In this document: one piece after another, positions 1 through 64,000 of the stretch
Numbering within the stretch: the first letter of the stretch is position 1
Layout of the letters: every line of letters begins with the position of its first letter
NCBI GenBank assembly: GCA_038884755.1
Contig: JAWABJ010000002.1
Coordinates: forward strand, 1 to 64,000
Direction: 5' to 3'
Source: Candidatus Norongarragalinales archaeon
GTDB lineage: Archaea > Micrarchaeota > Micrarchaeia > Norongarragalinales > Norongarragalinaceae
DNA: 64,000 nucleotides
Made by a program: the position numbers and the translations under genes
The notes under the pieces: generated by a model
Seen by the model: only the letters and a program-made list of their open reading frames with translations
Told to the model about the DNA's origin: nothing
Databases searched by the model: none

Positions 1-389
1 TCAAGTCCTCAGCAGACGCAGCAGCAAGCATTATGCAAGCAGGAGATTCGAATTCCTTTTCCTCGCCTTCGGGACCGAGGTGTTCTAAAGAAACTTCTAC
101 GAAGTTCGGCTGAAAGCGGTTCGAGAAAGAATAGGCGATTTGCTTTAAAACGCGACTCGAGTGTCGTTCGTGAAGCCAAAACGCGGCTTGCTGCGCGTTT
201 AATTTTTGAGGAACTGGCTCGTGGGGAAATTCGGGTTTTCGCAAAACTAAGGAAATTGCAGTTGTCCAGCCGCCGTCTTTGAAAGCATAAAAATGATGCA
301 AGCCCTCCTCCCTAAGCATTCCAACCAAAGCCTTCATGCAAAAATTGTGAAAAACAATCTTTTTAAGCACGCGATTCGTTTTCACTCTC

Positions 390-662
390 ATGGATCCGCT
401 ACTGGCCAACTTTTCTTTCGGCCTCATTTTCACTTCGGCCTCAGCAGGAGCGTGGTTTTTGCAGAAAGAACGCGAGGAGATTGCAATGCGCTATTCCTCG
501 CTCGAAGCCAGGCTCAGCGAAGCCGAAAAAACACTCGCGCAAGTCAAGGCGGAAGAAAGGGCGCTGCGGAAAAAACAGCACGGCCAAGCCTCTCTAGCCC
601 AATTGGAAGACAAGATAAGGAAGGCGGAAAAAAAACTCGTGGCAGTCAAAGCCAAAGCGTGA
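390..662 (+). CDS. small membrane-anchored coiled-coil protein (hypothetical)
   Basis: N-terminal hydrophobic helix followed by E/K/A-rich heptad sequence; ATG start. Confidence 0.6.
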   Translation: MDPLLANFSFGLIFTSASAGAWFLQKEREEIAMRYSSLEARLSEAEKTLAQVKAEERALRKKQHGQASLAQLEDKIRKAEKKLVAVKAKA

Positions 663-670
663 CCCACAAC

Positions 671-934
671 ATGGAACTGGATGCTTTCACAGCGTTTCTA
701 GCGGGGCTAGCATTACTGTCCGCAGTTCTATTCGCACGCGCGCTATACAAAGTGCGCAAGGAACACAGGCACTTGCACAAGAAAATCCAGGACAAAACCG
801 CTTCCCTCGAATTCCAGGCGCAAAGCTTGAAGAGCGACTTTCGCGAACTGCAAGAAAGCAACAATTCCAAAGTCGATTTGGAGTACATGAACAAGCGCAT
901 CGACGCGCTCATCAACCTTCTGCACGGAAAATAG
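671..934 (+). CDS. small membrane-anchored coiled-coil protein (hypothetical)
   Basis: C-terminal part of ORF 293..934 from ATG 671 (MELDAFTAFLAGLALL...); one TM plus coiled coil; directly follows 390..662. Confidence 0.6.
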   Translation: MELDAFTAFLAGLALLSAVLFARALYKVRKEHRHLHKKIQDKTASLEFQAQSLKSDFRELQESNNSKVDLEYMNKRIDALINLLHGK

Positions 935-951
935 TTTTTTTCCGCAACGGT

Positions 952-1941
952 TCACAACACCTTGAAATCGATTGCGACCGTAAAAACCCTCGGCGCGTAG
1001 GGAAGAACCTTTCGCTTAGACAGGACCCGGAATTTCCTCTTGTTTTTCAAGCACGCTTTTTCTATCCGTTCCAACGCTTTCGCGAAAAAGCCTTCTCTCT
1101 CGCCGCCCACGTCGTAATAGTGTACTATGCATCCCTTCCTCGCGTGACCGACAACCAAATCCAAAAAACGGTGCGCGCCTTTCGGAAAAACCATCACTAT
1201 TCTGTCCGCCCATTTCCCCAGTTTTCTCGCGTAAACGCCGGCTTCGCCGTTGATAACCTCGCACTTGCCTTCGAGCTTGTTGAGCCTGACGTTTTCCTCT
1301 GCAAGCTTCGAAGCCGCGCGGTTCAGCTCAACACCCTTGACCAAAACTTTTTTTCTTTTGGCGATTACAATGTCGAAAGGCGAAACGCCTGCAAACAAAA
1401 CCAAAACGTTCTCTCCGTTTTTCACTTTTGAAGCGACGCGCAGCCTCTCAGCGCTCAAACGCGGGGAAAAATACGCTTTAGCCAAATCCACCTTGAAAAC
1501 ACACCCGCTTTCCTTATGCAACGTAAGCGTTTTCCTTCCCCCAGCCAGCCACTCGTAATCGCGCAAGCGAAAATCCCCCTTGCGCCCGCTCGCCTTGCGC
1601 AAAACAGTCTTGATGCGCTTGTTCGAAGCCAAAAGCCTTTTTGCAATATACTTGCATCGCGAGCGATTCGCCGGAGTTTCGATTATCGCTATGTCGCCCA
1701 CAAGGTCGAACGAAGACGGTGCGCCGCGAGCAAGCGCTTTCAAAGGCTTCGGATTTTCTATCGCGTCGAAAACCTTGTTTACGAAAGAATGCTTTACACT
1801 CACGCTAACACGCTTGGAAACTGGAAAGAAAACGAATTTCTCGTCGCGCTTCACGCCGAACCCGCGCGCGAAAGCGCCTTTCTCGAGCAATTCCTGCTTC
1901 GCGTTTTCGGCAAAGCGCTTTTCCACCTTCAAAGCAAGCAT
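952..1941 (-). CDS. trm5: Trm5/Tyw2 (Met-10+) family tRNA methyltransferase
   Basis: SFDLVGDIAI, HKESGCVFKVD, YFSPRLSAER, FAGVSPF SAM-binding motif, ELN. Confidence 0.85.
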   Translation of the reverse strand: MLALKVEKRFAENAKQELLEKGAFARGFGVKRDEKFVFFPVSKRVSVSVKHSFVNKVFDAIENPKPLKALARGAPSSFDLVGDIAIIETPANRSRCKYIAKRLLASNKRIKTVLRKASGRKGDFRLRDYEWLAGGRKTLTLHKESGCVFKVDLAKAYFSPRLSAERLRVASKVKNGENVLVLFAGVSPFDIVIAKRKKVLVKGVELNRAASKLAEENVRLNKLEGKCEVINGEAGVYARKLGKWADRIVMVFPKGAHRFLDLVVGHARKGCIVHYYDVGGEREGFFAKALERIEKACLKNKRKFRVLSKRKVLPYAPRVFTVAIDFKVL

Positions 1942-1970
1942 ACTAAAAACCCTTGAAAGAAAATTAGAAC

Positions 1971-2807
1971 ATGGCCGATTTTATTCAAGAGTATTTCATC
2001 AACCCAATTATTTACCCGAACAGCTACGCGCCTTACAACGTGTACAACACGACAGCGTATGCCATAATCGCCATAATTGCGGTCTACGCGCTCTACAAGA
2101 TTTTCAAGAAAACAGGAGTTGAAATAAACGAGAGTTTTTTCAAGGCGATTTTGCCGTTCGTCGTGTTCGGAAGCGCGCTGCGCATAAGCGAAGACGCCGG
2201 CGTAACGCCGCGAGTGGTGGAAATATGGGGCGTAAAGCTCTTTCCGTTCGTGACGCCAGGCATTTACGTCCTGACGTTCATTTTGCTCGCTTTCGCCATG
2301 ACCGCCGCTAGAATCGCGTATGGAACCGGAGAGAAATTTTACAGGGCGGTAATGGCTTTCGGAGTCGCCCTTGCGGTCGCTTCAGCCATAACCTCCGCGC
2401 CAACTCTCTCGCAAATGCAAAACCCGCTTGCATTCGCCGCAATCGCAATAGCCGCAGCCGCAATCCTTATTGCATTTTCGTGGTTTCGGAAAAAACAGGG
2501 GTTGCAAGCTTCGTTCCAAGAGAAAAGCACGGTTTTCGCGCAAGCGCTGGATGGAAGCGCGACTTTCGTAGGCGTTAGCTTCCTCGGCTATAGCGAACAA
2601 CACATCGTCGGCAACGCAATTTTCGACTTGTTCGGCGGCCCGTGGGCATTCTTGGCAGTGAAAATAGTTTTCGCGCTGGTCGTGGTGGAATTGGTGCGAA
2701 GGGAAAACATAAAGCAGGACGAGAAGAATTACGTCTTGCTTTTGATAACCATCCTCGGCCTCGGGCCTGGGCTGAGGGATTCGTTCAGGATTCTCGCGGG
2801 AGTCTGA
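1971..2807 (+). CDS. DUF63 family membrane protein
   Basis: YN.YNT..YA, PFVVFGSALR...D, TPGIY, ALDGSAT, Y.EQH, LGLGPGLRD motifs. Confidence 0.85.
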   Translation: MADFIQEYFINPIIYPNSYAPYNVYNTTAYAIIAIIAVYALYKIFKKTGVEINESFFKAILPFVVFGSALRISEDAGVTPRVVEIWGVKLFPFVTPGIYVLTFILLAFAMTAARIAYGTGEKFYRAVMAFGVALAVASAITSAPTLSQMQNPLAFAAIAIAAAAILIAFSWFRKKQGLQASFQEKSTVFAQALDGSATFVGVSFLGYSEQHIVGNAIFDLFGGPWAFLAVKIVFALVVVELVRRENIKQDEKNYVLLLITILGLGPGLRDSFRILAGV

Positions 2808-2811
2808 AAGC

Positions 2812-3057
2812 CTATTTTTCTTCAGGCGGCGCCTGCTGGCCGACGGGAATTTCAACGAAGCGAATGTTCTGACCGTCGGTCGTGTAAATAACGCGGATGA
2901 CTCCGGAAACCAGCTGTTTTTCGTCCAGCTTTCCCACCCACTCGAGAACGGTGTCTTCCTTGACTCCAACCGCGCCTTCGAAAACGGCGTCGACGGGGTT
3001 GAAACCCGCTTTCTTCAAAGCGTCAATTACGCTCAAAACCTCGTCCTTTACGTTCAT
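2812..3057 (-). CDS. hypothetical protein
   Basis: 81-aa ORF with globular composition filling the gap between genes. Confidence 0.55.
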   Translation of the reverse strand: MNVKDEVLSVIDALKKAGFNPVDAVFEGAVGVKEDTVLEWVGKLDEKQLVSGVIRVIYTTDGQNIRFVEIPVGQQAPPEEK

Positions 3058-3205
3058 CGCGAACCACCAAAAAACTTAACCCTCAAGCCTTTTTTAACCA
3101 ATGCAAAAAAAACCCCTAAAAAGCGGGAAAGAAAAGCTTTTTAATTTAAAAAGGGCTGTAGCCTTTAACGAATTGCACTCGCAAACGCTATGAAAAGGTG
3201 AAAAC

Positions 3206-3481
3206 ATGGTCAAATACGCTATCGCAAAACAACTGGCTGGAAAACGCGTCATAACAACCGACGGGGAAGAGCTCGGAAGGGTAATAGACTTGGACGTTAA
3301 CGAGCTTACCGGAAAACTGGAAAGCGTTTTGCTAGAACCCAATCCCGAGTCAAGCATGTCCGGACGCGCGCGCGCTTCCGGCGGAATCGTTTCAATACCC
3401 TACTCTTCGGTGCTCGACGTCAAGGACGTAATGGTAGTCGACAGGCGCAACTTGAGCATGGAACAAAGCGAACAGTTCTAA
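3206..3481 (+). CDS. PRC-barrel domain protein (CdpB-like)
   Basis: LAGKRVITTDGEELGRVIDL...TGKL...IPYSSV..V.DVMVV; SD AGGTG upstream. Confidence 0.85.
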   Translation: MVKYAIAKQLAGKRVITTDGEELGRVIDLDVNELTGKLESVLLEPNPESSMSGRARASGGIVSIPYSSVLDVKDVMVVDRRNLSMEQSEQF

Positions 3482-3494
3482 AAACGCAAACGGC

Positions 3495-4583
3495 TCAATT
3501 CTTTTTTCCAAAACCCGACTCGGGCAGCTCTATCTCCAAAAACTGTTTTTTCACGCCGGCTTTCAGCCCGTGTTTTCGCGCGACCGACTGCAACGCGCCT
3601 TTGTCCTTCACGGCGGCGAGCAATTCCCCAACCAAAACCCTGTTTTCGAAAACCCATTTTCCGGCCGACTGCAGCTCAACCGCCTTTGCCTCAAAGCCTT
3701 TTACGGCGTCCTCCTGCATCTGCAGCTGAAATTCCAAATCCCCCGAGGGTTTCGGCCGCTCTTTTTCTAGAGAAGCATAATAGGAAGCCACCGCCTGCGA
3801 AACAGATTCTGCCGCAACGCTCTCCACGCCTTCAAACTTTTTCAAAGCCACGCTCGAGAAAGCAAAAGGCTTACCGCCCTTGAAGAACACTGCAGGCGCG
3901 GGATTTTCAAACAACGACGCCATAGCCTTCAAAAGCCCGCTTTTGCCTTCCCCGAGGCTTTCAACATTCGCATTCAAAGCCACGCCTGCGCGGGCGCACG
4001 CTTCCTCAAGATAGAAAGGCGCGAGGGAAGTCTGCTTTGAAAGAAAGGAAACCACCTTCCCCTTGCCTTGCAAATCCCCATCTTTCAAATCAAGAGGATG
4101 CTTTTTTTCCGAAGGGGGCAGGGCATAATCCTCGCCAGCGGCAAGCGAACGCGCTGAGTACGAAACCCGCTTGAAAGGCTGAATTATTCGCCTTTGCGAG
4201 TCGAGCAAAAGCAAATTCCCCTGCTTTCCGAAAAGCTCTACTACGACGAACTGCGCTCCAAATTGTTTGGAAGAAAACGCAAATTCAAAAATCCTGTCGA
4301 AACCAAGCTGCTTTACGTCCTCAAGCTTGGCGGAAGAAAGCCTCTTGCGCAAGAGCATTGCGAACGAAGAAGGCTGTTTCGGGGGGGCGGGAAACGCGCC
4401 GCCCCCGGCAACGAAAGCGAAGCCCCTCAAATCCAGCAAAATGCTTTGTTTTGAAAAACGCAGGCGGAAAACCCCCCCGCCGTAATCGTAAAAGTTTTCG
4501 AAAAAGCTTCCCTCTAACGAATCGGCCATTTCCTTCGCCAGGAAAAAACAATCCAGGTTGCCCAGCTGCTGAAAGAATTGCAT
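3495..4583 (-). CDS. NFACT/RqcH family protein, N-terminal part only
   Basis: P.SFAMLLRKRL, KQLGFDRIFEF, VVELFG..GNLLLLD, Y.LPP, HhH-like LAPFYLEEACARAG; start set to ATG 4583. Confidence 0.8.
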   Translation of the reverse strand: MQFFQQLGNLDCFFLAKEMADSLEGSFFENFYDYGGGVFRLRFSKQSILLDLRGFAFVAGGGAFPAPPKQPSSFAMLLRKRLSSAKLEDVKQLGFDRIFEFAFSSKQFGAQFVVVELFGKQGNLLLLDSQRRIIQPFKRVSYSARSLAAGEDYALPPSEKKHPLDLKDGDLQGKGKVVSFLSKQTSLAPFYLEEACARAGVALNANVESLGEGKSGLLKAMASLFENPAPAVFFKGGKPFAFSSVALKKFEGVESVAAESVSQAVASYYASLEKERPKPSGDLEFQLQMQEDAVKGFEAKAVELQSAGKWVFENRVLVGELLAAVKDKGALQSVARKHGLKAGVKKQFLEIELPESGFGKKN

Positions 4584-4668
4584 TTTAAACCACCAGTAAT
4601 AATGTAGTTGAGACTTAATAGAGATTATTGAGCCTCGGCTTTGCCTTCCGGGTTTAGGGTGCAAAAAA

Positions 4669-5340
4669 ATGCGTTCAATAATAGAACTGGAAAAAACCGC
4701 GAAAACCTACCAGCTTGGAACGGTAAGCGTTCCGGCGTTGAGGGGCGTTTCAGTGAAAATAAAGAAAGGCGAGTTCGTCGCGATAACCGGCCCGAGCGGT
4801 TCTGGAAAGACAACGCTCATGAACATGGTCGGAAGCCTGGATTTGCCCACGTCCGGCAAAATCTACCTAGACGGCAACGACATAACCAAAATGAGCGAAA
4901 GCGACCTCGCCCAACTGCGCGGAAGGAAAATCGGCTTCGTGTTTCAGCAGTTCAACCTCATTCCTTCGCTGACCGCGCTGGAAAACGTGGCTTTGCCTCT
5001 GGTGTTCCAAGGCGCGAGCGAAAGCGAACGCAACCAACGCGCGAAAAAAATCTTGGATGCCGTCGGCTTGGGCGACAAGCTTTACAGCCGCCCCACGCAA
5101 CTGTCCGGCGGACAGCAGCAGAGAGTTGCAATAGCAAGGGCGCTGGTTGTCGAACCGGAAGTCATTCTCGCCGACGAGCCCACTGGCAATTTGGATTCGA
5201 AAACAGGCGCGGAAATACTAGCGATGCTGAAAAAACTCAACGGCGAAGGAAAAACAGTGATAATCGTGACTCACGAGAAGGAAGTCGCAAGGCAAGCCCA
5301 CAGGATCGTGAAAATAAAGGACGGGCTAGTGGAAAATTGA
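4669..5340 (+). CDS. ABC transporter ATP-binding protein (LolD/MacB-like)
   Basis: GPSGSGKT, IGFVFQQFNL, LSGGQQQRV, ILADEPTGNLD, VTH. Confidence 0.95.
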   Translation: MRSIIELEKTAKTYQLGTVSVPALRGVSVKIKKGEFVAITGPSGSGKTTLMNMVGSLDLPTSGKIYLDGNDITKMSESDLAQLRGRKIGFVFQQFNLIPSLTALENVALPLVFQGASESERNQRAKKILDAVGLGDKLYSRPTQLSGGQQQRVAIARALVVEPEVILADEPTGNLDSKTGAEILAMLKKLNGEGKTVIIVTHEKEVARQAHRIVKIKDGLVEN

Positions 5341-5343
5341 GGG

Positions 5344-6570
5344 GTGGTTGGAATGGAATTCGGAAAAATCCTTTTAATCCCGATTTTGCTGGCTGTAATC
5401 GCCGCAAGCGCAAGCGCAGAAACGCAAGGGCTTGGAAGCACGCTGGCGCTCAGCGGACTGCAGTACCTGCCCAACCCGGCAGTCCCTGGACAGTACGTCG
5501 ACGTTTACTTCAGCGTCGAAAACAACAAAGCCCAGGCGAACGCAATACAATGCGAGCTCAGGCCGGAATACCCGTTTTCCCTCGACTCTAATGAAAACCC
5601 GACGCGCGAAATAGGCACGCTCGGCGCTGGCCAGAATTTCGTTTTGAAGTACAAAGTGCGCGTGGACTCAGGAGCGGTTCTCGGAGACAACAAGCTGAAA
5701 CTCGCCTGCAAAACCAGGGAAACCGACTGGATTGAAGCAGAAATCCTGGTTTCGGTACAAGCCCAAGCCAAAAGCCTGGTGATAGACAAGATAACCATCG
5801 ACCCTTACGAAATAGAACCAGGCTCGCAAGGAACCATGACCGTGCACGTAAAAAACATCGCCTCCACGCCCGTGCGCGACGTCACGATAAAGCTCGAGCT
5901 GTCGAGCGAAACCCTCCCCTTCGCGCCAATCGAAAGCGCAACCGAAAAAAACATGCAAGTTATTTCCGGAAACCAGGAGTACGACGTCTCCTTCAAGCTC
6001 GTCTCCTTCGCTGACGCGGTGCCTAAAGCCTACAAAATCCCCATCAAAATCTCGTTCAAAGACTACTTGGGCAACGCCTACGCGCTCAACGAAACGGTCG
6101 GAATAATCCTCAACTCCAAGCCCGTCCTGGAAGCGTTCGTTGACGACAGCGAAATAATCCGCGCTAACACCGGAGGGACGGTTTTAGTCAAGGTAGTCAA
6201 CCGCGGGCTGAGCGACGCGAAATTCCTCAACGTGAGGGCGTCGGACACTGCAACAGTAAAAGTGGTCGAACCCAAGGAATTCTACGTTGGAAACCTAGAT
6301 TCCGACGACTTCGACACCGTAGAATACAGGCTTTACGTCAACAACGCGGAAAAAGCCGCTTTCCTCCCCCTGCAAATGACCTACCGAGACGCCAACAACA
6401 AGGAATACACGCAACAGGCAAACGTCGAGATTAAAATCTATTCCGAAGACGAGATTTTCAAACTCGGCCTCGAACCCAAACAAGGAATCAACTGGTTTTT
6501 CGTCATAGTCATCGCAGCAATCGCGTTCGGAATATACTGGTTTTACGTGCGAAAGAAAGTGAAACTCTGA
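5344..6570 (+). CDS. COG1361-type S-layer-domain (Ig-like repeat) membrane-anchored protein
   Basis: Signal peptide, P.PA.PG repeats, YVGNLDSDDFDT, C-terminal TM and basic tail; typical partner of MacB-like ABC. Confidence 0.8.
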   Translation: MVGMEFGKILLIPILLAVIAASASAETQGLGSTLALSGLQYLPNPAVPGQYVDVYFSVENNKAQANAIQCELRPEYPFSLDSNENPTREIGTLGAGQNFVLKYKVRVDSGAVLGDNKLKLACKTRETDWIEAEILVSVQAQAKSLVIDKITIDPYEIEPGSQGTMTVHVKNIASTPVRDVTIKLELSSETLPFAPIESATEKNMQVISGNQEYDVSFKLVSFADAVPKAYKIPIKISFKDYLGNAYALNETVGIILNSKPVLEAFVDDSEIIRANTGGTVLVKVVNRGLSDAKFLNVRASDTATVKVVEPKEFYVGNLDSDDFDTVEYRLYVNNAEKAAFLPLQMTYRDANNKEYTQQANVEIKIYSEDEIFKLGLEPKQGINWFFVIVIAAIAFGIYWFYVRKKVKL

Positions 6571-6586
6571 AAAAGGCGGAAAGCCG

Positions 6587-7813
6587 ATGGTAGCAGTCTT
6601 GCACCTGTTCAAGCTCGCCTTGAACAACATAAAAGAAAGAAGGCTGCGCAGCCTCCTGACGGTAATAGGCATTTTCATCGGCATTACCGCGGTCGTCGCA
6701 CTAATGGCTCTGGGAGACGGGCTTCAAAACGTGGTCGTAGGCCAGTTTTCCAGCATCGGCGCGGACAAGATAACCGTCATGGGCTTCAACGGGTTCGCCG
6801 CCTCGCCATTCGTAAGCGCCACGCTCCCCAACCCGCTCACCACCGACGACTTGCGCGTGGTAGCCAGAACACGCGGAGTGCAGGAAGCAGGCGGAATGCT
6901 CTTTTCAAGCGTCAAGGCCGAATACAAGAAGGAAGAGAAAAACACGTTCCTCCTAGGCCTGCCCGAAGACGAAAGCCGCGCGCTCGTGGAAGAAGGGCAG
7001 AATATTGAAGTGTCGGAAGGACGCACGCTAAAGACCAACGACAAAGACGCCATCGTGATAGGCAGTTACACTTCCGACGGCCTGTTCAAGCGCAAGATTT
7101 ACGTGGGGGAAACGCTGAAGATAGAAGGCAAGAACTTCAAAGTCGTGGGAATACTCAAAACCCGCGGAAGCCGCTTTGACGACGACGCTATTTACATGAA
7201 CGGCGATGAAGCACGCGCGCTCACAAACAAGCCTAAGCTCGAATCCATAATCATGGCGCGCGTCAAAAAAGGCGAGTCGCCGGAAAAAGTCGCCAACGCG
7301 GTTTCCGAAAACCTGCGCAAGCACAGGAACGTCGGGAAAGGAAGCGAAGACTTCGTCGCGCAAACGTCAGAACAACTAGCCCAAAGCTTCGCAACCGTCC
7401 TCGCAGTAGTGCAAGGCGTAATTGTAGGCATAGCCGCAATATCCCTGTTAGTCGGCGGCATAGGCATAATGAACACAATGTACACCAGCGTTGTGGAAAG
7501 AACTAAGGAAATAGGCTTGATGAAAGCGGTGGGCGCGCGCAACTCCGACATTACCCTGCTTTTCTTGTTCGAATCCGGACTGCTCGGGCTCATGGGCGGA
7601 CTCGTGGGCGTGGCTATAGGAATAGCGTTGAGCAAAATAGCCGAGGCGATAGTACAGCAGGCGCTCTCAGCAAGCACGTTCATCGCAATAATAAGCCCCC
7701 AGCTGGTGATCGGCGCGCTGCTGTTCGGATTCGCAATAGGGACTGTTTCAGGCGTGCTGCCCGCGAGGCAAGCAGCTTCGCTGAAACCCGCGGTTGCGTT
7801 GCGCTACGAATAG
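6587..7813 (+). CDS. ABC transporter permease (MacB/FtsX family)
   Basis: RSLLTVIGIFIG, ISLLVGGIGIMNTM...ERTKEIG..KAVGA, PARQAASLKP..ALRYE. Confidence 0.95.
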   Translation: MVAVLHLFKLALNNIKERRLRSLLTVIGIFIGITAVVALMALGDGLQNVVVGQFSSIGADKITVMGFNGFAASPFVSATLPNPLTTDDLRVVARTRGVQEAGGMLFSSVKAEYKKEEKNTFLLGLPEDESRALVEEGQNIEVSEGRTLKTNDKDAIVIGSYTSDGLFKRKIYVGETLKIEGKNFKVVGILKTRGSRFDDDAIYMNGDEARALTNKPKLESIIMARVKKGESPEKVANAVSENLRKHRNVGKGSEDFVAQTSEQLAQSFATVLAVVQGVIVGIAAISLLVGGIGIMNTMYTSVVERTKEIGLMKAVGARNSDITLLFLFESGLLGLMGGLVGVAIGIALSKIAEAIVQQALSASTFIAIISPQLVIGALLFGFAIGTVSGVLPARQAASLKPAVALRYE

Positions 7814-7819
7814 AAAATC

Positions 7820-7999
7820 TCAAGAACGGCGGACTACAAACAAGGGTATTACGTTCTTTTCCAACTCAATCTGCGCCAGCTTCACCGGGCTGATGGTATT
7901 CGCAGCCTTCACCAAAGGCGGCGCGCCCATAGCAAGCTGCAACGCCCTCGCGCCGACAATGCGCGCCCGCTCGTATTTAGTCAAGTCTTGAGCCTTCAA
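7820..7999 (-). CDS. rpoK: RNA polymerase subunit Rpo6 (K)
   Basis: 59-aa ORF absent from the ORF track, translated by hand: MKAQDLTKYERARIVGARALQLAMGAPPLV...LAQIELEKNVIPLFVVRRS; TTG start after GGTGG. Confidence 0.95.
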   Translation of the reverse strand: MKAQDLTKYERARIVGARALQLAMGAPPLVKAANTISPVKLAQIELEKNVIPLFVVRRS

Positions 8000-8124
8000 A
8001 GAAACACCACCTTAAGTTCCAAAGTCATGGTTTGCGCTTAAAACAAAAAAAAAAAAACGGTATTTATCTGCGCGCCGGGGTTTAAAAAAGCAACGCATAA
8101 AAACGCCCCTTGCGTAAAGCAACC

Positions 8125-8355
8125 ATGAAACGATTCAAAGGCAAGGGCAAAAAAACGCGGGCCATAACCATCAAAATTCGCGTTCCGAACGCGGAAAAGC
8201 GCCTGCACAAGTTCATAGACGCGTGGAAGCGCCACATACACGACGAAATCCGCATTCACAAGGATTTGCTTTCAGGAAAGCGCGGCCTTGAAAAACACTT
8301 GGACGAAACCATAAGCATCCACGCCCGGTTTCTCAAACAACTCAAGAAAATCTGA
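8125..8355 (+). CDS. small basic hypothetical protein
   Basis: ORF downstream of TTTAAA box; His-rich helical C-terminus; start uncertain. Confidence 0.5.
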   Translation: MKRFKGKGKKTRAITIKIRVPNAEKRLHKFIDAWKRHIHDEIRIHKDLLSGKRGLEKHLDETISIHARFLKQLKKI

Positions 8356-8359
8356 GCGG

Positions 8360-9085
8360 CTACTCCTCGAAATCCGAATACTCGGAATTGTTGAACTCGT
8401 ACAAGCTCTTAACTATCTTCTTCCCCTCCAACGCGTGCTTTTGCAAAACATCTTTCTCCGAAGAGCCTAACTCAAACTCGCCAGAGCAAGAAGGATCAAG
8501 CAAAACAATCTCGTCCCCCAATTGCGAGAAAACAACCGCGTGCTTGGCGCTTCCTTCCAGCTCCAGCACGCGCACGCGCGCGTTTCCACCCGCGCTTTCC
8601 AACAGCGAGCAAAGAAAAATCGCCCTGTCGAAAGGGTCTGCCGCACCCAACTCCACGATTTCGCTCGGCTTCAGCCAATAAGAAACGCTCAAATCCGCAT
8701 TCACCGGCTTGAGCGAAAAACAGTAGCCCAAAGCGGCTTTCAAGAAAGCCGGAAAATCCCGCTCAAAAGAATACTCCCACCCGGCATTCTCACCCCTCAA
8801 CCCCTCGAAAATCGTTTGCTTTACCCTCACGACAGCCTCATCCTCGGGGTTCACCAACGCCTTAAGCTCGGGAATGGTCTTATCTTCCATTAGCCCGACA
8901 GTGTCGGCATAACGCTCCAAAATCCGTTTGTACACCTCGGCACGAATCCTGTCCGAAGCACCCTGAACCGGTTCAGCCAGCTTTTGAGCCGGACGCTCTT
9001 TCCTATGCGTTTTCTTCGCTGAAACCTCGCTCAAGCGCCTCGCGCGCAGCTGTTCAATCAAATCATTCAAAGCCATAAGCCGCAC
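8360..9085 (-). CDS. transglutaminase-like domain protein, probably inactive
   Basis: YWLKPSEI...GAADPFDRAIFLCSLL...HAVV...LLDPS matches the YW..P.E...GDC.D.A..L.SLL...HA...LD pattern, with Pro at the Cys position. Confidence 0.7.
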   Translation of the reverse strand: MRLMALNDLIEQLRARRLSEVSAKKTHRKERPAQKLAEPVQGASDRIRAEVYKRILERYADTVGLMEDKTIPELKALVNPEDEAVVRVKQTIFEGLRGENAGWEYSFERDFPAFLKAALGYCFSLKPVNADLSVSYWLKPSEIVELGAADPFDRAIFLCSLLESAGGNARVRVLELEGSAKHAVVFSQLGDEIVLLDPSCSGEFELGSSEKDVLQKHALEGKKIVKSLYEFNNSEYSDFEE

Positions 9086-9297
9086 TTCACTACGCTATAC
9101 GCCCCCCCTTCGCTAGATACCAATAAAAACACCCCGAAGGCAAATAAAATCGTAATTGAAGTTTAAAAAGCGGCTTTTGGGGCGTGGAGAAAACCCGGCG
9201 AGGGAATTCCCCAAACCCCAAAGCCGTCTTCTAGAATTTCAAAAAAAAAGCCTGACTGCAGGCATACTGCACAGGCTAACGGAGTTGTGAAAAAAAA

Positions 9298-10599
9298 ATG
9301 GAAATAAGTTTTCTCGGCGCAGCCAAGGAAGTCGGCAGGAGCGCCATAATGGTGAAAGGAAGGCGCAGCTACCTAATGGACTGCGGCCTGAAAATAAGCG
9401 GAGAAAGCGAAGAATACCCTCTCGTCGAAGAACGTGACGCGAGAAAGCTCGACGCGGTAATCATATCCCACGCGCACTTGGACCACTCGGGCTACGCGCC
9501 CTCGCTAACTGCAAAAGGATATCGCGGGAAATACTGGATGACAAAGCCCACCCGCGATTTGGTGCAATTGCTGCTTTCAGACTACTTAGGCATAGAAAAG
9601 GCGACGCACGCCTACACGCAAAAAGACTTGAACCACTTTTTGAAAAACATCCAGGTTCTGGAATACGAAAAGCGCAGGGACGAAATCACGTTTTTCGACT
9701 CGGGGCACATCCTCGGAAGCGCCATGACGCTTGTTGAGGATTCGGGACACAAAATCCTTTACACTGCGGATTTGAACACGCGGGAAACGAGACTTTTGGA
9801 AGGTGCAAAAAAAGGATTGCACGCCGACACGCTCATAATCGAATCCACTTACGGCTCGACCTCGGACCAACACCTTTCAAGCAAGGAAATCTATGCCTCG
9901 CTAGTCAAGGAAGTAAAGCAAACGCTCGACCACAACGGCAAAGTCATAATTCCCTCTTTCGCGATAGGCCGCGGGCAAGAAATCCTATTCACTCTGGAAA
10001 ATTACCTAAAGTCAAAGATGCTCCCCCCGACGCCCGTCTACCTCGACGGAATGGTCAAAAAGGCATTGAGAATTTACAGGCATAATGCAATTTACCTGAA
10101 AGACGAAGTCAAACGACGCATTTTGACTAGCGACGACGACCCGTTCAAATGCGAATACTACACGGCGCCCGAACGCAAAGACCGAAGCGACGTGTTGCAA
10201 CAGGAAAAGTGCGTGATTGTAACGACAAGCGGAATGCTCAACGGCGGGCCCGTGCTGTTCTACCTCAAAAAACTGGCGGGCGACCCGAAAAACAAGCTCA
10301 TCTTAGTAGGCTACCAAGCCCAAGGCACCCGCGGACGCCAGCTTTTAGACGGGGCTAACGAAATAGAAATCGACGGCGAAAAGATTGAAGTAAAGCTAAA
10401 AGTCACGCAAGCGAAATTCTCCGCTCACTCCGACCACAAGGAACTCGTGGAATTCGCGCGCAGCATCCGGGGACTGCGAAGGGTATTCGTCCAGCACGGC
10501 GAAGCGAGCAAGTGCGAAGAATTCGCACAAGAACTCGGGCGAAAGCTGCGCGGAGTGGAAGTAATAGCCCCAAACCTCGGAGAAACCGTAAGAATTTGA
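9298..10599 (+). CDS. beta-CASP metallo-beta-lactamase ribonuclease (aCPSF2/Ysh1-like, no KH domains)
   Basis: LGAAKEVGRS, SHAHLDHSG, GHILGS, IIESTYG, FAIGRGQE, SGML.GG, FSAHSD, HGE. Confidence 0.93.
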   Translation: MEISFLGAAKEVGRSAIMVKGRRSYLMDCGLKISGESEEYPLVEERDARKLDAVIISHAHLDHSGYAPSLTAKGYRGKYWMTKPTRDLVQLLLSDYLGIEKATHAYTQKDLNHFLKNIQVLEYEKRRDEITFFDSGHILGSAMTLVEDSGHKILYTADLNTRETRLLEGAKKGLHADTLIIESTYGSTSDQHLSSKEIYASLVKEVKQTLDHNGKVIIPSFAIGRGQEILFTLENYLKSKMLPPTPVYLDGMVKKALRIYRHNAIYLKDEVKRRILTSDDDPFKCEYYTAPERKDRSDVLQQEKCVIVTTSGMLNGGPVLFYLKKLAGDPKNKLILVGYQAQGTRGRQLLDGANEIEIDGEKIEVKLKVTQAKFSAHSDHKELVEFARSIRGLRRVFVQHGEASKCEEFAQELGRKLRGVEVIAPNLGETVRI

Positions 10600-10608
10600 A
10601 GGGGGGAA

Positions 10609-10857
10609 TCAAACGAGCTTGTCGTACTGCGCCTTCATGCCTCTCGTCAAAAGCCAGTCGACCCTGTTTTCCCTCGCCTTTCGCTGCACATACCCCTTCT
10701 TCTCCAAAAACTCCAGCACCCTGCCGATAAACTCGTTGTCCCTCGCCAACTCCTGCGCCACTTGAGTGGTCGACAAAGCAATAGGAAAAGAGTCGTACAA
10801 AACGCGAAGCACGCTCTCGGCTATGCGCTCGAAATTCTTCTGCGAAATTCTCGACAT
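10609..10857 (-). CDS. small winged-helix DNA-binding protein
   Basis: From ATG 10857: MSRIS...LST.QVAQELARDNEFIGRVLEFLEKKGYV...WLLT. Confidence 0.7.
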   Translation of the reverse strand: MSRISQKNFERIAESVLRVLYDSFPIALSTTQVAQELARDNEFIGRVLEFLEKKGYVQRKARENRVDWLLTRGMKAQYDKLV

Positions 10858-10923
10858 GGGTATGCGAAAGAAACAAAAGCGTTGGGGAAAATAAACCTTA
10901 TCCGCACGCAGGCTGGTGAAAAG

Positions 10924-12330
10924 ATGAGCAAAGAAAGGGACGAAGAGGGGTTTTTTCAAAGGGCGGAAGAAACGGCCGGCAAAATCCAGGCTATGAAAAA
11001 CCCTTTGCTCGTACACCATTACGATGCGGACGGCATTTCCTCGGGTGCGATAGTCGCCTTTGCATTGAAGCAAAAGGGAATTCCCTTCGAAATGCAAGTG
11101 GTAAAGCGCTTCGACGAAAAAACGCTAGAGCTGTTCCAAGGCAGGAAAGAAATAATCTTCACGGACATTGGCAGCGGGCAAATGCAGCTCGTGAATTCTA
11201 TAGACGCGGAAATAGCGCTGATAGACCACCACCCTGCGCCCGAGGAACCAAAGGAAAGCGTCTTGATGTGCAACCCGCACGATTACGGCATAGACGGGAC
11301 CACGGAATTATGCTCTGCCTCGACCGCGTATTTCTGCTTCCGCCATTTAGGCGAGCGCACCATCACGCAACTTGGCATAGTAGGCGCATGCGGCGATTTG
11401 CAAGACTACGCCCAAAGCGGCTTCGTTGGGCTGAACCGCACGATGGTCGAGGAAGGCGCGGAGAAAGGGCACGTTTTCGTCAACAAGGACTTGCGCATTT
11501 TCGGGCGCGTTTCAAAACCATTAGTTTGGTTCCTCACTTATACGACAGAACCGTTCATTCCGGGATTGAGCGGAAACGAGAAAGCCTGCGCGCTGTTCCT
11601 GCAGGAAAACGGCATTCCAATAAAGAAAAACGGAGAGTGGCTCTGCTACTACGACTTGAATGCAATGCAACGAAAGAAACTTGCATCCGCCTTGATAGAA
11701 TACGGCAAGGAAAAGGGGTTGGAAGACGACGTGCTTGAGACCATGGTGGGGGACGTGTACTTGTTCATGCACGAGCCCGAAAAAAGCGAGTTGCGCGACG
11801 CGCTAGAATTCTCCACGCTGTTAAACGCCTGCGGGCGGCACGAGCAAGCGGCGTTGGGAGTGCGCGTTTGCCTTCACGAACAAGGCGCGTACGCGGAGGC
11901 CAAAGCCATTCTCGCTGAACACCGCAGGCAAATCAAGGCGGGATTGGAATACGCAAAAAAACAGAATATGGACTTGGGCGTTTTCTACTTCCTCGACGCG
12001 CGGGGGGTAATAGCAGACAGCGTCATCGGCATAGTCGCAGGCGGTTTTTTCAACTCAGGAATGGTGGAAAGAAACAAGCCCATCATCGCGTTTAGTTTCG
12101 ACGAGGAAGGGAAAACGAAAATATCCGGAAGGGCGAATAAAACGCTTGTTGAGAAAGGACTAGATTTGGGCGAGGTTATGCGAAAGGCAGGGGAAGCAGC
12201 GGGCGGCTTGGGGGGAGGGCATTCGATTGCAGCAGGATGCACCATTGCAACAACCCGCGAGGCTGAAACGAAATTCTTAAAAAAAGCAAAAGAAGTGATT
12301 CAAGTTCAGTTGGAAATAGTTTCGAAATAA
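10924..12330 (+). CDS. DHH family RecJ-like exonuclease (GAN/Cdc45-like)
   Basis: HYDADG, FTDIGSG, IDHH, GACGD.Q, EFSTLLNACGR, SGR, GGGH.IAAG (DHHA1). Confidence 0.92.
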   Translation: MSKERDEEGFFQRAEETAGKIQAMKNPLLVHHYDADGISSGAIVAFALKQKGIPFEMQVVKRFDEKTLELFQGRKEIIFTDIGSGQMQLVNSIDAEIALIDHHPAPEEPKESVLMCNPHDYGIDGTTELCSASTAYFCFRHLGERTITQLGIVGACGDLQDYAQSGFVGLNRTMVEEGAEKGHVFVNKDLRIFGRVSKPLVWFLTYTTEPFIPGLSGNEKACALFLQENGIPIKKNGEWLCYYDLNAMQRKKLASALIEYGKEKGLEDDVLETMVGDVYLFMHEPEKSELRDALEFSTLLNACGRHEQAALGVRVCLHEQGAYAEAKAILAEHRRQIKAGLEYAKKQNMDLGVFYFLDARGVIADSVIGIVAGGFFNSGMVERNKPIIAFSFDEEGKTKISGRANKTLVEKGLDLGEVMRKAGEAAGGLGGGHSIAAGCTIATTREAETKFLKKAKEVIQVQLEIVSK

Positions 12331-12339
12331 AAAAAACTC

Positions 12340-12391
12340 CGGCCGCGCTCTTTCAACTTTCTGAGAGAGGGGAAGTATCAGAGCGCGGCCG
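12340..12391. terminator. 12-bp perfect inverted repeat between convergent genes, possible terminator or RNA hairpin
   Basis: CGGCCGCGCTCT (12340-12351) and AGAGCGCGGCCG (12380-12391), 28-nt loop, A-run on the left (U-run on minus strand). Confidence 0.5.
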
Positions 12392-12448
12392 CAACCCAAG
12401 CAACCCAGAATTCGATTTCAACCCACCGGTGCTCGGATTAGCATGAAT

Positions 12449-12670
12449 TCACGATTCCTCTTCGATGCATTTTGCGGCAAGCGCCACGTCCTTCTTGGTA
12501 ATGTTCTTGCGCCCGGCGTGCCTCGCCAAGATTCGCGCTTTATGCAAAATCGCCTTTCCATCATCCTCCAAAATTTCGGCGAGCTTTCGGCTCGCGTTCT
12601 CGTCAACCCGCTGTGCGCCGACAGAGCGCAGCAAGAAATCCATTTCAAACAACGCGAATGCCTTAGCCAA
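12449..12670 (-). CDS. archaeal histone (HMf-fold), divergent
   Basis: GAQRV...A...LAEILE...A..LARHAGRKNITKKDVALA; TTG start with GAGGTGG SD. Confidence 0.88.
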   Translation of the reverse strand: MAKAFALFEMDFLLRSVGAQRVDENASRKLAEILEDDGKAILHKARILARHAGRKNITKKDVALAAKCIEEES

Positions 12671-12890
12671 GCCAACCCACCTCTAACGCGCATGGAGCAA
12701 GCTGTCCGCTCCAATACACATTCCACTACACCCACACCCCTCGAGCAAAGGCACACTGCTCTAATCCCACGCGCGCCCGAAGCTTTTTGGGACTAATCCC
12801 AACCCGATTTTCGTTTAAAAAACTGCCGCTTCCACTATTGAACCCCCCGCTTCCTGTATTCAATTTAAACAAAAACACGCATTATTTCGA

Positions 12891-13208
12891 TTGGAGTTTT
12901 TCATGGAATTCACATACAGGCTGTTGGCGGAAGACTTCAAAAAAAAGCTGGAAGCCAGACTGCCGCACCACGAAATCGTCCCGCACCATTTCGAAAGCGA
13001 GTCCATATTGGAACTGCGGCTGGGAAAAAACAAGGAAAGGGTAGAAGACCTGCTGCATGCAATTAGGAAGGTTGCCGACGAGCTCATTGACGAAGAATCC
13101 TACGGGCACACGTGGGGTTTTCACCCTCGGCACAACCCCACAGAAAACAGGATTGAAGTAACACTAGCCAACATGAACAGGATACTCGAAATGCAAAAAA
13201 GACCATAG
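12891..13208 (+). CDS. hypothetical protein
   Basis: Globular-looking ORF; start may be ATG 12903. Confidence 0.55.
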   Translation: MEFFMEFTYRLLAEDFKKKLEARLPHHEIVPHHFESESILELRLGKNKERVEDLLHAIRKVADELIDEESYGHTWGFHPRHNPTENRIEVTLANMNRILEMQKRP

Positions 13209-13278
13209 ATGCTTCCGGCTAAAACACTGGAAAGCCACTCTGCTCAAAAATAAAAACAACAACAGCAGGCTATTGTAG

Positions 13279-14430
13279 ATGAAAAATTCAGCCGACAAAA
13301 CCTATTTCCAGCACATCAAGAACATCAGCGTGCAGTTCGCCAAAAAACCGCTTTCAAACGTGGTTTTCGGCCCTTCACCGCCAAACGTTTTCATTGGCAG
13401 GGCGGGTTACCCGAACGTTTTCGTCGGCCCTCTCGTCAGCGTGGACGAAACGATAGACCCTTCGCTCTCCGACTCGCCCGCGAAATGGACTTCGCTGTCC
13501 TACGAGCAGATTATTGAATTGCGCGCGAGCATGGCGCGCGGAATGAAAAAACACGCCGTAAAGCATTCCTCCGCACTGCTCGAAGAAATGCAGTTGGGAG
13601 TTTTGGCGCAAAAACCGGTGGATATGGAAGTTACTTTCACAAAAAAACCCCAGTTCCACCTTTCTTTCTCAGCATATACGGCGCCAATGGGCCCTGCGGG
13701 CGCGATGGAAACAATGCGTTTGACTGAAAACCCAGTTATCCCAAAGAAAGTCGACGAGCTGGCGGAAGAAAAAATCAAGGTGCGCGACGCGATTCCCGAA
13801 CTCGTAAAATCCGGCTTCGATTACTACTACATGCAAAAGCTCTTGAGCGCGGGAGTGTTGGGAGAAAAGAAAAAACTCGTTCCCACGCGCTGGAGCATTA
13901 CTGGAACGGACACCATTCTGGCAGACCACTATCTCGAGAAAGTCAAAGAAAGCTCGCAAATCGACTCGGTAATGCTTTACTCGCACGAGCACTTCGACAA
14001 CCACTACGAAATTCTTTTGCTGCCGGGGGCGTGGGAGTTCGAACAATTCGAAGCCTGGTCGCCGGGAAGCGATTGGAAAACCGAAACAACAATAGCCCAC
14101 GAATACGAGCCTTTCGAAGGGCGCAGCGACTATGCGGAGAGCGAGGGAGGAGGGTATTACGCCGGGCGTTTTGGAGTGGCTGAAGCATTGTGGAAAATGC
14201 GAAGGCAAGCGAGAAGCGTCGTTTTTCGGGAAATAAGCGAGGATTACAAAGTGCCTTTAGGCGTGTGGCAGGTGAGAACGGGGGTAGAAGGAGCTTTCAA
14301 AAAACAACCGCTGAAATTCGCTTCAGCGAAAGAAGCGTTAGAACATTTGAAGGCCAAGCTCAAGGTGCCGGTTGAAAACTATTTAGCAAAAAGCTCGGTT
14401 TTAAGGCAAAAAACCCTCTCCGAGTTTTAA
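13279..14430 (+). CDS. nreA: Nre family DNA repair protein with C-terminal PIP box
   Basis: GPSPP.VFIGR.GYP.V..GP, KLVPTRWSIT..D, GGYYA.R, PLGVWQVR, terminal RQKTLSEF. Confidence 0.92.
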   Translation: MKNSADKTYFQHIKNISVQFAKKPLSNVVFGPSPPNVFIGRAGYPNVFVGPLVSVDETIDPSLSDSPAKWTSLSYEQIIELRASMARGMKKHAVKHSSALLEEMQLGVLAQKPVDMEVTFTKKPQFHLSFSAYTAPMGPAGAMETMRLTENPVIPKKVDELAEEKIKVRDAIPELVKSGFDYYYMQKLLSAGVLGEKKKLVPTRWSITGTDTILADHYLEKVKESSQIDSVMLYSHEHFDNHYEILLLPGAWEFEQFEAWSPGSDWKTETTIAHEYEPFEGRSDYAESEGGGYYAGRFGVAEALWKMRRQARSVVFREISEDYKVPLGVWQVRTGVEGAFKKQPLKFASAKEALEHLKAKLKVPVENYLAKSSVLRQKTLSEF

Positions 14431-15224
14431 ACCCGCTCCCACTTCAAACCGCTCGCTTCAAACGCGGCTATAAGCTTGGCACGCTGTCCTTTCTTGCAGC
14501 CCTTCCAGTCCAAAAAAGCACAATCGACTTTCTCCGCCGTCTTAGAAACAGCCTGTTCCACTATTTTATCGCCAATGTACTCGAGAGCATGCTTGGAAGC
14601 TATATGCGAAAACGCGAAAGGCAGTGTTTCGAAAGCACTGCCGTAATGCGTTCCCCCGAAACCCAAAGCAACAGGCTTTGAAACGCTTTTCCACGAGCTG
14701 CAGCAGTCAACGATTGCTTTGGCGACAGGCTCGGCCAAACGCGTTTGCACCCACTCTTTCTCGCCGCTACCCAACTCGGCAAAAACCGTTGGCACTGCAA
14801 GCGAAGTCGGGCCGTGATGAGTAGCCTCGCGGAAAACAGGCATTTCGCTTTGTTCCTTTAACTTTTGCAAAAGAAAGTCCAAAGCCCTTGCGCTGGTAAG
14901 CTGCAGTTCGCTTTCGTTTCCGCCCAACGGCGTTTCACTGCCCCAGTTTCCCGGCGCGTGCACCGTATAACACGGCGTACCGCTCTCCGAACTGTGCCTG
15001 CAGGCGAAAACGAACAAGTCGCTCTTGAAAAAAACGCGCAAGAAATCCGTCGCGTAAAGCATGCAGTCGAGCTCCACCAACTGCACCTTACCCGACACGA
15101 AAACCGGCAGCAGTCTTTCCCCCAAATCAACGTGCCCTTTCTCTTCAAAGCCAAAGCTTTCCTTCAAAACGCTGGCGATGGTGGAACTGGCCTTGTCGAC
15201 AGTGGAATAAAAAATTACTGGCAT
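14427..15224 (-). CDS. dtdA: D-aminoacyl-tRNA deacylase (archaeal DTD2)
   Basis: RHSS...P..TVH.PGNW, EATHHGPT, F.ELGS...EW, GFGGTHY, SHI..K, DWK. Confidence 0.92.
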   Translation of the reverse strand: MPVIFYSTVDKASSTIASVLKESFGFEEKGHVDLGERLLPVFVSGKVQLVELDCMLYATDFLRVFFKSDLFVFACRHSSESGTPCYTVHAPGNWGSETPLGGNESELQLTSARALDFLLQKLKEQSEMPVFREATHHGPTSLAVPTVFAELGSGEKEWVQTRLAEPVAKAIVDCCSSWKSVSKPVALGFGGTHYGSAFETLPFAFSHIASKHALEYIGDKIVEQAVSKTAEKVDCAFLDWKGCKKGQRAKLIAAFEASGLKWERV

Positions 15225-15269
15225 AAATAGTATTTAACCGAAACAATCGAATAAAACAATTGTGAAAAC

Positions 15270-16025
15270 ATGGGCGTAGACGAAGACGTTTTCGACAGGC
15301 AAAAGCGCATAGCGGGATGGAACCAAGACAAAGTTTCCAACGCTCGCCTTCTTGTGGTCGGATGCGGGGCGTTGGGAAACGAAGTTGTAAAATTGCTAAT
15401 GCAACTTGGCGCTAACGACGTCACCGTCGTAGACCACGACACTATCGTCAAGGCAAACCTCAACCGATGCGTTTTCTTCACCGAAAAAGACGCCGAGGAA
15501 AAGGCGTTGAAAGCCGAAGTTTTGGCTCGAGAGGCGAAGACAATCAACCAAAACGCGAACGTCAAAGCCGTAACGAAAATGATCGAACTGGCGGAAGAAA
15601 GTTTTTTCGGAAAGTTCGACTTTGCGTTCGGCTGCCTCGACAATCTCGCCGCGAGAATGCACTTGAACGCGCAAGCCTACGGAAAAATGCCGTTCATCGA
15701 CGGTGGCATCAACGGCTTCAACGGGCGCGTGCAAACCATACGCGCACCCTCGCCTTGCCTCGAGTGCGGGTTTGGCAAAGCCGACTACAAACTCTTGTGG
15801 AAGAAATACTCGTGCGTCGGCGAAACCCTCGATTTTCTCGACCCGAAAATGCCAGCGCTCTCGACGAGCGCGTCCATAACAGCCTCTCTGCAAGTAAACG
15901 AGTTCCTCAAGCTTTTGCACGGCGTTGGCGAAACGCTCGAAGGAAAATTCTTGTTCTACGACGGGCTGAAGGGCGAGTTCAAGACGCTGGAAATAGGAAA
16001 AAAGAAAGGCTGCGCGGTGCACTGA
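15270..16025 (+). CDS. ubiquitin-activating enzyme E1 (ThiF/UBA family)
   Basis: FDRQ..I.GW.Q, VVGCGALGNE, D.DTI...NLNR, GCLDN..AR, CLEC, putative catalytic YSC, terminal C..H. Confidence 0.92.
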   Translation: MGVDEDVFDRQKRIAGWNQDKVSNARLLVVGCGALGNEVVKLLMQLGANDVTVVDHDTIVKANLNRCVFFTEKDAEEKALKAEVLAREAKTINQNANVKAVTKMIELAEESFFGKFDFAFGCLDNLAARMHLNAQAYGKMPFIDGGINGFNGRVQTIRAPSPCLECGFGKADYKLLWKKYSCVGETLDFLDPKMPALSTSASITASLQVNEFLKLLHGVGETLEGKFLFYDGLKGEFKTLEIGKKKGCAVH

Positions 16026-16877
16026 TCACTCGAAAGCATCCTTGATTCCCTTTACCGCATCTTCCGCTTTCTTGTCGAACATCAGCTTGAGCTTACGCCC
16101 GCACCGCACGCAATTCCCGCCGCCCTCGGAAAGCGATTCGTAACAGTCTTTGTGGAAAGCAGCCCCGCAAAAACAATGCCCAAACTTCGCCCGCTCAGTA
16201 TTTTTCACGTTTAGCTTGAATTTAGCCTTGCACAATTCGCACGCTTCCACTCCCTCTAAAATCAACGCCTTTCCCGTGTCCGTCGGCTTTTCATTCTCTT
16301 CCTGAGTTCGCTTTTCCGGCTCTTTCTTCTGCTGCCTCTCTACGAACAAGCTCGTTTTCGGAGGCGCGGTCTTAGGCGAGCCTTTCTCCAACAACTCCGC
16401 AAGGTCTGAAGTGGTTTGGGGCGCTGGAAGAATTTGCACTGAAGTGTCTGCGGGAGGAGAGAAAACCCTTTTTTCCTCGCGCCTTTCTTCAAGCGCAGGT
16501 TGGATGGGTGGTTGTTCAGGCGGTTCGGCCGGTTTTGGCAAGGAAATTTTGGTTTTGAGCTTGGGGGCGAATAAATTGTAACCCTTCCAACCCAAGCGAA
16601 GTGTAGAGCGAGTAGCCGCGTCGAAAACAAAAAACCCTTTCTTCACTAAAACATTCAAACGCGCGTTGAAATTCTCAGGGTCTAACGCCGTTTTCTGCAG
16701 TATCGTCGGAACGTCAGTAACCCCGTTTTTCACCAACGCAGCCAAATCCCGGTCAAATCGCGTGAGCTTGAAAACAGGCCCTTTCCTCCGCCCGGCCTTC
16801 TTGCGCGCCCTGGACTTTGCCTCTGCCTTTACAGGCTTTTCCTCCGCCAAACCGATAATGTCCCCGCCAGACTCCAT
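16026..16877 (-). CDS. putative RING-type E3 ligase: wHTH, Pro-rich linker, C4HC3 RING
   Basis: C-x2-C-x18-C-x-C-x4-H-x2-C-x10-C-x2-C at C-terminus; N-terminal RLNVLVKKGFF...LRLGWKG wHTH-like; within the E1/E2/Ub/JAB cluster. Confidence 0.75.
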   Translation of the reverse strand: MESGGDIIGLAEEKPVKAEAKSRARKKAGRRKGPVFKLTRFDRDLAALVKNGVTDVPTILQKTALDPENFNARLNVLVKKGFFVFDAATRSTLRLGWKGYNLFAPKLKTKISLPKPAEPPEQPPIQPALEERREEKRVFSPPADTSVQILPAPQTTSDLAELLEKGSPKTAPPKTSLFVERQQKKEPEKRTQEENEKPTDTGKALILEGVEACELCKAKFKLNVKNTERAKFGHCFCGAAFHKDCYESLSEGGGNCVRCGRKLKLMFDKKAEDAVKGIKDAFE

Positions 16878-16878
16878 T

Positions 16879-17331
16879 TCAAACCACTTTTTTCCTTACA
16901 ACAGCAAACGAAACCTCGCCATACTCTTCACCCTCGAGCTTGAACGCCTTCCACTCACCCTTCAAAGGGTCGCAAACCAACGCGATGTGAAATTCCTCGG
17001 GAAAAAAAGCTTTTTGCGTGCTAACGTCCGTCGACGACAAAAAGCAACCGTACCCGGGATGCGAATGACACCAGCCCAGTATGACCTTACCCCCGTTTTC
17101 CGAAAGCGTTTTCGACAAGTCTTTGAACGCGCTCCTGGAAAAACGCACCGACACGGCGGTCGCGTCGTTTTCCGCCGTTACATAATCCTCAACTACAACA
17201 TACTTTTTGCCTTCGAACGAGAAAACCCCTCCGACCAGGAACCCCAACGCCTCCAAACGCTTTGAAGCGTGGTCTTTGAAATGGGCTGACGCTTTCGCGA
17301 ACGCGCTTTCCTGCAGATAAACGTCAAACAC
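16879..17331 (-). CDS. JAB/MPN+ metalloprotease (Rpn11-like deubiquitinase/maturase)
   Basis: EALGFLVG...ILGWCHSHPGYGCFLSSTD...Q...ALVCDP, an intact JAMM motif. Confidence 0.93.
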   Translation of the reverse strand: MFDVYLQESAFAKASAHFKDHASKRLEALGFLVGGVFSFEGKKYVVVEDYVTAENDATAVSVRFSRSAFKDLSKTLSENGGKVILGWCHSHPGYGCFLSSTDVSTQKAFFPEEFHIALVCDPLKGEWKAFKLEGEEYGEVSFAVVRKKVV

Positions 17332-17355
17332 GCTTTTTCACTTGCAGTGGGTTTT

Positions 17356-17760
17356 TTACTTGAATCCGAAGCGGCCCATGAGCTTGTGGTGCCAGCTTTT
17401 TTTCTTGTCTTTCTCTTCCCAAATCTTTCTAGCCAAGTCCGCAGCCTCCTCCTTCGACAACTCACGCTTTTCCTCGGCTTGCGGGGCGTTGGAAACGGGC
17501 GTAATGTCGTGCAACTGCCTCTTTCTCAGCTCGGCGACGGTAATATCCTGCGCAATAAGCTCTTCCTCGCTCTCGGGCTTTTCGAAAATCGCTTTCACAA
17601 ACGGCTTTTTCTCTACAGACTTTATTATCGGCTTTTGCGTCAGCGGGTTCGTGCCGACCACTTGCTCTTCGCCCTTCCCCTCCAAAGCCCGGGCTGACTC
17701 GGAAAAAGAAACTTCGGCAAAGCCGTCGTCTCCCTTCTTTTTCACGACAGGCTTGTTCAT
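17356..17760 (-). CDS. hypothetical protein, first gene of the JAB-RING transcription unit
   Basis: Charged low-complexity ORF, co-directional with and 25 nt from JAB; ATG 17760 preferred. Confidence 0.6.
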   Translation of the reverse strand: MNKPVVKKKGDDGFAEVSFSESARALEGKGEEQVVGTNPLTQKPIIKSVEKKPFVKAIFEKPESEEELIAQDITVAELRKRQLHDITPVSNAPQAEEKRELSKEEAADLARKIWEEKDKKKSWHHKLMGRFGFK

Positions 17761-17848
17761 TTCCAAACGCCTCTTGAGCAACAGTAATAAACCGAATGCC
17801 GCTTATAATTCTTTCAGGGTTTTAAACAACCAAAAAGGTGATGCGCAC

Positions 17849-18097
17849 GTGGCCGAATTCAACATCGTAGTCGTCCAAACTACTTCAGGAAAAGAAATTA
17901 CTGTCGCAGTAGAACCAGAATTCACCATGGGCAGCGTACTTGAAGTGCTTATTGAAAACCTGCAGCTGAAAGACCGTTTCGTGCTCGCAACTCAAGACAA
18001 CAAAATCCTGAGCCCGGAAACCACTGTTGCAGACGCAGGGCTAACGGAAGGCTCGAAAATCATGCTCATTCCCGACCCCACCGGCGGAAAGCGTTAG
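17849..18097 (+). CDS. ubiquitin-like protein precursor (GG plus KR extension)
   Basis: GTG start after AGGTGA; TTSGKEITVAVEP resembles ubiquitin TLTGKTITLEVEP; KILSPETTVADAGLTEGSKIML...TGG-KR. Hidden at the end of track ORF 17342..18097. Confidence 0.88.
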   Translation: MAEFNIVVVQTTSGKEITVAVEPEFTMGSVLEVLIENLQLKDRFVLATQDNKILSPETTVADAGLTEGSKIMLIPDPTGGKR

Positions 18098-18162
18098 GCA
18101 AATAAAGTTCTCCGTCCTTTTTCGTTCAACAAAGTCCTTCCCTCCCCCCCACCGTGAGTATA

Positions 18163-18621
18163 ATGGCATTCTTGCCCGAAAACATTTGGAAACGCAGGCT
18201 GGAAAGCGAGTACGACGAAATGCGCTCAACGCGCTACGCTTTCGAAACCAACGCCGACAAGACCGAATACACCGTAAGCCTGCGCGGCAAAGGCTACGCA
18301 AAACAAGGCGAGGCAGTGGTGGAAAGAGACTCACACACCATCCAAATCCTTTTGCTTCGCGAATTTCCTTATCCCGGAAGCGTGGAAGTATACTGGTTAA
18401 CACCGATATTCCACCCCAACATCCGAGAGGACGACGGACGCGTTTGCATACAGTTGGTCAACGACTGGAGCGAGAGCACGAGCGTAGCAGGAATAGTGAA
18501 AGCACTGCAGCATTTGCTTGCGAACCCAAACCCGAAAGACCCGTTGAACAAAAACGCGGCGAAATGGTTCGAAGAAAACAGCTTTGCACTCACGGCAAAG
18601 AAAAAGCCGAGGCTAGTTTGA
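18163..18621 (+). CDS. ubiquitin-conjugating enzyme E2 (UBC fold)
   Basis: KRRLESE, EFPYP, TPIFHPNI...GRVCI.L..DWS, LL.NPNPKDPLN..AA; HPN and catalytic Cys intact. Confidence 0.95.
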   Translation: MAFLPENIWKRRLESEYDEMRSTRYAFETNADKTEYTVSLRGKGYAKQGEAVVERDSHTIQILLLREFPYPGSVEVYWLTPIFHPNIREDDGRVCIQLVNDWSESTSVAGIVKALQHLLANPNPKDPLNKNAAKWFEENSFALTAKKKPRLV

Positions 18622-18806
18622 AATGGCAAAAGTAATTTTGGTCAAAGGGAGAATGCAACTGAAAACGCGCCAAGCAACTTGGGATATTTGCAGCAAGTAG
18701 ACTTGAGAAAAATGCAAGCAGAGCGTCTCTCGGGTGACGAAATGGCAGACGTGATTGCGAAAGGGATTCACGAACAAACAACCCAAAAATACGAGGCAAA
18801 AAGAAA

Positions 18807-19185
18807 ATGAAAAAGCCGAAAATCATTGCGGTCAGGGAAAAGGAAATTGAAGAGCGAAAACCCCCTTCTGACAATGAATACGAATTCGTGTTAAAGAGTG
18901 GAGAGAATGAATAGGCGGGCAGCGGTCATAGAACATCCTGAAAATGCGGAGTTAAAGCTAGTTGTTAGTGCAGACGAAAAAGGATTGCGCCTTTGGGGAA
19001 CCCACATCGAAACCGTCGATGCGCCGAAAACGGGAGCCCTCCCGCAAATTTCAAACGCGGTTTTGGACGAGAAGACCGGAAAAATCCACGTCTTCAAGGG
19101 CTTGTTTGAAGAAGAAAAGAAAAAGCTTGAAACGCGGTATAGGGATTATTTGGAAGAAAAAACCAGGAAAGCACTGGCAGTATGA
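18807..19185 (+). CDS. hypothetical protein, possibly frameshifted
   Basis: 35-aa ORF 18807..18914 overlaps the 95-aa ORF 18898..19185 in another frame. Confidence 0.4.
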
Positions 19186-19187
19186 AA

Positions 19188-21902
19188 TCAAGCCCGCCAG
19201 TACTTTTTCGTGCGAATGAACGTTTTTTGCGCCTCAAGCAAATCCCTAAAGAATTCCTCGTCGGTTTTTTGCATTCTCCCAAGCACCCTAGCCGCCTTCT
19301 CCGGCCCCACGCCGTAAGTGCTCAATGCTATCAAAGCGCGCATTCCGAACGTGGCGACAAGCGTGCCTATGGTTTGCGCTTCTTTTTTCATGCGCTCGCC
19401 CTTGAAACCCTCTTCCGACGGATACAAGCGTTGCGAACGGCAGTACGGGCAGAACACCAACCCCAGCATTTCAATCTTCTTGAAGCTCGTCTTTCCGCAA
19501 AAAGCACACTTGAGGCGAAGTGTTTTCTGCAGCAACTCTTCCTTGAAAGCCTCGAGAATTTTTTCCGTGGGCTCTGCAGGAATGAACAATTCGCTAAACC
19601 CGCCGAACGACAAGAACTCTCGCGCGACGGGCGACCATACCCCCTCGCTTTCGACAGTCTTGAGTTTGATTTTTCCGAAAGACAAGTCGCTAAAAACATT
19701 CGCCGCGCCAACCACGTCCAGCTTTTCCGAGTAAAGCTCGTTGAACACCTCGCGAAGCACGGGCGAGTCGGGCGGAAGGCTGCGCACAATGCGCTTTAAG
19801 CTAACGCTCCGGTATTCCGCGTCCCGGCGTATGAAACCAAAACGCTTGCCCACGTGCGAAAACTTGACTGCAAACAAGCTCGTCTGCGGAAGGATAGCCT
19901 CGAGGATTTTCTGAACTTTCTCCCCGCCCACTTGCCTGAAAACCTCGGCGACCTTGCCCAACTCCACAGCATGCTTGGGAGGAAATTCCAAAAGAATGCC
20001 GTAAGCATTAGCCTTGGTACGGACGGCATAACCTTTCGAAAGCAGGGGAGAGACAACCTTTGCAATGGCTTCGTTAATCTTGTGCCCCTGGTAGCAATGA
20101 ACCAAAACCAAGTTTTCGCGCTTTTCAAGAACGATTTCACCCACGCGCGGGACGAAATGCCTCGATTGTTCTTCAACGAAAGAATCGAGCTTTCCCGCAA
20201 GCTCTTTTTCCGCGATTATTTTCGAGGAAAGCAAAGAGGCAACGCTCTCTGCTATCTCGGCGGGAACAGGAATCTCCTCGCCCACCCAGTCCGGAACGGC
20301 GGCGGTAATGTCGCCGCTCTGTTCTACGGCGATTTCCTTCTCCCCGACGCTCAACACTCGCCATGCTCTCCCGCGCGTGATGAAAATCCGCCCTTCCTGC
20401 AAATACTCGCTCACGAACGCTTCATCCAAAACCCCGACGTTTTTCCGCGACGCCGCATCGCGCACCCAAAACCGCTTTTCGTCCGGAATGCTGGAAAGGT
20501 TTTGGTAGTAATACAAGCGCGTTCGCTTCATCTCCTGAAGTTCAACCCCGTCGAAAGCTATTATCTTCAATTGCGCCGAAAGCTTCACCACCTCCAAAAA
20601 ATCTTTGAGCTCGAGGTTCCAGTAAGGAAAAGCGCGCTTGCATATCGCATAAGCTTCGCCCACGCTAGTTCTCTTCTTGTCCAAAACTATGCCCGCAATC
20701 TGATGCGCCAAAACATCGAGAGAATTGCGCGGGATGGAAACTGGTTCTATCTTCCGCTCTAAAGCGCGTTGCGCAACGGCAAAACACTCCAACGCGTCTA
20801 AAGGCGAGGAAGCAATCAAAACTCCTTTCGGAATCAAGCTCGCCCTATGCCCGCTCCGCCCTATTCGCTGTACAAGCCGGCTCGCCTGCCGCGGGGAAAC
20901 GTATTGAATCACCAAATCAATCGCCCCAATGTCGATGCCCAACTCTAGGCTGGAAGTGCACACTATCGCTCTTAGTTTACCCTTGGGGTTTTTGAACTCT
21001 TGCTCGACCTCGATGCGCGATTCTTTCGAAAGCGAAGAATGGTGGACTGCGATTTTGTCTGCAAACCCCGGGATTTTGAAAAGCAAATTCGCCAAGCTTT
21101 CAGCAGTATAACGCGTGTTCACGAAAATCAAGGTTTTGTTATGCGAATCCACTAATTCCTTTATGCGCTCGATTTTCGAAACCGTCTCGCCCGCAATTCC
21201 CTCTATCAACGCTTCAACGCCTTTCGGCGTTTCAGGCATTTCCACGCTCAAATGCAATTTTCGCGCTATATCGTCTTTCAAAACAACGGCGTTGGAACAC
21301 AAGAACGACGCCGTTTCCTCAGCGTTCCCAACAGTCGCGCTCAACCCAATCGTTTGGAAATCGGGTGAAAACTCGCGCAAACGCGCGAGGCCCACCGAAA
21401 GCTGCACCCCCCGTTTCGAGTCTGCAAGCTCGTGCACTTCGTCGACAACAACCCACTGCACGTTTTTCAAAAACTGGGAAAGGCGCGGGGAAACGAGAAC
21501 CGCCTGAAACGTTTCAGGCGTGGTAATCAAAAACACCGGCGGTTCGATAAGTTGCTTTTGCCTCTCGCTTTGCTTCGTGTCGCCGTGGCGCACTGCAAGC
21601 GAAACGCCCAGCATTTTGCACCAGAATTGAAGGCGTTCGAGCATGTCTCGGTTCAACGCGCGCAACGGAGTAATGTAAACGCACCTGATGCCCTCCAACC
21701 TCCCCTGCGCAGCCTGCATTTCTGCAAGTTTCGAGAGAATTGGAAGGACGGCGGTTTCAGTCTTCCCCACGCCCGTCGGCGCTATCACGAGAACGTCCTT
21801 GCCTTCGGCTATCACGGGAATCGCCTTTTTTTGAATTTCCGTAAAATCGGCGAACCCCTTGGCTTTAGCGACTTTCACTACTTCAGGATGGAGATGCACC
21901 AC
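19188..21902 (-). CDS. lhr: Lhr-family SF2 helicase
   Basis: APTGVGKT, TPLRALNRD, DEVH, SAT, HHSSLS, SLELGIDIG, QRIGRSGH, DVLAHQ, C-terminal Zn-finger/HhH. Confidence 0.93.
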   Translation of the reverse strand: MVHLHPEVVKVAKAKGFADFTEIQKKAIPVIAEGKDVLVIAPTGVGKTETAVLPILSKLAEMQAAQGRLEGIRCVYITPLRALNRDMLERLQFWCKMLGVSLAVRHGDTKQSERQKQLIEPPVFLITTPETFQAVLVSPRLSQFLKNVQWVVVDEVHELADSKRGVQLSVGLARLREFSPDFQTIGLSATVGNAEETASFLCSNAVVLKDDIARKLHLSVEMPETPKGVEALIEGIAGETVSKIERIKELVDSHNKTLIFVNTRYTAESLANLLFKIPGFADKIAVHHSSLSKESRIEVEQEFKNPKGKLRAIVCTSSLELGIDIGAIDLVIQYVSPRQASRLVQRIGRSGHRASLIPKGVLIASSPLDALECFAVAQRALERKIEPVSIPRNSLDVLAHQIAGIVLDKKRTSVGEAYAICKRAFPYWNLELKDFLEVVKLSAQLKIIAFDGVELQEMKRTRLYYYQNLSSIPDEKRFWVRDAASRKNVGVLDEAFVSEYLQEGRIFITRGRAWRVLSVGEKEIAVEQSGDITAAVPDWVGEEIPVPAEIAESVASLLSSKIIAEKELAGKLDSFVEEQSRHFVPRVGEIVLEKRENLVLVHCYQGHKINEAIAKVVSPLLSKGYAVRTKANAYGILLEFPPKHAVELGKVAEVFRQVGGEKVQKILEAILPQTSLFAVKFSHVGKRFGFIRRDAEYRSVSLKRIVRSLPPDSPVLREVFNELYSEKLDVVGAANVFSDLSFGKIKLKTVESEGVWSPVAREFLSFGGFSELFIPAEPTEKILEAFKEELLQKTLRLKCAFCGKTSFKKIEMLGLVFCPYCRSQRLYPSEEGFKGERMKKEAQTIGTLVATFGMRALIALSTYGVGPEKAARVLGRMQKTDEEFFRDLLEAQKTFIRTKKYWRA

Positions 21903-21953
21903 GCTAACCGCCCTTCAAAAACGCCTAAAAACTTGAGTCTGCAAAATAAATTG

Positions 21954-22592
21954 ATGAAACCCTCTCCCTTAAACCTTCTCTTGAATCTGGCTCAAAACCC
22001 CGGCAAAAAAACCACCAGCCAAACCGCGGGAGAACTCGGAGTATCACAGCAAACCGCATCCCGCTGGCTTTCCCAACTGCAAAACGAAGGCATGGTGGAA
22101 AAAACGCGTTCCGGCTATCGCTTGACCGCCAGCGCGTTGAAAACCCTCGCTTCACTCAAGACTGCGGCAGAAAAAGCGGAGGGCACAATCGAAATCCAAG
22201 GCATTGTCGTCAAAGGATTTGGAGATGGGGCGTACTACATGGCTTTGGAAGGGTACAAAAAACAAATTGAAAAAAAACTCGGTTTTACGCCCTATCCGGG
22301 CACGCTCAACTTGCGCGTTTCCGGAAAAACAGATTTGGAAAACAACGAAAAACTCCACGCAATGCACGGGGTAAAAATCGACGGGTTCAAGCACGAAGAA
22401 CGCTTTTTGGGAGGGGCGAAGTGCTTCAAGGCAAAAATAAACGGCAGCCTCGAAGGCGCGGTCATAATCCCCGACCGCACGCACCACGACGCTTCCACCC
22501 TCGAAGTGATTTCAAAAGAATACTTGAGAAAAGCGCTCAAGCTGAAAACCGGCGGCAGCGTGCAAATAGAAATCCCTACTACCCAGTTTTGA
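21954..22592 (+). CDS. ribK: HTH-fused CTP-dependent riboflavin kinase (RbkR-type)
   Basis: LGVSQQTASRWL HTH; G.G.GAYYM, GF.PYPGTLN, P.RTHH, EVIS...LR..L. Confidence 0.92.
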   Translation: MKPSPLNLLLNLAQNPGKKTTSQTAGELGVSQQTASRWLSQLQNEGMVEKTRSGYRLTASALKTLASLKTAAEKAEGTIEIQGIVVKGFGDGAYYMALEGYKKQIEKKLGFTPYPGTLNLRVSGKTDLENNEKLHAMHGVKIDGFKHEERFLGGAKCFKAKINGSLEGAVIIPDRTHHDASTLEVISKEYLRKALKLKTGGSVQIEIPTTQF

Positions 22593-22624
22593 GTAAAAAC
22601 TCGTTTTCAAGTAAAAGCTTAAAT
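22580..22624 (+). promoter_or_regulatory. candidate RbkR operator pair and BRE/TATA upstream of ribB
   Basis: TACCCA-GTTT-TGAGTA (22580-22595), degenerate AACTCG-TTTT-CAAGTA (22598-22613), then AAAAGCTTAAAT. Confidence 0.5.
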
Positions 22625-22671
22625 GTTTTTGAGAGCAGTTTATTTGAGAAAACGAATTCAGGCGCTTGGAA

Positions 22672-23322
22672 ATGGAAATGCAAATACACCCTTTAATCTC
22701 GAAAGCAGCGCAAGAACTTGCGAAAGGAAGGTTCCTGGCTTTGTTCGATTCGGGCGAAAGGGAAGCCCAGGCGGATTTGGTCTTGCACGCTTCCTTCGCA
22801 ACGCCAGAAAAAATCGCGTTGTTGAGAAGCGAGGCGGGCGGAATGATGTGCCTTGCGACTAGCGAAAAAGTCGCGGAAACGCTCGAACTCCCGTTTTTGG
22901 CCGAGGCTTTGAAAAAAAGCGGGTTGCAAAACGTTTACGACAAAACGCCCTACGGCGATTCACCCCCCTTTTCAATACCCATAAACCACAAGAGCGCGTT
23001 TACCGGCGTGACGGATGAAGACAGGTCGCTGGCCGCAAGGGAATTTTCCAAACTCGCAACCCGGCCGAACAAGAAAGCTTTTGCCGAAGAATTCCGAACA
23101 CCCGGACACCTGCACTTGCTCGTCTCAAGAGGCTTGCAAAAAAGAAGGGGGCATACTGAAATGACCGTGAAGCTTTGCGAAATCGCAGGACTGCCCCCCG
23201 CGGTTTTGGCGTGCGAAATGCTCGGTTTCGCGAAAAGCCTTTCGCAAGGAGAAATCCAGGCGAAAGCAAGGCAAAACGGCTGGGTTTTGGTTGAAGGGAA
23301 GGACTTCGAGGCGATCCAATGA
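22672..23322 (+). CDS. ribB: 3,4-dihydroxy-2-butanone-4-phosphate synthase
   Basis: D...RE.Q.D, AGG..C, PYGD..PFS..INH...FTGVTD.DR, FRTPGH, RRGHTE, CEML. Confidence 0.92.
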   Translation: MEMQIHPLISKAAQELAKGRFLALFDSGEREAQADLVLHASFATPEKIALLRSEAGGMMCLATSEKVAETLELPFLAEALKKSGLQNVYDKTPYGDSPPFSIPINHKSAFTGVTDEDRSLAAREFSKLATRPNKKAFAEEFRTPGHLHLLVSRGLQKRRGHTEMTVKLCEIAGLPPAVLACEMLGFAKSLSQGEIQAKARQNGWVLVEGKDFEAIQ

Positions 23323-23789
23323 AAAAAATAAGGATTGGGATTGCAGACACTACTTTCGCGAGAATCAACATGGGCGAAATTGCAGCTAATGCAGTAAAAA
23401 AAAGCGGCGAAAGCGTCGAAATAATCCGAAGAACTCTACCGGGCGTGAAAGACCTGCCCGTAGCATGCAAGAAAATGATTGAAGAAGAAGGTTGCGAAAG
23501 CGTAATAGCGTGCGGCTGGGTCGGGAGACAAGAAATAGACAAGACTTGCGCTCACGAAGCGGCCTTAGGCATAATCTACGCCCAACTTTTGACCAACAAG
23601 CACATTCTCGGCGCGTTCGTCTTTGAAAACGAAGCAAAAAACGAAAGGGAATTGATTGAACTTGCGGAAGACAGGGTAAGCAAGCACGCGCTCAACGCAA
23701 TAAACATCGCCTTGCACCCCGAAAAGCTTGCTGAAAACGCCGGGAAAGGCTTGAGACAAGGAAGCAAGCACGCCGGAACTTTAAGGTGA
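23319..23789 (+). CDS. ribC: riboflavin synthase, archaeal type
   Basis: IGIADTTFARINMG, PGVKDLPVACK, GKGLRQG. Confidence 0.95.
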   Translation: MKKIRIGIADTTFARINMGEIAANAVKKSGESVEIIRRTLPGVKDLPVACKKMIEEEGCESVIACGWVGRQEIDKTCAHEAALGIIYAQLLTNKHILGAFVFENEAKNERELIELAEDRVSKHALNAINIALHPEKLAENAGKGLRQGSKHAGTLR

Positions 23790-23795
23790 GAAAAA

Positions 23796-24191
23796 ATGCG
23801 CATTGCAATAATAACAGCCGACTTCAACGAAGAAATAACTTCAGAAATGGAAAAAGCTGCAGTGCAATACGCCCTAAAACGCGGGGTGAAAACGAAAACC
23901 GTTCGCGTGCCTGGAAGTTTCGACATGCCGCTCGCGATAAAAAAAGCGTTGAAAGACAAGAAAACCCGCGCTGTCGCTGCGCTGGGCGCGATAATCAAAG
24001 GCGAGACAAAGCACGACGAGGTCATAGGCTTTGCACTAGCGAAAACCATCCACGAACTCGAACTGCAGTACGACAAGCCCGTCGGCTTCGGCATAATCGG
24101 GCCCGGGGCCAGCTGGAAGCAAGCTAAAGCACGCGCCAAAGACTACGGCGAAAGGGCGGTCGAAGCCGCAATCGCGTTAAGCAAACTATAA
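23796..24191 (+). CDS. ribH: 6,7-dimethyl-8-ribityllumazine synthase
   Basis: ADFN.EIT, VPGSFDMPLA, LGAIIKGETKHD, KPVGFGIIGPG. Confidence 0.95.
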   Translation: MRIAIITADFNEEITSEMEKAAVQYALKRGVKTKTVRVPGSFDMPLAIKKALKDKKTRAVAALGAIIKGETKHDEVIGFALAKTIHELELQYDKPVGFGIIGPGASWKQAKARAKDYGERAVEAAIALSKL

Positions 24192-24204
24192 AAGGCAGAA
24201 AAAA

Positions 24205-24768
24205 ATGCAAACGGCCAGCGCATTCCTCCCCACACAGTACGGCGATTTCACCGCCCACGCATTCAAAAGCAAAGACGAAAAAGAACATTTTGCGGTAGTC
24301 AAAGGCAGCGTGCGCGGAAAGCGCAACGTCCTCGTCCGCATCCACTCCTCTTGCCTCACCGGCGACGTCTTCCACTCGCAAAAATGCGACTGCCGCCAGC
24401 AATTCGAACAATCTTTGAAACTGATTTCGAAAAAAGGCGGGGTGTTGGTTTACCTCGACCAAGAAGGCAGGGGAATAGGATTGCACAATAAAATCCGCGC
24501 TTACGCCCTGCAAGAAAAAGGAATGGACACGTTCCAAGCCAACAGGGCGTTGGGCTTCAAGGAAGACGACAGACACTACGCAGCAGCAGTAGAAATACTC
24601 AAGCTGCTGCAAGTGAAAAGCGTTAGGCTTTTGACCAGCAACAAACGCAAAGAAAAAGAACTGCAAGCCAGCGGCATTGCCGTCACTCAAACCATTCCCC
24701 TGAAAACAAAACCCACTAAGCACAACAGGAAATACCTGCAGGCGAAAAAGGCGTTTGCAAATGCATGA
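24205..24768 (+). CDS. ribA: GTP cyclohydrolase II, bacterial type
   Basis: LPT.YG.F, VRIHS.CLTGDVF.S..CDC, QEGRGIGL..KI.AY.LQ, N..YL..K. Confidence 0.93.
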   Translation: MQTASAFLPTQYGDFTAHAFKSKDEKEHFAVVKGSVRGKRNVLVRIHSSCLTGDVFHSQKCDCRQQFEQSLKLISKKGGVLVYLDQEGRGIGLHNKIRAYALQEKGMDTFQANRALGFKEDDRHYAAAVEILKLLQVKSVRLLTSNKRKEKELQASGIAVTQTIPLKTKPTKHNRKYLQAKKAFANA

Positions 24769-25897
24769 AAAATTCATGAAACGCGCGCTCCAACTTGCTG
24801 CAAAAGCAAGGCCCTCGCCAAACCCGCCGGTAGGCGCGGTTTTAGTGAAAAAAAAAAGAAGGATAATCTCCGAAGGGTTCCACAAGAAAGCGGGCGGGCC
24901 TCACGCCGAAATCGAAGCCATACGCAAAGCCGGAAAGAAAGCCAAGGGATCGACCCTATACACGACCCTCGAGCCCCGCTCGCACTACGGCAAAACACCC
25001 CCTGCACCCTCGCGATAATCAACGCGGGAATAAAAAACGTCATTTACTCCGCCCGCGACCCCACGACGAAAGTTAAAGGACGCGAGGTTTTGCAAAAAGC
25101 CGGCGTCAAAACGCAAGGCAGAGTGCTCAGGCAAGAAGGCGAAAAACTCATTCAGTTCTTCAAGCACCACGCCCTAACCGGAAGGCCGTACGTAATCCTC
25201 AAAACCGCCCAAACGCTCGATGGAAAAATTGCCACGGCGAAAGGCGAAAGCAAGTGGATTACTTGCAGGCAAAGCCGCGAGCACGCCAGACGCCTCAGAA
25301 CGCAAGTCGACGCAATACTCGTGGGCGCCAACACCATCCTAAACGACGACCCTCGGCTCACGAGCAGAAAAAGAAAGCGCCTCGACCCCCTCAGGATAAT
25401 CCTCGACTCAAAACTGCGCATCCCCCTCGACGCAAAGGCGTTGAAAGACGCCAACGCCATATGGTGGTCGCCACGGCCAACAAACACTCTGCGAAGGCAA
25501 AAGCACTCGAAAAAAAAAGGGATTAGCGTGGTTTTCATGAAAAAAATCTCAATCGCACGCCTCATGACGCGCTTGGGAAGAAAAGGAATACTCTCGGTAT
25601 TGATAGAAGGAGGCGGAAACGTCAACTTCTCGGCATTGAAAGAAAAAACCGTAGACAAAATCCTCGTTTACGTCGCCCCGAAAATACTCGGCGGAGAGAA
25701 AGCGAAAACAAGCGTGGAAGGAAAAGGCATTGAAACCATCGCGCGGGCAATAAAACTCGAAAAAAATGAAAAGCACTAGTGTGGGAAACGGCATTTTGAT
25801 TGAAGCAACCCCCGCAAAAAACAAGGAAAACCACCACAGCGGTATAACGCACAATGCTTTGCAGCGTGCTTTCAACCCACCCCCGAACTACCAATAA
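24761..25897 (+). pseudogene. ribD: bifunctional deaminase/reductase RibD, frameshifted
   Basis: PNPPVGAV, HAE, TLEP, K.AQTLDGKIA, SKWIT, DDPRLT, EGGG; reading frame broken near 25000, 25462, 25515 and 25765; Zn-ligand Cys codon reads CGC. Confidence 0.85.
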
Positions 25898-26627
25898 TCA
25901 CTCATTTAGCGTTTAAAATTACGGAAAAACGCTACTTGTAGTTTGTTTCGTTGTTTCATCAAAAACAAAAAAAACGACTGGGCAGGTTTGGCCGAAAATC
26001 TTGTAAAACAAGGCGCGCAAAAAGACCAAACTAGGCAGGTTTTTACGAAAGCAAACAAAATCGGCCTGCTTTGTTTTGGCCGGGCTTTGTTTTCGATAAA
26101 AAACGGCTCGAAAATAGGCAGAAACGGCGTAAGCGGTGAAAGAAAAGGTTTTTGGGAGTGCGGACTTGGCCAACGCGGAGACTGGTTTTGAGCCGAATGC
26201 TATAGACATAGGCAGGTTTTTGAAAAAAGACCGGAAAAAAGGGCGAAAAACAAGCGCTATACTCTCTGAAAAACAAGTAAAAATGCGCCAACCCAGTGAT
26301 TTTTCGATACTGAAGACAAAAATTTGAAAAACCCCAGAACAAAGAGACACTTGGAAAACGAAGCAAGCTGCAACCTCGGTCGCCGCAATAGGCATATTTT
26401 CAGGGAAAAAGCAAGAAAACCGCGTTTTTCAAATGCTCAAAATACTTGGCAATGGGCAAGAGGGCCGCGAGTTAGGCTGATTGCGAAAGAAAACGGGCGA
26501 AAACTTGAATTAAGAAAACAAAACAACGCAATAGGGGAAGCCAAGAGCAAGAAAAAAGGTTAAAAAGCTAGGTAAATTAAGTTTATTGAATATATTTTGT
26601 TAACATTGTTACCGAGGGAAAAATAAA

Positions 26628-26801
26628 ATGAGCAAGCTTATTCGGGTGGGCGATAATACTTTCAGGAAAATCGTGGTTTTGGCCGGAAAACTCCAGGCGA
26701 AACACAAGAAATTCGTTTCAGCCGACGACGTTTGGGAATTTTTGTTCTGCAAGAGCGAGAAAAAAATGAGGAAGTTCGAGGAACGGATGAAAAATAAGTA
26801 A
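26628..26801 (+). CDS. small ribbon-helix-helix-like DNA-binding protein
   Basis: 57 aa, absent from the ORF track: MSKLIRVGDNTFRKIVVLAGKLQAKHKKFVSADDVWEFLF... Confidence 0.6.
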   Translation: MSKLIRVGDNTFRKIVVLAGKLQAKHKKFVSADDVWEFLFCKSEKKMRKFEERMKNK

Positions 26802-26810
26802 AATGCCACA

Positions 26811-26836
26811 GCTAGTTCTTACTTATACGAACTGGC
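26811..26836. repeat. imperfect palindrome, copy 1
   Basis: GCTAGTTCTTA-CTTA-TACGAACTGGC. Confidence 0.7.
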
Positions 26837-26894
26837 CGTTTAGGAAAGTTATTAAGCGGAATGCCGCAAATACAAAAAGCGAAAAGTGGATTCA

Positions 26895-27161
26895 ATGGGG
26901 TGGCTCGAGAGCATAGTGCAAAAGCTTTTGGACTCTATTTCGGAAACCGTCCGGAAGTTCACCGCATACAGCCTGGTGTTGTTTTTCGTCGGAACGATTT
27001 ACGGGTTTTACCTCGAGAAAATAGCCGCATTCGCGCAAGTGGACAAGAACATTTTGATTTTCGTTCCCCTTGCTTTAGCGGTTTTGGCGTACTATGTCAC
27101 GGAAATTGCGGTACTCCTTTTCATCCTATTGCTTGGTTTGATTCTCGGCGTTTTCCTTTAA
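26895..27161 (+). CDS. small integral membrane protein
   Basis: About three hydrophobic helices; ATG 26895. Confidence 0.7.
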   Translation: MGWLESIVQKLLDSISETVRKFTAYSLVLFFVGTIYGFYLEKIAAFAQVDKNILIFVPLALAVLAYYVTEIAVLLFILLLGLILGVFL

Positions 27162-27175
27162 CGCGCATATTGATT

Positions 27176-27399
27176 CGGTGCTAATTTTAGTGGAAGTTAC
27201 AGGGGGCATTACGAAAAACAGCGTTACATCCAACCAGTAAACTAAATCACGGTGCTAACAACCCCCAAACTACGCTCGAGTTTACCGAAAGGATATTGTA
27301 CAACGAAAAGTGCCGACCAACCCACCCCCAAACGCCTTTTTTCCCTCTAGAAAAGCCTTTTTGTGGGAAAACGAAAAAACAGTTTACCGAATGGATATT
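27176..27399. other. candidate replication origin (ORB-like elements and repeats)
   Basis: TTTTAGTGGAAGTTACAGGGGG (27185-27206), inverted C-string elements at 27261 and 27321, 19-bp direct repeats at 27279 and 27381; lies in the strand-skew switch zone. Confidence 0.55.
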
Positions 27400-27470
27400 T
27401 TTTTATAGTGGTAGTGCGTGCTTAATGCGGCACGCTCGAAGGAAATAAACTGAACACCGCAGTGATGTGA

Positions 27471-27995
27471 ATGCAAGAAAAAAACGAATTCACTGACGCG
27501 CAGAAAAAATACCATGAATCGCGCAAGGAAAAAGTGGTTCCAAAAGGCATTCCTTCGGAGGAAGCGTTTTGGCTTCCCGACCATTCTAAAATCCACGAAA
27601 TCATAGGGAAAAACAATCCTTTCGACGAGTTCGGCGTAGAATGGAGCGCAAGTGATTTGATGCTTTTTTTGTTCCCAAAAAAGTATCGCGAAACGCAGCA
27701 TAAATTCGCAACGCAGCTCGTGGAATTGATGATTGAAAACGGCGGCACGCTCGATTACATGCAGCTGGGAGATTTTGCAGAGCGAAGCGGCGTTAGTAAA
27801 GCAACTCTCTACAACAAGATCGTGCCTCGGCTCTTGAAAGCAGGGCTGGTAGAGCGGCACAGGAAGAACCCGGAGAACGAAAAAGGCCCGTACAAGCTGG
27901 AATTGTCGCAAAGCTTTCACAATTACTTGTTCAAAATGGCGAAAGAATGGCGGAGAATGGTGGCGACAGCCCGAAACCGCAAAAAAAGCCTTTGA
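27471..27995 (+). CDS. winged-helix DNA-binding protein (uncharacterised family)
   Basis: SGVSKATLYNKIVPRLLKAGLVER...LELSQSF. Confidence 0.75.
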   Translation: MQEKNEFTDAQKKYHESRKEKVVPKGIPSEEAFWLPDHSKIHEIIGKNNPFDEFGVEWSASDLMLFLFPKKYRETQHKFATQLVELMIENGGTLDYMQLGDFAERSGVSKATLYNKIVPRLLKAGLVERHRKNPENEKGPYKLELSQSFHNYLFKMAKEWRRMVATARNRKKSL

Positions 27996-28172
27996 AAAAC
28001 CAGGCAAATCTTGCGGAAAATGGAAAAACCTGCCCACATCACGCTTACACGTTGTTTTCCCAAAAGAAAACCAGGCAGTTGCTTTTGAAAAAAACACGCA
28101 CACAAAAACCCAAAGGAAATGAAAAACCTTCAAATGCTGCAAAAACAAGCTAAAGCTGCCTACAACACTAGA

Positions 28173-28194
28173 TAGTTCTTACCAATAAGAACTA
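28173..28194. repeat. perfect palindrome, copy 2
   Basis: TAGTTCTTA-CCAA-TAAGAACTA. Confidence 0.8.
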
Positions 28195-28251
28195 ACAACT
28201 GGCGGGCGGGCGAAAACACCACACCCCGGCTGTCGCGTTAAACCGCTGCCT

Positions 28252-28941
28252 TTACTCGTGAAGCTCGTCTATTTCGTGCAACGAGCCAGATAGGGCTTTG
28301 TAAACCGCGGGAACGTCTCTTTCTTTGATTACGAACGAGTTTTCGGAGTAAGTGGAGAAAACCACGTGTATTGCGATGCCCAGCGAAGCAAAAATGTCGG
28401 TAAGATAGTGTAAAGCGCCGAATGTTTTTTCCCCGAGGGTTGGATCGTAGGAGACGGTTATTATCGCCCGGTCGTCGTGTTTGCTGAGGATGGCGTCGGA
28501 AGGAATTTTGGACAGGAGGGTTTTTAGGGCTTCAGGGTTGTTGGTTGAGACAACAGTTATTTCCTGCGAGCGGGGAATGGTGTAGAGTTTCTGGCCTTTG
28601 TTCCACGCGGTTTTCTTGAGCGCTGCCAGCATTAGTTCTGATGTTTGGGGCGTGCGCTTGAAATTCAATTCCGTCACTCCGGTCCGGATTTGCACTTTGA
28701 AGGTTTTTAGGAAGCGAATGAGGTTGAGGTCCTTCTGGCGGGGCTTGTAGTAGAGCATGAAGCGGCGCACCGCAGCGATTATCGCACCGCGGGAGGCTGG
28801 CTTTCCGGTTTTTTCTTCCACGCGCTTGTGAATGAAACGCGCAAGCGCGGATTCGTTCACCAGCTGGTGTTCGAAGGCGAAGCTTAGGTACGTCAGGTTG
28901 GATAGTGTTTCTTTCACCGCGCGGGATACGCTTTGAACCAT
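28252..28941 (-). CDS. HTH plus ACT-domain regulatory protein
   Basis: LVNESALARFI...AIIAAVRR N-terminus; C-terminal GAL.YL...GIAI..VFSTYSENSFVIKE.D ACT-like; ATG 28941. Confidence 0.75.
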   Translation of the reverse strand: MVQSVSRAVKETLSNLTYLSFAFEHQLVNESALARFIHKRVEEKTGKPASRGAIIAAVRRFMLYYKPRQKDLNLIRFLKTFKVQIRTGVTELNFKRTPQTSELMLAALKKTAWNKGQKLYTIPRSQEITVVSTNNPEALKTLLSKIPSDAILSKHDDRAIITVSYDPTLGEKTFGALHYLTDIFASLGIAIHVVFSTYSENSFVIKERDVPAVYKALSGSLHEIDELHE

Positions 28942-29063
28942 TATTCGCCCACCGAAAAGGATGAAGGGAGTGGGAGGTTTTAAAACGTGTTTAAGGAGGA
29001 CGCCATTCTTCTGCATAATGCTAAAAACGTGTTTCTCATTAAGGAAATTGGGAGTGATGGGAA

Positions 29064-29429
29064 TTGAATGTCGCGATAGTCGGCGCATCCAACGACAGGA
29101 GCAAGTTCGGGAACAAGGCAGTCAGGGCGTACTTGAAGAAAGGCTGGCGCGTTTTTCCAGTAAACCCGCGCGAAGCGCAAATCGAGGGCTTGAAGGCGTT
29201 CAACAGTATTTCTGAGATGAGTGAAAGGCCGGATGTGGTTTCTGTTTACCTTCCGCCGGGCGTGGTGCTTTCGGTGTTGGACGGAATAGCAAAGGCAAAC
29301 GCTTCGCTCGTTTACTTCAACCCTGGAACCGAAAGCGCGGAAGTTGTGGAAAAAGCGAGGGCGTTGGGAATCCGGTTCGTTTTGGCGTGCAGCATTCGCG
29401 CGATTGGAGAGAACCCGGAAGATTATTGA
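29064..29429 (+). CDS. CoA-binding domain protein (YccU-like)
   Basis: VAIVGAS.DRSKFG, VFPVNP, IEGL, YFNPGTE, C. Confidence 0.9.
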   Translation: MNVAIVGASNDRSKFGNKAVRAYLKKGWRVFPVNPREAQIEGLKAFNSISEMSERPDVVSVYLPPGVVLSVLDGIAKANASLVYFNPGTESAEVVEKARALGIRFVLACSIRAIGENPEDY

Positions 29430-29473
29430 ATCGGTAATAAAAGCGTTGGTTGCGTAAGCGGGGTGCGATTATC

Positions 29474-30202
29474 ATGGAGGGAAAAACCAAGTTTGATTTG
29501 GAAAAACACTTGGAGGAAGAACACCACGAGCTCGGGCGCGGGGGTTTGCTGCGCGATTCTATTCTCGGAGGGCAGGATGGTTTGGTGAACGTGCTGGGAA
29601 TCGTTTTGGGCGTCGCGGCTGCAACGCTTGAAACGCGCGTGGTGATAATCGCGGGGCTTGCCGCCACTTTCGCCGAATCGCTTGCCATGGCTGCGGTAGC
29701 TTACACTTCCACGAAGGCCGAACGTGATTTTTACTGGAACCAGTACGAAAAGGAAAAGGCCGAGATTGAGGCGGGAAGCCCGACCGAAGTGGAAGAAGTG
29801 CGGGAGCTTTACAGGCGCAAGGGGTTCGGAGGAAAGCTGCTCGAGACCGTCGTGAAGAAAATAACGTCGAGCAAGAAAGTGTGGTTGGATTTCATGATGC
29901 ACGAGGAGTTGAAGCTCGACAGGCCGGACGGCAACTCGCCTTCCAAGAGCGCGGTTGTCGTGGGTGTTTCGGCGTTCATCGGTTCTCTCGTTCCGCTGGT
30001 CGGGTTTTTCTTTCTTCCAGTCAAGTGGGCGATGGTTTTCGCGCTCGTCTTCTCTTCGTTTGTCTTGTTCGCGGCGGGCGTGGTAAAGGCGAAACTCACG
30101 GTGGGCAGTTGGTGGAAGACGGGGTTGGAAATGACTGCAATAGGAATGCTGGCCGCGGTTTCCGGCTATGCGATAGGCGCGTTTTTGGGCGTGGTGGTCT
30201 GA
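29474..30202 (+). CDS. VIT1/CCC1 iron/manganese transporter
   Basis: LRDSILGGQDGLV, AES.AMAA..Y.S, E.EE..ELY..KG, MM.EEL. Confidence 0.92.
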   Translation: MEGKTKFDLEKHLEEEHHELGRGGLLRDSILGGQDGLVNVLGIVLGVAAATLETRVVIIAGLAATFAESLAMAAVAYTSTKAERDFYWNQYEKEKAEIEAGSPTEVEEVRELYRRKGFGGKLLETVVKKITSSKKVWLDFMMHEELKLDRPDGNSPSKSAVVVGVSAFIGSLVPLVGFFFLPVKWAMVFALVFSSFVLFAAGVVKAKLTVGSWWKTGLEMTAIGMLAAVSGYAIGAFLGVVV

Positions 30203-30251
30203 CGCCCGCAACTCTTGGAATGGGTTGTGGAATTAAAAGCGCGACTGCCCG

Positions 30252-30419
30252 CTACAGAAACAAGAGTGCTATTACCAGCACTCCCGCCGCGGTCCAAGCG
30301 AGCGAGTCTCCGGCGGCAATCCAGTGGAACCCGAAAATAAAGTCGAAAACCCTTCCGAAGCTAATCAAGACCGCGTTTTGCGCCGCGTCCAAAACGTCCG
30401 CAAGCTCCGTCCAAACCAT
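30252..30419 (-). CDS. small membrane protein (hypothetical)
   Basis: MVWTELADVL...AWTAAGVLVIALLFL with hydrophobic end. Confidence 0.35.
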   Translation of the reverse strand: MVWTELADVLDAAQNAVLISFGRVFDFIFGFHWIAAGDSLAWTAAGVLVIALLFL

Positions 30420-30493
30420 ATTTCCTTTCGCCGTTACAACTCGGTTTGCGGGCGTATAAAAAACTTGCGTTCTTTTGAATTCCGTGGAAAAGC

Positions 30494-30820
30494 TTACGCC
30501 GGCCGGCGGGGCATGAACAGGATTTCGCCGCACTTCTTGCAGATTTTTTGCTTGTGCCGGTGGTCGTAATCAAATTCTACGCCGCCGCAGTTGGGACAGG
30601 CGTTTTGCACTTGGTTGTGGAAGCTTTTCCACGCTTGCTTCGTGTCGCCGTAAACGCGCTGCCCGCTCTTGTCGAAAACCATGGGCTTCTTGTCTTGCAG
30701 CGTTTCGTCAGGCTTTTCGGCCGGTTCTTTGGCTTCAAGTTCCTTGAGCTTGTGGCTGTTGCACCGGGGGCAGTACGTTCCGCGTTCGAATTTGAAGTGG
30801 CAGTTGAGGCAGAGTTTCAT
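30494..30820 (-). CDS. double zinc-ribbon protein
   Basis: From ATG 30820: CLNC...CPRC...CPNCGG...CKKCG (TFIIB-like ribbon at C-terminus). Confidence 0.75.
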   Translation of the reverse strand: MKLCLNCHFKFERGTYCPRCNSHKLKELEAKEPAEKPDETLQDKKPMVFDKSGQRVYGDTKQAWKSFHNQVQNACPNCGGVEFDYDHRHKQKICKKCGEILFMPRRPA

Positions 30821-30886
30821 AGCAATAGAATTTACCAGACGGCATTTAATAAAACCTGCGGGATGTAATGAAAAGCGGGAGGATGG

Positions 30887-31636
30887 ATGGCGTTGCGCAA
30901 GCTCGTTTTGTTGCGGCACGGCGAAAGCGAGTGGAACAAACAAAACAGGTTCACGGGTTGGGTGGACAACGGGCTTTCCGCCAAGGGAAAGCGTGAGGCT
31001 CGGGAAGCTGCCGCGCTTTTGAAAAAAAACGGCTTTGCTTTTGACGTGGCTTTTACTAGCGTCCTCAAGCGTGCGGTTGACACGACCAAGATCGTCTTGA
31101 GGGAAATGGGGCTGCGAATTCCGGTTGAAAAATCCTGGCGTTTGAACGAAAGGCATTACGGCGCGTTGCAGGGGCTGAACAAGGCGGAAACTGCTGCGAA
31201 GTACGGCGAAGCGCAGGTGAAACTCTGGCGTCGGGATTATTCAGCCCGCCCGCCAGCGTTAAGCGAGAGAGAGCGTTTGAAGCAAGCCGAGAATTCTTTG
31301 TTCGCTTCGATTCCTAAAAGCGAGCTTCCCGCAAGCGAGTCTTTGAAAGACACTTACGCGCGAGTGGTGCCTTACTGGAAGAAGGAAATCGCGCCGGCGA
31401 TAAAAAACGGAAAGCGCGTTTTGGTTTCCGCTCACGGCAACAGCCTTCGCGCTTTGGTAAAATACCTCAACGGCGTGAGCGACGAGGACATTTCTGAATT
31501 GAATATTCCCACGGGAGTGCCGTTGGTGTACGAACTGGACGATTCGCTAAAGCCTTTGCGGCGTTATTACTTGGGTGACGCTGACGCGATTAAGAAAAAA
31601 ATGAACGCGGTGAAAAACCAAGCTCGCGCGAGGTAA
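30887..31636 (+). CDS. gpmA: 2,3-BPG-dependent phosphoglycerate mutase
   Basis: [48 protein letters not shown]. Confidence 0.96.
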
Positions 31637-31639
31637 AGG

Positions 31640-32836
31640 CTATTCCACTTGTTCGGCTATACGCAGGAGTTGGTTGTACTTTGAAGTCCGCTCGCCCCTG
31701 CACGGCGCGCCGATTTTCGCGAAATCCGCTTCTAACGCGCAGGCGAAATCCGCAATGAATGCGTCTTCCGTTTCTCCAGAGCGGTGGGAAACGACAACCG
31801 CCCATTTTGCGTTCCGCGCGGCAACGAACGCCTCGAGCGTTTCCGTAATGGTTCCCGCTTGGTTGGGCTTGAGGATGACGCCGGAACAGGCTTTTTTTTC
31901 TATCGCAACTTTAATGCGCTTGGTGTTGGTTACAGTCAAATCGTCCCCCACCACCAATGCAGTTCCACGAATTTTCTTCGTAAAAGCGGCGAAGGAATTG
32001 AAGTCTTCTTCGTAGAACGGGTCTTCGAAATACGCTATGCGAAAGGTTTTCTGCAAACGCACGTAGTGGTCTGCTAGAGCGTCGGCATGGTGCTTCGCCC
32101 CGTCGAGGTAGTAGTGGTTGTCCTTGTAGAATTGCGTGGCTGCGCAGTCCAAACCAAGCGAAACCTGCTTTTCATAGCCGCACTCGCGAACTGCTTTTGC
32201 AATAAAATCCAGCGCGTCGTGGGTGCTGCGCAGGGGGGGTGCAAAGCCGCCCTCGTCACCCACTCCCACACCCAAGCCGTGTTTTTGCAAGTCGGTCTTG
32301 AGTTGGTGGTAGATTTCTGAAACCGCCCTGACGCGGCCGCTCGTGGTCTTGAGGCCTTCGGGAATTATCATGAATTCTTGGATTGAAAGCCCGTTCTGGG
32401 CGTGCGCTCCGCCGTTTATCACGTTGGCGATGGGAACGGGAATTTTCCGCGGTTTTTTGAAAAACGCCCACGTGGGGGTGTGCCGTTGAAACGCGAGTGC
32501 CTTGAAAAAGGCAGTGCTGCACGCGACCAGAGTGTTTGCCCCCAACCGGCGTTTGTTTTTGGTCGAATCTTGTTTAAGGAGGAACGAATCGTATGACGCT
32601 TGGGTTTCAAAAACTCGTTCCTCGGCTTTTTTCAGCATGCTCGCGGCTTGCGAAACTGCTTTTGTGGTTCCCTTGCCGTGGTAGCGGCTTCCACCGTCGC
32701 GCAATTCCACCGCCTCGTGCGCGCCCGTGCTGGCCCCAGAAGGCGCAATCGCTTTTTGGCCGTTTATTTCTACTTCAACAGTCGGATTGCCGCGTGAGTC
32801 CAGGACTTCGCGGGCTGTAAAGGAGGTTATTTTCAT
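31640..32836 (-). CDS. eno: enolase
   Basis: REVLDSRGNPTVEV, PSGASTG, QEFMI, GDEGGFAP, VGDDL, SHRSGETED, ERTSKYNQL. Confidence 0.97.
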   Translation of the reverse strand: MKITSFTAREVLDSRGNPTVEVEINGQKAIAPSGASTGAHEAVELRDGGSRYHGKGTTKAVSQAASMLKKAEERVFETQASYDSFLLKQDSTKNKRRLGANTLVACSTAFFKALAFQRHTPTWAFFKKPRKIPVPIANVINGGAHAQNGLSIQEFMIIPEGLKTTSGRVRAVSEIYHQLKTDLQKHGLGVGVGDEGGFAPPLRSTHDALDFIAKAVRECGYEKQVSLGLDCAATQFYKDNHYYLDGAKHHADALADHYVRLQKTFRIAYFEDPFYEEDFNSFAAFTKKIRGTALVVGDDLTVTNTKRIKVAIEKKACSGVILKPNQAGTITETLEAFVAARNAKWAVVVSHRSGETEDAFIADFACALEADFAKIGAPCRGERTSKYNQLLRIAEQVE

Positions 32837-32875
32837 TTTACTACCACAGACACCATCATTCCACTATTCGCCTGG

Positions 32876-33394
32876 TTAAATTCTTGTTTGGCGGGCGAAA
32901 ACGCCCGCGTGTTTTTGCCTTCCAGTTATTTGCTCGAAAATTACTTGGCATATTTTCAAGCCGGGTTTCAACGCTATTTTAGAAGGGGAAAGGTTAGCTA
33001 TTTCCAAAACTTGCCTGTTTTCAACGCCAGGTTGTATGAGGCTCGAAGAAACGTGGACCAACAAACCCATTCTAGCCAACCTACTCCTTCCCTGCAACCA
33101 ACCGCATAAATAAGGCGGCATTTTGATTTTTTCCCCAGTCAAGCCCAGGACGAGCGCGTTCGGCTTCAAAACAAGCAATTCCCCCCTCTTCAAAACAATT
33201 TTTTTCGTTTGTTCTTCCCACAAGAACGGCTTTTCTGTTATTTTCAAGTGTTTTTTCTTTTTTTTGAAAACACGGAATTCGTTTGAAAGCGTCAAATCCA
33301 CAGAACACTCTCCAACATTTTGCCTTTCGAAAGGTGTTATTTTCAACTCTCCTTTCGTGATTTCCTTGAGAATCATGGTTTTGTCGAGAATCAT
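32876..33394 (-). CDS. dcd: dCTP deaminase
   Basis: SVDLTL..EF, T.EKI, GRSRLARMGL, I.PG, LEI.N, ICQ. Confidence 0.9.
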   Translation of the reverse strand: MILDKTMILKEITKGELKITPFERQNVGECSVDLTLSNEFRVFKKKKKHLKITEKPFLWEEQTKKIVLKRGELLVLKPNALVLGLTGEKIKMPPYLCGWLQGRSRLARMGLLVHVSSSLIQPGVENRQVLEIANLSPSKIALKPGLKICQVIFEQITGRQKHAGVFARQTRI

Positions 33395-33494
33395 TTTTGC
33401 CCAACGCCAGCCCGCCGAAAGTGCGTTTAGTGGAAGTTCGGGGGGTGGGTATATTATTGTTTTTTTTTAATAAAGCATTGCGGGTGGGTTTGCT

Positions 33495-33887
33495 TTGCGT
33501 TCGGGCAAAACAAGGGAACACTATTTGAAGCAGAAAAACCAGGCTTTTGCCTACTTTCGCGTGCGCAAGGAAGACGCCCCTGCCGTTTCCTCGGGCCAGT
33601 TTACGATTTTCGACTTCATTTCCAATTGCTTTTCTTTTTCAACGGCGCGCAAGCAAGTTGCCGCAGACGTTTTGACCGAACTCAAGGCGAGTGAGCTGAC
33701 GTTCAAACAACTGCAGGAGAAACTGGGGACGCCGAAAAGCACGCTTTTCCTAGTGGTTTTGGCGCTCGAGCGGGCGGGTTTGGTGGAAAAACAGGGTAAG
33801 ACGCGGCCTTTGCGCCTGTCTTCCGTTTTTTCTTCTGGTTTGGAGGCTTATGCTTCTTGGTGGCGCGGTTGGGCTGGCAAACGCTAA
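33495..33887 (+). CDS. winged-helix protein, apparent paralog of 27471..27995
   Basis: LGTPKSTLF...LERAGLVEK...LRLSSVF...W. Confidence 0.7.
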   Translation: MRSGKTREHYLKQKNQAFAYFRVRKEDAPAVSSGQFTIFDFISNCFSFSTARKQVAADVLTELKASELTFKQLQEKLGTPKSTLFLVVLALERAGLVEKQGKTRPLRLSSVFSSGLEAYASWWRGWAGKR

Positions 33888-33928
33888 CTTAATAATTTCT
33901 CTCGTGTTTAGAGCTTTGGTTTTTTTAA

Positions 33929-34333
33929 ATGGGCTTTTTCGACTCTTTATTCGGGAAGAAGGAAGTTGTTTCCCCCTTCCTTTATACGCTGGAGTGCTCG
34001 TTGCACCCGTTCCGCCTTGCAGCATTCAAGAACGATACTGTTGACTTGGAGGTGTGCGTGCGCAACAACTCCGACCGGCCGCTTTTGACTTCAATCGTAA
34101 CCGTCTGTTCGAAGGCAATCGGGTTCGACACTATTGGCCTGCAACAGCAGCACGAGTCGCGCTTGGGCGAGCTGAAGCCGGGTGAAACTCGCTTTCTCAA
34201 GATTCCCGTGCATTCCACGCCCAAAAGCCAGCCGGGAAACTACAAAATCGCGGTTTTCGCGATTTCTCACTACCGCGATTACGCGCACATACTCAACGAA
34301 GTCAAGCGCACGCTTGAAGTTAGGGTGGCTTGA
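33929..34333 (+). CDS. hypothetical Ig-like beta-sandwich protein
   Basis: V.VRN...LGELKPGETR...PGNYKI.V pattern. Confidence 0.65.
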   Translation: MGFFDSLFGKKEVVSPFLYTLECSLHPFRLAAFKNDTVDLEVCVRNNSDRPLLTSIVTVCSKAIGFDTIGLQQQHESRLGELKPGETRFLKIPVHSTPKSQPGNYKIAVFAISHYRDYAHILNEVKRTLEVRVA

Positions 34334-34452
34334 GCGTCCTGAAATGCGGGCTTTGGCTTCCCCCTGCATACGTTTTTAAATTACTCGCAGAATAATACTC
34401 TTCACCGAGCGCGCACGTTCAAAAAGAGGCGTTTGAGGGGAGTTGATTTTTC

Positions 34453-34776
34453 ATGACCGTAAGAGTTTCGCAGTTGATGGGAATGGACGTTTACACCGAC
34501 ACCGCTCAAATGGTCGGCCGGGTTTACGACGTGATTATAGATTTGCAAAAAGGCGAGGTAGTGCGCTTGACTCTCGAGCCAATCCGCGCGGCCAGCAAAG
34601 AGGAAGCAAAGCGCGTTTTCCGCGAAAAAACCATAATGTACAAGTCGGTCAAGGCGGTTGAGAAAATCATAATAATTTCTCCCAACGCAATCAAGGAGGC
34701 CGAAGAGCCGGAGCCGGCCGAGCCGCAAAAGCCCCTGCCTTACTCCTACCGCTACCGCCGGCCGTTGAGCAAGTAA
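34453..34776 (+). CDS. PRC-barrel domain protein (CdpB-like)
   Basis: VSQLMGMDVYTD...VGRVYDVIID..KG...I.YK.VKAV..III. Confidence 0.85.
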   Translation: MTVRVSQLMGMDVYTDTAQMVGRVYDVIIDLQKGEVVRLTLEPIRAASKEEAKRVFREKTIMYKSVKAVEKIIIISPNAIKEAEEPEPAEPQKPLPYSYRYRRPLSK

Positions 34777-34891
34777 CCCGTGCTCGTTTTTTTTTGTTTC
34801 CCCGCCTTTTTTAGTGTTAACGCGGTGTTTTGTTGCGCAACGCCGGTTTAAACTTATTTTAGAGTAGCTTTTACAATGCTAGAAAAAGAGA

Positions 34892-35022
34892 TAGCGGGGG
34901 GAGGATTTCCATGCCTTTCGGCGTTTTGGACCTCCGATCTCCGGGTTATGAGCCCAGCGGGCACTCCTGGCTACCCTTGAGGCAAAAAATCCCTTAAGAA
35001 AAGAATTTCTTGTTACCCCGCT
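34892..35022 (-). tRNA. initiator tRNA-Met(CAT) with two non-canonical introns
   Basis: A1-U72 pair, G29-31:C39-41, CAT anticodon; introns 34977-35013 (position 9/10) and 34906-34924 (position 59/60) with BHB-like folds. Confidence 0.88.
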
Positions 35023-35059
35023 ACTAAGCCAGGACAACAACTAATGCCCGCCGAGGGTT

Positions 35060-35611
35060 TTAAGAATATTGTTCCGGCGGGGTTTCGCCGAGTTTCATTA
35101 AAACCGTTTCGGCCAGTTCCAGCCTTTTCCTGTAGTCGCCCAAAATCTTGCCGTTGTCGACCGCATTCATTTTTCCACTGCACTTTGGGCACTTGAACTG
35201 GTTTTCCATCGCAGTGTCGAAAGCCATTTTCCTGCAGTCTTTGCTGCAGCTGTAGAACATCGTGTTTTCTTCCGCGGAAATGCGTTGGCGCAAGTCCGCG
35301 TACTCGCGTTTTTTGAGGGTGATGAAGTTTTTGAATGCGCGGTCGGTGTTCACGCGCCAAGTATAGGTAAACCAGCCCGTTTGCAGGTTCTTCTCGCGGT
35401 TGTATTCCACGATGCCGTGCTCGTGAAGCTGGTTGAGCAAAGCGCGAATTTCAGCCATTTTGAACTTAGTCTTGTCTTCGATTTGCTCGTCGGTCGCGCC
35501 GTCGCCGATGCTTTCTACTACCTTGAGCCCTTTCATGCCAACAACGTCTTTGACGAACGGAGTAATGCGTTTTACCCCCTCGCCAACCCCCCTGTTCTTC
35601 CGTGAAGGCAT
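35060..35611 (-). CDS. tfe: transcription factor E (TFE alpha)
   Basis: TDEQI...EIR..L..L...GIV.Y.R......GW..Y.W; FY.C..DC...F..A....FKCPKC. Confidence 0.92.
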   Translation of the reverse strand: MPSRKNRGVGEGVKRITPFVKDVVGMKGLKVVESIGDGATDEQIEDKTKFKMAEIRALLNQLHEHGIVEYNREKNLQTGWFTYTWRVNTDRAFKNFITLKKREYADLRQRISAEENTMFYSCSKDCRKMAFDTAMENQFKCPKCSGKMNAVDNGKILGDYRKRLELAETVLMKLGETPPEQYS

Positions 35612-35636
35612 GCAATTCTATTCGCAGTGAAAGCTT

Positions 35637-36149
35637 TTATAGTTTCGTTACTACTTTCTTCGAATTTTTTTGCGGGATTATTTTCATTTTCGCGTTCTTT
35701 CTTTTTTCCCAAAGTTTTTTTTCGCCTAGTATTTTCAGTAAAAACACTGCAAGCGCGGCGACTTCAGAGTGCGGTTGGCTGCCTATCGCGATGTTGAAGT
35801 CGCAAAGCTTGTAAACTTCGGCTGGAACTTTTTCCGCGCCTATCACGACGAGCAGGTTTTTAGTCTTCTTAAGGGCTTTCGCGTCCGCTTTAGTTCCGTA
35901 CATGGTCAAGTGCGCCTTCAGTCCCTTGAAATTGCTTATGGTTTTCTTCCAGTCTTCGCGGTATTCTATTTCGAACGGCCCGCCCCACCTTTCAACCGCG
36001 TCGCGCACGCTTTTGAGCACGGTTTCGTCTTTTTCGCCGCTCAAAACGATTTTCCTGGCGCCGAACGCGCGCGCTACGAGCGCGCAGTGGGTCGTAATGC
36101 GCTTGTCTCTTTCCTTCCTGTGCCCCAAGCGGAGGACGGTAACGTTCGT
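35637..36149 (-). CDS. trm56: tRNA (cytidine56-2'-O)-methyltransferase
   Basis: VLRLGHR.ERDKRITTH..L.ARAFGA, WGG.F, HLTMYG, GAEKVP, QPHSEVAALA; apparent start codon is ACG. Confidence 0.93.
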   Translation of the reverse strand, partial: TNVTVLRLGHRKERDKRITTHCALVARAFGARKIVLSGEKDETVLKSVRDAVERWGGPFEIEYREDWKKTISNFKGLKAHLTMYGTKADAKALKKTKNLLVVIGAEKVPAEVYKLCDFNIAIGSQPHSEVAALAVFLLKILGEKKLWEKRKNAKMKIIPQKNSKKVVTKL

Positions 36150-36256
36150 TTTTTACCACCAGAAAACAATTTTATAAGGCACGCGCAACCAAATTAATTC
36201 TTGCCTAGTAGCGATGGCGAAAGCAAGCCGCTTTCGCTAGTTGGCGAAGGCAGGGT

Positions 36257-36373
36257 GGGCCTGTAGCTCAGTTTGGCAGAGCACTCGGCTCTTAATCTTC
36301 CGGGTTTTTAGTGTTGAACCCTTAGAAGCGGGGAGCCACCGAGGAGTCAGGGGTTCAAATCCCCTCAGGCCCG
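36257..36373 (+). tRNA. tRNA-Lys(CTT) with canonical intron
   Basis: GGGCCTG/CAGGCCC acceptor stem, CTT at 36291-36293, 43-nt intron 36295-36337 at 37/38 with BHB (CTCT:GGAG), TTCAAAT T-loop. Confidence 0.93.
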
Positions 36374-36654
36374 CTTAATTGCTAGGGCTCAAACCCGAGC
36401 TTTCACGAGGTAGCGAAGGCACCAGCCCCCAGCTGTTGCTGGTTAGTGATTGTGACGGCGTTAGCCACTCCGCCGGGGACTTAAAAACCCGCAATGCTTT
36501 TATTGGGCGGGTGCGTTTGTAGTATGCGGATTCTGTGAAGGTGGGTTGAACTGGTCGACTGCCGGCATTGCTGCTGGCCTTCTTCTCTTTTTTTGACCAG
36601 TTCTTTTCAATGGTTTTAGCGGCAGCTTTAATTGCCGCCTTCCTTAATCGTTGA

Positions 36655-37440
36655 ATGAAGTTTGCTGCGACCCTGCTTTTGGTTTTTGCGGTCGTATTTC
36701 CGTACTACCTGCTTTCCAACGGCACGTTCTACCTTCCAGACGAAGCCATCGACGGCCTTTCTTTCGGGGCGGACGCTTCGCTGCAAAACTACTTCACCCA
36801 CTTGTTCACGCACGTGGGGTTACAGCATTTGGTGGCGAATTTGCTTCCGCTCGTTTTCTTCGGGCTGTTGTTCGAAACCGCGGCAGGGTTTGTGCACGTC
36901 GTCGCCGTCTTCCTCCTTGCTGGAATTCTTTCTTCAGTGGTTTTTACCGCGCTGAACCCGCTGGTAGTTTTGGTCGGCGCGAGCACGGGCGTTTCCGGCC
37001 TGATGGTCGCCGCGACGGCGTTGCGCCCAAAGAAAGGGCTGGCGCTGCTTTTGGCGACGTTCCTGCTGTTGAGCGTTTCCCCCCAGCTAGTCTCCCTTTA
37101 CAACGATTACCAATTGCAAAAGCTTTCGCAGGAGAAGGCACAACTGCAGCAGAATGTCGAATCGCTTTTGGCCCAGAACAAGACCTACGAGGCGATGGCC
37201 GTGCGCAAGACGCTCGGAGGAGTTGAAAACACACTATTGCAGACCACTTCCGGAATAACGCGCGAGCGCGAAACTCCAACAGACTTGTTTGTCCATCTTT
37301 TGGGAGCAGTGTTTGGCGGCGCGTACGTTTTCGTTTTCTTGCGGAAAAAACTCGCCGGCGGGCTGGAAGAGTTTGCCGAAGTCGGGGAATTCATTTTCGA
37401 CAAGGCCAGCTTCGTCCGCAAACGCAAAAACAAGAGTTAA
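36655..37440 (+). CDS. rhomboid intramembrane serine protease with coiled-coil insertion
   Basis: THLFTH..LQHL..N, VGASTG (Ser), VHLLGAVFG (His). Confidence 0.85.
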   Translation: MKFAATLLLVFAVVFPYYLLSNGTFYLPDEAIDGLSFGADASLQNYFTHLFTHVGLQHLVANLLPLVFFGLLFETAAGFVHVVAVFLLAGILSSVVFTALNPLVVLVGASTGVSGLMVAATALRPKKGLALLLATFLLLSVSPQLVSLYNDYQLQKLSQEKAQLQQNVESLLAQNKTYEAMAVRKTLGGVENTLLQTTSGITRERETPTDLFVHLLGAVFGGAYVFVFLRKKLAGGLEEFAEVGEFIFDKASFVRKRKNKS

Positions 37441-37684
37441 ATTCTTTCGCCAACGATTTTTTACTACGCGCGGGGTTGGCAGAGCAGCTATGCGTCCGAC
37501 TGCAGGCCTGGCTTTTTCTTTAGAAAAGAAAAAGCCCGGTGCGGCAAAAAGAAACAATAATTTTTCTTTGGCGCGGTACAACCACACCTTTCTTTTGAGA
37601 AAAGAAAGGGGTAAGGCAGCAATCGGAATAGACGAGTGCAACTCTCGTACCCCGCTTTATGGTTTGGTGTGTCCGGTGAAGTTA

Positions 37685-38095
37685 ATGTTTGAGAAGATTG
37701 AATTGCCGGTTCTTTCTCGCAGGTTGCTTCCAACAGAAAAAAAAGCGGTCATCGTTCGTTTGAACCGCGTGTTTAAGGAAAAGCCCGAGAAAGTGGGCGT
37801 TTCCGCGACGGCCGAAGAGTTGCTCGCCGCCCAAGAGGGTTCGACATTGCATCTCTTGAAAACTTTTTTTGAAGAACGCCGAATTCCAGTAATTCCAGTG
37901 TTGACGCGGGAGATTAGCGCAAAGCACGCCCGCGCGCTTAAGGCTTTCGAGCCACACGCCGCGTTCCACGGTTCCCGGCGTTATAACGAAGCGTATTCCG
38001 CCCTTCAACGCGTTTTGCGGGAGAAGTCGATTTTTGCCTTGAACCAAACAGAAAAACACGGGTTGAAGCACGTGTTTTTCGACATTCCGTTCTAA
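37685..38095 (+). CDS. hypothetical protein
   Basis: ATG 37685 within ORF 37289..38095; globular composition. Confidence 0.5.
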   Translation: MFEKIELPVLSRRLLPTEKKAVIVRLNRVFKEKPEKVGVSATAEELLAAQEGSTLHLLKTFFEERRIPVIPVLTREISAKHARALKAFEPHAAFHGSRRYNEAYSALQRVLREKSIFALNQTEKHGLKHVFFDIPF

Positions 38096-38457
38096 GCCTT
38101 TTCTTTAACCGCGTTTTTCAACGCTTTCAAGCCGAGGAAAGCGCACTTGAGCCTGGCAGGCGAGATTTTCCCCCCCAGCATTTTCAAAACGGCCTTTTCG
38201 CCTGTCTTTTTCACTTCCGAAAGCTTCTTGCCTTCCAGAGACTCCAAAAGCATTGATGCGGAGGCTTGGCTTACGGCGCAGCCTTGCCCGTCGAAAGACG
38301 CCTTTTCCACAACCCCGTTCTTGATTTTCAAATAAACCGTGACTTCGTCTCCGCACAACGGGTTGTCCAAATGGCCTTGCGTGTCGGCGTCGTGCATCTT
38401 GCTCTTGTTGGGCGGCTTTTCGTAATAACGCAACACCGCTTCCGAATACATTTCCAT
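38092..38457 (-). CDS. sufU: SufU/IscU-type Fe-S scaffold or sulfur-transfer protein
   Basis: NPLCGD, GCAVSQASAS, RLKCA. Confidence 0.9.
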   Translation of the reverse strand: MEMYSEAVLRYYEKPPNKSKMHDADTQGHLDNPLCGDEVTVYLKIKNGVVEKASFDGQGCAVSQASASMLLESLEGKKLSEVKKTGEKAVLKMLGGKISPARLKCAFLGLKALKNAVKEKA

Positions 38458-38461
38458 GCTC

Positions 38462-39688
38462 TCAGCGCACTCCGAAAATCCTTTCCGCGTTCTTCAAAGC
38501 TTCCTCGAAACGTTCGACTTCGCCAGGCGTGTTGTAAGCGTAAAAGCTCGCGCGGCTGCTTGCGGCTACGCCTAGCGTTTGGTGTAACGGCATTGCGCAA
38601 TGGTGGCCGGAGCGTATGGCTATTCCGTGTTCGTTCATGACGCTTGCAATGTCGTGCGGGTGGATTTTGTCATGGGTGAAAGCAACAGCTCCGACCTTTC
38701 TCTTTGCGTTCGCCGGACCCAGAATGCGCACGCGTTTGAACCTTTCTAGCGTGGAAAGCGTTTTTTCGGTGAGTTTTTCCTCGTGTTTCTTCACGCTTTC
38801 CAAACCCAGCTTCTGGAGGTAAGCCATCGCGGCCTTCAGGCCTACCGCGCCTTCGACGTTCGGAGTTCCGGCTTCGAACTTCCAAGGCACTTCGTTCCAT
38901 TCTGCCTTTTGCCTTTCCACCCTGCGAATCATGTCTCCGCCGCCCAAAAACGGGGGCATGGTTTCAAGCAATTCCCTCCGCCCGTAAACGACGCCTATGC
39001 CCATGGGCGCGAGCATCTTGTGCCCCGAAAAAACGTAGAAATCGCAGCCTATTTTCTTTACATCTACCTTCAAGTGCGGAACCGCTTGAGCGCCGTCGAT
39101 TACCGTCGTGCACCCTTCGTCTCTCGCGGTTTTGCAAATTTCGCGAACGTCGTTTACCGTGCCGAGTACGTTGGATGCGTGGGTTACGCTCACGATTTTC
39201 GTTTTTTTCGTTATTCTCCGCTCCCAATTTTCTTCGAGCTTGCCGTCGGGAGAGATTTCAATGTAATCCAATCCCGTCCCGCGTTTTTGCTTGAGCAAGA
39301 GCCAAGGAACTATGTTGGCGTGGTGCTCCATTGCCGTTATCAAAACCCGGTCGCCTTTCTTGAGCGTGCTTTCGGCGAAAGAAGCGTTGATTAAATTCAT
39401 GCCCTCGGTCGCGTTGCGCACGAAGATTATTTCGCCGGCGTCGGCTCCGATGAATTCCGCCGCGGCTTTCCTGGCGCTTTCGTACTCTTCGGTCGCATTT
39501 TCGCTAAGCTCGTAAATGCCGCGGTGCGGGTTCGCATTATGGCGTTCGTAATACTCTTCAATAGCGTTCAAAACTTGGGCCGGCTTTTGGGTCGTCGCGG
39601 CGTTGTCCAAATACGCGAGCGGCTTTCCCTTCCTGTTTTTTTTCTTGAGGAACGGGAAATCCCTTCGCACTTTCTCGGGGTCAAGCAT
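38462..39688 (-). CDS. sufS: cysteine desulfurase, group II
   Basis: YLDNAATTQKP, EHHAN.VPW, SGHKM, FEAGT, RSGHHCA. Confidence 0.96.
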   Translation of the reverse strand: MLDPEKVRRDFPFLKKKNRKGKPLAYLDNAATTQKPAQVLNAIEEYYERHNANPHRGIYELSENATEEYESARKAAAEFIGADAGEIIFVRNATEGMNLINASFAESTLKKGDRVLITAMEHHANIVPWLLLKQKRGTGLDYIEISPDGKLEENWERRITKKTKIVSVTHASNVLGTVNDVREICKTARDEGCTTVIDGAQAVPHLKVDVKKIGCDFYVFSGHKMLAPMGIGVVYGRRELLETMPPFLGGGDMIRRVERQKAEWNEVPWKFEAGTPNVEGAVGLKAAMAYLQKLGLESVKKHEEKLTEKTLSTLERFKRVRILGPANAKRKVGAVAFTHDKIHPHDIASVMNEHGIAIRSGHHCAMPLHQTLGVAASSRASFYAYNTPGEVERFEEALKNAERIFGVR

Positions 39689-40796
39689 TTCGCACCAGCT
39701 CCGAAAGCGCCTCTTGTTCTTCTTTCAACGCGAGGCCCGTCGTCTTTTGAAGCGCTTCCCCCACGAAGCCTTCGACTATAGTTTGTACTGCTTTTTGCTT
39801 GTTAAAACCGCGCGTTTCTAGGTAGAAAATCTTTTCCGCGTCGATTTGTTCCACCGTGGCGCCGTGCCTGCTTTGCACGTCGTTGGTAAAGATTTCGAGG
39901 CTGGGCACGCTGTTGGCTTTCGCCTTGTCGCTCAATAGCAAAGCGTGGCCGTTGAGAAAACAGTTCGTGTTTCGCGCGTTTTTGGCTATGTGAATCAAAC
40001 CGCGGTAAGTGCTTTTCGCTTCACCAGTTAGAACTCCTTTGCTCAACAGGTTTCCTTTAGTGTTTGGGGTCAAATGAAACGAGTTGGTGGAAATGTCGTA
40101 CGATTGGTTTTCCCTTCCGAAATAAGCGTTGTAGTTTTCCGCGTTCGAGCCTTCCCCTGCGAGTTTCGAATCTATCGTAGCAATGGCCGTTTTGCCTCCG
40201 AATATTCCGCTATTCCAGACGAGTTTCGCGTTTTTCTCGAGAACCGCGCGTTTGGCGGTGAAAAGAGCAGAATCCAAGCTTGCCTTTTGCACGTAATCGA
40301 ACTCGAGCGAAGCGCCTTCTTCGCAGAAAACCTCGGTCGCTTCAGCAACCAACGCCTTTCGCCCTTCTTGTTTCTGGTAAACGCGCGCGTAAGAGTTTTT
40401 CCCCGCTATTATTACGCCGTGGACTCCCGCCGCGCCTTTCGAACTGCAGGCTATTTCTATTTCGCCCGTGCCGTTTTCAGGAACGCGCACTAAAAACGCC
40501 GAATTCAACAGCGCGTTTTTGAGCGCTAGCATCTTGTGCTCGGCCGAGGAAATTATTTTGCCGAACTTGCTTTTGAACAACTCTGACTCTTTTTTCCCGC
40601 TGCCTAGTTCTACTGCAACAACGTCGCCCGTTGTCTTGAGTTTTACTCCCGCGTTTCCTTTGCCGTAGTTTTCGGGTTTGAAGTCTTCGTTTTTCGTATA
40701 GTTTTTTTCTGTAGGCGAATCGGCTTCAGGCGGCCACGTTTGCCTCGCGTAGCTTTCCGCGCCTTGTTTTCTTGTCGCCGCAAGCCATTCTTGCAT
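39681..40796 (-). CDS. sufD: Fe-S assembly protein SufD
   Basis: KGVL, LLLSD.A.A.S.PSLEI...DV...HGATV, FYL.TRG. Confidence 0.88.
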   Translation of the reverse strand: MQEWLAATRKQGAESYARQTWPPEADSPTEKNYTKNEDFKPENYGKGNAGVKLKTTGDVVAVELGSGKKESELFKSKFGKIISSAEHKMLALKNALLNSAFLVRVPENGTGEIEIACSSKGAAGVHGVIIAGKNSYARVYQKQEGRKALVAEATEVFCEEGASLEFDYVQKASLDSALFTAKRAVLEKNAKLVWNSGIFGGKTAIATIDSKLAGEGSNAENYNAYFGRENQSYDISTNSFHLTPNTKGNLLSKGVLTGEAKSTYRGLIHIAKNARNTNCFLNGHALLLSDKAKANSVPSLEIFTNDVQSRHGATVEQIDAEKIFYLETRGFNKQKAVQTIVEGFVGEALQKTTGLALKEEQEALSELVRNA

Positions 40797-42203
40797 TCAA
40801 CCCACCGCGCCCATTTTGCTGAATTCCAGCTTCACAAGCCGGTTGAACTCCACCGCGTACTCGAAAGGAATTTCCTTGAGAACTTCATCCAAAAATCCAA
40901 GCACGATCATGCTTTTCGCCTCGCTTTCTTTAAGCCCGCGGTTCATTAGATAAAAAACCTGGTCTTCGCTTATTTTTCCCACGCTTGCCTCGTGCCCGAA
41001 CGAAGCCGTCGTTTCGTAGATTTCGTTGTGCGGGTAAGTGTCGGTTCGCGAAATGTTGTCGAGAATAAGCGCGTCGCATTGAACATGGCTTTTCGAGTAT
41101 TTAGCTCCGGGGTTTATTCTAAGCAACCCCCTGTACGCCGCAACCCCGCCGTTCATGCTTATGCTCTTCGCGACTACCTTGCTGGTAGTGTAGGGCGCGG
41201 CGTGAACCACCTTTGCGCCCGTGTCTTTCCAACTTCCTTCGCTCGAGAAAGTCATGTTGTAGTTGCTCGTGCTCGCGCCTTCGCCTTTCAAAATGCTCAT
41301 GGGATAAAGCATGGTCACTTTGCTTCCTAAGCTGCCGTCGATCCACTGCATTTTCGCGTTTTTTTCCACGATAGCGCGTTTGGTGTTCATGTTGTAAACG
41401 TTTTTGCTCCAGTTTTGCACGCTCGAATACGCAGCGTCTGCGTTTTCCCCTACGAAAATCTCTATTACCGCGCTGTGCACCGACGCTTCCTCGTAACGCG
41501 GTGCGCTGCAACCTTCAATGTAGTGCGCTTTCGCCCCGTCGCCTACGATTATCATGGTGTGCTCGAACATTCCTTCTTTTCCGGAGTTCATTCTGAAATA
41601 GTTTTGCAGCGGCAAATCCACTTTTACGCCGTTGGGCACGTACAAGAACGTCCCCCCGCTCCATACCGCGTAGTGCAGTGCGGCGAGCTTGTTGTCTGAA
41701 AAAGGAACCGCCCGCATGAAGTGTTTTCTCACGATTTCCGGGTGTTGCTTCAAGGCAGTGTCCATGTCCGTGAAAATAACGCCATTTTCTTCCCATTGCT
41801 TTTTCAAATTGTAATAAACCCCTTCGCTTTTGAACTGCGCGATGCTTCCCGCAAGGTATTTCCTTTCTGCTTCCGGCACTCCCAGTTTTTCGAACGTTTC
41901 CTTGATTTCCTTGGGAACTTCATTCCAGTTTCTCGCTTTGTTTTGGATTTCGGGTTTAGCGTAGTACGCTATTTCATCAAAGTTTATCCCACTCAAGTCT
42001 GCACCCCAAGCCGGCGTAGGCCTACGCAGGAACTCTTTGAACGCCTTCAACCGCAATTCCAGCATCCACGCCGGCTCTTTCTTGTAATCTGAAATCTCGC
42101 GAACGGTTTTTTCGCTTAACCCTTCTTCAAATTTCACGGCAAGCTTTTCGGTAGTGCGGAAATCGTATTTAGAACGGTTTACGTCGGCAATCGCTTCATT
42201 CAT
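40797..42203 (-). CDS. sufB: Fe-S assembly protein SufB
   Basis: WSGG.F, FEHT.I, YIEGCSAP, QNWS..VYN..TKR, DTGAK, CDAL, HEA.V.KI. Confidence 0.95.
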   Translation of the reverse strand: MNEAIADVNRSKYDFRTTEKLAVKFEEGLSEKTVREISDYKKEPAWMLELRLKAFKEFLRRPTPAWGADLSGINFDEIAYYAKPEIQNKARNWNEVPKEIKETFEKLGVPEAERKYLAGSIAQFKSEGVYYNLKKQWEENGVIFTDMDTALKQHPEIVRKHFMRAVPFSDNKLAALHYAVWSGGTFLYVPNGVKVDLPLQNYFRMNSGKEGMFEHTMIIVGDGAKAHYIEGCSAPRYEEASVHSAVIEIFVGENADAAYSSVQNWSKNVYNMNTKRAIVEKNAKMQWIDGSLGSKVTMLYPMSILKGEGASTSNYNMTFSSEGSWKDTGAKVVHAAPYTTSKVVAKSISMNGGVAAYRGLLRINPGAKYSKSHVQCDALILDNISRTDTYPHNEIYETTASFGHEASVGKISEDQVFYLMNRGLKESEAKSMIVLGFLDEVLKEIPFEYAVEFNRLVKLEFSKMGAVG

Positions 42204-42975
42204 TTTCTGCCACCATTCTTTGAAACTCTACGCCCATTTCCTTGAGGCATTGCGCATAGCCTTTTTCTTCCAATTCCGCTGCAAGCTCGCGCCCCCCGCT
42301 TTTTACAATCCGCCCGTCAACCATGACGTGCACGAAATCGGGGTTCAAGTGCTTGAGAATTCGCTGGTAGTGCGTGATTACGACCATGCCCGTTTCTCCA
42401 GCCTGGCTTTTGACCGCCTTAGCGACGGTTTTCAACGCGTCTATGTCCAAGCCCGAGTCAATTTCGTCCAAGAAGGCGATTCGCGGCTTTAGCATTTTAA
42501 GCTGCAAAACTTCGTTGCGCTTTTTCTCCCCGCCCGAGAACCCGGCGTTCAACGCCCGTTTCGAAAAATCTTCACCCAAACCCACGCCTTCAAGGTTTTT
42601 CTTGAGCAATGCCGGAAAGTTTTTTGCGGCGCTAGAGCCGTTGTTTTTATGCAGCGAAGCGTAAGCGTTGAACAAAAACTTGCTTATGCTCAAGCCGGGA
42701 ATTTCGACGGGGTGTTGGAACGCGAGAAAAAGGCCTTTGCGGGCGCGTTCGTCTGGCGTCATTTGCAATACGCTTTCCCCGTCAAGCAAAACTTCGCCTT
42801 TAGTGACGTTGTATTTAGGGTGCCCAGCGATTACGAGAGAAAGCGTGCTTTTTCCACTGCCGTTTGGACCCATTATGGAATGGATTTCGCCCGTCTTGGC
42901 GGTAAGCGTAACGCCATTGAGGATTTGCTTTCCGTCAACGCTAGCGTGCAGATTCCTGACTTTCAAAACGGACAT
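42196..42975 (-). CDS. sufC: Fe-S assembly ATPase SufC
   Basis: GPNGSGKST, FLAFQ.P.EIPG, GFSGGEKKR.E, LDEIDSGLDIDAL, ITHYQR. Confidence 0.96.
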   Translation of the reverse strand: MSVLKVRNLHASVDGKQILNGVTLTAKTGEIHSIMGPNGSGKSTLSLVIAGHPKYNVTKGEVLLDGESVLQMTPDERARKGLFLAFQHPVEIPGLSISKFLFNAYASLHKNNGSSAAKNFPALLKKNLEGVGLGEDFSKRALNAGFSGGEKKRNEVLQLKMLKPRIAFLDEIDSGLDIDALKTVAKAVKSQAGETGMVVITHYQRILKHLNPDFVHVMVDGRIVKSGGRELAAELEEKGYAQCLKEMGVEFQRMVAENE

Positions 42976-42987
42976 TGCGAGACACCT

Positions 42988-43362
42988 TTAAACGCGAACT
43001 GGGCTGACTGCCTTGGCTTTCTCGAAGCCGTCGAGCAAATTGCAAGACAACAGCTCGTAATTGAACTGAGTGCAAGTGGAGCAAATGGCGTTGGTGACGT
43101 GCTTGCTGGTCCAACGCCCTTTGGAAACCTTGTCGGCTATCTCCTCGCAAGCTTTATCGAGAACAGCATTGTCTTCGACCTTGCGAATTTCCTTGCCATA
43201 CGCATTAGACAAGTATTTGCTTACTGCCGCTTGCGTGAGCCCCAGCTCTCTAGCTATCCGCTCTTGCTTCAAGCCCTTGCGGTATAGCTTTTTAGCTATG
43301 CTCGCGCGCATTGCAGGCAAGTATTTGCGAACGATTTCCTCGCAGGGAAAAAGAGTTTTCAT
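42988..43362 (-). CDS. HTH transcriptional regulator (ThiR N-terminal/COG2522-like), Cys-rich
   Basis: From ATG 43362: PCE......LP..R..IA..L...GL.Q..IA..LGLTQAAVSKYL; C-terminal ICSTC...SC. Confidence 0.82.
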   Translation of the reverse strand: MKTLFPCEEIVRKYLPAMRASIAKKLYRKGLKQERIARELGLTQAAVSKYLSNAYGKEIRKVEDNAVLDKACEEIADKVSKGRWTSKHVTNAICSTCTQFNYELLSCNLLDGFEKAKAVSPVRV

Positions 43363-43378
43363 AACGATAAAATAAGCG

Positions 43379-43395
43379 TATAACTGGGTTATAAA
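43379..43395 (-). promoter_or_regulatory. palindromic operator overlapping the TATA box of the regulator-suf operon
   Basis: TATAAC-TGG-GTTATA (43379-43393); minus strand reads TTTATA about 30 nt upstream of the ATG. Confidence 0.6.
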
Positions 43396-43397
43396 CG

Positions 43398-45800
43398 CTA
43401 TTGGTTCTGCAACCAGGCTATGGCGTTGCCCAGCAGATTGGCTCGTGCAGATTCGTTTTGAACTGCGCTTATGGCGAACGCAAAATAGATTTTTTTGGGT
43501 GCGTTTGCGCGAGCCACGATTGAATAATTGCCGTCGGGCCATTTTGCAATCCCCTGCGCATTTGTGAGCGCCAGTTTGTCCGGATAGCGGCTTTTTGAGC
43601 CGTTTATTTCGATGTTTTCTATTCCGTAAAGGATTGGATGGTTTAACAGAGTCAGAGGCGTGATGGTACCGTTCAAGTCCAAATCGCCTTTGAACCCGAC
43701 CCCGAAGAAATCAAGCACGGAATCGTTCTGGTGGTCGAAGCCGACATCCGCTCCTTCCAACAAAATCGGTCCAGAATAGTTTGACAACGCGTTGAAATCT
43801 CCTTCGTTTAAAACAACGCCGTTGTTGTTTCCGGCACTCCAAACAACCAGCCTGTAGTTGGTTAAATTGTTTGAGTAAACCTGCCCTTGAGTTTGTTCGC
43901 TCCAATAATCCACGCAATAAGCCTGCTTTCGCAATTGCAATTCCAACAATCTTGCCGAACTAGATTCCTCCGCAAACTCTACGTCCGAATCTTCCACCAC
44001 GAGCGTTTTGCCCGGTTTATTGCAGTAGTAAACCGTTTCATTCAAAGAGTTGTCCGTGTAATTGAAATCGCCTTGATTTTCCAACCAAGCTTCGACTTGA
44101 TTTGCTCCTGGCGTAAGCCGAACGAAAAACCCGACGGTCTTTTTCTGTCCTGGGTAAAGCAGAACCGTTTGGTTGCTCGTGGAATTGCCGCCTATCCGGA
44201 CGAAAAGCTTTGCGCTGCTCGTGTTGCCCCCGTTGTTGTAGACGTTCACGTTAAGACGCTGGAATGTCGTAGCATTTATTTGGCTTGAGTTTACTATGCT
44301 CGCGTTGATTAGGGTAAAGTTTCCTCCAGAGCCGCCGCTTCCGCTTGCGTTTTGGCTGCTGCTTTTAGCCAGTTCAATCGAGTCTACGCGCAAGTCGGCT
44401 TGCGACGGAGCCGTTTTGAATACGATAGTTTTCGAGTTGTTTGCATAATCGAGTTCTTGCCTTGCAAAATCGTCGTTAACCACGACAGTCAAATTGTGTA
44501 TTCCGAAAGGCAAAGTCAACACGAAAGAGGCGTTTGGCAAGGAAGAATTTTGTGAAAACAAGTGCTGGCCGTCCGCGAAAACGCCATAGGAAAACTCGCT
44601 TGGCGCGGCGAAAGAAACGTTGGCTGCGAAAGGGGTGTTGTTTGTTGAATATGCATTTTTGACGTCAAGAACTGCAAAATCGCCGCCGTATTCTTGCACC
44701 AACCACAAAGCGGTTTTCCTTGCGAATTCCGTTCGCTTGTTTTCTTCCAATCCCTTCAAGCAGAACGACGCGAGAATGGCTTTGGAGGCCACCGAAGCGG
44801 CTGCGGCAACATGCTCGTCATTCCATTCTACAATTGCGGTTGCGTTGTTCAAAAGCAAGTTTTGCGGAAAACCGCACGCACTATTGTTGAATGCTGAAAC
44901 GCCGAGGCCGTTGCAAGTGCCTTGTCTGGTAAAAGTTTCACGGGTTGTCCTTTGAGCATAATGCCATTTTGGTCGAGGCTAAAGCCCGAGTTAAAATCCA
45001 CTTTCGCGCTCACTCCCTGCGCTTCTAGGTTTATTTCCCCGTTTTCGTTTGAAACGGTTGCTTTCCTTTCACCACCAGCAAACGAGAGAATCACTTCGAT
45101 TTTTTGAGCCGAAACTTTCTCGACAATCGTGTCGTTGTCCGCGCTGGAATTTTTTGCAGTGTCCAAATTTTCAATTGAAACTTTTTCGGGTGTTGGCGTA
45201 GGTGTTGAGGTGGGCACTGCTGTCGAAGCCGCGGTTTTGGTCGTGTTCGGTAACGGGACTGGCGGCAACGGTTCGCGGTCGCTTGGAACTATTGACACGC
45301 CGTAAAACCTCGCAGCATCTCCCACCTTGGCGGCGGGAATCAAAACGTATGCTCCACCTTCAAATTCCGGCCCTTCTTTTAGTGCCCCCCACTCTCCAAA
45401 CATTCCTTCAGGCCCGCTTTTCGTGGTTTTGGTAGCGTCAATCAAAAACTTTAAGTGTAGCATCATGTCTGGGCGCTCGCCATAGTATTCCAATACGCGC
45501 ACAATTTTAGGATCTATATTGTCAGTAAAACGCTTGTGGGGCGGTTCTGGCCACAGCGCGTCAACTTGCGTATAGTTATCCCACTGCGAATAGGTTGTTC
45601 CTCCCAGCACCGCTTCTACCGCGCGCTTGATGTTTTTCTCGTCAATATATGCAATTTCAACGTCGTTTACCCAAACGCTTTCTCCGCCAACTTCCCATGC
45701 CCGCGCCTTCGCGGCGTCTGAAATGCTTTTTTCTTTTCTCCAGATGTGGTAGTTTTAATGCGGGAGGTCAACTTGCAACGAGAGGGTTGCAACATCTTTT
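43398..45800 (-). pseudogene. disrupted large cell-surface protein (CARDB/Ig-like, N-glycosylation-site rich)
   Basis: ORFs 43398..44858 and 44849..45610 joined by a frameshift near 44905; frame stays open upstream to a TAA near 45756; ADL.V..I and DYANNS CARDB motifs; no signal peptide. Confidence 0.6.
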
Positions 45801-45869
45801 GAAAAGAAAGGGGCGTCTCCTTGGGGTTCCTGATTCTCCCTTTCTCGCCTCCCGCATTTTTTTGAATAG

Positions 45870-46424
45870 CTACTTCTTAGGCTTGATTATTATCTCGCAG
45901 AATGCGCTTCCTGTTGTACTGCACTTAGTTTCTTCTCCATTCAATTCTTTTCCGTACATTTCCTCGAAAACGCCCGTAAGCATTCCTGTGAGGTATTCGT
46001 CTACGTTTTCCGGGCTTTTTTGTTTCTTGGCGGAATAGTGTTTTGCAAAAGAAGACTCAAGTTGGATTAGTACTTTCCCGCCTTCTTTCGGGTCTATCAC
46101 TTTTATTTTGGCAAGGCCGCTTAGCTCGATAATGTTTTTCCAAAAATTGGCGGACTCCAAGCCTTCTAGCTTGAATTTTTCTTTGTAGTTTTTGGCTACT
46201 TCCTTTCCCGTTTGCTTTCCTACTTCGTAAATGTCTGTAAGCCCGCCGTTTCCATGCTTTTGTTTTTCGAATTCGCGCCAGTAAAAGTAATGGCTTAAGG
46301 AGTGCATGCTGAATTTAGTTTCGAGGATCTCGATGTCTCCCTCGGCAAATTCCAGTTGCCGTCCCATCAACAGTCGTTTGAAAAAACTAGATAGCATTTT
46401 TTTATCGGTGCCCCGCACTTTCAC
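45870..46424 (-). CDS. V4R domain protein
   Basis: YEVGKQ.G, SGL..I, D.YL.GML.GVF, ETKC...G...CE; start may be 46397. Confidence 0.82.
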   Translation of the reverse strand: MKVRGTDKKMLSSFFKRLLMGRQLEFAEGDIEILETKFSMHSLSHYFYWREFEKQKHGNGGLTDIYEVGKQTGKEVAKNYKEKFKLEGLESANFWKNIIELSGLAKIKVIDPKEGGKVLIQLESSFAKHYSAKKQKSPENVDEYLTGMLTGVFEEMYGKELNGEETKCSTTGSAFCEIIIKPKK

Positions 46425-46893
46425 GTATGCTTCTGAGTTTCTCCCACTTTTCGAAGCTCAACCGGCTCGTCTCGTCCTCACTAACCTCTACCGCACTTAA
46501 GAGAATAGTTTTCGCTTTTTCGTTAGTCAACTGTTTTCGGATCGTTTCCTTGAGAGCTTTGGCAAACTTTTCAGCCCTGGCTTTAGTCGTAAAATGCGCG
46601 CTTATGACTGCCGGAACTCCAGTCATGACCTCGAGAAACCCATTTTTTTCGAATAGAAATCGCTTGTAAAACTTTTCGCCGATTATGTCGTCGCCAATGA
46701 ACGCGCAATCTTCCCCGAACTTTTTGACCATTTGGGCAACGAATTTCATTAGTTTTTGGTCTGCTTCCGCTTCCATCTTGGCGTCTTTGTCCATGTCTTC
46801 AAATTTGCTTGAAGGCGTGAAAGAGAAAGGCAACGCCTCGGGCAAGTCTAGAAGGGTTACATAAAAGTGCTTCAGCATTTTTTTTCTCACCAA
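46402..46893 (-). CDS. hypothetical protein
   Basis: 163-aa ORF tightly packed in the operon. Confidence 0.65.
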   Translation of the reverse strand: MVRKKMLKHFYVTLLDLPEALPFSFTPSSKFEDMDKDAKMEAEADQKLMKFVAQMVKKFGEDCAFIGDDIIGEKFYKRFLFEKNGFLEVMTGVPAVISAHFTTKARAEKFAKALKETIRKQLTNEKAKTILLSAVEVSEDETSRLSFEKWEKLRSIRESAGHR

Positions 46894-46924
46894 ATCAATT
46901 ACTAACTCGTTTTAAATACTCTCC

Positions 46925-48388
46925 TCAAGAGCAGCGGTGTATTTGCGGCTGCATCAACTTGTGGAAGTAGTCGTTTCCCTCGTGGAAGAGCAAGTCTACT
47001 TCAGTAGTGTGCCTCATTCTCCTAACGTGGTGCGCGTGAGTATAACTTTTCAAGACTTTTTCCCCGTCGTGGGAGAAGATGCTTACTGCCAACCTTTTCA
47101 GAGGTCCGGCGCTCTCGTTGGCTTCAACCAATGCTTCTTCAAACGAGTTGCATTTTTTCATGGTTAGAATGTACGTGGAAAATTCTGTGTTCAAGAATTC
47201 AGAGTTTTTGTCTTTTGTTTCTAGAAGCATCGGCGTAGCTTGGGTTTCGCTTTTCTTTTCCCCTGTTTTGACTTCTATCAAGCCTAATTTTTTCAAATCC
47301 CCTATCCTTCCCCAAACGTGGTTTAAGAGTTTTGGTGAAGTAAAGCCGACCTTAGTTTTCGTATTCATGGGGTCGCCCGTGTGCTTTCCAATTTCTTCGA
47401 ATTTTTCTTTCAACAGATGCCCTAATTCTTTGCTTTCTTTGGAGGCGTCAAAAAGCATTTTGAGCGAATTGCAACCTATGGGCCAGCGTAGTGACGATTC
47501 GACTATCATTTCCGCGATTTGCTTCGGCTCTATTTCTTTATCGCAGATGCCTGCAGCACGTCCGGTTGCGTGTCTCAAGACTATTTTATCTGAAAAATGG
47601 TCTATGACGTGGCCGTTTTCTTTTTCTTCAAAACGCAGCAGCGTGTCGACTGTTTTGTCATCTCCGTACGCCCAAATTACTTTTGCCGCGTCTGCAAGTT
47701 CGAAATTGAGTTTTGAGTTTTCTTGTTTTCCAGTATCCCAACATAAAACACTTAGCGCTCCCGCGGGATACCCTGCCTCAACGATTGCCCTGACGCTTTT
47801 TTGTGCTGTTACCAGGTCGTTCTTAGAGCATTTTATGATTCCGGGAAGCCCAAGAGAAACAAGCCAGCTAGCTATGAATGCCGTAACCCGAATGTCGTTT
47901 CCCGGCGTTACCCCGTAAACTATGCCGTTTACCGGCTCGAAAAAAGCGTATAACTGCGGTTCTTTGGAAATATCGTGCCCGAATTTTCCGTGCTTGGTGC
48001 CGATTCTTTTTTCTATTAGTGCAGGTATGACCTGGTTCATTTGCTTGATTTCTAATCCCAACTCTTGAACTACTGAAATAGGCATTCCCGTGTTTTTGAC
48101 TATGTATTCGAGCTCGTCTTTTTTGAAGGAAAACTTTTCGGAAGCGCGCTTCAGAATTTTTACGCGCTCGTCAAAAGGTATTTTTCTACATTCCAAAACC
48201 GCGTTTTTTGCTTTGGATATTGCGGTTTTTATGTCGAACAAGCAGGACTCTGGCGCATTAATCCTGTAATCCGGGTAAAACTCACTTTCTACAACAAAAT
48301 TTTTCCCGGAAAACAGTATGTCTTTTCCTCCGACGTAGTTTTTGAATTCCATAGCAAAATTCATAAGCTCACCTAGCCGATACAGCAA
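46925..48388 (-). CDS. aldehyde dehydrogenase-superfamily / LuxC-like acyl reductase
   Basis: ER..IL, TPGN, IIK.S, G.P.G, AYG...TV, putative catalytic Cys in PIGCNS, GDP, EF. Confidence 0.78.
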   Translation of the reverse strand: MLYRLGELMNFAMEFKNYVGGKDILFSGKNFVVESEFYPDYRINAPESCLFDIKTAISKAKNAVLECRKIPFDERVKILKRASEKFSFKKDELEYIVKNTGMPISVVQELGLEIKQMNQVIPALIEKRIGTKHGKFGHDISKEPQLYAFFEPVNGIVYGVTPGNDIRVTAFIASWLVSLGLPGIIKCSKNDLVTAQKSVRAIVEAGYPAGALSVLCWDTGKQENSKLNFELADAAKVIWAYGDDKTVDTLLRFEEKENGHVIDHFSDKIVLRHATGRAAGICDKEIEPKQIAEMIVESSLRWPIGCNSLKMLFDASKESKELGHLLKEKFEEIGKHTGDPMNTKTKVGFTSPKLLNHVWGRIGDLKKLGLIEVKTGEKKSETQATPMLLETKDKNSEFLNTEFSTYILTMKKCNSFEEALVEANESAGPLKRLAVSIFSHDGEKVLKSYTHAHHVRRMRHTTEVDLLFHEGNDYFHKLMQPQIHRCS

Positions 48389-49539
48389 CCCGCCGCTATG
48401 GTGTCTTCAGGAATATCGATTCTCCGAATATCCGAAATTATTGGCGTTTTTATTCCGCAGTCGCACTCGCCGCCATTGGCCACCAGTTTGGCCGAGTCTC
48501 CCGGTGCGTAGCGGATGTAGATGGTGCCTTCGCGTGCGATCGTCGTGTAAGCCAAAATTCCTATTTCTCCTCGTTTAACGGGTACTAGCTGTTTAGACTC
48601 TTGTTTTAATATTTCAACATAGTGTGTGCCGTTGATTAAATGCTGATTATTGTATTTGCATATTCCGCCTGGAATGGTGCTTGTTGATTGAGGGATTGCT
48701 TCCGTGGAGCCTAACACTGTCGCTAACTTTTTTTCGTGTGTTTCGGCCCAAGAAACGAGTTCTGGAATTAGTGTGTAGCCCGTAATAAATAGTGTTTGTA
48801 GTTTATCTTCGAGAATATCTTGGCCAACTTCTATAAGTGATAGAAAATCAACCCCCCCTCCTTTTTTGGTTTTATCCCCTTCGTTTAAGGGGCCCTGCAC
48901 CGATGCCAAGACGGTTATTCCATAGTCATCTATGGTGTCTACTATCTCTTTAGCTGTATCTGTAGTCCTTCGTGGTATTATTCGTAATCCTATCATCAAC
49001 ATAGCATTTCGAATACACTGCCCACCCTTATGCGTGGGATTGTACATGTTCAAGACAGTGTCCTTCTGGCTAATGCCCATATACTCAAAACATTTTTTTA
49101 GGCCCTGAGCTTCTACCTTTTCATCCCACTCAGTAATGAATGTTGGGGTTGCAACACCTCTAGTTCCACCCGATTTGTAAATAGTTAATCCAGTTGAGAT
49201 GTCGGCTGGTTGCATAATATATGGATTTCTCTCAATTTTTTCTCTTAATCCTAATAAATTGTTGGTAGTGTCTTTCACTAGAGCGGGGATTTTTTCTAGG
49301 TCGTTAAATTCTGTAAGTTTAATTTTTCTTTCAGAGTAAGGTTTGTATACCGCTGGCATGGTTTTTTTTGCTCGCTCAAATTGGAAATTTAAAAAAGGAA
49401 AAAGTATTTCTTCCGTTTCACTTTTTTTGAGCTGTTCCCAGTTTGTTGAAGCCCAAATCTTTGTCGAGGCCATTTTTGGATCTAGCTGATTAGTATGGGC
49501 CGTTTTTTCCTTGAGTATTTCAAATTTTTCTATTGTCAT
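48373..49539 (-). CDS. PaaK/LuxE-like adenylating enzyme with C-terminal Cys
   Basis: KSGGTRG P-loop, GSTE, YVEI, GE.G.L..T, IRY..GD, C.CG, ends AAGCCIG; ATG 49539 preferred. Confidence 0.8.
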   Translation of the reverse strand: MTIEKFEILKEKTAHTNQLDPKMASTKIWASTNWEQLKKSETEEILFPFLNFQFERAKKTMPAVYKPYSERKIKLTEFNDLEKIPALVKDTTNNLLGLREKIERNPYIMQPADISTGLTIYKSGGTRGVATPTFITEWDEKVEAQGLKKCFEYMGISQKDTVLNMYNPTHKGGQCIRNAMLMIGLRIIPRRTTDTAKEIVDTIDDYGITVLASVQGPLNEGDKTKKGGGVDFLSLIEVGQDILEDKLQTLFITGYTLIPELVSWAETHEKKLATVLGSTEAIPQSTSTIPGGICKYNNQHLINGTHYVEILKQESKQLVPVKRGEIGILAYTTIAREGTIYIRYAPGDSAKLVANGGECDCGIKTPIISDIRRIDIPEDTIAAGCCIG

Positions 49540-51116
49540 CTTTTTATCCTCAAACCACCAAGTTCGTGAGCGAAAACCCAACCGCAAACGTCTCCAATTT
49601 TAAACTCCATTGGCTTTCCGCCACCCTGTGCTTCTGAATATTTTGTTAGCCAGGTGAGCCATTTCTTCCAGTTTCTTGATCTTAGGTCTACCCAGCCTAC
49701 GTTTGCCCATTTTTCAATTTCTTTTATCGTTGCATATTTTTTTTTTGTAGCTGGAACCATGATGTTTGGTCCTGTTAGTATCTTTCCATTTGGCAGCAGG
49801 ATTGGAATGCCTATAGATATTATTTTAGCTCGAAGTTCCTTGTTTGAAGAAATTATTTCTAATGCTTTTTTTTCTATTTCGCCGGGCTTTTCTTTAGGCC
49901 GAGTTGGAACCTCTCTCATTATTTTTTTTAAGATTGTTGCCTCCCATAAAATTTTTGCCGTCAGCGGACCCAACGTTTGAATGCTTGCAACTTCATTACT
50001 ATCGAGGCGTTCGAGTCTTTCTAACGCTATTTTTCTTTTAGCAGTTCCCTTTAATGTTGGTCCCAGGCTTGCGCTATCCAGTGCTCTAATAATTTCTTTT
50101 CCCGTGTCTTCCCCCTTTACTTCCCTGATAACTTCTTCTGCAATCTCCTCTGGAGTTATTAATTCCATACCGTCGGCCGCGGTGATTGCTGCAAACATCT
50201 CTTTTGTAAAAACATCATTTTCCCCCGTGTCAATCCACGGTCCCTCTAAATATCGTCCAAGCCTAACTGCATTCATGCCCTGCAGGCCTTTTCCTATAGG
50301 CTGGGCCTTTTCTATCGGGCAATCGTATAGTTCTATTTCGCCATCCTTTGTCCTAATTTTTCCGCTGCCTATATTTCTCCATCCGATTAGTGCAGTTACT
50401 TTGATTTCTTTTATAACCGGCGCTCCAGGTGTTCGGCCTAGCACCCATAACAGCATCGTTTGTGCTCCAGCTACTGCCGTTTTACCCATGAGTAATCTTG
50501 ATGGTACCTCTCTTTCTCCATGATTGAACGGAAGTGTAAAGCCCAAGCCCCCACTTCCGCTGGTGCCTATCTTTAAGTATTGTTCAGTTTTTACCTTTCT
50601 AAGGCTATGAAATAGTATTTGCGTGTGTCGTACGAGGTGGGGGATTGACATTGATAGGGCTATCCTAAGCCATTTTTTGCTGTCGTTTTCGTGCATGACT
50701 TGTGCATACGGATCCAAATAAGCTAAGGCCGTTGCAGTATTAATCGCGTCTATAACGATTTTGGGGTTGTGTTTTTCCATTATTTGAAATAAGAACGAAT
50801 TTTTGACTGTTTCATCGTTAAATTCCCCAAAAACATCCTGAATCAGTTTTTCCTGAGATTCTGGGTTTTTTATTATTTCTCCGTTTATTTTTTCTTTTAA
50901 TTCTGTTCTTACAAAAATATTACCCCATTCTCCGGTTAGAATTGTTTTTTCATTTATATTTTTTAGTTCCCGTATGCCCCTTTCAACCTTTTTTTTTGTC
51001 AAATCTGCCAAAACTATTTTTGTTGGGTTTTCTCGCAGTAGCTGTTTGCATATTTCAAACCCAACCTGTCCCGCCCCCCCTAGGACTAGTATTGTTGATC
51101 CCTTGATCGTGCTCAT
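49536..51116 (-). CDS. large Rossmann-fold (SDR-like) oxidoreductase, uncharacterised
   Basis: ILVLGGAGQVG, DAINTAT, KIGTSGSGG.G, IDTGEN. Confidence 0.7.
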   Translation of the reverse strand: MSTIKGSTILVLGGAGQVGFEICKQLLRENPTKIVLADLTKKKVERGIRELKNINEKTILTGEWGNIFVRTELKEKINGEIIKNPESQEKLIQDVFGEFNDETVKNSFLFQIMEKHNPKIVIDAINTATALAYLDPYAQVMHENDSKKWLRIALSMSIPHLVRHTQILFHSLRKVKTEQYLKIGTSGSGGLGFTLPFNHGEREVPSRLLMGKTAVAGAQTMLLWVLGRTPGAPVIKEIKVTALIGWRNIGSGKIRTKDGEIELYDCPIEKAQPIGKGLQGMNAVRLGRYLEGPWIDTGENDVFTKEMFAAITAADGMELITPEEIAEEVIREVKGEDTGKEIIRALDSASLGPTLKGTAKRKIALERLERLDSNEVASIQTLGPLTAKILWEATILKKIMREVPTRPKEKPGEIEKKALEIISSNKELRAKIISIGIPILLPNGKILTGPNIMVPATKKKYATIKEIEKWANVGWVDLRSRNWKKWLTWLTKYSEAQGGGKPMEFKIGDVCGWVFAHELGGLRIKR

Positions 51117-51128
51117 ATGCTTTCACTA

Positions 51129-52427
51129 TTAATTTTTGACTTGGTGCAGAAGTTTATCGTACAGGGTTAGCAGTGTCGTGGCTTCGTGTTGTACTGTTGT
51201 TGGCACGCCTTCCTTAGATCCAATCTCTGTGAAAGAAGAGAAGCCTATGAGTGGCGCGCCCCCAAGATTTTTCTTCAAATCCTTGAGATTTTGTGTGACT
51301 CCTTTTTCTCCTTCTACTACCCTGCAAGACGCACAGATTATTGCTAGTGCTAAAGCTGGTTTGTTTTCGTTCGTGTTCTTGTATAAATCTTCAACAACTT
51401 TTTGTGGGGCAGTTGCCATGCTTTTAGGAGTAGATTCCATTATGTATACTGGCCACCCCTCTTCAAATGTTACTGTAAACGCCAGATTTTCTCCAGCTGG
51501 TACGCCGCCTGCGCGAATTATGTATCCTCCATAATTATCGGGTATTCCTAATGGGTGTTGTTGTGTAAGCACTAGCGATTTTTTAACAAATTCCTCTTTC
51601 TTTATTCCTAATTGTTCGCAGTACCACTCTACGGGGTTTTTACCGGATATTCCCGTTATAATATACCCCCCGCCCGTAACTCCCGAAATAAATCCTATTT
51701 TATTAGTTCTCTCAGTGCCGTGGACAAGTGATTCCCCGTACATTAAGCTGGTCGAATTTACTGCTATTATGAGCCCGTCCTTTAATACTTTCCCCGAATG
51801 CAGCAAGTATATTTCGTATGGTTTTTGTTCAAAAAGTTTTTCGAGGTGAACGCCCATGCTTCCTCCCCAAATAGGTACGTTAAACCCAACCTCTTCAGTT
51901 ATTCCTTGAATTATTTTAGTTTCCTCACCCATTTGAGGAAGCTTCATTCCTTTTGCAAAAACCGTGATGTAAAATGACGGCTTCTTAACCATCCATTTTA
52001 CATTTCCACTCCTCATTCTTGTAAATTGCAGATATGGATCTATATACTTATCAATTGAAATTTTACTTAGTGCTTCAGACGTAACTTTTTTTGACAAACC
52101 TTTAGGATCCTTTGAAATTCCTTCTATTGATGAAATTCCAACGTGTAAATATTCGCTGTATACACTGGCCACAACAACTCCCGTGCGTTCTATTTTATCT
52201 TCGAAGAAAACAGCATCTGCGGTTCCACCAATAAATTCCGTTTTTCCAAGCGTTTCTTTTAATCCATCACTTATTTTTTGAGGGTCATAGTCTCCAGCAA
52301 AGAACACATATGATATTGTTGGTTTTTTTCCTTTCAATCCTCTTAGTGCTTTTTTACCTGCTTCCCGTGCAGCTTTCTTTGGGTCTCCGTTTGCCGAAAA
52401 GCCATTACCTACTAGTACATTAAACAT
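51129..52427 (-). CDS. FIST N/C sensory domain protein, stand-alone
   Basis: G.S...D...A..EA..AL, IGGT, PIWGG, HPLG, C.SC, GF.SF.EI. Confidence 0.85.
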   Translation of the reverse strand: MFNVLVGNGFSANGDPKKAAREAGKKALRGLKGKKPTISYVFFAGDYDPQKISDGLKETLGKTEFIGGTADAVFFEDKIERTGVVVASVYSEYLHVGISSIEGISKDPKGLSKKVTSEALSKISIDKYIDPYLQFTRMRSGNVKWMVKKPSFYITVFAKGMKLPQMGEETKIIQGITEEVGFNVPIWGGSMGVHLEKLFEQKPYEIYLLHSGKVLKDGLIIAVNSTSLMYGESLVHGTERTNKIGFISGVTGGGYIITGISGKNPVEWYCEQLGIKKEEFVKKSLVLTQQHPLGIPDNYGGYIIRAGGVPAGENLAFTVTFEEGWPVYIMESTPKSMATAPQKVVEDLYKNTNENKPALALAIICASCRVVEGEKGVTQNLKDLKKNLGGAPLIGFSSFTEIGSKEGVPTTVQHEATTLLTLYDKLLHQVKN

Positions 52428-52442
52428 CCCTATCGCCTCTTT

Positions 52443-52727
52443 TTACATCTCAAAAATGTCGTGTATTACCCTCATTCTTTCCATTTCGCTCGGCCAGGCG
52501 ACGAGCGCCATGCCGATTTTCTTTACTTTTATCTTTCCTTCCCGGGCCAATTGGTCGAAGTGGTATTTCAAGTGTGCCAGAACTTGCTTTCGTTCTTTCG
52601 CGCTTGATTGTTTGGCGAGCAAGTGCATTGCTTCCGCCACTTCAGTCACGTGCGCCGGCCACTTTCTTTTTATTATTGCGTAAACTTCCTCTCGGTTGAT
52701 TTTTCGTGAAGGTCTCCCTTTTTTCAT
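52443..52727 (-). CDS. winged-helix transcriptional regulator
   Basis: P.HVTEVA...LKYHFDQLAREGKIKVKKIG..LV.W. Confidence 0.75.
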   Translation of the reverse strand: MKKGRPSRKINREEVYAIIKRKWPAHVTEVAEAMHLLAKQSSAKERKQVLAHLKYHFDQLAREGKIKVKKIGMALVAWPSEMERMRVIHDIFEM

Positions 52728-52757
52728 TATTTCCCTCCGACTACTTAACGCTTGTGC

Positions 52758-52890
52758 TGCATATCCTTATTAGATATGCATAAACTCAAAGCTTTTTCCT
52801 TACGAAATTGAGGTTTTTAACTCTAACGACCCTATCTTTATGGATATGCCTAAACTTTCCCGGTATTTTGCTGCATATTGTTGGATATGC
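52758..52890. promoter_or_regulatory. repeated GCATAT/ATATGC inverted half-sites in a divergent promoter
   Basis: TGCATATC-N7-GATATGCA (52758-52780), degenerate site 52830-52849, GCATAT-N6-ATATGC (52873-52890). Confidence 0.6.
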
Positions 52891-53040
52891 CGTTATTTCG
52901 CTGGAAATGGGTTTTTTCTTGCGTCTACGATTTTTAGCCTGTAAGGCGCATAATTGTCCGCAGCCCGCCGGCGGTATGAAACGTTTAGTTGATTTTTAGT
53001 CAACTCAAGGAATTTAGCGTTCGCTTGTCGGGTTTATCTT

Positions 53041-54306
53041 GTGTATATTTTCAAAGCCGTACGTGGCGAAGGAGTTTACCTGTTTGACGAAAACGGCAAG
53101 AAATACTTAGATGCTGCTGCTGGCACTTTCAACTTAAGCCTGGGTTATTCTCATCCTGCCCTAATTGCTGCCGCCAAAGAGCAGTTGGAAATATTAGCTT
53201 ACGCTTCTTCTAGTTTTTCAACAGACGCTGTTGCTGCCCTTTCAGAAAAACTATTATCCGTGAGTCCAATCAGTTCCGGGTTTGTACATCTTAAAGTGAC
53301 GGGTGGCTCAACTGCGAACGAAGTAGCCATTAGGATGGCTTTAAAATATACTGGTAAGCCTGGCATAATTTCTTTGGCGCGGAGCCATTTAGGCCAAACT
53401 TTATTTATGCACGAAGTATCTGATTTTCCTTTCAAAAAAGTGCTATCTTATCGGTATCCAGGAATAATCCGAGTTCCTTCTGCTTATTGCTATAGGTGTC
53501 CTTTGGGCTTGCGTTTTCCTTCTTGCGGAATTGCTTGTGCCAATGAAATTCGAAAATTAGTTTCTAGTGCTAAAGAAAAACCCGCATGTTTGATAATGGA
53601 GCCGATACTTGGGAACGGAGGCAACATAATGCCGCCAGTTCAGTACTTTAAAGAAATGCGAGAAATTTGTGATGAATTAGAGATAGCGCTTATTTTTGAT
53701 GAAGTTCAAACCGGCATTGGGCGTACGGGCGAAATGTTTGCCGCCCAAACTTTCAAGGTTAAGCCTGATATAATAACTGTTGCGAAAGGACTCGGAGGTA
53801 TTGGTTTCAATGTTGCCGCAGTTATCGCTGAAAAAAGATTTGATTGTCTTGAGAAATATGAAAAATCTTTTACTTCTGGTGCGTCGGCATTGCCTTGTGC
53901 TGTCGCAACTAAAATTATAGATATAATTCGACAGAAGCCTTTCCTTCAAAATGTTAAGGCTTCTGGGAATCTGATTAGAAAAAGGCTGAATGAATTGCAA
54001 GAAAAATTCAATTTTATAGGGGATGTTCGCGGTGTCGGTCTTATGCTTGGGGTTGAGTTTGTGAACTTGAAGGGCGGTCCAGATTCAAAGATAACGAACT
54101 TAATAGCCGCAAAAGCACTTGGAAATGGCTTGATATTAAGGACTTCCCAGTATGGTCTAGGAAATGTAATCAAAATTAAGCCGCCTTTAATATTAACTTT
54201 GGAGGAGGCAAATGAGGTTTGCGATAAATTCGAAAAGACGCTTAAACAGGTGAATGCCCATGTACCGAGAGGATTCATTAAAACTGGCGGAAACAGTATT
54301 CCGTAA
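53041..54306 (+). CDS. class III PLP-dependent aminotransferase
   Basis: RGEG.YL.D..G..YLD, LGY.HP, EPI.G.GG, DEVQTG.GRTG, PDI...AKGLGG, DVRG.GLM.G. Confidence 0.93.
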   Translation: MYIFKAVRGEGVYLFDENGKKYLDAAAGTFNLSLGYSHPALIAAAKEQLEILAYASSSFSTDAVAALSEKLLSVSPISSGFVHLKVTGGSTANEVAIRMALKYTGKPGIISLARSHLGQTLFMHEVSDFPFKKVLSYRYPGIIRVPSAYCYRCPLGLRFPSCGIACANEIRKLVSSAKEKPACLIMEPILGNGGNIMPPVQYFKEMREICDELEIALIFDEVQTGIGRTGEMFAAQTFKVKPDIITVAKGLGGIGFNVAAVIAEKRFDCLEKYEKSFTSGASALPCAVATKIIDIIRQKPFLQNVKASGNLIRKRLNELQEKFNFIGDVRGVGLMLGVEFVNLKGGPDSKITNLIAAKALGNGLILRTSQYGLGNVIKIKPPLILTLEEANEVCDKFEKTLKQVNAHVPRGFIKTGGNSIP

Positions 54307-55198
54307 CATTCAGCAATATTCGAATTTAACGAAAAGAAAATTCCTGCTAGCTAAAAGTCCAGGCGGCGACCAACAATTTGGAATCGATAAAGTAGCCGAG
54401 CGAGCAGTATTTGAGATTCTAAAGAAATCAAAAGAGGATGTTGCTTATTACTCTGAAGGTCGCGGGTTAGTGAATTTAAGTAAAAAACCCGAATACCTGT
54501 TTGTAATTGATCCGATTGACGGGACGAGGCCTTCAGCCGCTGGTTTGGAGTCTTGTACAGTTTCAATAGCCGTTGCTAAATACTCTAAGGATGCTGCGCT
54601 TAAAGACGTCATTTTTGCTTTAGTAAAAGAACTTAAAACAGGCGATTATTTCGTAGCCGAAGAAAACAAGCCCATAAAATTCTTTCGAGATGGTGTGGCC
54701 GTCAAAACTACCTTATCGCAAAACGACTCTATCGAAAAAATGTTTTGGAGCATTGAATTCAACGGGCACCCTTCTAAATTGATGACTAGCGCTTATGGCC
54801 ATCTTATTGATGCTTCAGCTAATACCGGCGGAATATTTGTGTTTAATAGCGCTTCGTTTTCAATTACGCGGATAGTTTCCGGACAATTAGATGCCTATGT
54901 AGATGTTGGAAATAGGCTTCTTAGAGAGCACCCCTTACTGGAGGATAATTTTAAAAATGCGGGGAAGGGCGGAATACTGCACCTTTTTCCTTATGATATT
55001 GCTGCCGCGTGGTTTATAGCTACTAAAAAGGGAGTCAAAATAACTGACGGGTTTGGTGAAGATCTAGGCGATACTCTGCTAACCGATTTAAGCTTTGAAA
55101 ATCAACGGTCTTGCATAGCTGCAGCAAATAATTCTCTTCACAAGCAAATAATTAAAAAAATAAACTGGGATGCAATTGAATTTAAGAGAAAACTTTAG
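54260..55198 (+). CDS. inositol monophosphatase/FBPase family phosphatase
   Basis: ID..AE, SE, VIDPIDGT, G.LDAYVD, YDIAAA, ITD..G. Confidence 0.88.
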   Translation: MYREDSLKLAETVFRNIQQYSNLTKRKFLLAKSPGGDQQFGIDKVAERAVFEILKKSKEDVAYYSEGRGLVNLSKKPEYLFVIDPIDGTRPSAAGLESCTVSIAVAKYSKDAALKDVIFALVKELKTGDYFVAEENKPIKFFRDGVAVKTTLSQNDSIEKMFWSIEFNGHPSKLMTSAYGHLIDASANTGGIFVFNSASFSITRIVSGQLDAYVDVGNRLLREHPLLEDNFKNAGKGGILHLFPYDIAAAWFIATKKGVKITDGFGEDLGDTLLTDLSFENQRSCIAAANNSLHKQIIKKINWDAIEFKRKL

Positions 55199-56213
55199 GC
55201 GTTCGCTGTCTGTGTATTCACATTCTGCTCCACATGATGTTGCTGTAGCCGGCGACTTATGCGTCGATCTTGTTTTTCCAAAGTCTCACCGCCTTCCTAA
55301 ACCAGGTGGCGAGCTTAGCACAACGTCAGCAGAAAAACGTGTTGGTGGTTCTTCAGGTATTACTGCAATGCAACTGGCTACTTTAGGCAATAATGTTGTT
55401 TTAATTGGCAATATTGGTGAAGATCAGGAGGGGCGGTGGCTTAAATCGAATTTTGAGTCCGCCGGCGTTGATACTTCCAAAATAAACCAGCACCCTGGCG
55501 TTGATACTGGCAAGAGTTTTGTTGTACCGCTTAAAAATGATCGTAGTTTCATAACTGTAATTGGTGCAAACGCTCGTCCGATTCGACTTGCTTCCTTAAA
55601 GGCTCATGCGCTTATTGTTACCGCGTTCTTTCAAGCGCCAGGCCTTCATGCGGGCGCCTTTGCCAAAGATCTTGAACGATTCAAGTCAGCTGGCGGAATA
55701 GTTGCATTAGACTGCAATCATGATTCTTCTGGTGTTTGGTTTAAGAAAATCAAGCCGGTTTTAGCCGCAACTGATGTTTTTTATCCGAACCAAAAGGAGT
55801 TTGATAAATTAATGCGAACTTCTGATTCTAGCCCGTGGAACTGGGGGCCTAAAACTATTGTTGTAAAAGAACAGCAGAATGGTGCAACTTTGTTTGACCT
55901 TTCTGCGCCCAAAAAGCGACGGTTGCCCTTAGGTGTTATACCCTATCTTGCTTTGCGTGCAATGCGCAAGCCTGCAGTTTTAGGTTCTCAAAAAACCAAA
56001 GTCTACGGTGTTCCCGTGGGTCGTTTTGTAGATTCAAACGGTGCTGGTGACGTTTGGGGCGCCACTTATGTTGATGCTTTGCTTAAAACCGGCGACAAAC
56101 ATTTTGCAGTATTAGCTGCTAACGTTGCCGGTGCCATTTCTACAACTAGAACGCGTAAAGTAGTAACCCGCGAAGAGATAATCCAAAAAATAGCTGAGCT
56201 AATGTCGACCTAG
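55170..56213 (+). CDS. PfkB family carbohydrate kinase
   Basis: G....D, GG.....A..LA.LG, IG.D..G, PN..E, DSNGAGD. Confidence 0.88.
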   Translation: MQLNLRENFRRSLSVYSHSAPHDVAVAGDLCVDLVFPKSHRLPKPGGELSTTSAEKRVGGSSGITAMQLATLGNNVVLIGNIGEDQEGRWLKSNFESAGVDTSKINQHPGVDTGKSFVVPLKNDRSFITVIGANARPIRLASLKAHALIVTAFFQAPGLHAGAFAKDLERFKSAGGIVALDCNHDSSGVWFKKIKPVLAATDVFYPNQKEFDKLMRTSDSSPWNWGPKTIVVKEQQNGATLFDLSAPKKRRLPLGVIPYLALRAMRKPAVLGSQKTKVYGVPVGRFVDSNGAGDVWGATYVDALLKTGDKHFAVLAANVAGAISTTRTRKVVTREEIIQKIAELMST

Positions 56214-56226
56214 ATTTTTTCATTTT

Positions 56227-56988
56227 TCACTTGAAAACGTCTTCGGTTTTCTTTACTTGAAGCCCGTGTTCGGTAATCGCGAAAGGGTGGAATGCAAGCG
56301 AATGTTTCGTTCCGCGCATTTTTCTTATGTATGCCGTGCGGTTTTCGCTCGAGCCTATGCTTAGCATGTTCAACAGTATTACTCCGTCTGCAACGTATTC
56401 TTCCACGCCGTACTTGCTGAATTTGAGAGAGCCGGTTTTGCTCGCGTCTTGTTCTTCGATTTCGGAAGTGAGGATCGATGTGATGCCTGATTTTCCGAGC
56501 GTATAGGAAAGCTTGAGGATGTTTTTTCGGATGTCGCCTTCTTTTTCTAGCAGTTGTCCCATTGCGGGAATGCTGTCTACTACCAGTCTTTTGGCGCCTA
56601 CTTTGCGGGCTGTTGCGAGCATTTCGACGAGCAGTTTGTTAAAATCAAGTCCGGGCATGAGCAAATGTTCTTCGTCGCTTGGAGCGCCGATTTTCGCGCT
56701 CGAACCGTCTAGAATCGCAATTTTGTCGTGTTTTTCTTCTTCGGCAATGTTCCAGCCGAAGCGGAGCATGTCTTGGCGGATTTTGTCGGGGTGTTCGTCG
56801 AAAGTGACGAAAACGCCGGGTTCGTTGTATTCCGTGGCGCCTTTGTAAAGGAATTCCATGCCGAAAATGCTTTTTCCCGTTCCTGACGCTCCTGAAACGA
56901 GCACGGTTCTACCGCGGGGTATGCCTCCTTCTATCAGTTCATCAAGCCCTTTGATGCCTGTTTTTACGCGGTCGAACCCGTCTGCCAT
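56227..56988 (-). CDS. KaiC/RAD55 family ATPase, single domain
   Basis: RVKTGI.GLD....GG.P, GASGTGKS, RLVVDS, EEYVADGVI.L, KMRGT.H. Confidence 0.92.
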   Translation of the reverse strand: MADGFDRVKTGIKGLDELIEGGIPRGRTVLVSGASGTGKSIFGMEFLYKGATEYNEPGVFVTFDEHPDKIRQDMLRFGWNIAEEEKHDKIAILDGSSAKIGAPSDEEHLLMPGLDFNKLLVEMLATARKVGAKRLVVDSIPAMGQLLEKEGDIRKNILKLSYTLGKSGITSILTSEIEEQDASKTGSLKFSKYGVEEYVADGVILLNMLSIGSSENRTAYIRKMRGTKHSLAFHPFAITEHGLQVKKTEDVFK

Positions 56989-57065
56989 GTTTTTCTTACT
57001 CCGCGCGGCTTTAAAACCGTTTTTTTAATTGCAAACGTGCTTATTTTTACTGTAGGCTGGTTGGT

Positions 57066-58319
57066 TTGGCTATACGTTTTGCTCACATGTCGGACGTTCA
57101 CTTGGGCGCGTTTCGCGAGAAGGAATTGCGCGAGTTGAACATACGCGCGTTCGAAAAGGCGGTCGACGTTTGCGTCGAAAAGAACGCAGATTTCGTCGTT
57201 ATTGCGGGAGACTTTTTCGACATTGCATTGCCGGAAATGGGCGTTATCGACAGGGCGGTGCGCAAGATGCGCGAAGCGCAAGCGCGGGGAATGCGGTTTT
57301 ATTTGGTTTACGGCTCTCACGATTACTCGCCTACCGAAACGAGCGTGATAGACGTTTTGTGTTCGGCGGGGGTTTTAGTGAAAGTTTCGGGTGAAGAAAC
57401 TGGCGCTGATGGCGTGAAAACGCTCAAGGTTTTCAAGGACGAAAAGACGGGCGTTAGCTTTGCCGGAGTCTCCGCGAGGGCTCGCGGCTTGGAGGAAGCA
57501 GAGTTCCAAAAAATCGATTTTTCTGTGCTCGAAAGCGTGCCAAACCCGAAGATTTTCGTTTTTCATTCTGCGGTTTCCGAATATACTCGCGAGGAGTTTC
57601 ACGGTTTTGCGGGCGGGGTTTCCGTAAATTCGCTTCCGAAGGGTTTCGATTATTACGCGACGGGGCACGTGCACTTGCCGCAAGTGATTCGCGATCCAGC
57701 ACTGCAAAACAAGCCGTTGGTTTTTCCTGGCCCGTTGTTTGCTTCTGATTATAGGGATTTGGAGGCGCTTGCGAATGAAAAGCACGGTTTTTGGTTTTGC
57801 ACTTTGGAAAGCGGAGCGTGCAACGTAGAGCGCGTTGAGCTTGACGCGTGTCGCGTGGTTTTCTTGCAGTACGATGCTTCTGGAAAAGATTCTTCTGTGG
57901 TGGAGGGAGATTTGCTGGAGTTGGTTTCTTCGCAGGATTTGCAGGGTAAAGTGGTTTTGCTGCGTGTTGCGGGGATTTTGTCGAGCGGTTCGCCCAAGGA
58001 CGTCAACTTTTCGGCTCTGCGCGAGAAGGCGAACTCGCGAGGAGCTCTTGTTTTTTATCTAAACCGCAATGCGCTAGAATCGAGAGAGCGGGAGGTGTTG
58101 GTCTCCAGTCCTGCGGACGCTTGGAATGTGGAGGAAGAGTTGTTCGCAAAGAGTTTGGAGTCGCTTTCGGGAGTTTCTCAAGAGCTCAAGGGTTCTGCCG
58201 GAATTCTAAAGTCGAAGGCGTTGCTTTCCGCGCTTAAGACCGAGCAAGCGGGCGGCGAGTCGAAAGCGGATTTTGACTTGAGGATAGCGCGCGTTTCGAA
58301 GGAAGTTTTGGGTGCGTGA
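57066..58319 (+). CDS. mre11: DNA double-strand break repair nuclease Mre11
   Basis: DVHLG, AGDFFD, GSHD, FH, YYATGHVH, FPG; directly upstream of Rad50. Confidence 0.9.
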   Translation: MAIRFAHMSDVHLGAFREKELRELNIRAFEKAVDVCVEKNADFVVIAGDFFDIALPEMGVIDRAVRKMREAQARGMRFYLVYGSHDYSPTETSVIDVLCSAGVLVKVSGEETGADGVKTLKVFKDEKTGVSFAGVSARARGLEEAEFQKIDFSVLESVPNPKIFVFHSAVSEYTREEFHGFAGGVSVNSLPKGFDYYATGHVHLPQVIRDPALQNKPLVFPGPLFASDYRDLEALANEKHGFWFCTLESGACNVERVELDACRVVFLQYDASGKDSSVVEGDLLELVSSQDLQGKVVLLRVAGILSSGSPKDVNFSALREKANSRGALVFYLNRNALESREREVLVSSPADAWNVEEELFAKSLESLSGVSQELKGSAGILKSKALLSALKTEQAGGESKADFDLRIARVSKEVLGA

Positions 58320-58323
58320 AAAA

Positions 58324-60327
58324 ATGTTTTTGAAGAGGCTGGAATTGCAGAACATCCGAAGCTATTCGCGCGCGGAGGTCGCGTTCGGCGAGGGTGTGTT
58401 GCTTTTCGAGGGGGATGTGGGCTGCGGCAAGAGCAGCATTCTTTACGCGATAGAATTCGCCTTGTTCGGGCTGGGTGATTTGAACGCGTCGTTTTTGCTT
58501 CGCAATTCGGCGCAGTCTGGCTTCGTTAGGCTTTGTTTTGAAGTGGGCGGGAGGGAGTACGAGGTTTTCCGCACTCTGGAAAAAAAGAAGACTTCTGTTC
58601 AGCAGGGCGAGTGTTTCATTATAGCGGACGGTAAGAAAACGCTTTATACCCCTTCGGAAATGAAGCCCGCCGTGTTGCAGATTCTAGGTTTTAAAGAGCC
58701 TTCCAATCCGCGTTCTCAGTCGATAATCTACCGTTACGCGGTATTCACTCCCCAGGAGGAGATGAAAAAGATTCTCGAGGAAAAGTCGGAAGAACGGCTG
58801 CAAACGCTTCGCAAGGCGTTTGGAGTTGAGGAATACCGGATTGCGAGGGACAATTCTGCAATAGTTTTGAAAGATTTGCGGGAGGAAGCGAGGTTTTTGG
58901 AAGGGCAGGCTGCCGATTTGCCCCAGCTTGAGGGAGAGCGCGTTTCGCTGGAGTCGCGCGTTGAACAGCTTGTTGTGGAAAGTGCAGGTGCTGCCGGGAA
59001 AGCTAAGGCGGCCGAGGAAGCGCTTGCGAATGCGAAAAAACAGTTTTTGGAAATACAGTCGCAATTGTCTTCATTCAGGACGGTCAAGGCGGAATTGCCT
59101 TTGATTGAAAAAAGGTTGGAAGACCTGCGTTCGGCGTTGGGAGATGCATTGGAACAAACGGGTTTTCTTGAAAGCGAGGTTGCGGATTTTGAACAGCAGC
59201 TTTCGGAATTCAAGATAGTTGAAATCGATTACTCGAAAACGCAGGCGGAGTATAAGAAGGTGCGGGAGCAGAGCGCCGCGCTGGCGAACGAAATTGGCGC
59301 TTTGCAGGGAAAACAGAAGGATTACGCGTTGTTGAAGGAGAGGGGTGTTTGCCCCACGTGCGGGCAGGCGATTTCGGGCGATTTCGAAAAGCACGCTTCG
59401 GAACTCGCGGCGCTAGTGGTAGAAAAGCAGGGTGTTTTGGAAAAATTGAAGGATGAAGAAGAGGATTTGGCCATGGTTTTGGAGAAAGCCGTGCAGCAGA
59501 ATGCTTCGCTTCAGAGGAAAAAAGATTTGGAAAAGCGCGTGGAGAAAAACAGAGTTGACTTGCGTGCGCTTGCTCAAAAAACTTCTTTATTGCAGGAGGA
59601 GCTTCCCGTGTTGGAAAAAATGGTTGCGGAAAAGCGTTCTGCCCTCGCTTCCTTGGCGGGCGTAGAGGAGAACGCGCGTGCGTTGGAAAAAACCGTTTTG
59701 GCTGCCGAAGCGGAGTTCAAAACGGCTTTTTCGCAGAAAACGCGCTTGGAAACCCAGCTTGCCGAGGCGAAGCATAGGGCGGGGGAGATTGAAAAAAGGA
59801 TTGTCGAAAAGCGGGTTTCTCTGGCGAAGCTTGCGGGGTTGAAGGAAAGGAAGGCATGGCTGGAAGAGCATTTCATCCCTTCTCTTTCGGCGATCGAAAC
59901 GCACGTTCTCGCTGGGCTCAACCGAGAGTTCGGGTTGTTGTTCAAGAAATGGTTTTCTTTGCTGGTCGAAAGCCAGGATTTGAACGTGGAAGCGGGAGAG
60001 CAGTTCGAGCCGCTGGTGGAAATAAACGGCTACGAGCATTCCTACCAAACGCTTTCTGGGGGCGAAAAAAGCGCGCTTGCGCTTGCTTACCGCCTTGCTT
60101 TGAATGCGTTGGTGAAGAGCGTGAGTGCGTCGATGCAGGAAAACCTTTTGATTCTCGACGAGCCTACGGATGGGTTTAGCAAAGAGCAGCTGGGGTGCAT
60201 GCGTAGTGTTTTGAACGAGTTGAACTGCAAGCAGGTTTTGCTGGTTTCGCACGAGCGCGAGCTTGAGACGTTTGCGGACAAGGTGTTTCGCGTGGAAAAA
60301 AAAGATGGTGTGTCGGTCATTTTTTGA
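58324..60327 (+). CDS. rad50: DNA repair ATPase Rad50, short coiled coil
   Basis: NIRSY, GDVGCGKSS, Q-loop, CPTCG zinc hook, LSGGE, LILDEPT, VSH. Confidence 0.92.
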   Translation: MFLKRLELQNIRSYSRAEVAFGEGVLLFEGDVGCGKSSILYAIEFALFGLGDLNASFLLRNSAQSGFVRLCFEVGGREYEVFRTLEKKKTSVQQGECFIIADGKKTLYTPSEMKPAVLQILGFKEPSNPRSQSIIYRYAVFTPQEEMKKILEEKSEERLQTLRKAFGVEEYRIARDNSAIVLKDLREEARFLEGQAADLPQLEGERVSLESRVEQLVVESAGAAGKAKAAEEALANAKKQFLEIQSQLSSFRTVKAELPLIEKRLEDLRSALGDALEQTGFLESEVADFEQQLSEFKIVEIDYSKTQAEYKKVREQSAALANEIGALQGKQKDYALLKERGVCPTCGQAISGDFEKHASELAALVVEKQGVLEKLKDEEEDLAMVLEKAVQQNASLQRKKDLEKRVEKNRVDLRALAQKTSLLQEELPVLEKMVAEKRSALASLAGVEENARALEKTVLAAEAEFKTAFSQKTRLETQLAEAKHRAGEIEKRIVEKRVSLAKLAGLKERKAWLEEHFIPSLSAIETHVLAGLNREFGLLFKKWFSLLVESQDLNVEAGEQFEPLVEINGYEHSYQTLSGGEKSALALAYRLALNALVKSVSASMQENLLILDEPTDGFSKEQLGCMRSVLNELNCKQVLLVSHERELETFADKVFRVEKKDGVSVIF

Positions 60328-61966
60328 AGAACAAGACTCCTTTTTCCTTGCTTCCTTCTTTTTTCCTCGTTGAAGAGTAGAGCACGTACAACGCTATCGC
60401 TCCTGCGAACGTAAGGAGCACTATTTCTGCCTGTCCGGTTCCGCTTTGGAAAGAAGAGGCTATGAACGGGAGTATGAGCATGAAGACCGTGAGCGACACT
60501 ACTCTCGAAAACCGTTCGACGCTTTTGGTTTGGGTTTTGGCCATCCACACTATGCTTTTTTGGATTCCGAAGGAAAATGCGAGTGCGGCGGCAAGCATTG
60601 CCAGTTGCGTGAGGGTAAACCCGACTATTTTCACGTCCGCAAGTGCTGGAGCGAACCTGGCGACTGCGCCGAACACCAGCGCGATGATTCCTGCGGCCCA
60701 AAACCTCGAGTTTTGGCGTACTGCGCCGAAACTCGTTTTTCCGGCGGAGTCGATTGAAGAAATGGCTTCGGAAAATGCGAAAGATGCGTTGACCGCAGTG
60801 TTTCTCGCCGGCGTGGGAATGAGTTTTACGAACAGGTCGTTGAGGCGTTCGAACTTGTCGAGCCATAATGCGGTTGCAAGCGTTGAAAAGAAGACGGTAG
60901 CGGAAGTAAAGCCTATCAAGTCGAAGCCTACTGCCGCGTTGCCTTGCTTTGCTATCAGCAGGGAAAACTCTCCGACAGGCAGCATCGCGAGGCCGGAGAA
61001 GAACGATTGTCTTGAAGAGAAGCCGAACAAGTATGTCGAGGAATACGTTCCGGCGAACTTGAACAGTAAGTTTGCCATGATGAGTATTGCTATCACGATG
61101 GCGTTTTGCTGGACTGAGGAAAAGTTGATAAGCATGCCTATGGAGAGAAAGAAAATGCTTGAGAATGCGAGGACGAACGGGTGTATGCTTTTCTCGAGCA
61201 AACTGCCTTTCGGTAGAGAGGCTATCATGCTTCCTGCGAGAAAAGCGCCTATCGACGGGGCGAGGCCTATCAATTGCGCAAAATAGCTGAATCCTACGCC
61301 TACCCCGAGCGCGAGGAGCGTTGTGGTTTCGGCGGCTTGGTATTTGATGAAGTAGTCCAAAACCCAGCCGAGTATTTTCATTACCACTACGTAAGCGGCT
61401 ATGAGCGCCAGCACCGAAACGGTTATGGAGTAAGCGAGCGTGCGCGTGCTCACTCCCCCGTCTCCCAAGCCCGAAAACACCGCCAAAGCAAATACGGCGA
61501 ACAGGTCTTCGATTATGAGCGTTGCTATGAGGATGGGCACTTCGCCGCGCGAAAGGTAGTTTTTCTGCTCTACTATCTTGATCATGAGCGCGGTGGAAGT
61601 GATGGCCAGGATGGCGCCGATGTACAGCGCGCCAACGTTGCTGAAGCCGAGGAGGGAAGCAAGTTGGAACGACAGAAAGAATATTATGGCGAGTTTTGCG
61701 ACTGCAATGCCAAGCACGCGTATCCCCAGTTTTGCGAGTTTGGACATGCTGAATTCGACGCCGATGGCGAAAAGCAGCAGCGTCGCGCCGATTTCGGAAA
61801 ACAATTCGACGGTTTCGCTTTGTGAAACCAGAGCGAGAAAGTTGGGTCCGACTATGGCGCCTATCAAAAGCAGCCCGAGCACGGGCGGTACGCGAAAGCG
61901 GTTTGCAATCACACCTGCAACCGTAGCGCACAAAACCAGTATTCCTACGTCGACCAAAACGGCCAT
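60317..61966 (-). CDS. cation:proton antiporter (CPA2/Kef-like), no TrkA domain
   Basis: G..VGP, EIG..LLLF.IG.EFS, STA...K, LIIED, GAFLAG, FF.SIG, GEFS. Confidence 0.88.
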   Translation of the reverse strand: MAVLVDVGILVLCATVAGVIANRFRVPPVLGLLLIGAIVGPNFLALVSQSETVELFSEIGATLLLFAIGVEFSMSKLAKLGIRVLGIAVAKLAIIFFLSFQLASLLGFSNVGALYIGAILAITSTALMIKIVEQKNYLSRGEVPILIATLIIEDLFAVFALAVFSGLGDGGVSTRTLAYSITVSVLALIAAYVVVMKILGWVLDYFIKYQAAETTTLLALGVGVGFSYFAQLIGLAPSIGAFLAGSMIASLPKGSLLEKSIHPFVLAFSSIFFLSIGMLINFSSVQQNAIVIAILIMANLLFKFAGTYSSTYLFGFSSRQSFFSGLAMLPVGEFSLLIAKQGNAAVGFDLIGFTSATVFFSTLATALWLDKFERLNDLFVKLIPTPARNTAVNASFAFSEAISSIDSAGKTSFGAVRQNSRFWAAGIIALVFGAVARFAPALADVKIVGFTLTQLAMLAAALAFSFGIQKSIVWMAKTQTKSVERFSRVVSLTVFMLILPFIASSFQSGTGQAEIVLLTFAGAIALYVLYSSTRKKEGSKEKGVLFFKK

Positions 61967-62016
61967 TGGAATTTTACTGCAATATTGTTTTTAACTGTGC
62001 TTTCGCTCAAAGTGTT

Positions 62017-62817
62017 ATGGCAGAAATAAAGAGGAGAGTCATCCAGAAGCTGTTCACGCCAGCGAAAAACAGCCACAAGGGGCAGAACGGCGTTTTGTTC
62101 GTGATAGGCGGGAGTGAAAAGTACCACGGCGCCCCGCTTTTGGCAATCAAAGCCGCGTCGAGAATAGTCGATTTGGTTTACTTTCACTCTCCCGCGGTTT
62201 TGAACCACGCCGTTCTCGTTGCAATCAAGCGCAAGAGCGATTGTTTCATTGCGGTTCCGGGCGAAGAAGTTTTCGGTGCAGCCGAAAAGTGTGACTGCCT
62301 TCTCGTGGGCAACGGGTTGGAGTTGAATGGCGAAAACAAGGTTTTGGTCAACATGCTTTTGAAAATGTTTCCGCAAAAAAAGTTTGTTTTGGATGCTGGA
62401 GCTTTGCATTTGGTTGAGCGGAAGTTTTTGGGGCCCAACGTGCTGGTGACGCCTCACCCGTTGGAGTTCAAGGCGCTGTTTGGGGCGGAGGCTTCGCCTT
62501 TGGAGGCGAAGCGGCAGGCGGCGAAGTACGGTTGCGTGGTTTTACTGAAGAAAATCTTTTGTTTTGTGACGGACGGGAAAACTCTTTTTCAAAACAAGAA
62601 CGGAAACCAGGGTATGACCAAGGGAGGGACGGGTGACGTTCTGGCGGGGCTTGCGGCCGCGTTTGCCTGTAAAAACTCGTTGCTGCTTTCAGCGCAAGCG
62701 GCGGCGTTCTTAAACGGTTTTGCCGCCGATAGGCTGAAGAAAAGAAAGGGAATTTATTATAATGCTGATGATTTGGTTGAGGAAATTCCTTTCGTGTTGA
62801 AGCAATTGAAAGGTTGA
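62017..62817 (+). CDS. nnrD: NAD(P)H-hydrate dehydratase
   Basis: SHKG.NG...VIGGS..Y.GAP, G.GL, LDAGAL, TPH..EF, GN.GM..GG.GDVLAG. Confidence 0.92.
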   Translation: MAEIKRRVIQKLFTPAKNSHKGQNGVLFVIGGSEKYHGAPLLAIKAASRIVDLVYFHSPAVLNHAVLVAIKRKSDCFIAVPGEEVFGAAEKCDCLLVGNGLELNGENKVLVNMLLKMFPQKKFVLDAGALHLVERKFLGPNVLVTPHPLEFKALFGAEASPLEAKRQAAKYGCVVLLKKIFCFVTDGKTLFQNKNGNQGMTKGGTGDVLAGLAAAFACKNSLLLSAQAAAFLNGFAADRLKKRKGIYYNADDLVEEIPFVLKQLKG

Positions 62818-62821
62818 CCGT

Positions 62822-63100
62822 ATGGCTGCAGAAGCGGTATTCGCACTTCCAAACTGGGTTTTCCTAACCGGAGGAATACTCCTGGTTTTGCTCGCGATAG
62901 CCGTGGTTTTCTTTCTCAAAAACTTTTTGGCGAACAGCCTTTTGGGCGTCGCGGCGCTATTGGTGATAAACTTTCTCGGAGCATCGTCCGGAATCAGCAT
63001 TCCGCTAAACTTGCTTACTGTGGTAATATGCGGCGTGCTCGGTTTGGCTGGAGCTGGTCTGATTCTGCTTTTGTTTTTCTTTGGAATCAAGATTTACTAG
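62822..63100 (+). CDS. BofA-like small membrane protein
   Basis: N...G...L..IN......IP.N..T....G.LG..G pattern. Confidence 0.75.
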   Translation: MAAEAVFALPNWVFLTGGILLVLLAIAVVFFLKNFLANSLLGVAALLVINFLGASSGISIPLNLLTVVICGVLGLAGAGLILLLFFFGIKIY

Positions 63101-63732
63101 CGCGCTTTGAATGCGGAGGGGCAAATGTCGTTCAAAACGCACTCGCCGCATTTGGGGTTTCGCGGGAGGCACGTTTTCTGCCCGTGCAATACGAGCAGGT
63201 TGTTGACGTCAATCCAATAGTTTTTCGGAATGTTCTTCATTAATTCGAACTCTGTTTTCTCTGGTGTTTTGGTTTTCACCCAGCCGAGGCGGTTGGAGAT
63301 GCGGTGCACGTGCGTGTCGACTGGAATTGCGGGTTTGCGGAAGGCGTAAACCAAAACGCATCCTGCGACCTTTCGCCCAACTCCGGGCAGCTGCATGAGT
63401 TCTTCCATCGTGTCGGGAACGCGCCCGCCGTAATCGTTCAAGAGCATTCGACTCAGGCGTTTGACGTAGCGGGCTTTGGTTTTGTAAAACCCTGCCGGTT
63501 TGATGAGTCGTTCTATGCTTTTCAAAGGCGCTTTCGCCAGCTTTTGTGCAGTGGAGTGTTTTGAGAAAAGCTGTGAAGATGCTTTGGCGGTGTTTGCGTC
63601 CTTCGTGCGCGCGCTCAGCACCGTTCCTACGAGACATTGGAAAGCGCTCATTTTCCTTCCGCTGAAAGCGGTTTCCTTCGCAAAAGCTTTTTGCAAGCGC
63701 TTCAAGACGGTTTTTACCGGTGCTTTTTTCAC
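63097..63732 (-). CDS. nth: endonuclease III
   Basis: LSA.T.D, GFY..KA, LPGVGRK.A, VDTHVHR, C-x6-C-x2-C-x5-C cluster; GTG 63732 preferred start. Confidence 0.95.
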   Translation of the reverse strand: MKKAPVKTVLKRLQKAFAKETAFSGRKMSAFQCLVGTVLSARTKDANTAKASSQLFSKHSTAQKLAKAPLKSIERLIKPAGFYKTKARYVKRLSRMLLNDYGGRVPDTMEELMQLPGVGRKVAGCVLVYAFRKPAIPVDTHVHRISNRLGWVKTKTPEKTEFELMKNIPKNYWIDVNNLLVLHGQKTCLPRNPKCGECVLNDICPSAFKAR

Positions 63733-63806
63733 GAGTTTAAATTCGGTTTTAATGCTTTTATAGAATCGCAGGATGAAGCGTGTGGGGTTGGAGGCATATC
63801 CCAAAA

Positions 63807-63908
63807 ATGGGCAGTAGGTGGAAGTGTCCTTCATGCACGCAGCAGTACGACTATTGGAGTGAAGAGTGCTCGTCGTGCGGAGGCGTGGTGCTGGAACACC
63901 AGGATTGA
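63807..63908 (+). CDS. small zinc-finger microprotein
   Basis: 33 aa, absent from the ORF track: MGSRWKCPSCTQQYDYWSEECSSCGGVVLEHQD; GGAGG upstream. Confidence 0.55.
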   Translation: MGSRWKCPSCTQQYDYWSEECSSCGGVVLEHQD

Positions 63909-64000
63909 TTTAAGAAAAAGGAAAAAAGGAGGGCGTAGGAAGTTTCGTCATATGATTTAGTTTTCACTCTTTCTTCACTTCACGAGTTTTACGAACTTCG

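Follow-up and report, generated by a model that had tools for sequence, protein, structure and literature searches.

Does a small-genome archaeon possess a ubiquitin-like conjugation system of its own and, if so, of what kind? The question is raised by a locus in a window of 64,000 nucleotides, the whole stretch of DNA analysed, in which the original prediction saw a complete, eukaryote-type ubiquitination cascade resident in a DPANN archaeon. The locus contains the following features.

15270..16025, + strand: activating enzyme resembling E1, 251 aa, with one ThiF domain (Pfam ThiF, E 7e-49, residues 17-248)
16026..16877, - strand: candidate E3, 283 aa, predicted from profiles and a model to comprise a winged helix, linker, RING-like finger and C-terminal helix
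16879..17331, - strand: JAB/MPN+ metalloprotease, Rpn11-like, 150 aa (Pfam JAB, E 1e-9)
17356..17781, - strand: conserved partner protein whose length varies, start probably ATG 17760, no Pfam family
17849..18097, + strand: ubiquitin-like modifier, 82 aa, acidic, ending PDPTGG-KR (Rad60-SLD, E 4e-5; ubiquitin, E 0.002)
18163..18621, + strand: E2 conjugating enzyme, 152 aa (Pfam UQ_con, E 8e-18)
18807..18914, + strand: conserved 35-aa gene, absent from the original prediction (profile match in 40 of 41 loci)

A resident gene set in Norongarragalinales

The gene set is confirmed at this place, with E1, JAB, ubiquitin-fold protein and E2 intact. All five genes of the original prediction lie where it put them, in the same three units: E1 forward, partner-JAB-finger reverse and modifier-E2 forward, the last two being divergent. 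The catalytic motifs are also intact, as had been claimed, and their residues do not vary within the order. The E1, which is the sole ThiF match in the genome, carries GxGxxG and NxxR motifs, a zinc site (C163/C166/C248/H251) and a predicted catalytic cysteine, C182, all invariant in 34 of 34 E1s of the order. In the JAB, whose best solved relatives are Rpn11 (E 9e-13), Caldiarchaeum Rpn11 (6fjv, E 6e-11) and CSN5, the metal site is intact and E27, H89, H91, S99 and D102 are invariant (37/37). The E2, likewise the only UQ_con match in the genome, has an HPN motif, catalytic C95 and a C-terminal KKPRLV tail; H84, P85, N86 and C95 are invariant in 33/33.

A ThiS/MoaD fold for the protein at 17849 had been named as one outcome that would refute the cascade. 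This is not the case, as the AlphaFold model of the modifier (pLDDT 86) supports a ubiquitin fold. Ubiquitin, SUMO, ISG15 and Caldiarchaeum ubiquitin are all matched by the model (VIA-align Z 13.7, with an rmsd of 1.4 Å across 75 residues; Foldseek TM about 0.8, and 0.82 for Caldiarchaeum ubiquitin, 6fj7), and ThiS/MoaD chains are not found among the top structure matches listed; the Pfam match to ThiS reaches an E value of 0.085 only. Among 120 listed homologues, PDPxGG is present in all and 99 end exactly at GG; K15 and K41 are found in 120/120 and K52 in 111/120. The modifier is a precursor in this genome (GG-KR), most members of the order encoding the mature form, and it is without the Arg72/Arg74 tail of eukaryotic ubiquitin.

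The host is a member of the Micrarchaeota, order Norongarragalinales, a small-genome DPANN lineage, in agreement with its earlier placement. TFE, encoded on the same contig, is 78% identical to that of L071 (Norongarragalinales) and 50% identical to that of L076 (LFW-144_1), with only 27-28% identity to one Asgard and one Desulfurococcales genome; in the corresponding RpoB comparison the identities are 94, 74, 59 and 49%. Contamination or misbinning is ruled out by the TFE and RpoB identities to members of the order. The genome is 93% complete. LFW-144_1 is the type genome of the order.

Within this order the system is resident and order-wide, as had been proposed. The E2 is present in 34 of 34 other genomes of Norongarragalinales and in none of 266 genomes from other families of the phylum. 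The finger protein is found in 58 of 63 genomes of the order, including all 22 that are at least 90% complete. All five genes fall inside the retrieved stretch in 34 of 41 loci, with gene order conserved, and retention is near-universal and single-copy over about ten families. Across 33 loci the median identity to the window is 0.69 for the modifier, 0.57 for E1 and 0.51 for JAB. The claimed similarity in composition to the flanks holds (GC 0.49-0.52 across 15-19 kb), and the adjoining genes have housekeeping roles (Nre, D-aminoacyl-tRNA deacylase, Lhr helicase and riboflavin genes). Mobile-element families, said to be missing nearby, were found neither among 47 proteins in one scan of the neighbours nor among 12 in another, and no relatives of the E2 were matched on plasmids (PLSDB) or viral contigs. 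A recent mobile island is ruled out by the composition, the neighbouring genes and synteny across the order. A scan for sigma-70-type promoters and terminators, of a type ill-suited to archaea, gave no excess over shuffled sequences. No published description of such a system in Micrarchaeota was found, two surveys that possibly cover such operons lying outside the comparison.

The locus places a ubiquitin-like system with an E2 and a probable E3 in the core gene set of a DPANN order, one that is far from the archaea closest to eukaryotes.

Relation to other archaeal systems

The label 'eukaryote-type', in the Caldiarchaeum and Asgard sense, finds no support. The E1 stops three residues past its ThiF domain and lacks a C-terminal ubiquitin-fold extension, and the E1s of the order finish no more than a few residues from the CxxH zinc motif; four long Asgard E1s, in contrast, continue for some 80-90 further residues, in which Pfam named no domain. 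In trees constructed without rows from Caldiarchaeum, eukaryotes or bacteria and without reference sequences of the published Cluster III, a 100/100 branch sets the E2 apart from 28 Asgard rows, and one with an SH-aLRT of 99 divides the E1 from 20 long Asgard E1s. Both enzymes group instead with the short-E1 archaeal systems of Thermoplasmatota, Desulfurococcales and a Lokiarchaeia paralogue. As the E2 tree is midpoint-rooted and fails to recover the order as a single clade, no donor is named. L124, although labelled Bathyarchaeota, is not counted as such because its neighbours are the same as in two Asgard loci. Since the enzymes belong to this other archaeal branch, the locus is not evidence for a direct ancestor of eukaryotic ubiquitylation.

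The same five functions, predicted here from the genes, are found in the Cluster I/II systems of Caldiarchaeum and the Asgard archaea, which also share an Rpn11-like JAB, residues after the GG (in this genome) and a JAB encoded opposite to the modifier. Unlike those systems, in which the E1 has 331-411 aa and the RING protein is a small RING-H2, the locus encodes an E1 of 251 aa and a candidate E3 that has two domains, atypical ligands and a length of 230-420 aa, while most modifiers in Norongarragalinales are encoded mature.

On its sequence features, the system fits the simpler archaeal kind published as Cluster III. As described in Supplementary Note 4 of Hennell James et al. (2017, PMC5654768), Cluster III operons encode an E1 with no ubiquitin-like domain at its C terminus and an E2 unlike those of Clusters I and II; the E1 here is likewise short, and in both cases the genes for Ub, E1, E2 and JAB are clustered. 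Relative to those descriptions, the system in Norongarragalinales is fixed across a DPANN order, is split into three units, and includes a linked winged-helix RING protein and two motif-bearing partner genes. Among the nearest relatives found are the E1-Ub-E2-JAB operons of Thermoplasmatota, in which the modifier tail reads LIPDPEGG rather than LIPDPTGG. The original prediction took E2-bearing systems to be rare in archaea; they are less so, an E2 being present in 53 of 151 genomes of a Thermoplasmatota sample.

The candidate E3 and rival readings

The protein encoded at 16026..16877 comprises a winged helix (residues ~36-104), a low-complexity linker, a zinc finger (213-259) and a C-terminal helix. 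The N-terminal winged helix was overlooked in the original prediction. It is modelled with a pLDDT of 90-97 and matches regulators of the Lrp/MarR/DtxR type; the finger part of the AlphaFold model is poor (pLDDT about 45-65). The pattern of the finger, C-x2-C-x17-H-C-x-C-x4-H-x2-C-x10-C-x2-C, spaces its eight zinc ligands as in a RING and is matched by 36 of 37 rows, the remaining row being truncated by a contig end. The predicted zinc finger is real but atypical: its reading as C4HC3 is uncertain, since Cys235, unlike the invariant His234, varies, and either may be the third ligand.

The finger does not match at curated Pfam cutoffs (zf-RING_2, E 0.7). At E<=1, zf-RING_2 is matched by 23 of 33 family members and Prok-RING_1 by 14 of 33, and the CGAxYHxxC motif resembles Prok-RING_1. 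Its best PDB profile matches are the RING E3s AMFR and Pirh2 (E 0.015-0.08); other near look-alikes are archaeal small-RING or Prok-RING clusters (scores 0.83-0.89), which are leads only. A Foldseek search with the full protein returned winged-helix regulators only, none at E<=0.001. Leu215 is invariant; going by the motif, it occupies the RING position held in Caldiarchaeum srfp by I30, a residue described in PMC5654768, in its account of srfp, as needed for activity. The usual CGH-motif His, helix Trp and CPxC Pro are absent from the finger, and a Gly replaces the Arg/Lys after the last Cys.

A model of the E2, finger and two Zn ions scored 0.40, with the best control at 0.00. Of 157 solved complexes, 116 reach the mark set for such scores, as do 2 of 215 mismatches, and the range past the mark but at 0.60 or under holds 18 of the 157 solved complexes and the two mismatches. 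At least 90% of contacts are common to the runs, and the partner pLDDT is 67. RING-E2 pairs are textbook complexes and may pass such scoring by likeness. The model lends weak support to binding of the E2 by the finger. Of the predicted 'complete cascade', E1, E2, JAB and modifier stand, while the E3 role is likely but weakly supported.

It is nonetheless conceivable, if unlikely, that conjugation proceeds without an E3, the winged-helix finger protein being a transcription regulator or a reader of the tag and the E2 modifying a few dedicated substrates such as the motif-bearing partners. The resemblance of the winged helix to known regulators would suit such a role, as would the missing RING residues and the divergence of the modifier-E2 and partner-JAB-finger units. 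Known RINGs vary at the canonical E2-facing positions. By finger profile, no counterpart was found within ~6 kb of the E2 in the related Thermoplasmatota operons, so the relay may work without a finger. Set against this are the identity of the nearest look-alikes, RING E3s and the small-RING/Prok-RING leads, the invariant Leu at the E2 contact and the weak pass of the complex model.

The same enzymes might alternatively serve defence, with the modifier conjugated to virus proteins as in bacterial BilABCD. Bacterial Bil/Bub and Prok-RING_1-linked operons likewise encode a minimal E1, an E2, a JAB and a GG-ended modifier; bacterial E2 clusters came first in an Atlas structure search, and the bacterial Ubl-deubiquitinase chain 8tyx ranked 12th in that for the modifier. 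The supplement of PMC5654768, in the part concerned with Cluster III, relates these archaeal operons to bacterial clusters. Matches to PADLOC and BubCD models are weak, those of the JAB (JAB, E 8e-7; BilC, E 4e-5) being accompanied by partial or weak ones for E1 and E2, and the housekeeping neighbours provide no defence-island context. Defence systems are usually patchy in their spread, unlike the core-like, near-universal single-copy retention over about ten families and the high modifier conservation seen here, and an antiviral function appears improbable. Least credible is a sulfur-carrier or adenylation system along ThiS/MoaD/SAMP lines, to which the E2 and finger would be bystanders. The E1, the only ThiF protein in the genome, resembles MoeB over its full length (E 6e-20), a supplementary row of PMC12892359 files the order's JAMM under the CysO hydrolase 'mec', and a single-domain E1 and a JAMM protease are also features of sampylation in Haloferax (SAMP/UbaA/JAMM1), the UbaA and desampylase models giving weak matches that fall far under cut-offs. 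The PDPTGG tail, proline-rich as in sulfur carriers, would be in keeping too. However, the modifier is modelled as ubiquitin-like rather than ThiS/MoaD-like, the E2 cysteine is invariant, a candidate E3 is present, and neither ThiS, MoaE nor an above-cutoff ATP_bind_3 match was detected in the 93% complete genome; this reading is very hard to sustain.

A proposed relay and a shared motif

The favoured reading, held with some confidence on the basis of sequence and modelling, is that the resident gene set attaches a ubiquitin-like tag to the cell's own proteins, with the RING protein as probable targeting enzyme and JAB as predicted remover. By analogy with E1, E2 and JAMM biochemistry, JAB would trim GG-KR to GG in this genome; E1 would adenylate Gly80 and take the modifier on Cys182, from which it would pass to Cys95 of the E2. 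The RING may then keep hold of the charged E2, with a substrate or DNA site chosen by the winged helix; an isopeptide bond would form on a lysine and be reversed by JAB. As 99 of the 120 listed modifiers already end in GG and JAB is still intact, it likely cleaves conjugates. Tagged proteins may, more tentatively, be destined for Cdc48 and the 20S proteasome, the sole matching machinery found in the genome, which encodes the alpha and beta subunits of the proteasome and a Cdc48-like protein of double-AAA type. A connection between acquiring the system and losing PAN was rejected, as the PAN OB domain is over cut-off in 0 of 34 genomes of the order and 0 of 151 of the phylum alike.

Reconstitution was found in the literature consulted for the Caldiarchaeum type only. 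A compact set of small proteins makes testable the handover of modifier by an E1 without an E2-recruiting domain, the existence of multi-domain E3s in archaea and the targets of archaeal ubiquitin systems. Concrete candidates for substrates and receptors, not provided by the Caldiarchaeum operon, are offered by the winged helix and the motif-bearing partners.

A homologue of the partner protein sits between JAB and modifier in 33 of 37 loci. It is of low complexity, with repeated KP[RK][IV][IV]-type motifs (48 matches against 1.7 in shuffles, the pattern having been set after inspection of the data), an RDIxP motif and, at the C terminus, a basic-hydrophobic helix. The 35-aa gene, which has no Pfam family, usually lies within a few bases of the E2 stop and begins with a KPKII-type motif followed by ERxPP. 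Alignment of the two partners to each other reveals nothing beyond the short motif, and a KP[RK]IV motif is common to both and to the E2 tail. A strict form of the motif shows no enrichment in the rest of the genome (8 matches in 1042 kept ORFs, one being the E2), and so yields no list of substrates.

In nearly all loci of the order the modifier has a net charge of -4 to -9 and the E2 tail is basic. Two closely related Lokiarchaeia loci have an acidic, DDDIVIID-type E2 tail and a basic second strand in the modifier, and several Thermoplasmatota E2s have no such tail. It may be speculated that the motif binds the modifier, the basic KP[RK]IV of the E2 tail adding to it as a beta-strand. It would then be a charge-reversed SUMO-interacting motif, replacing the E2-recruiting domain absent from the E1, and the two partners might use the same motif as receptors or competitors.

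A bolder and rather doubtful extension is that the order independently built, on a minimal relay, a multi-domain E3 steered to DNA or chromatin by its winged helix and a modifier-binding motif, which would serve the E2 tail in place of the missing E1 domain as well as a 35-residue regulator and a multivalent receptor that may be anchored in the membrane. If true, two features thought typical of eukaryotes, a steered E3 and a linear motif, would have arisen independently in Norongarragalinales. As a membrane anchor, the C-terminal helix of the partner gives no more than a modest signal and is not claimed, its median best hydrophobic moment being 0.59 against a background of 0.48 (90th percentile 0.70). 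Of 33 codons of the 35-aa gene compared with that of L022, 18 are identical, 9 are synonymous and 6 differ in the encoded residue.

Gene content and distribution

The original prediction placed a complete ubiquitination gene set at 15270-18621, with the E1 forward, the JAB and RING-like genes reverse, and the modifier and E2 forward. All five genes are present and intact in this layout, with a partner gene and a 35-aa gene alongside:

15270-16025 (+), E1
16026-16877 (-), 283-aa winged-helix and RING-like zinc finger protein (E3 candidate)
16879-17331 (-), JAB protein
17356-17781 (-), partner gene
17849-18097 (+), 82-aa ubiquitin-like modifier, ending in GG-KR
18163-18621 (+), E2
18807-18914 (+), 35-aa gene

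In Pfam, the E1 matches ThiF (E 7e-49), the JAB protein the JAB family (E 1e-9) and the E2 UQ_con (E 8e-18). The modifier matches Rad60-SLD (E 4e-5) and ubiquitin (E 0.002), compared with E 0.085 for ThiS. Its model (pLDDT 86) matches ubiquitin-family chains, that of Caldiarchaeum included, in two structure searches; the fold is thus not that of ThiS/MoaD, the alternative raised with the prediction. Among solved structures, the nearest relatives are Rpn11 and CSN5 for the JAB protein, eukaryotic E2s for the E2, and Uba1 adenylation domains and MoeB for the E1; because structure libraries are poor in archaeal enzymes, these matches say nothing on ancestry.

Key residues are invariant across the Norongarragalinales in the E1 (34/34 sequences: G31/G33/G36, D55, N65, R66, K81, D124, C163, C166, C182, C248, H251), the JAB protein (37/37: E27, H89, H91, S99, D102) and the E2 (33/33: HPN and C95). 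PDPxGG is found in all 120 listed of 193 modifier homologues. The GG-KR precursor would be a local state of the window's modifier, since 99 of these 120 are encoded with GG as the exact C-terminus. The predicted role of the JAB protein is deconjugation, because it is intact in genomes whose modifiers are already mature. Modifier lysines K15 and K41 are kept in 120 and K52 in 111 of the 120 listed; in an alignment by eye, we take K15 and K52 to correspond to K11 and K48 of ubiquitin.

All named E2 homologues in a protein search are from Micrarchaeota, as are the named best matches in genome contigs, several of which are labelled Norongarragalinales and one of which is LFW-144_1, the type genome of the order (PMC8561730). 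Host placement by RpoB, and by TFE from the window's contig, agrees with Norongarragalinales. Across 301 genomes sampled from the phylum, each at least 75% complete, protein query and Pfam family both found the E2 in the window's genome and 34/34 others of the order, and in none of 266 genomes from 20 other families. A closer sample had the E2 in 38 of 41 genomes, the three without a match being 76-79% complete. A match to the zinc finger was obtained in 58 of 63 genomes of the order, including all 22 that are at least 90% complete.

Synteny was compared in 41 stretches: the window and, for each of 40 E2-positive genomes, a region of up to 20 kb surrounding the E2. All five genes are alike in order and orientation in 34 of these, window counted; of the remaining seven, several end at contig ends and some have the E1 or finger elsewhere in the genome. 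As the genomes are kin, the counts are not independent events. On sequence evidence, these are real, intact and vertically kept ubiquitin-like conjugation genes of predicted activity and a marker of the order, probably gained once at its base and then retained. The most divergent member, locus L055 (genome G028), has 37% (E2) and 46% (modifier) identity to the window's proteins and retains PDPTGG and the 35-aa gene.

Elsewhere in the window, an archaeal histone is encoded at 12449-12670 (-), about 2.6 kb upstream of the E1. The stretch at 46000-56000 has a GC content of 0.38-0.45 against about 0.50, encodes an aldehyde dehydrogenase, FIST, V4R and an aminotransferase together with several proteins that match no Pfam family, and is possibly an acquired island.

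Relation to known archaeal systems

Among the kinds of archaeal ubiquitin-like operon defined by Hennell James et al. 2017 (PMC5654768), Cluster III appears to be the best fit for the window set. The E1, E2 and JAB trees described here contain no eukaryotic, Caldiarchaeum or bacterial rows. The window E1 stops at its final zinc ligand. In this E1 and those of a Lokiarchaeia and a Methanomassiliicoccus genome, 3-12 residues follow the ThiF match, against about 80-90 in four long Asgard E1s. In the E1 tree (46 rows, quick mode), Norongarragalinales group as a single clade (SH-aLRT 96) with Thermoplasmatota as their sister (90), inside a short-E1 group (99). The E2 tree (71 rows, with 7/30 Asgard-phylum loci left out by length, motif and duplicate filters) does not resolve the order as a single clade, and a 100/100 branch parts 28 Asgard E2s from the order, Thermoplasmatota, Desulfurococcales and a Lokiarchaeia paralogue. 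The weakly supported JAB tree does not conflict with this picture. The LIPDPxGG tail is common to modifiers of Norongarragalinales and Thermoplasmatota; the E2 is found in 53/151 genomes of a Thermoplasmatota sample and 49/61 of an Asgard sample. The set is predicted to work like the Caldiarchaeum cascade, yet lies outside its cluster, given the short E1, the E1/E2 tree placement and the tail. The description 'eukaryote-type' is not supported in the Caldiarchaeum/Asgard sense. The kind of system is known, common in Thermoplasmatota, and not the eukaryote-proximal branch.

Several related loci were noted. In Lokiarchaeia-type genomes, L126 and L127 carry, around 4500-6800, a third, short-E1 operon beside long-E1 systems (JAB, 293-aa E1, E2, modifier ending GG-F), whose E2 is the closest non-Micrarchaeota relative by identity. 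In L128-L150 (Thermoplasmatota and two Desulfurococcales) the operons read E1-Ub-E2-JAB and the modifier tail is LIPDPEGG; a tandem pair of E2s occurs in L136, and in L135 the JAB is part of a 634-aa fusion. L124, labelled Bathyarchaeota, has neighbours near-identical to two Asgard loci and is probably a misbinned contig.

The window's genome (93% complete) contains one E1, one JAB and one modifier and, unlike many relatives, no further ThiF proteins. Alpha- and beta-type proteasome subunits are encoded, as is a double-AAA protein of 717 aa resembling Cdc48, and no match to the PAN OB domain, ThiS or MoaE was obtained; the PAN OB domain was above cut-off in 0/151 Micrarchaeota-phylum genomes and was found in four archaeal controls. 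The simplest use of the set would be to direct tagged proteins to Cdc48-20S degradation; roles in sulfur transfer or defence appear less likely.

The core of the set is already known; the host is unexpected and apparently undescribed for such a system. Several of these E2s are already labelled ubiquitin-conjugating enzymes by NCBI. Two CG1_02 genomes of the order were probably public by February 2017. Adam et al. 2017 reportedly discuss ubiquitin genes outside Asgard and Aigarchaeota. The PMC5654768 survey drew on NCBI of February 2017. A search of sources other than its Supplementary Fig. 1 and Adam et al. 2017 found no paper describing a Micrarchaeota host; an operon from this phylum in either could overturn the lineage novelty. 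The word 'ubiquitin' is absent from the main text of a 2025 Micrarchaeota genomics paper (PMC12892359), whose supplement in its available part lists only a JAMM row, and from the available text of PMC8561730. A UEV-Vps23 preprint describes a deep Thermoplasmatota E2 clade obtained from 240 non-Asgard archaeal E2s, and its text passages do not mention Micrarchaeota.

The E3 candidate

In the finger protein, the winged helix (residues about 36-104) is modelled with confidence, and a linker that varies joins it to the finger at the C-terminus. At E<=1e-10 the finger profile matched 72 of 1.84 billion representative proteins, the next match dropping to 9e-5; the library gives no organism names, and the matches are possibly not all from Norongarragalinales. 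The winged helix recurs in 62 of 75 other listed matches, the rest including fragments and three unrelated weak matches. That the finger is a RING is consistent with the evidence but weakly so. In favour, it has RING-type Pfam matches below cutoff, its best PDB matches are RING E3s, Atlas leads are RING clusters with scores under 0.9, a Leu is invariant at the E2-contact position, and a model of the E2-finger complex gave a weak pass (0.40 versus 0.00 for the best control). Against, ligand spacing is non-canonical, the Trp, Pro and Arg/Lys positions lack the usual residues, and no counterpart was found near Thermoplasmatota E2s. As of 2017, the RING proteins known from archaea were all small (PMC5654768 supplement); the winged-helix RING protein was not found in the literature searched.

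Other zinc fingers or finger-like ORFs were seen in a cut Asgard ORF (L162:48-650), which has a weak UQ_con match and a C-terminal finger with a CPYCNRVYHKHC motif like that of the window's, and in two cysteine-rich, zinc-finger-like ORFs of the window's genome (G000:C1:585871-587421 and C1:53684-53884) without a match to the finger profile.

Partner genes and a shared motif

The gene between JAB and modifier has homologues of 95-440 aa in 33/37 loci. These contain 48 KP[RK][IV][IV]-type motifs, where shuffles gave an expectation of 1.7, for a pattern chosen post hoc. They also have an RDIxP motif and end in a basic-hydrophobic stretch. The 35-aa ORF has a profile match in 40/41 loci, 24 of which seeded the profile, and usually abuts the E2; compared with locus L022, synonymous codons outnumber changed ones. 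Both proteins start with the motif found at the E2 C-terminus, and these motif-sharing partners were not found in the literature searched. The motif may be a modifier-binding strand resembling a SUMO-interacting motif. In a Lokiarchaeia paralogue an acidic DDDIVIID tail is paired with a basic second strand, whereas across Norongarragalinales it is the modifier that is acidic. The E1 or the winged helix could equally well be the binding partner.

Two short broken ORFs (18623-18810, +) separate the E2 from the 35-aa gene. They look like a decayed gene, as the start of the first resembles that of an intact 219-aa ORF in the corresponding position of L022.
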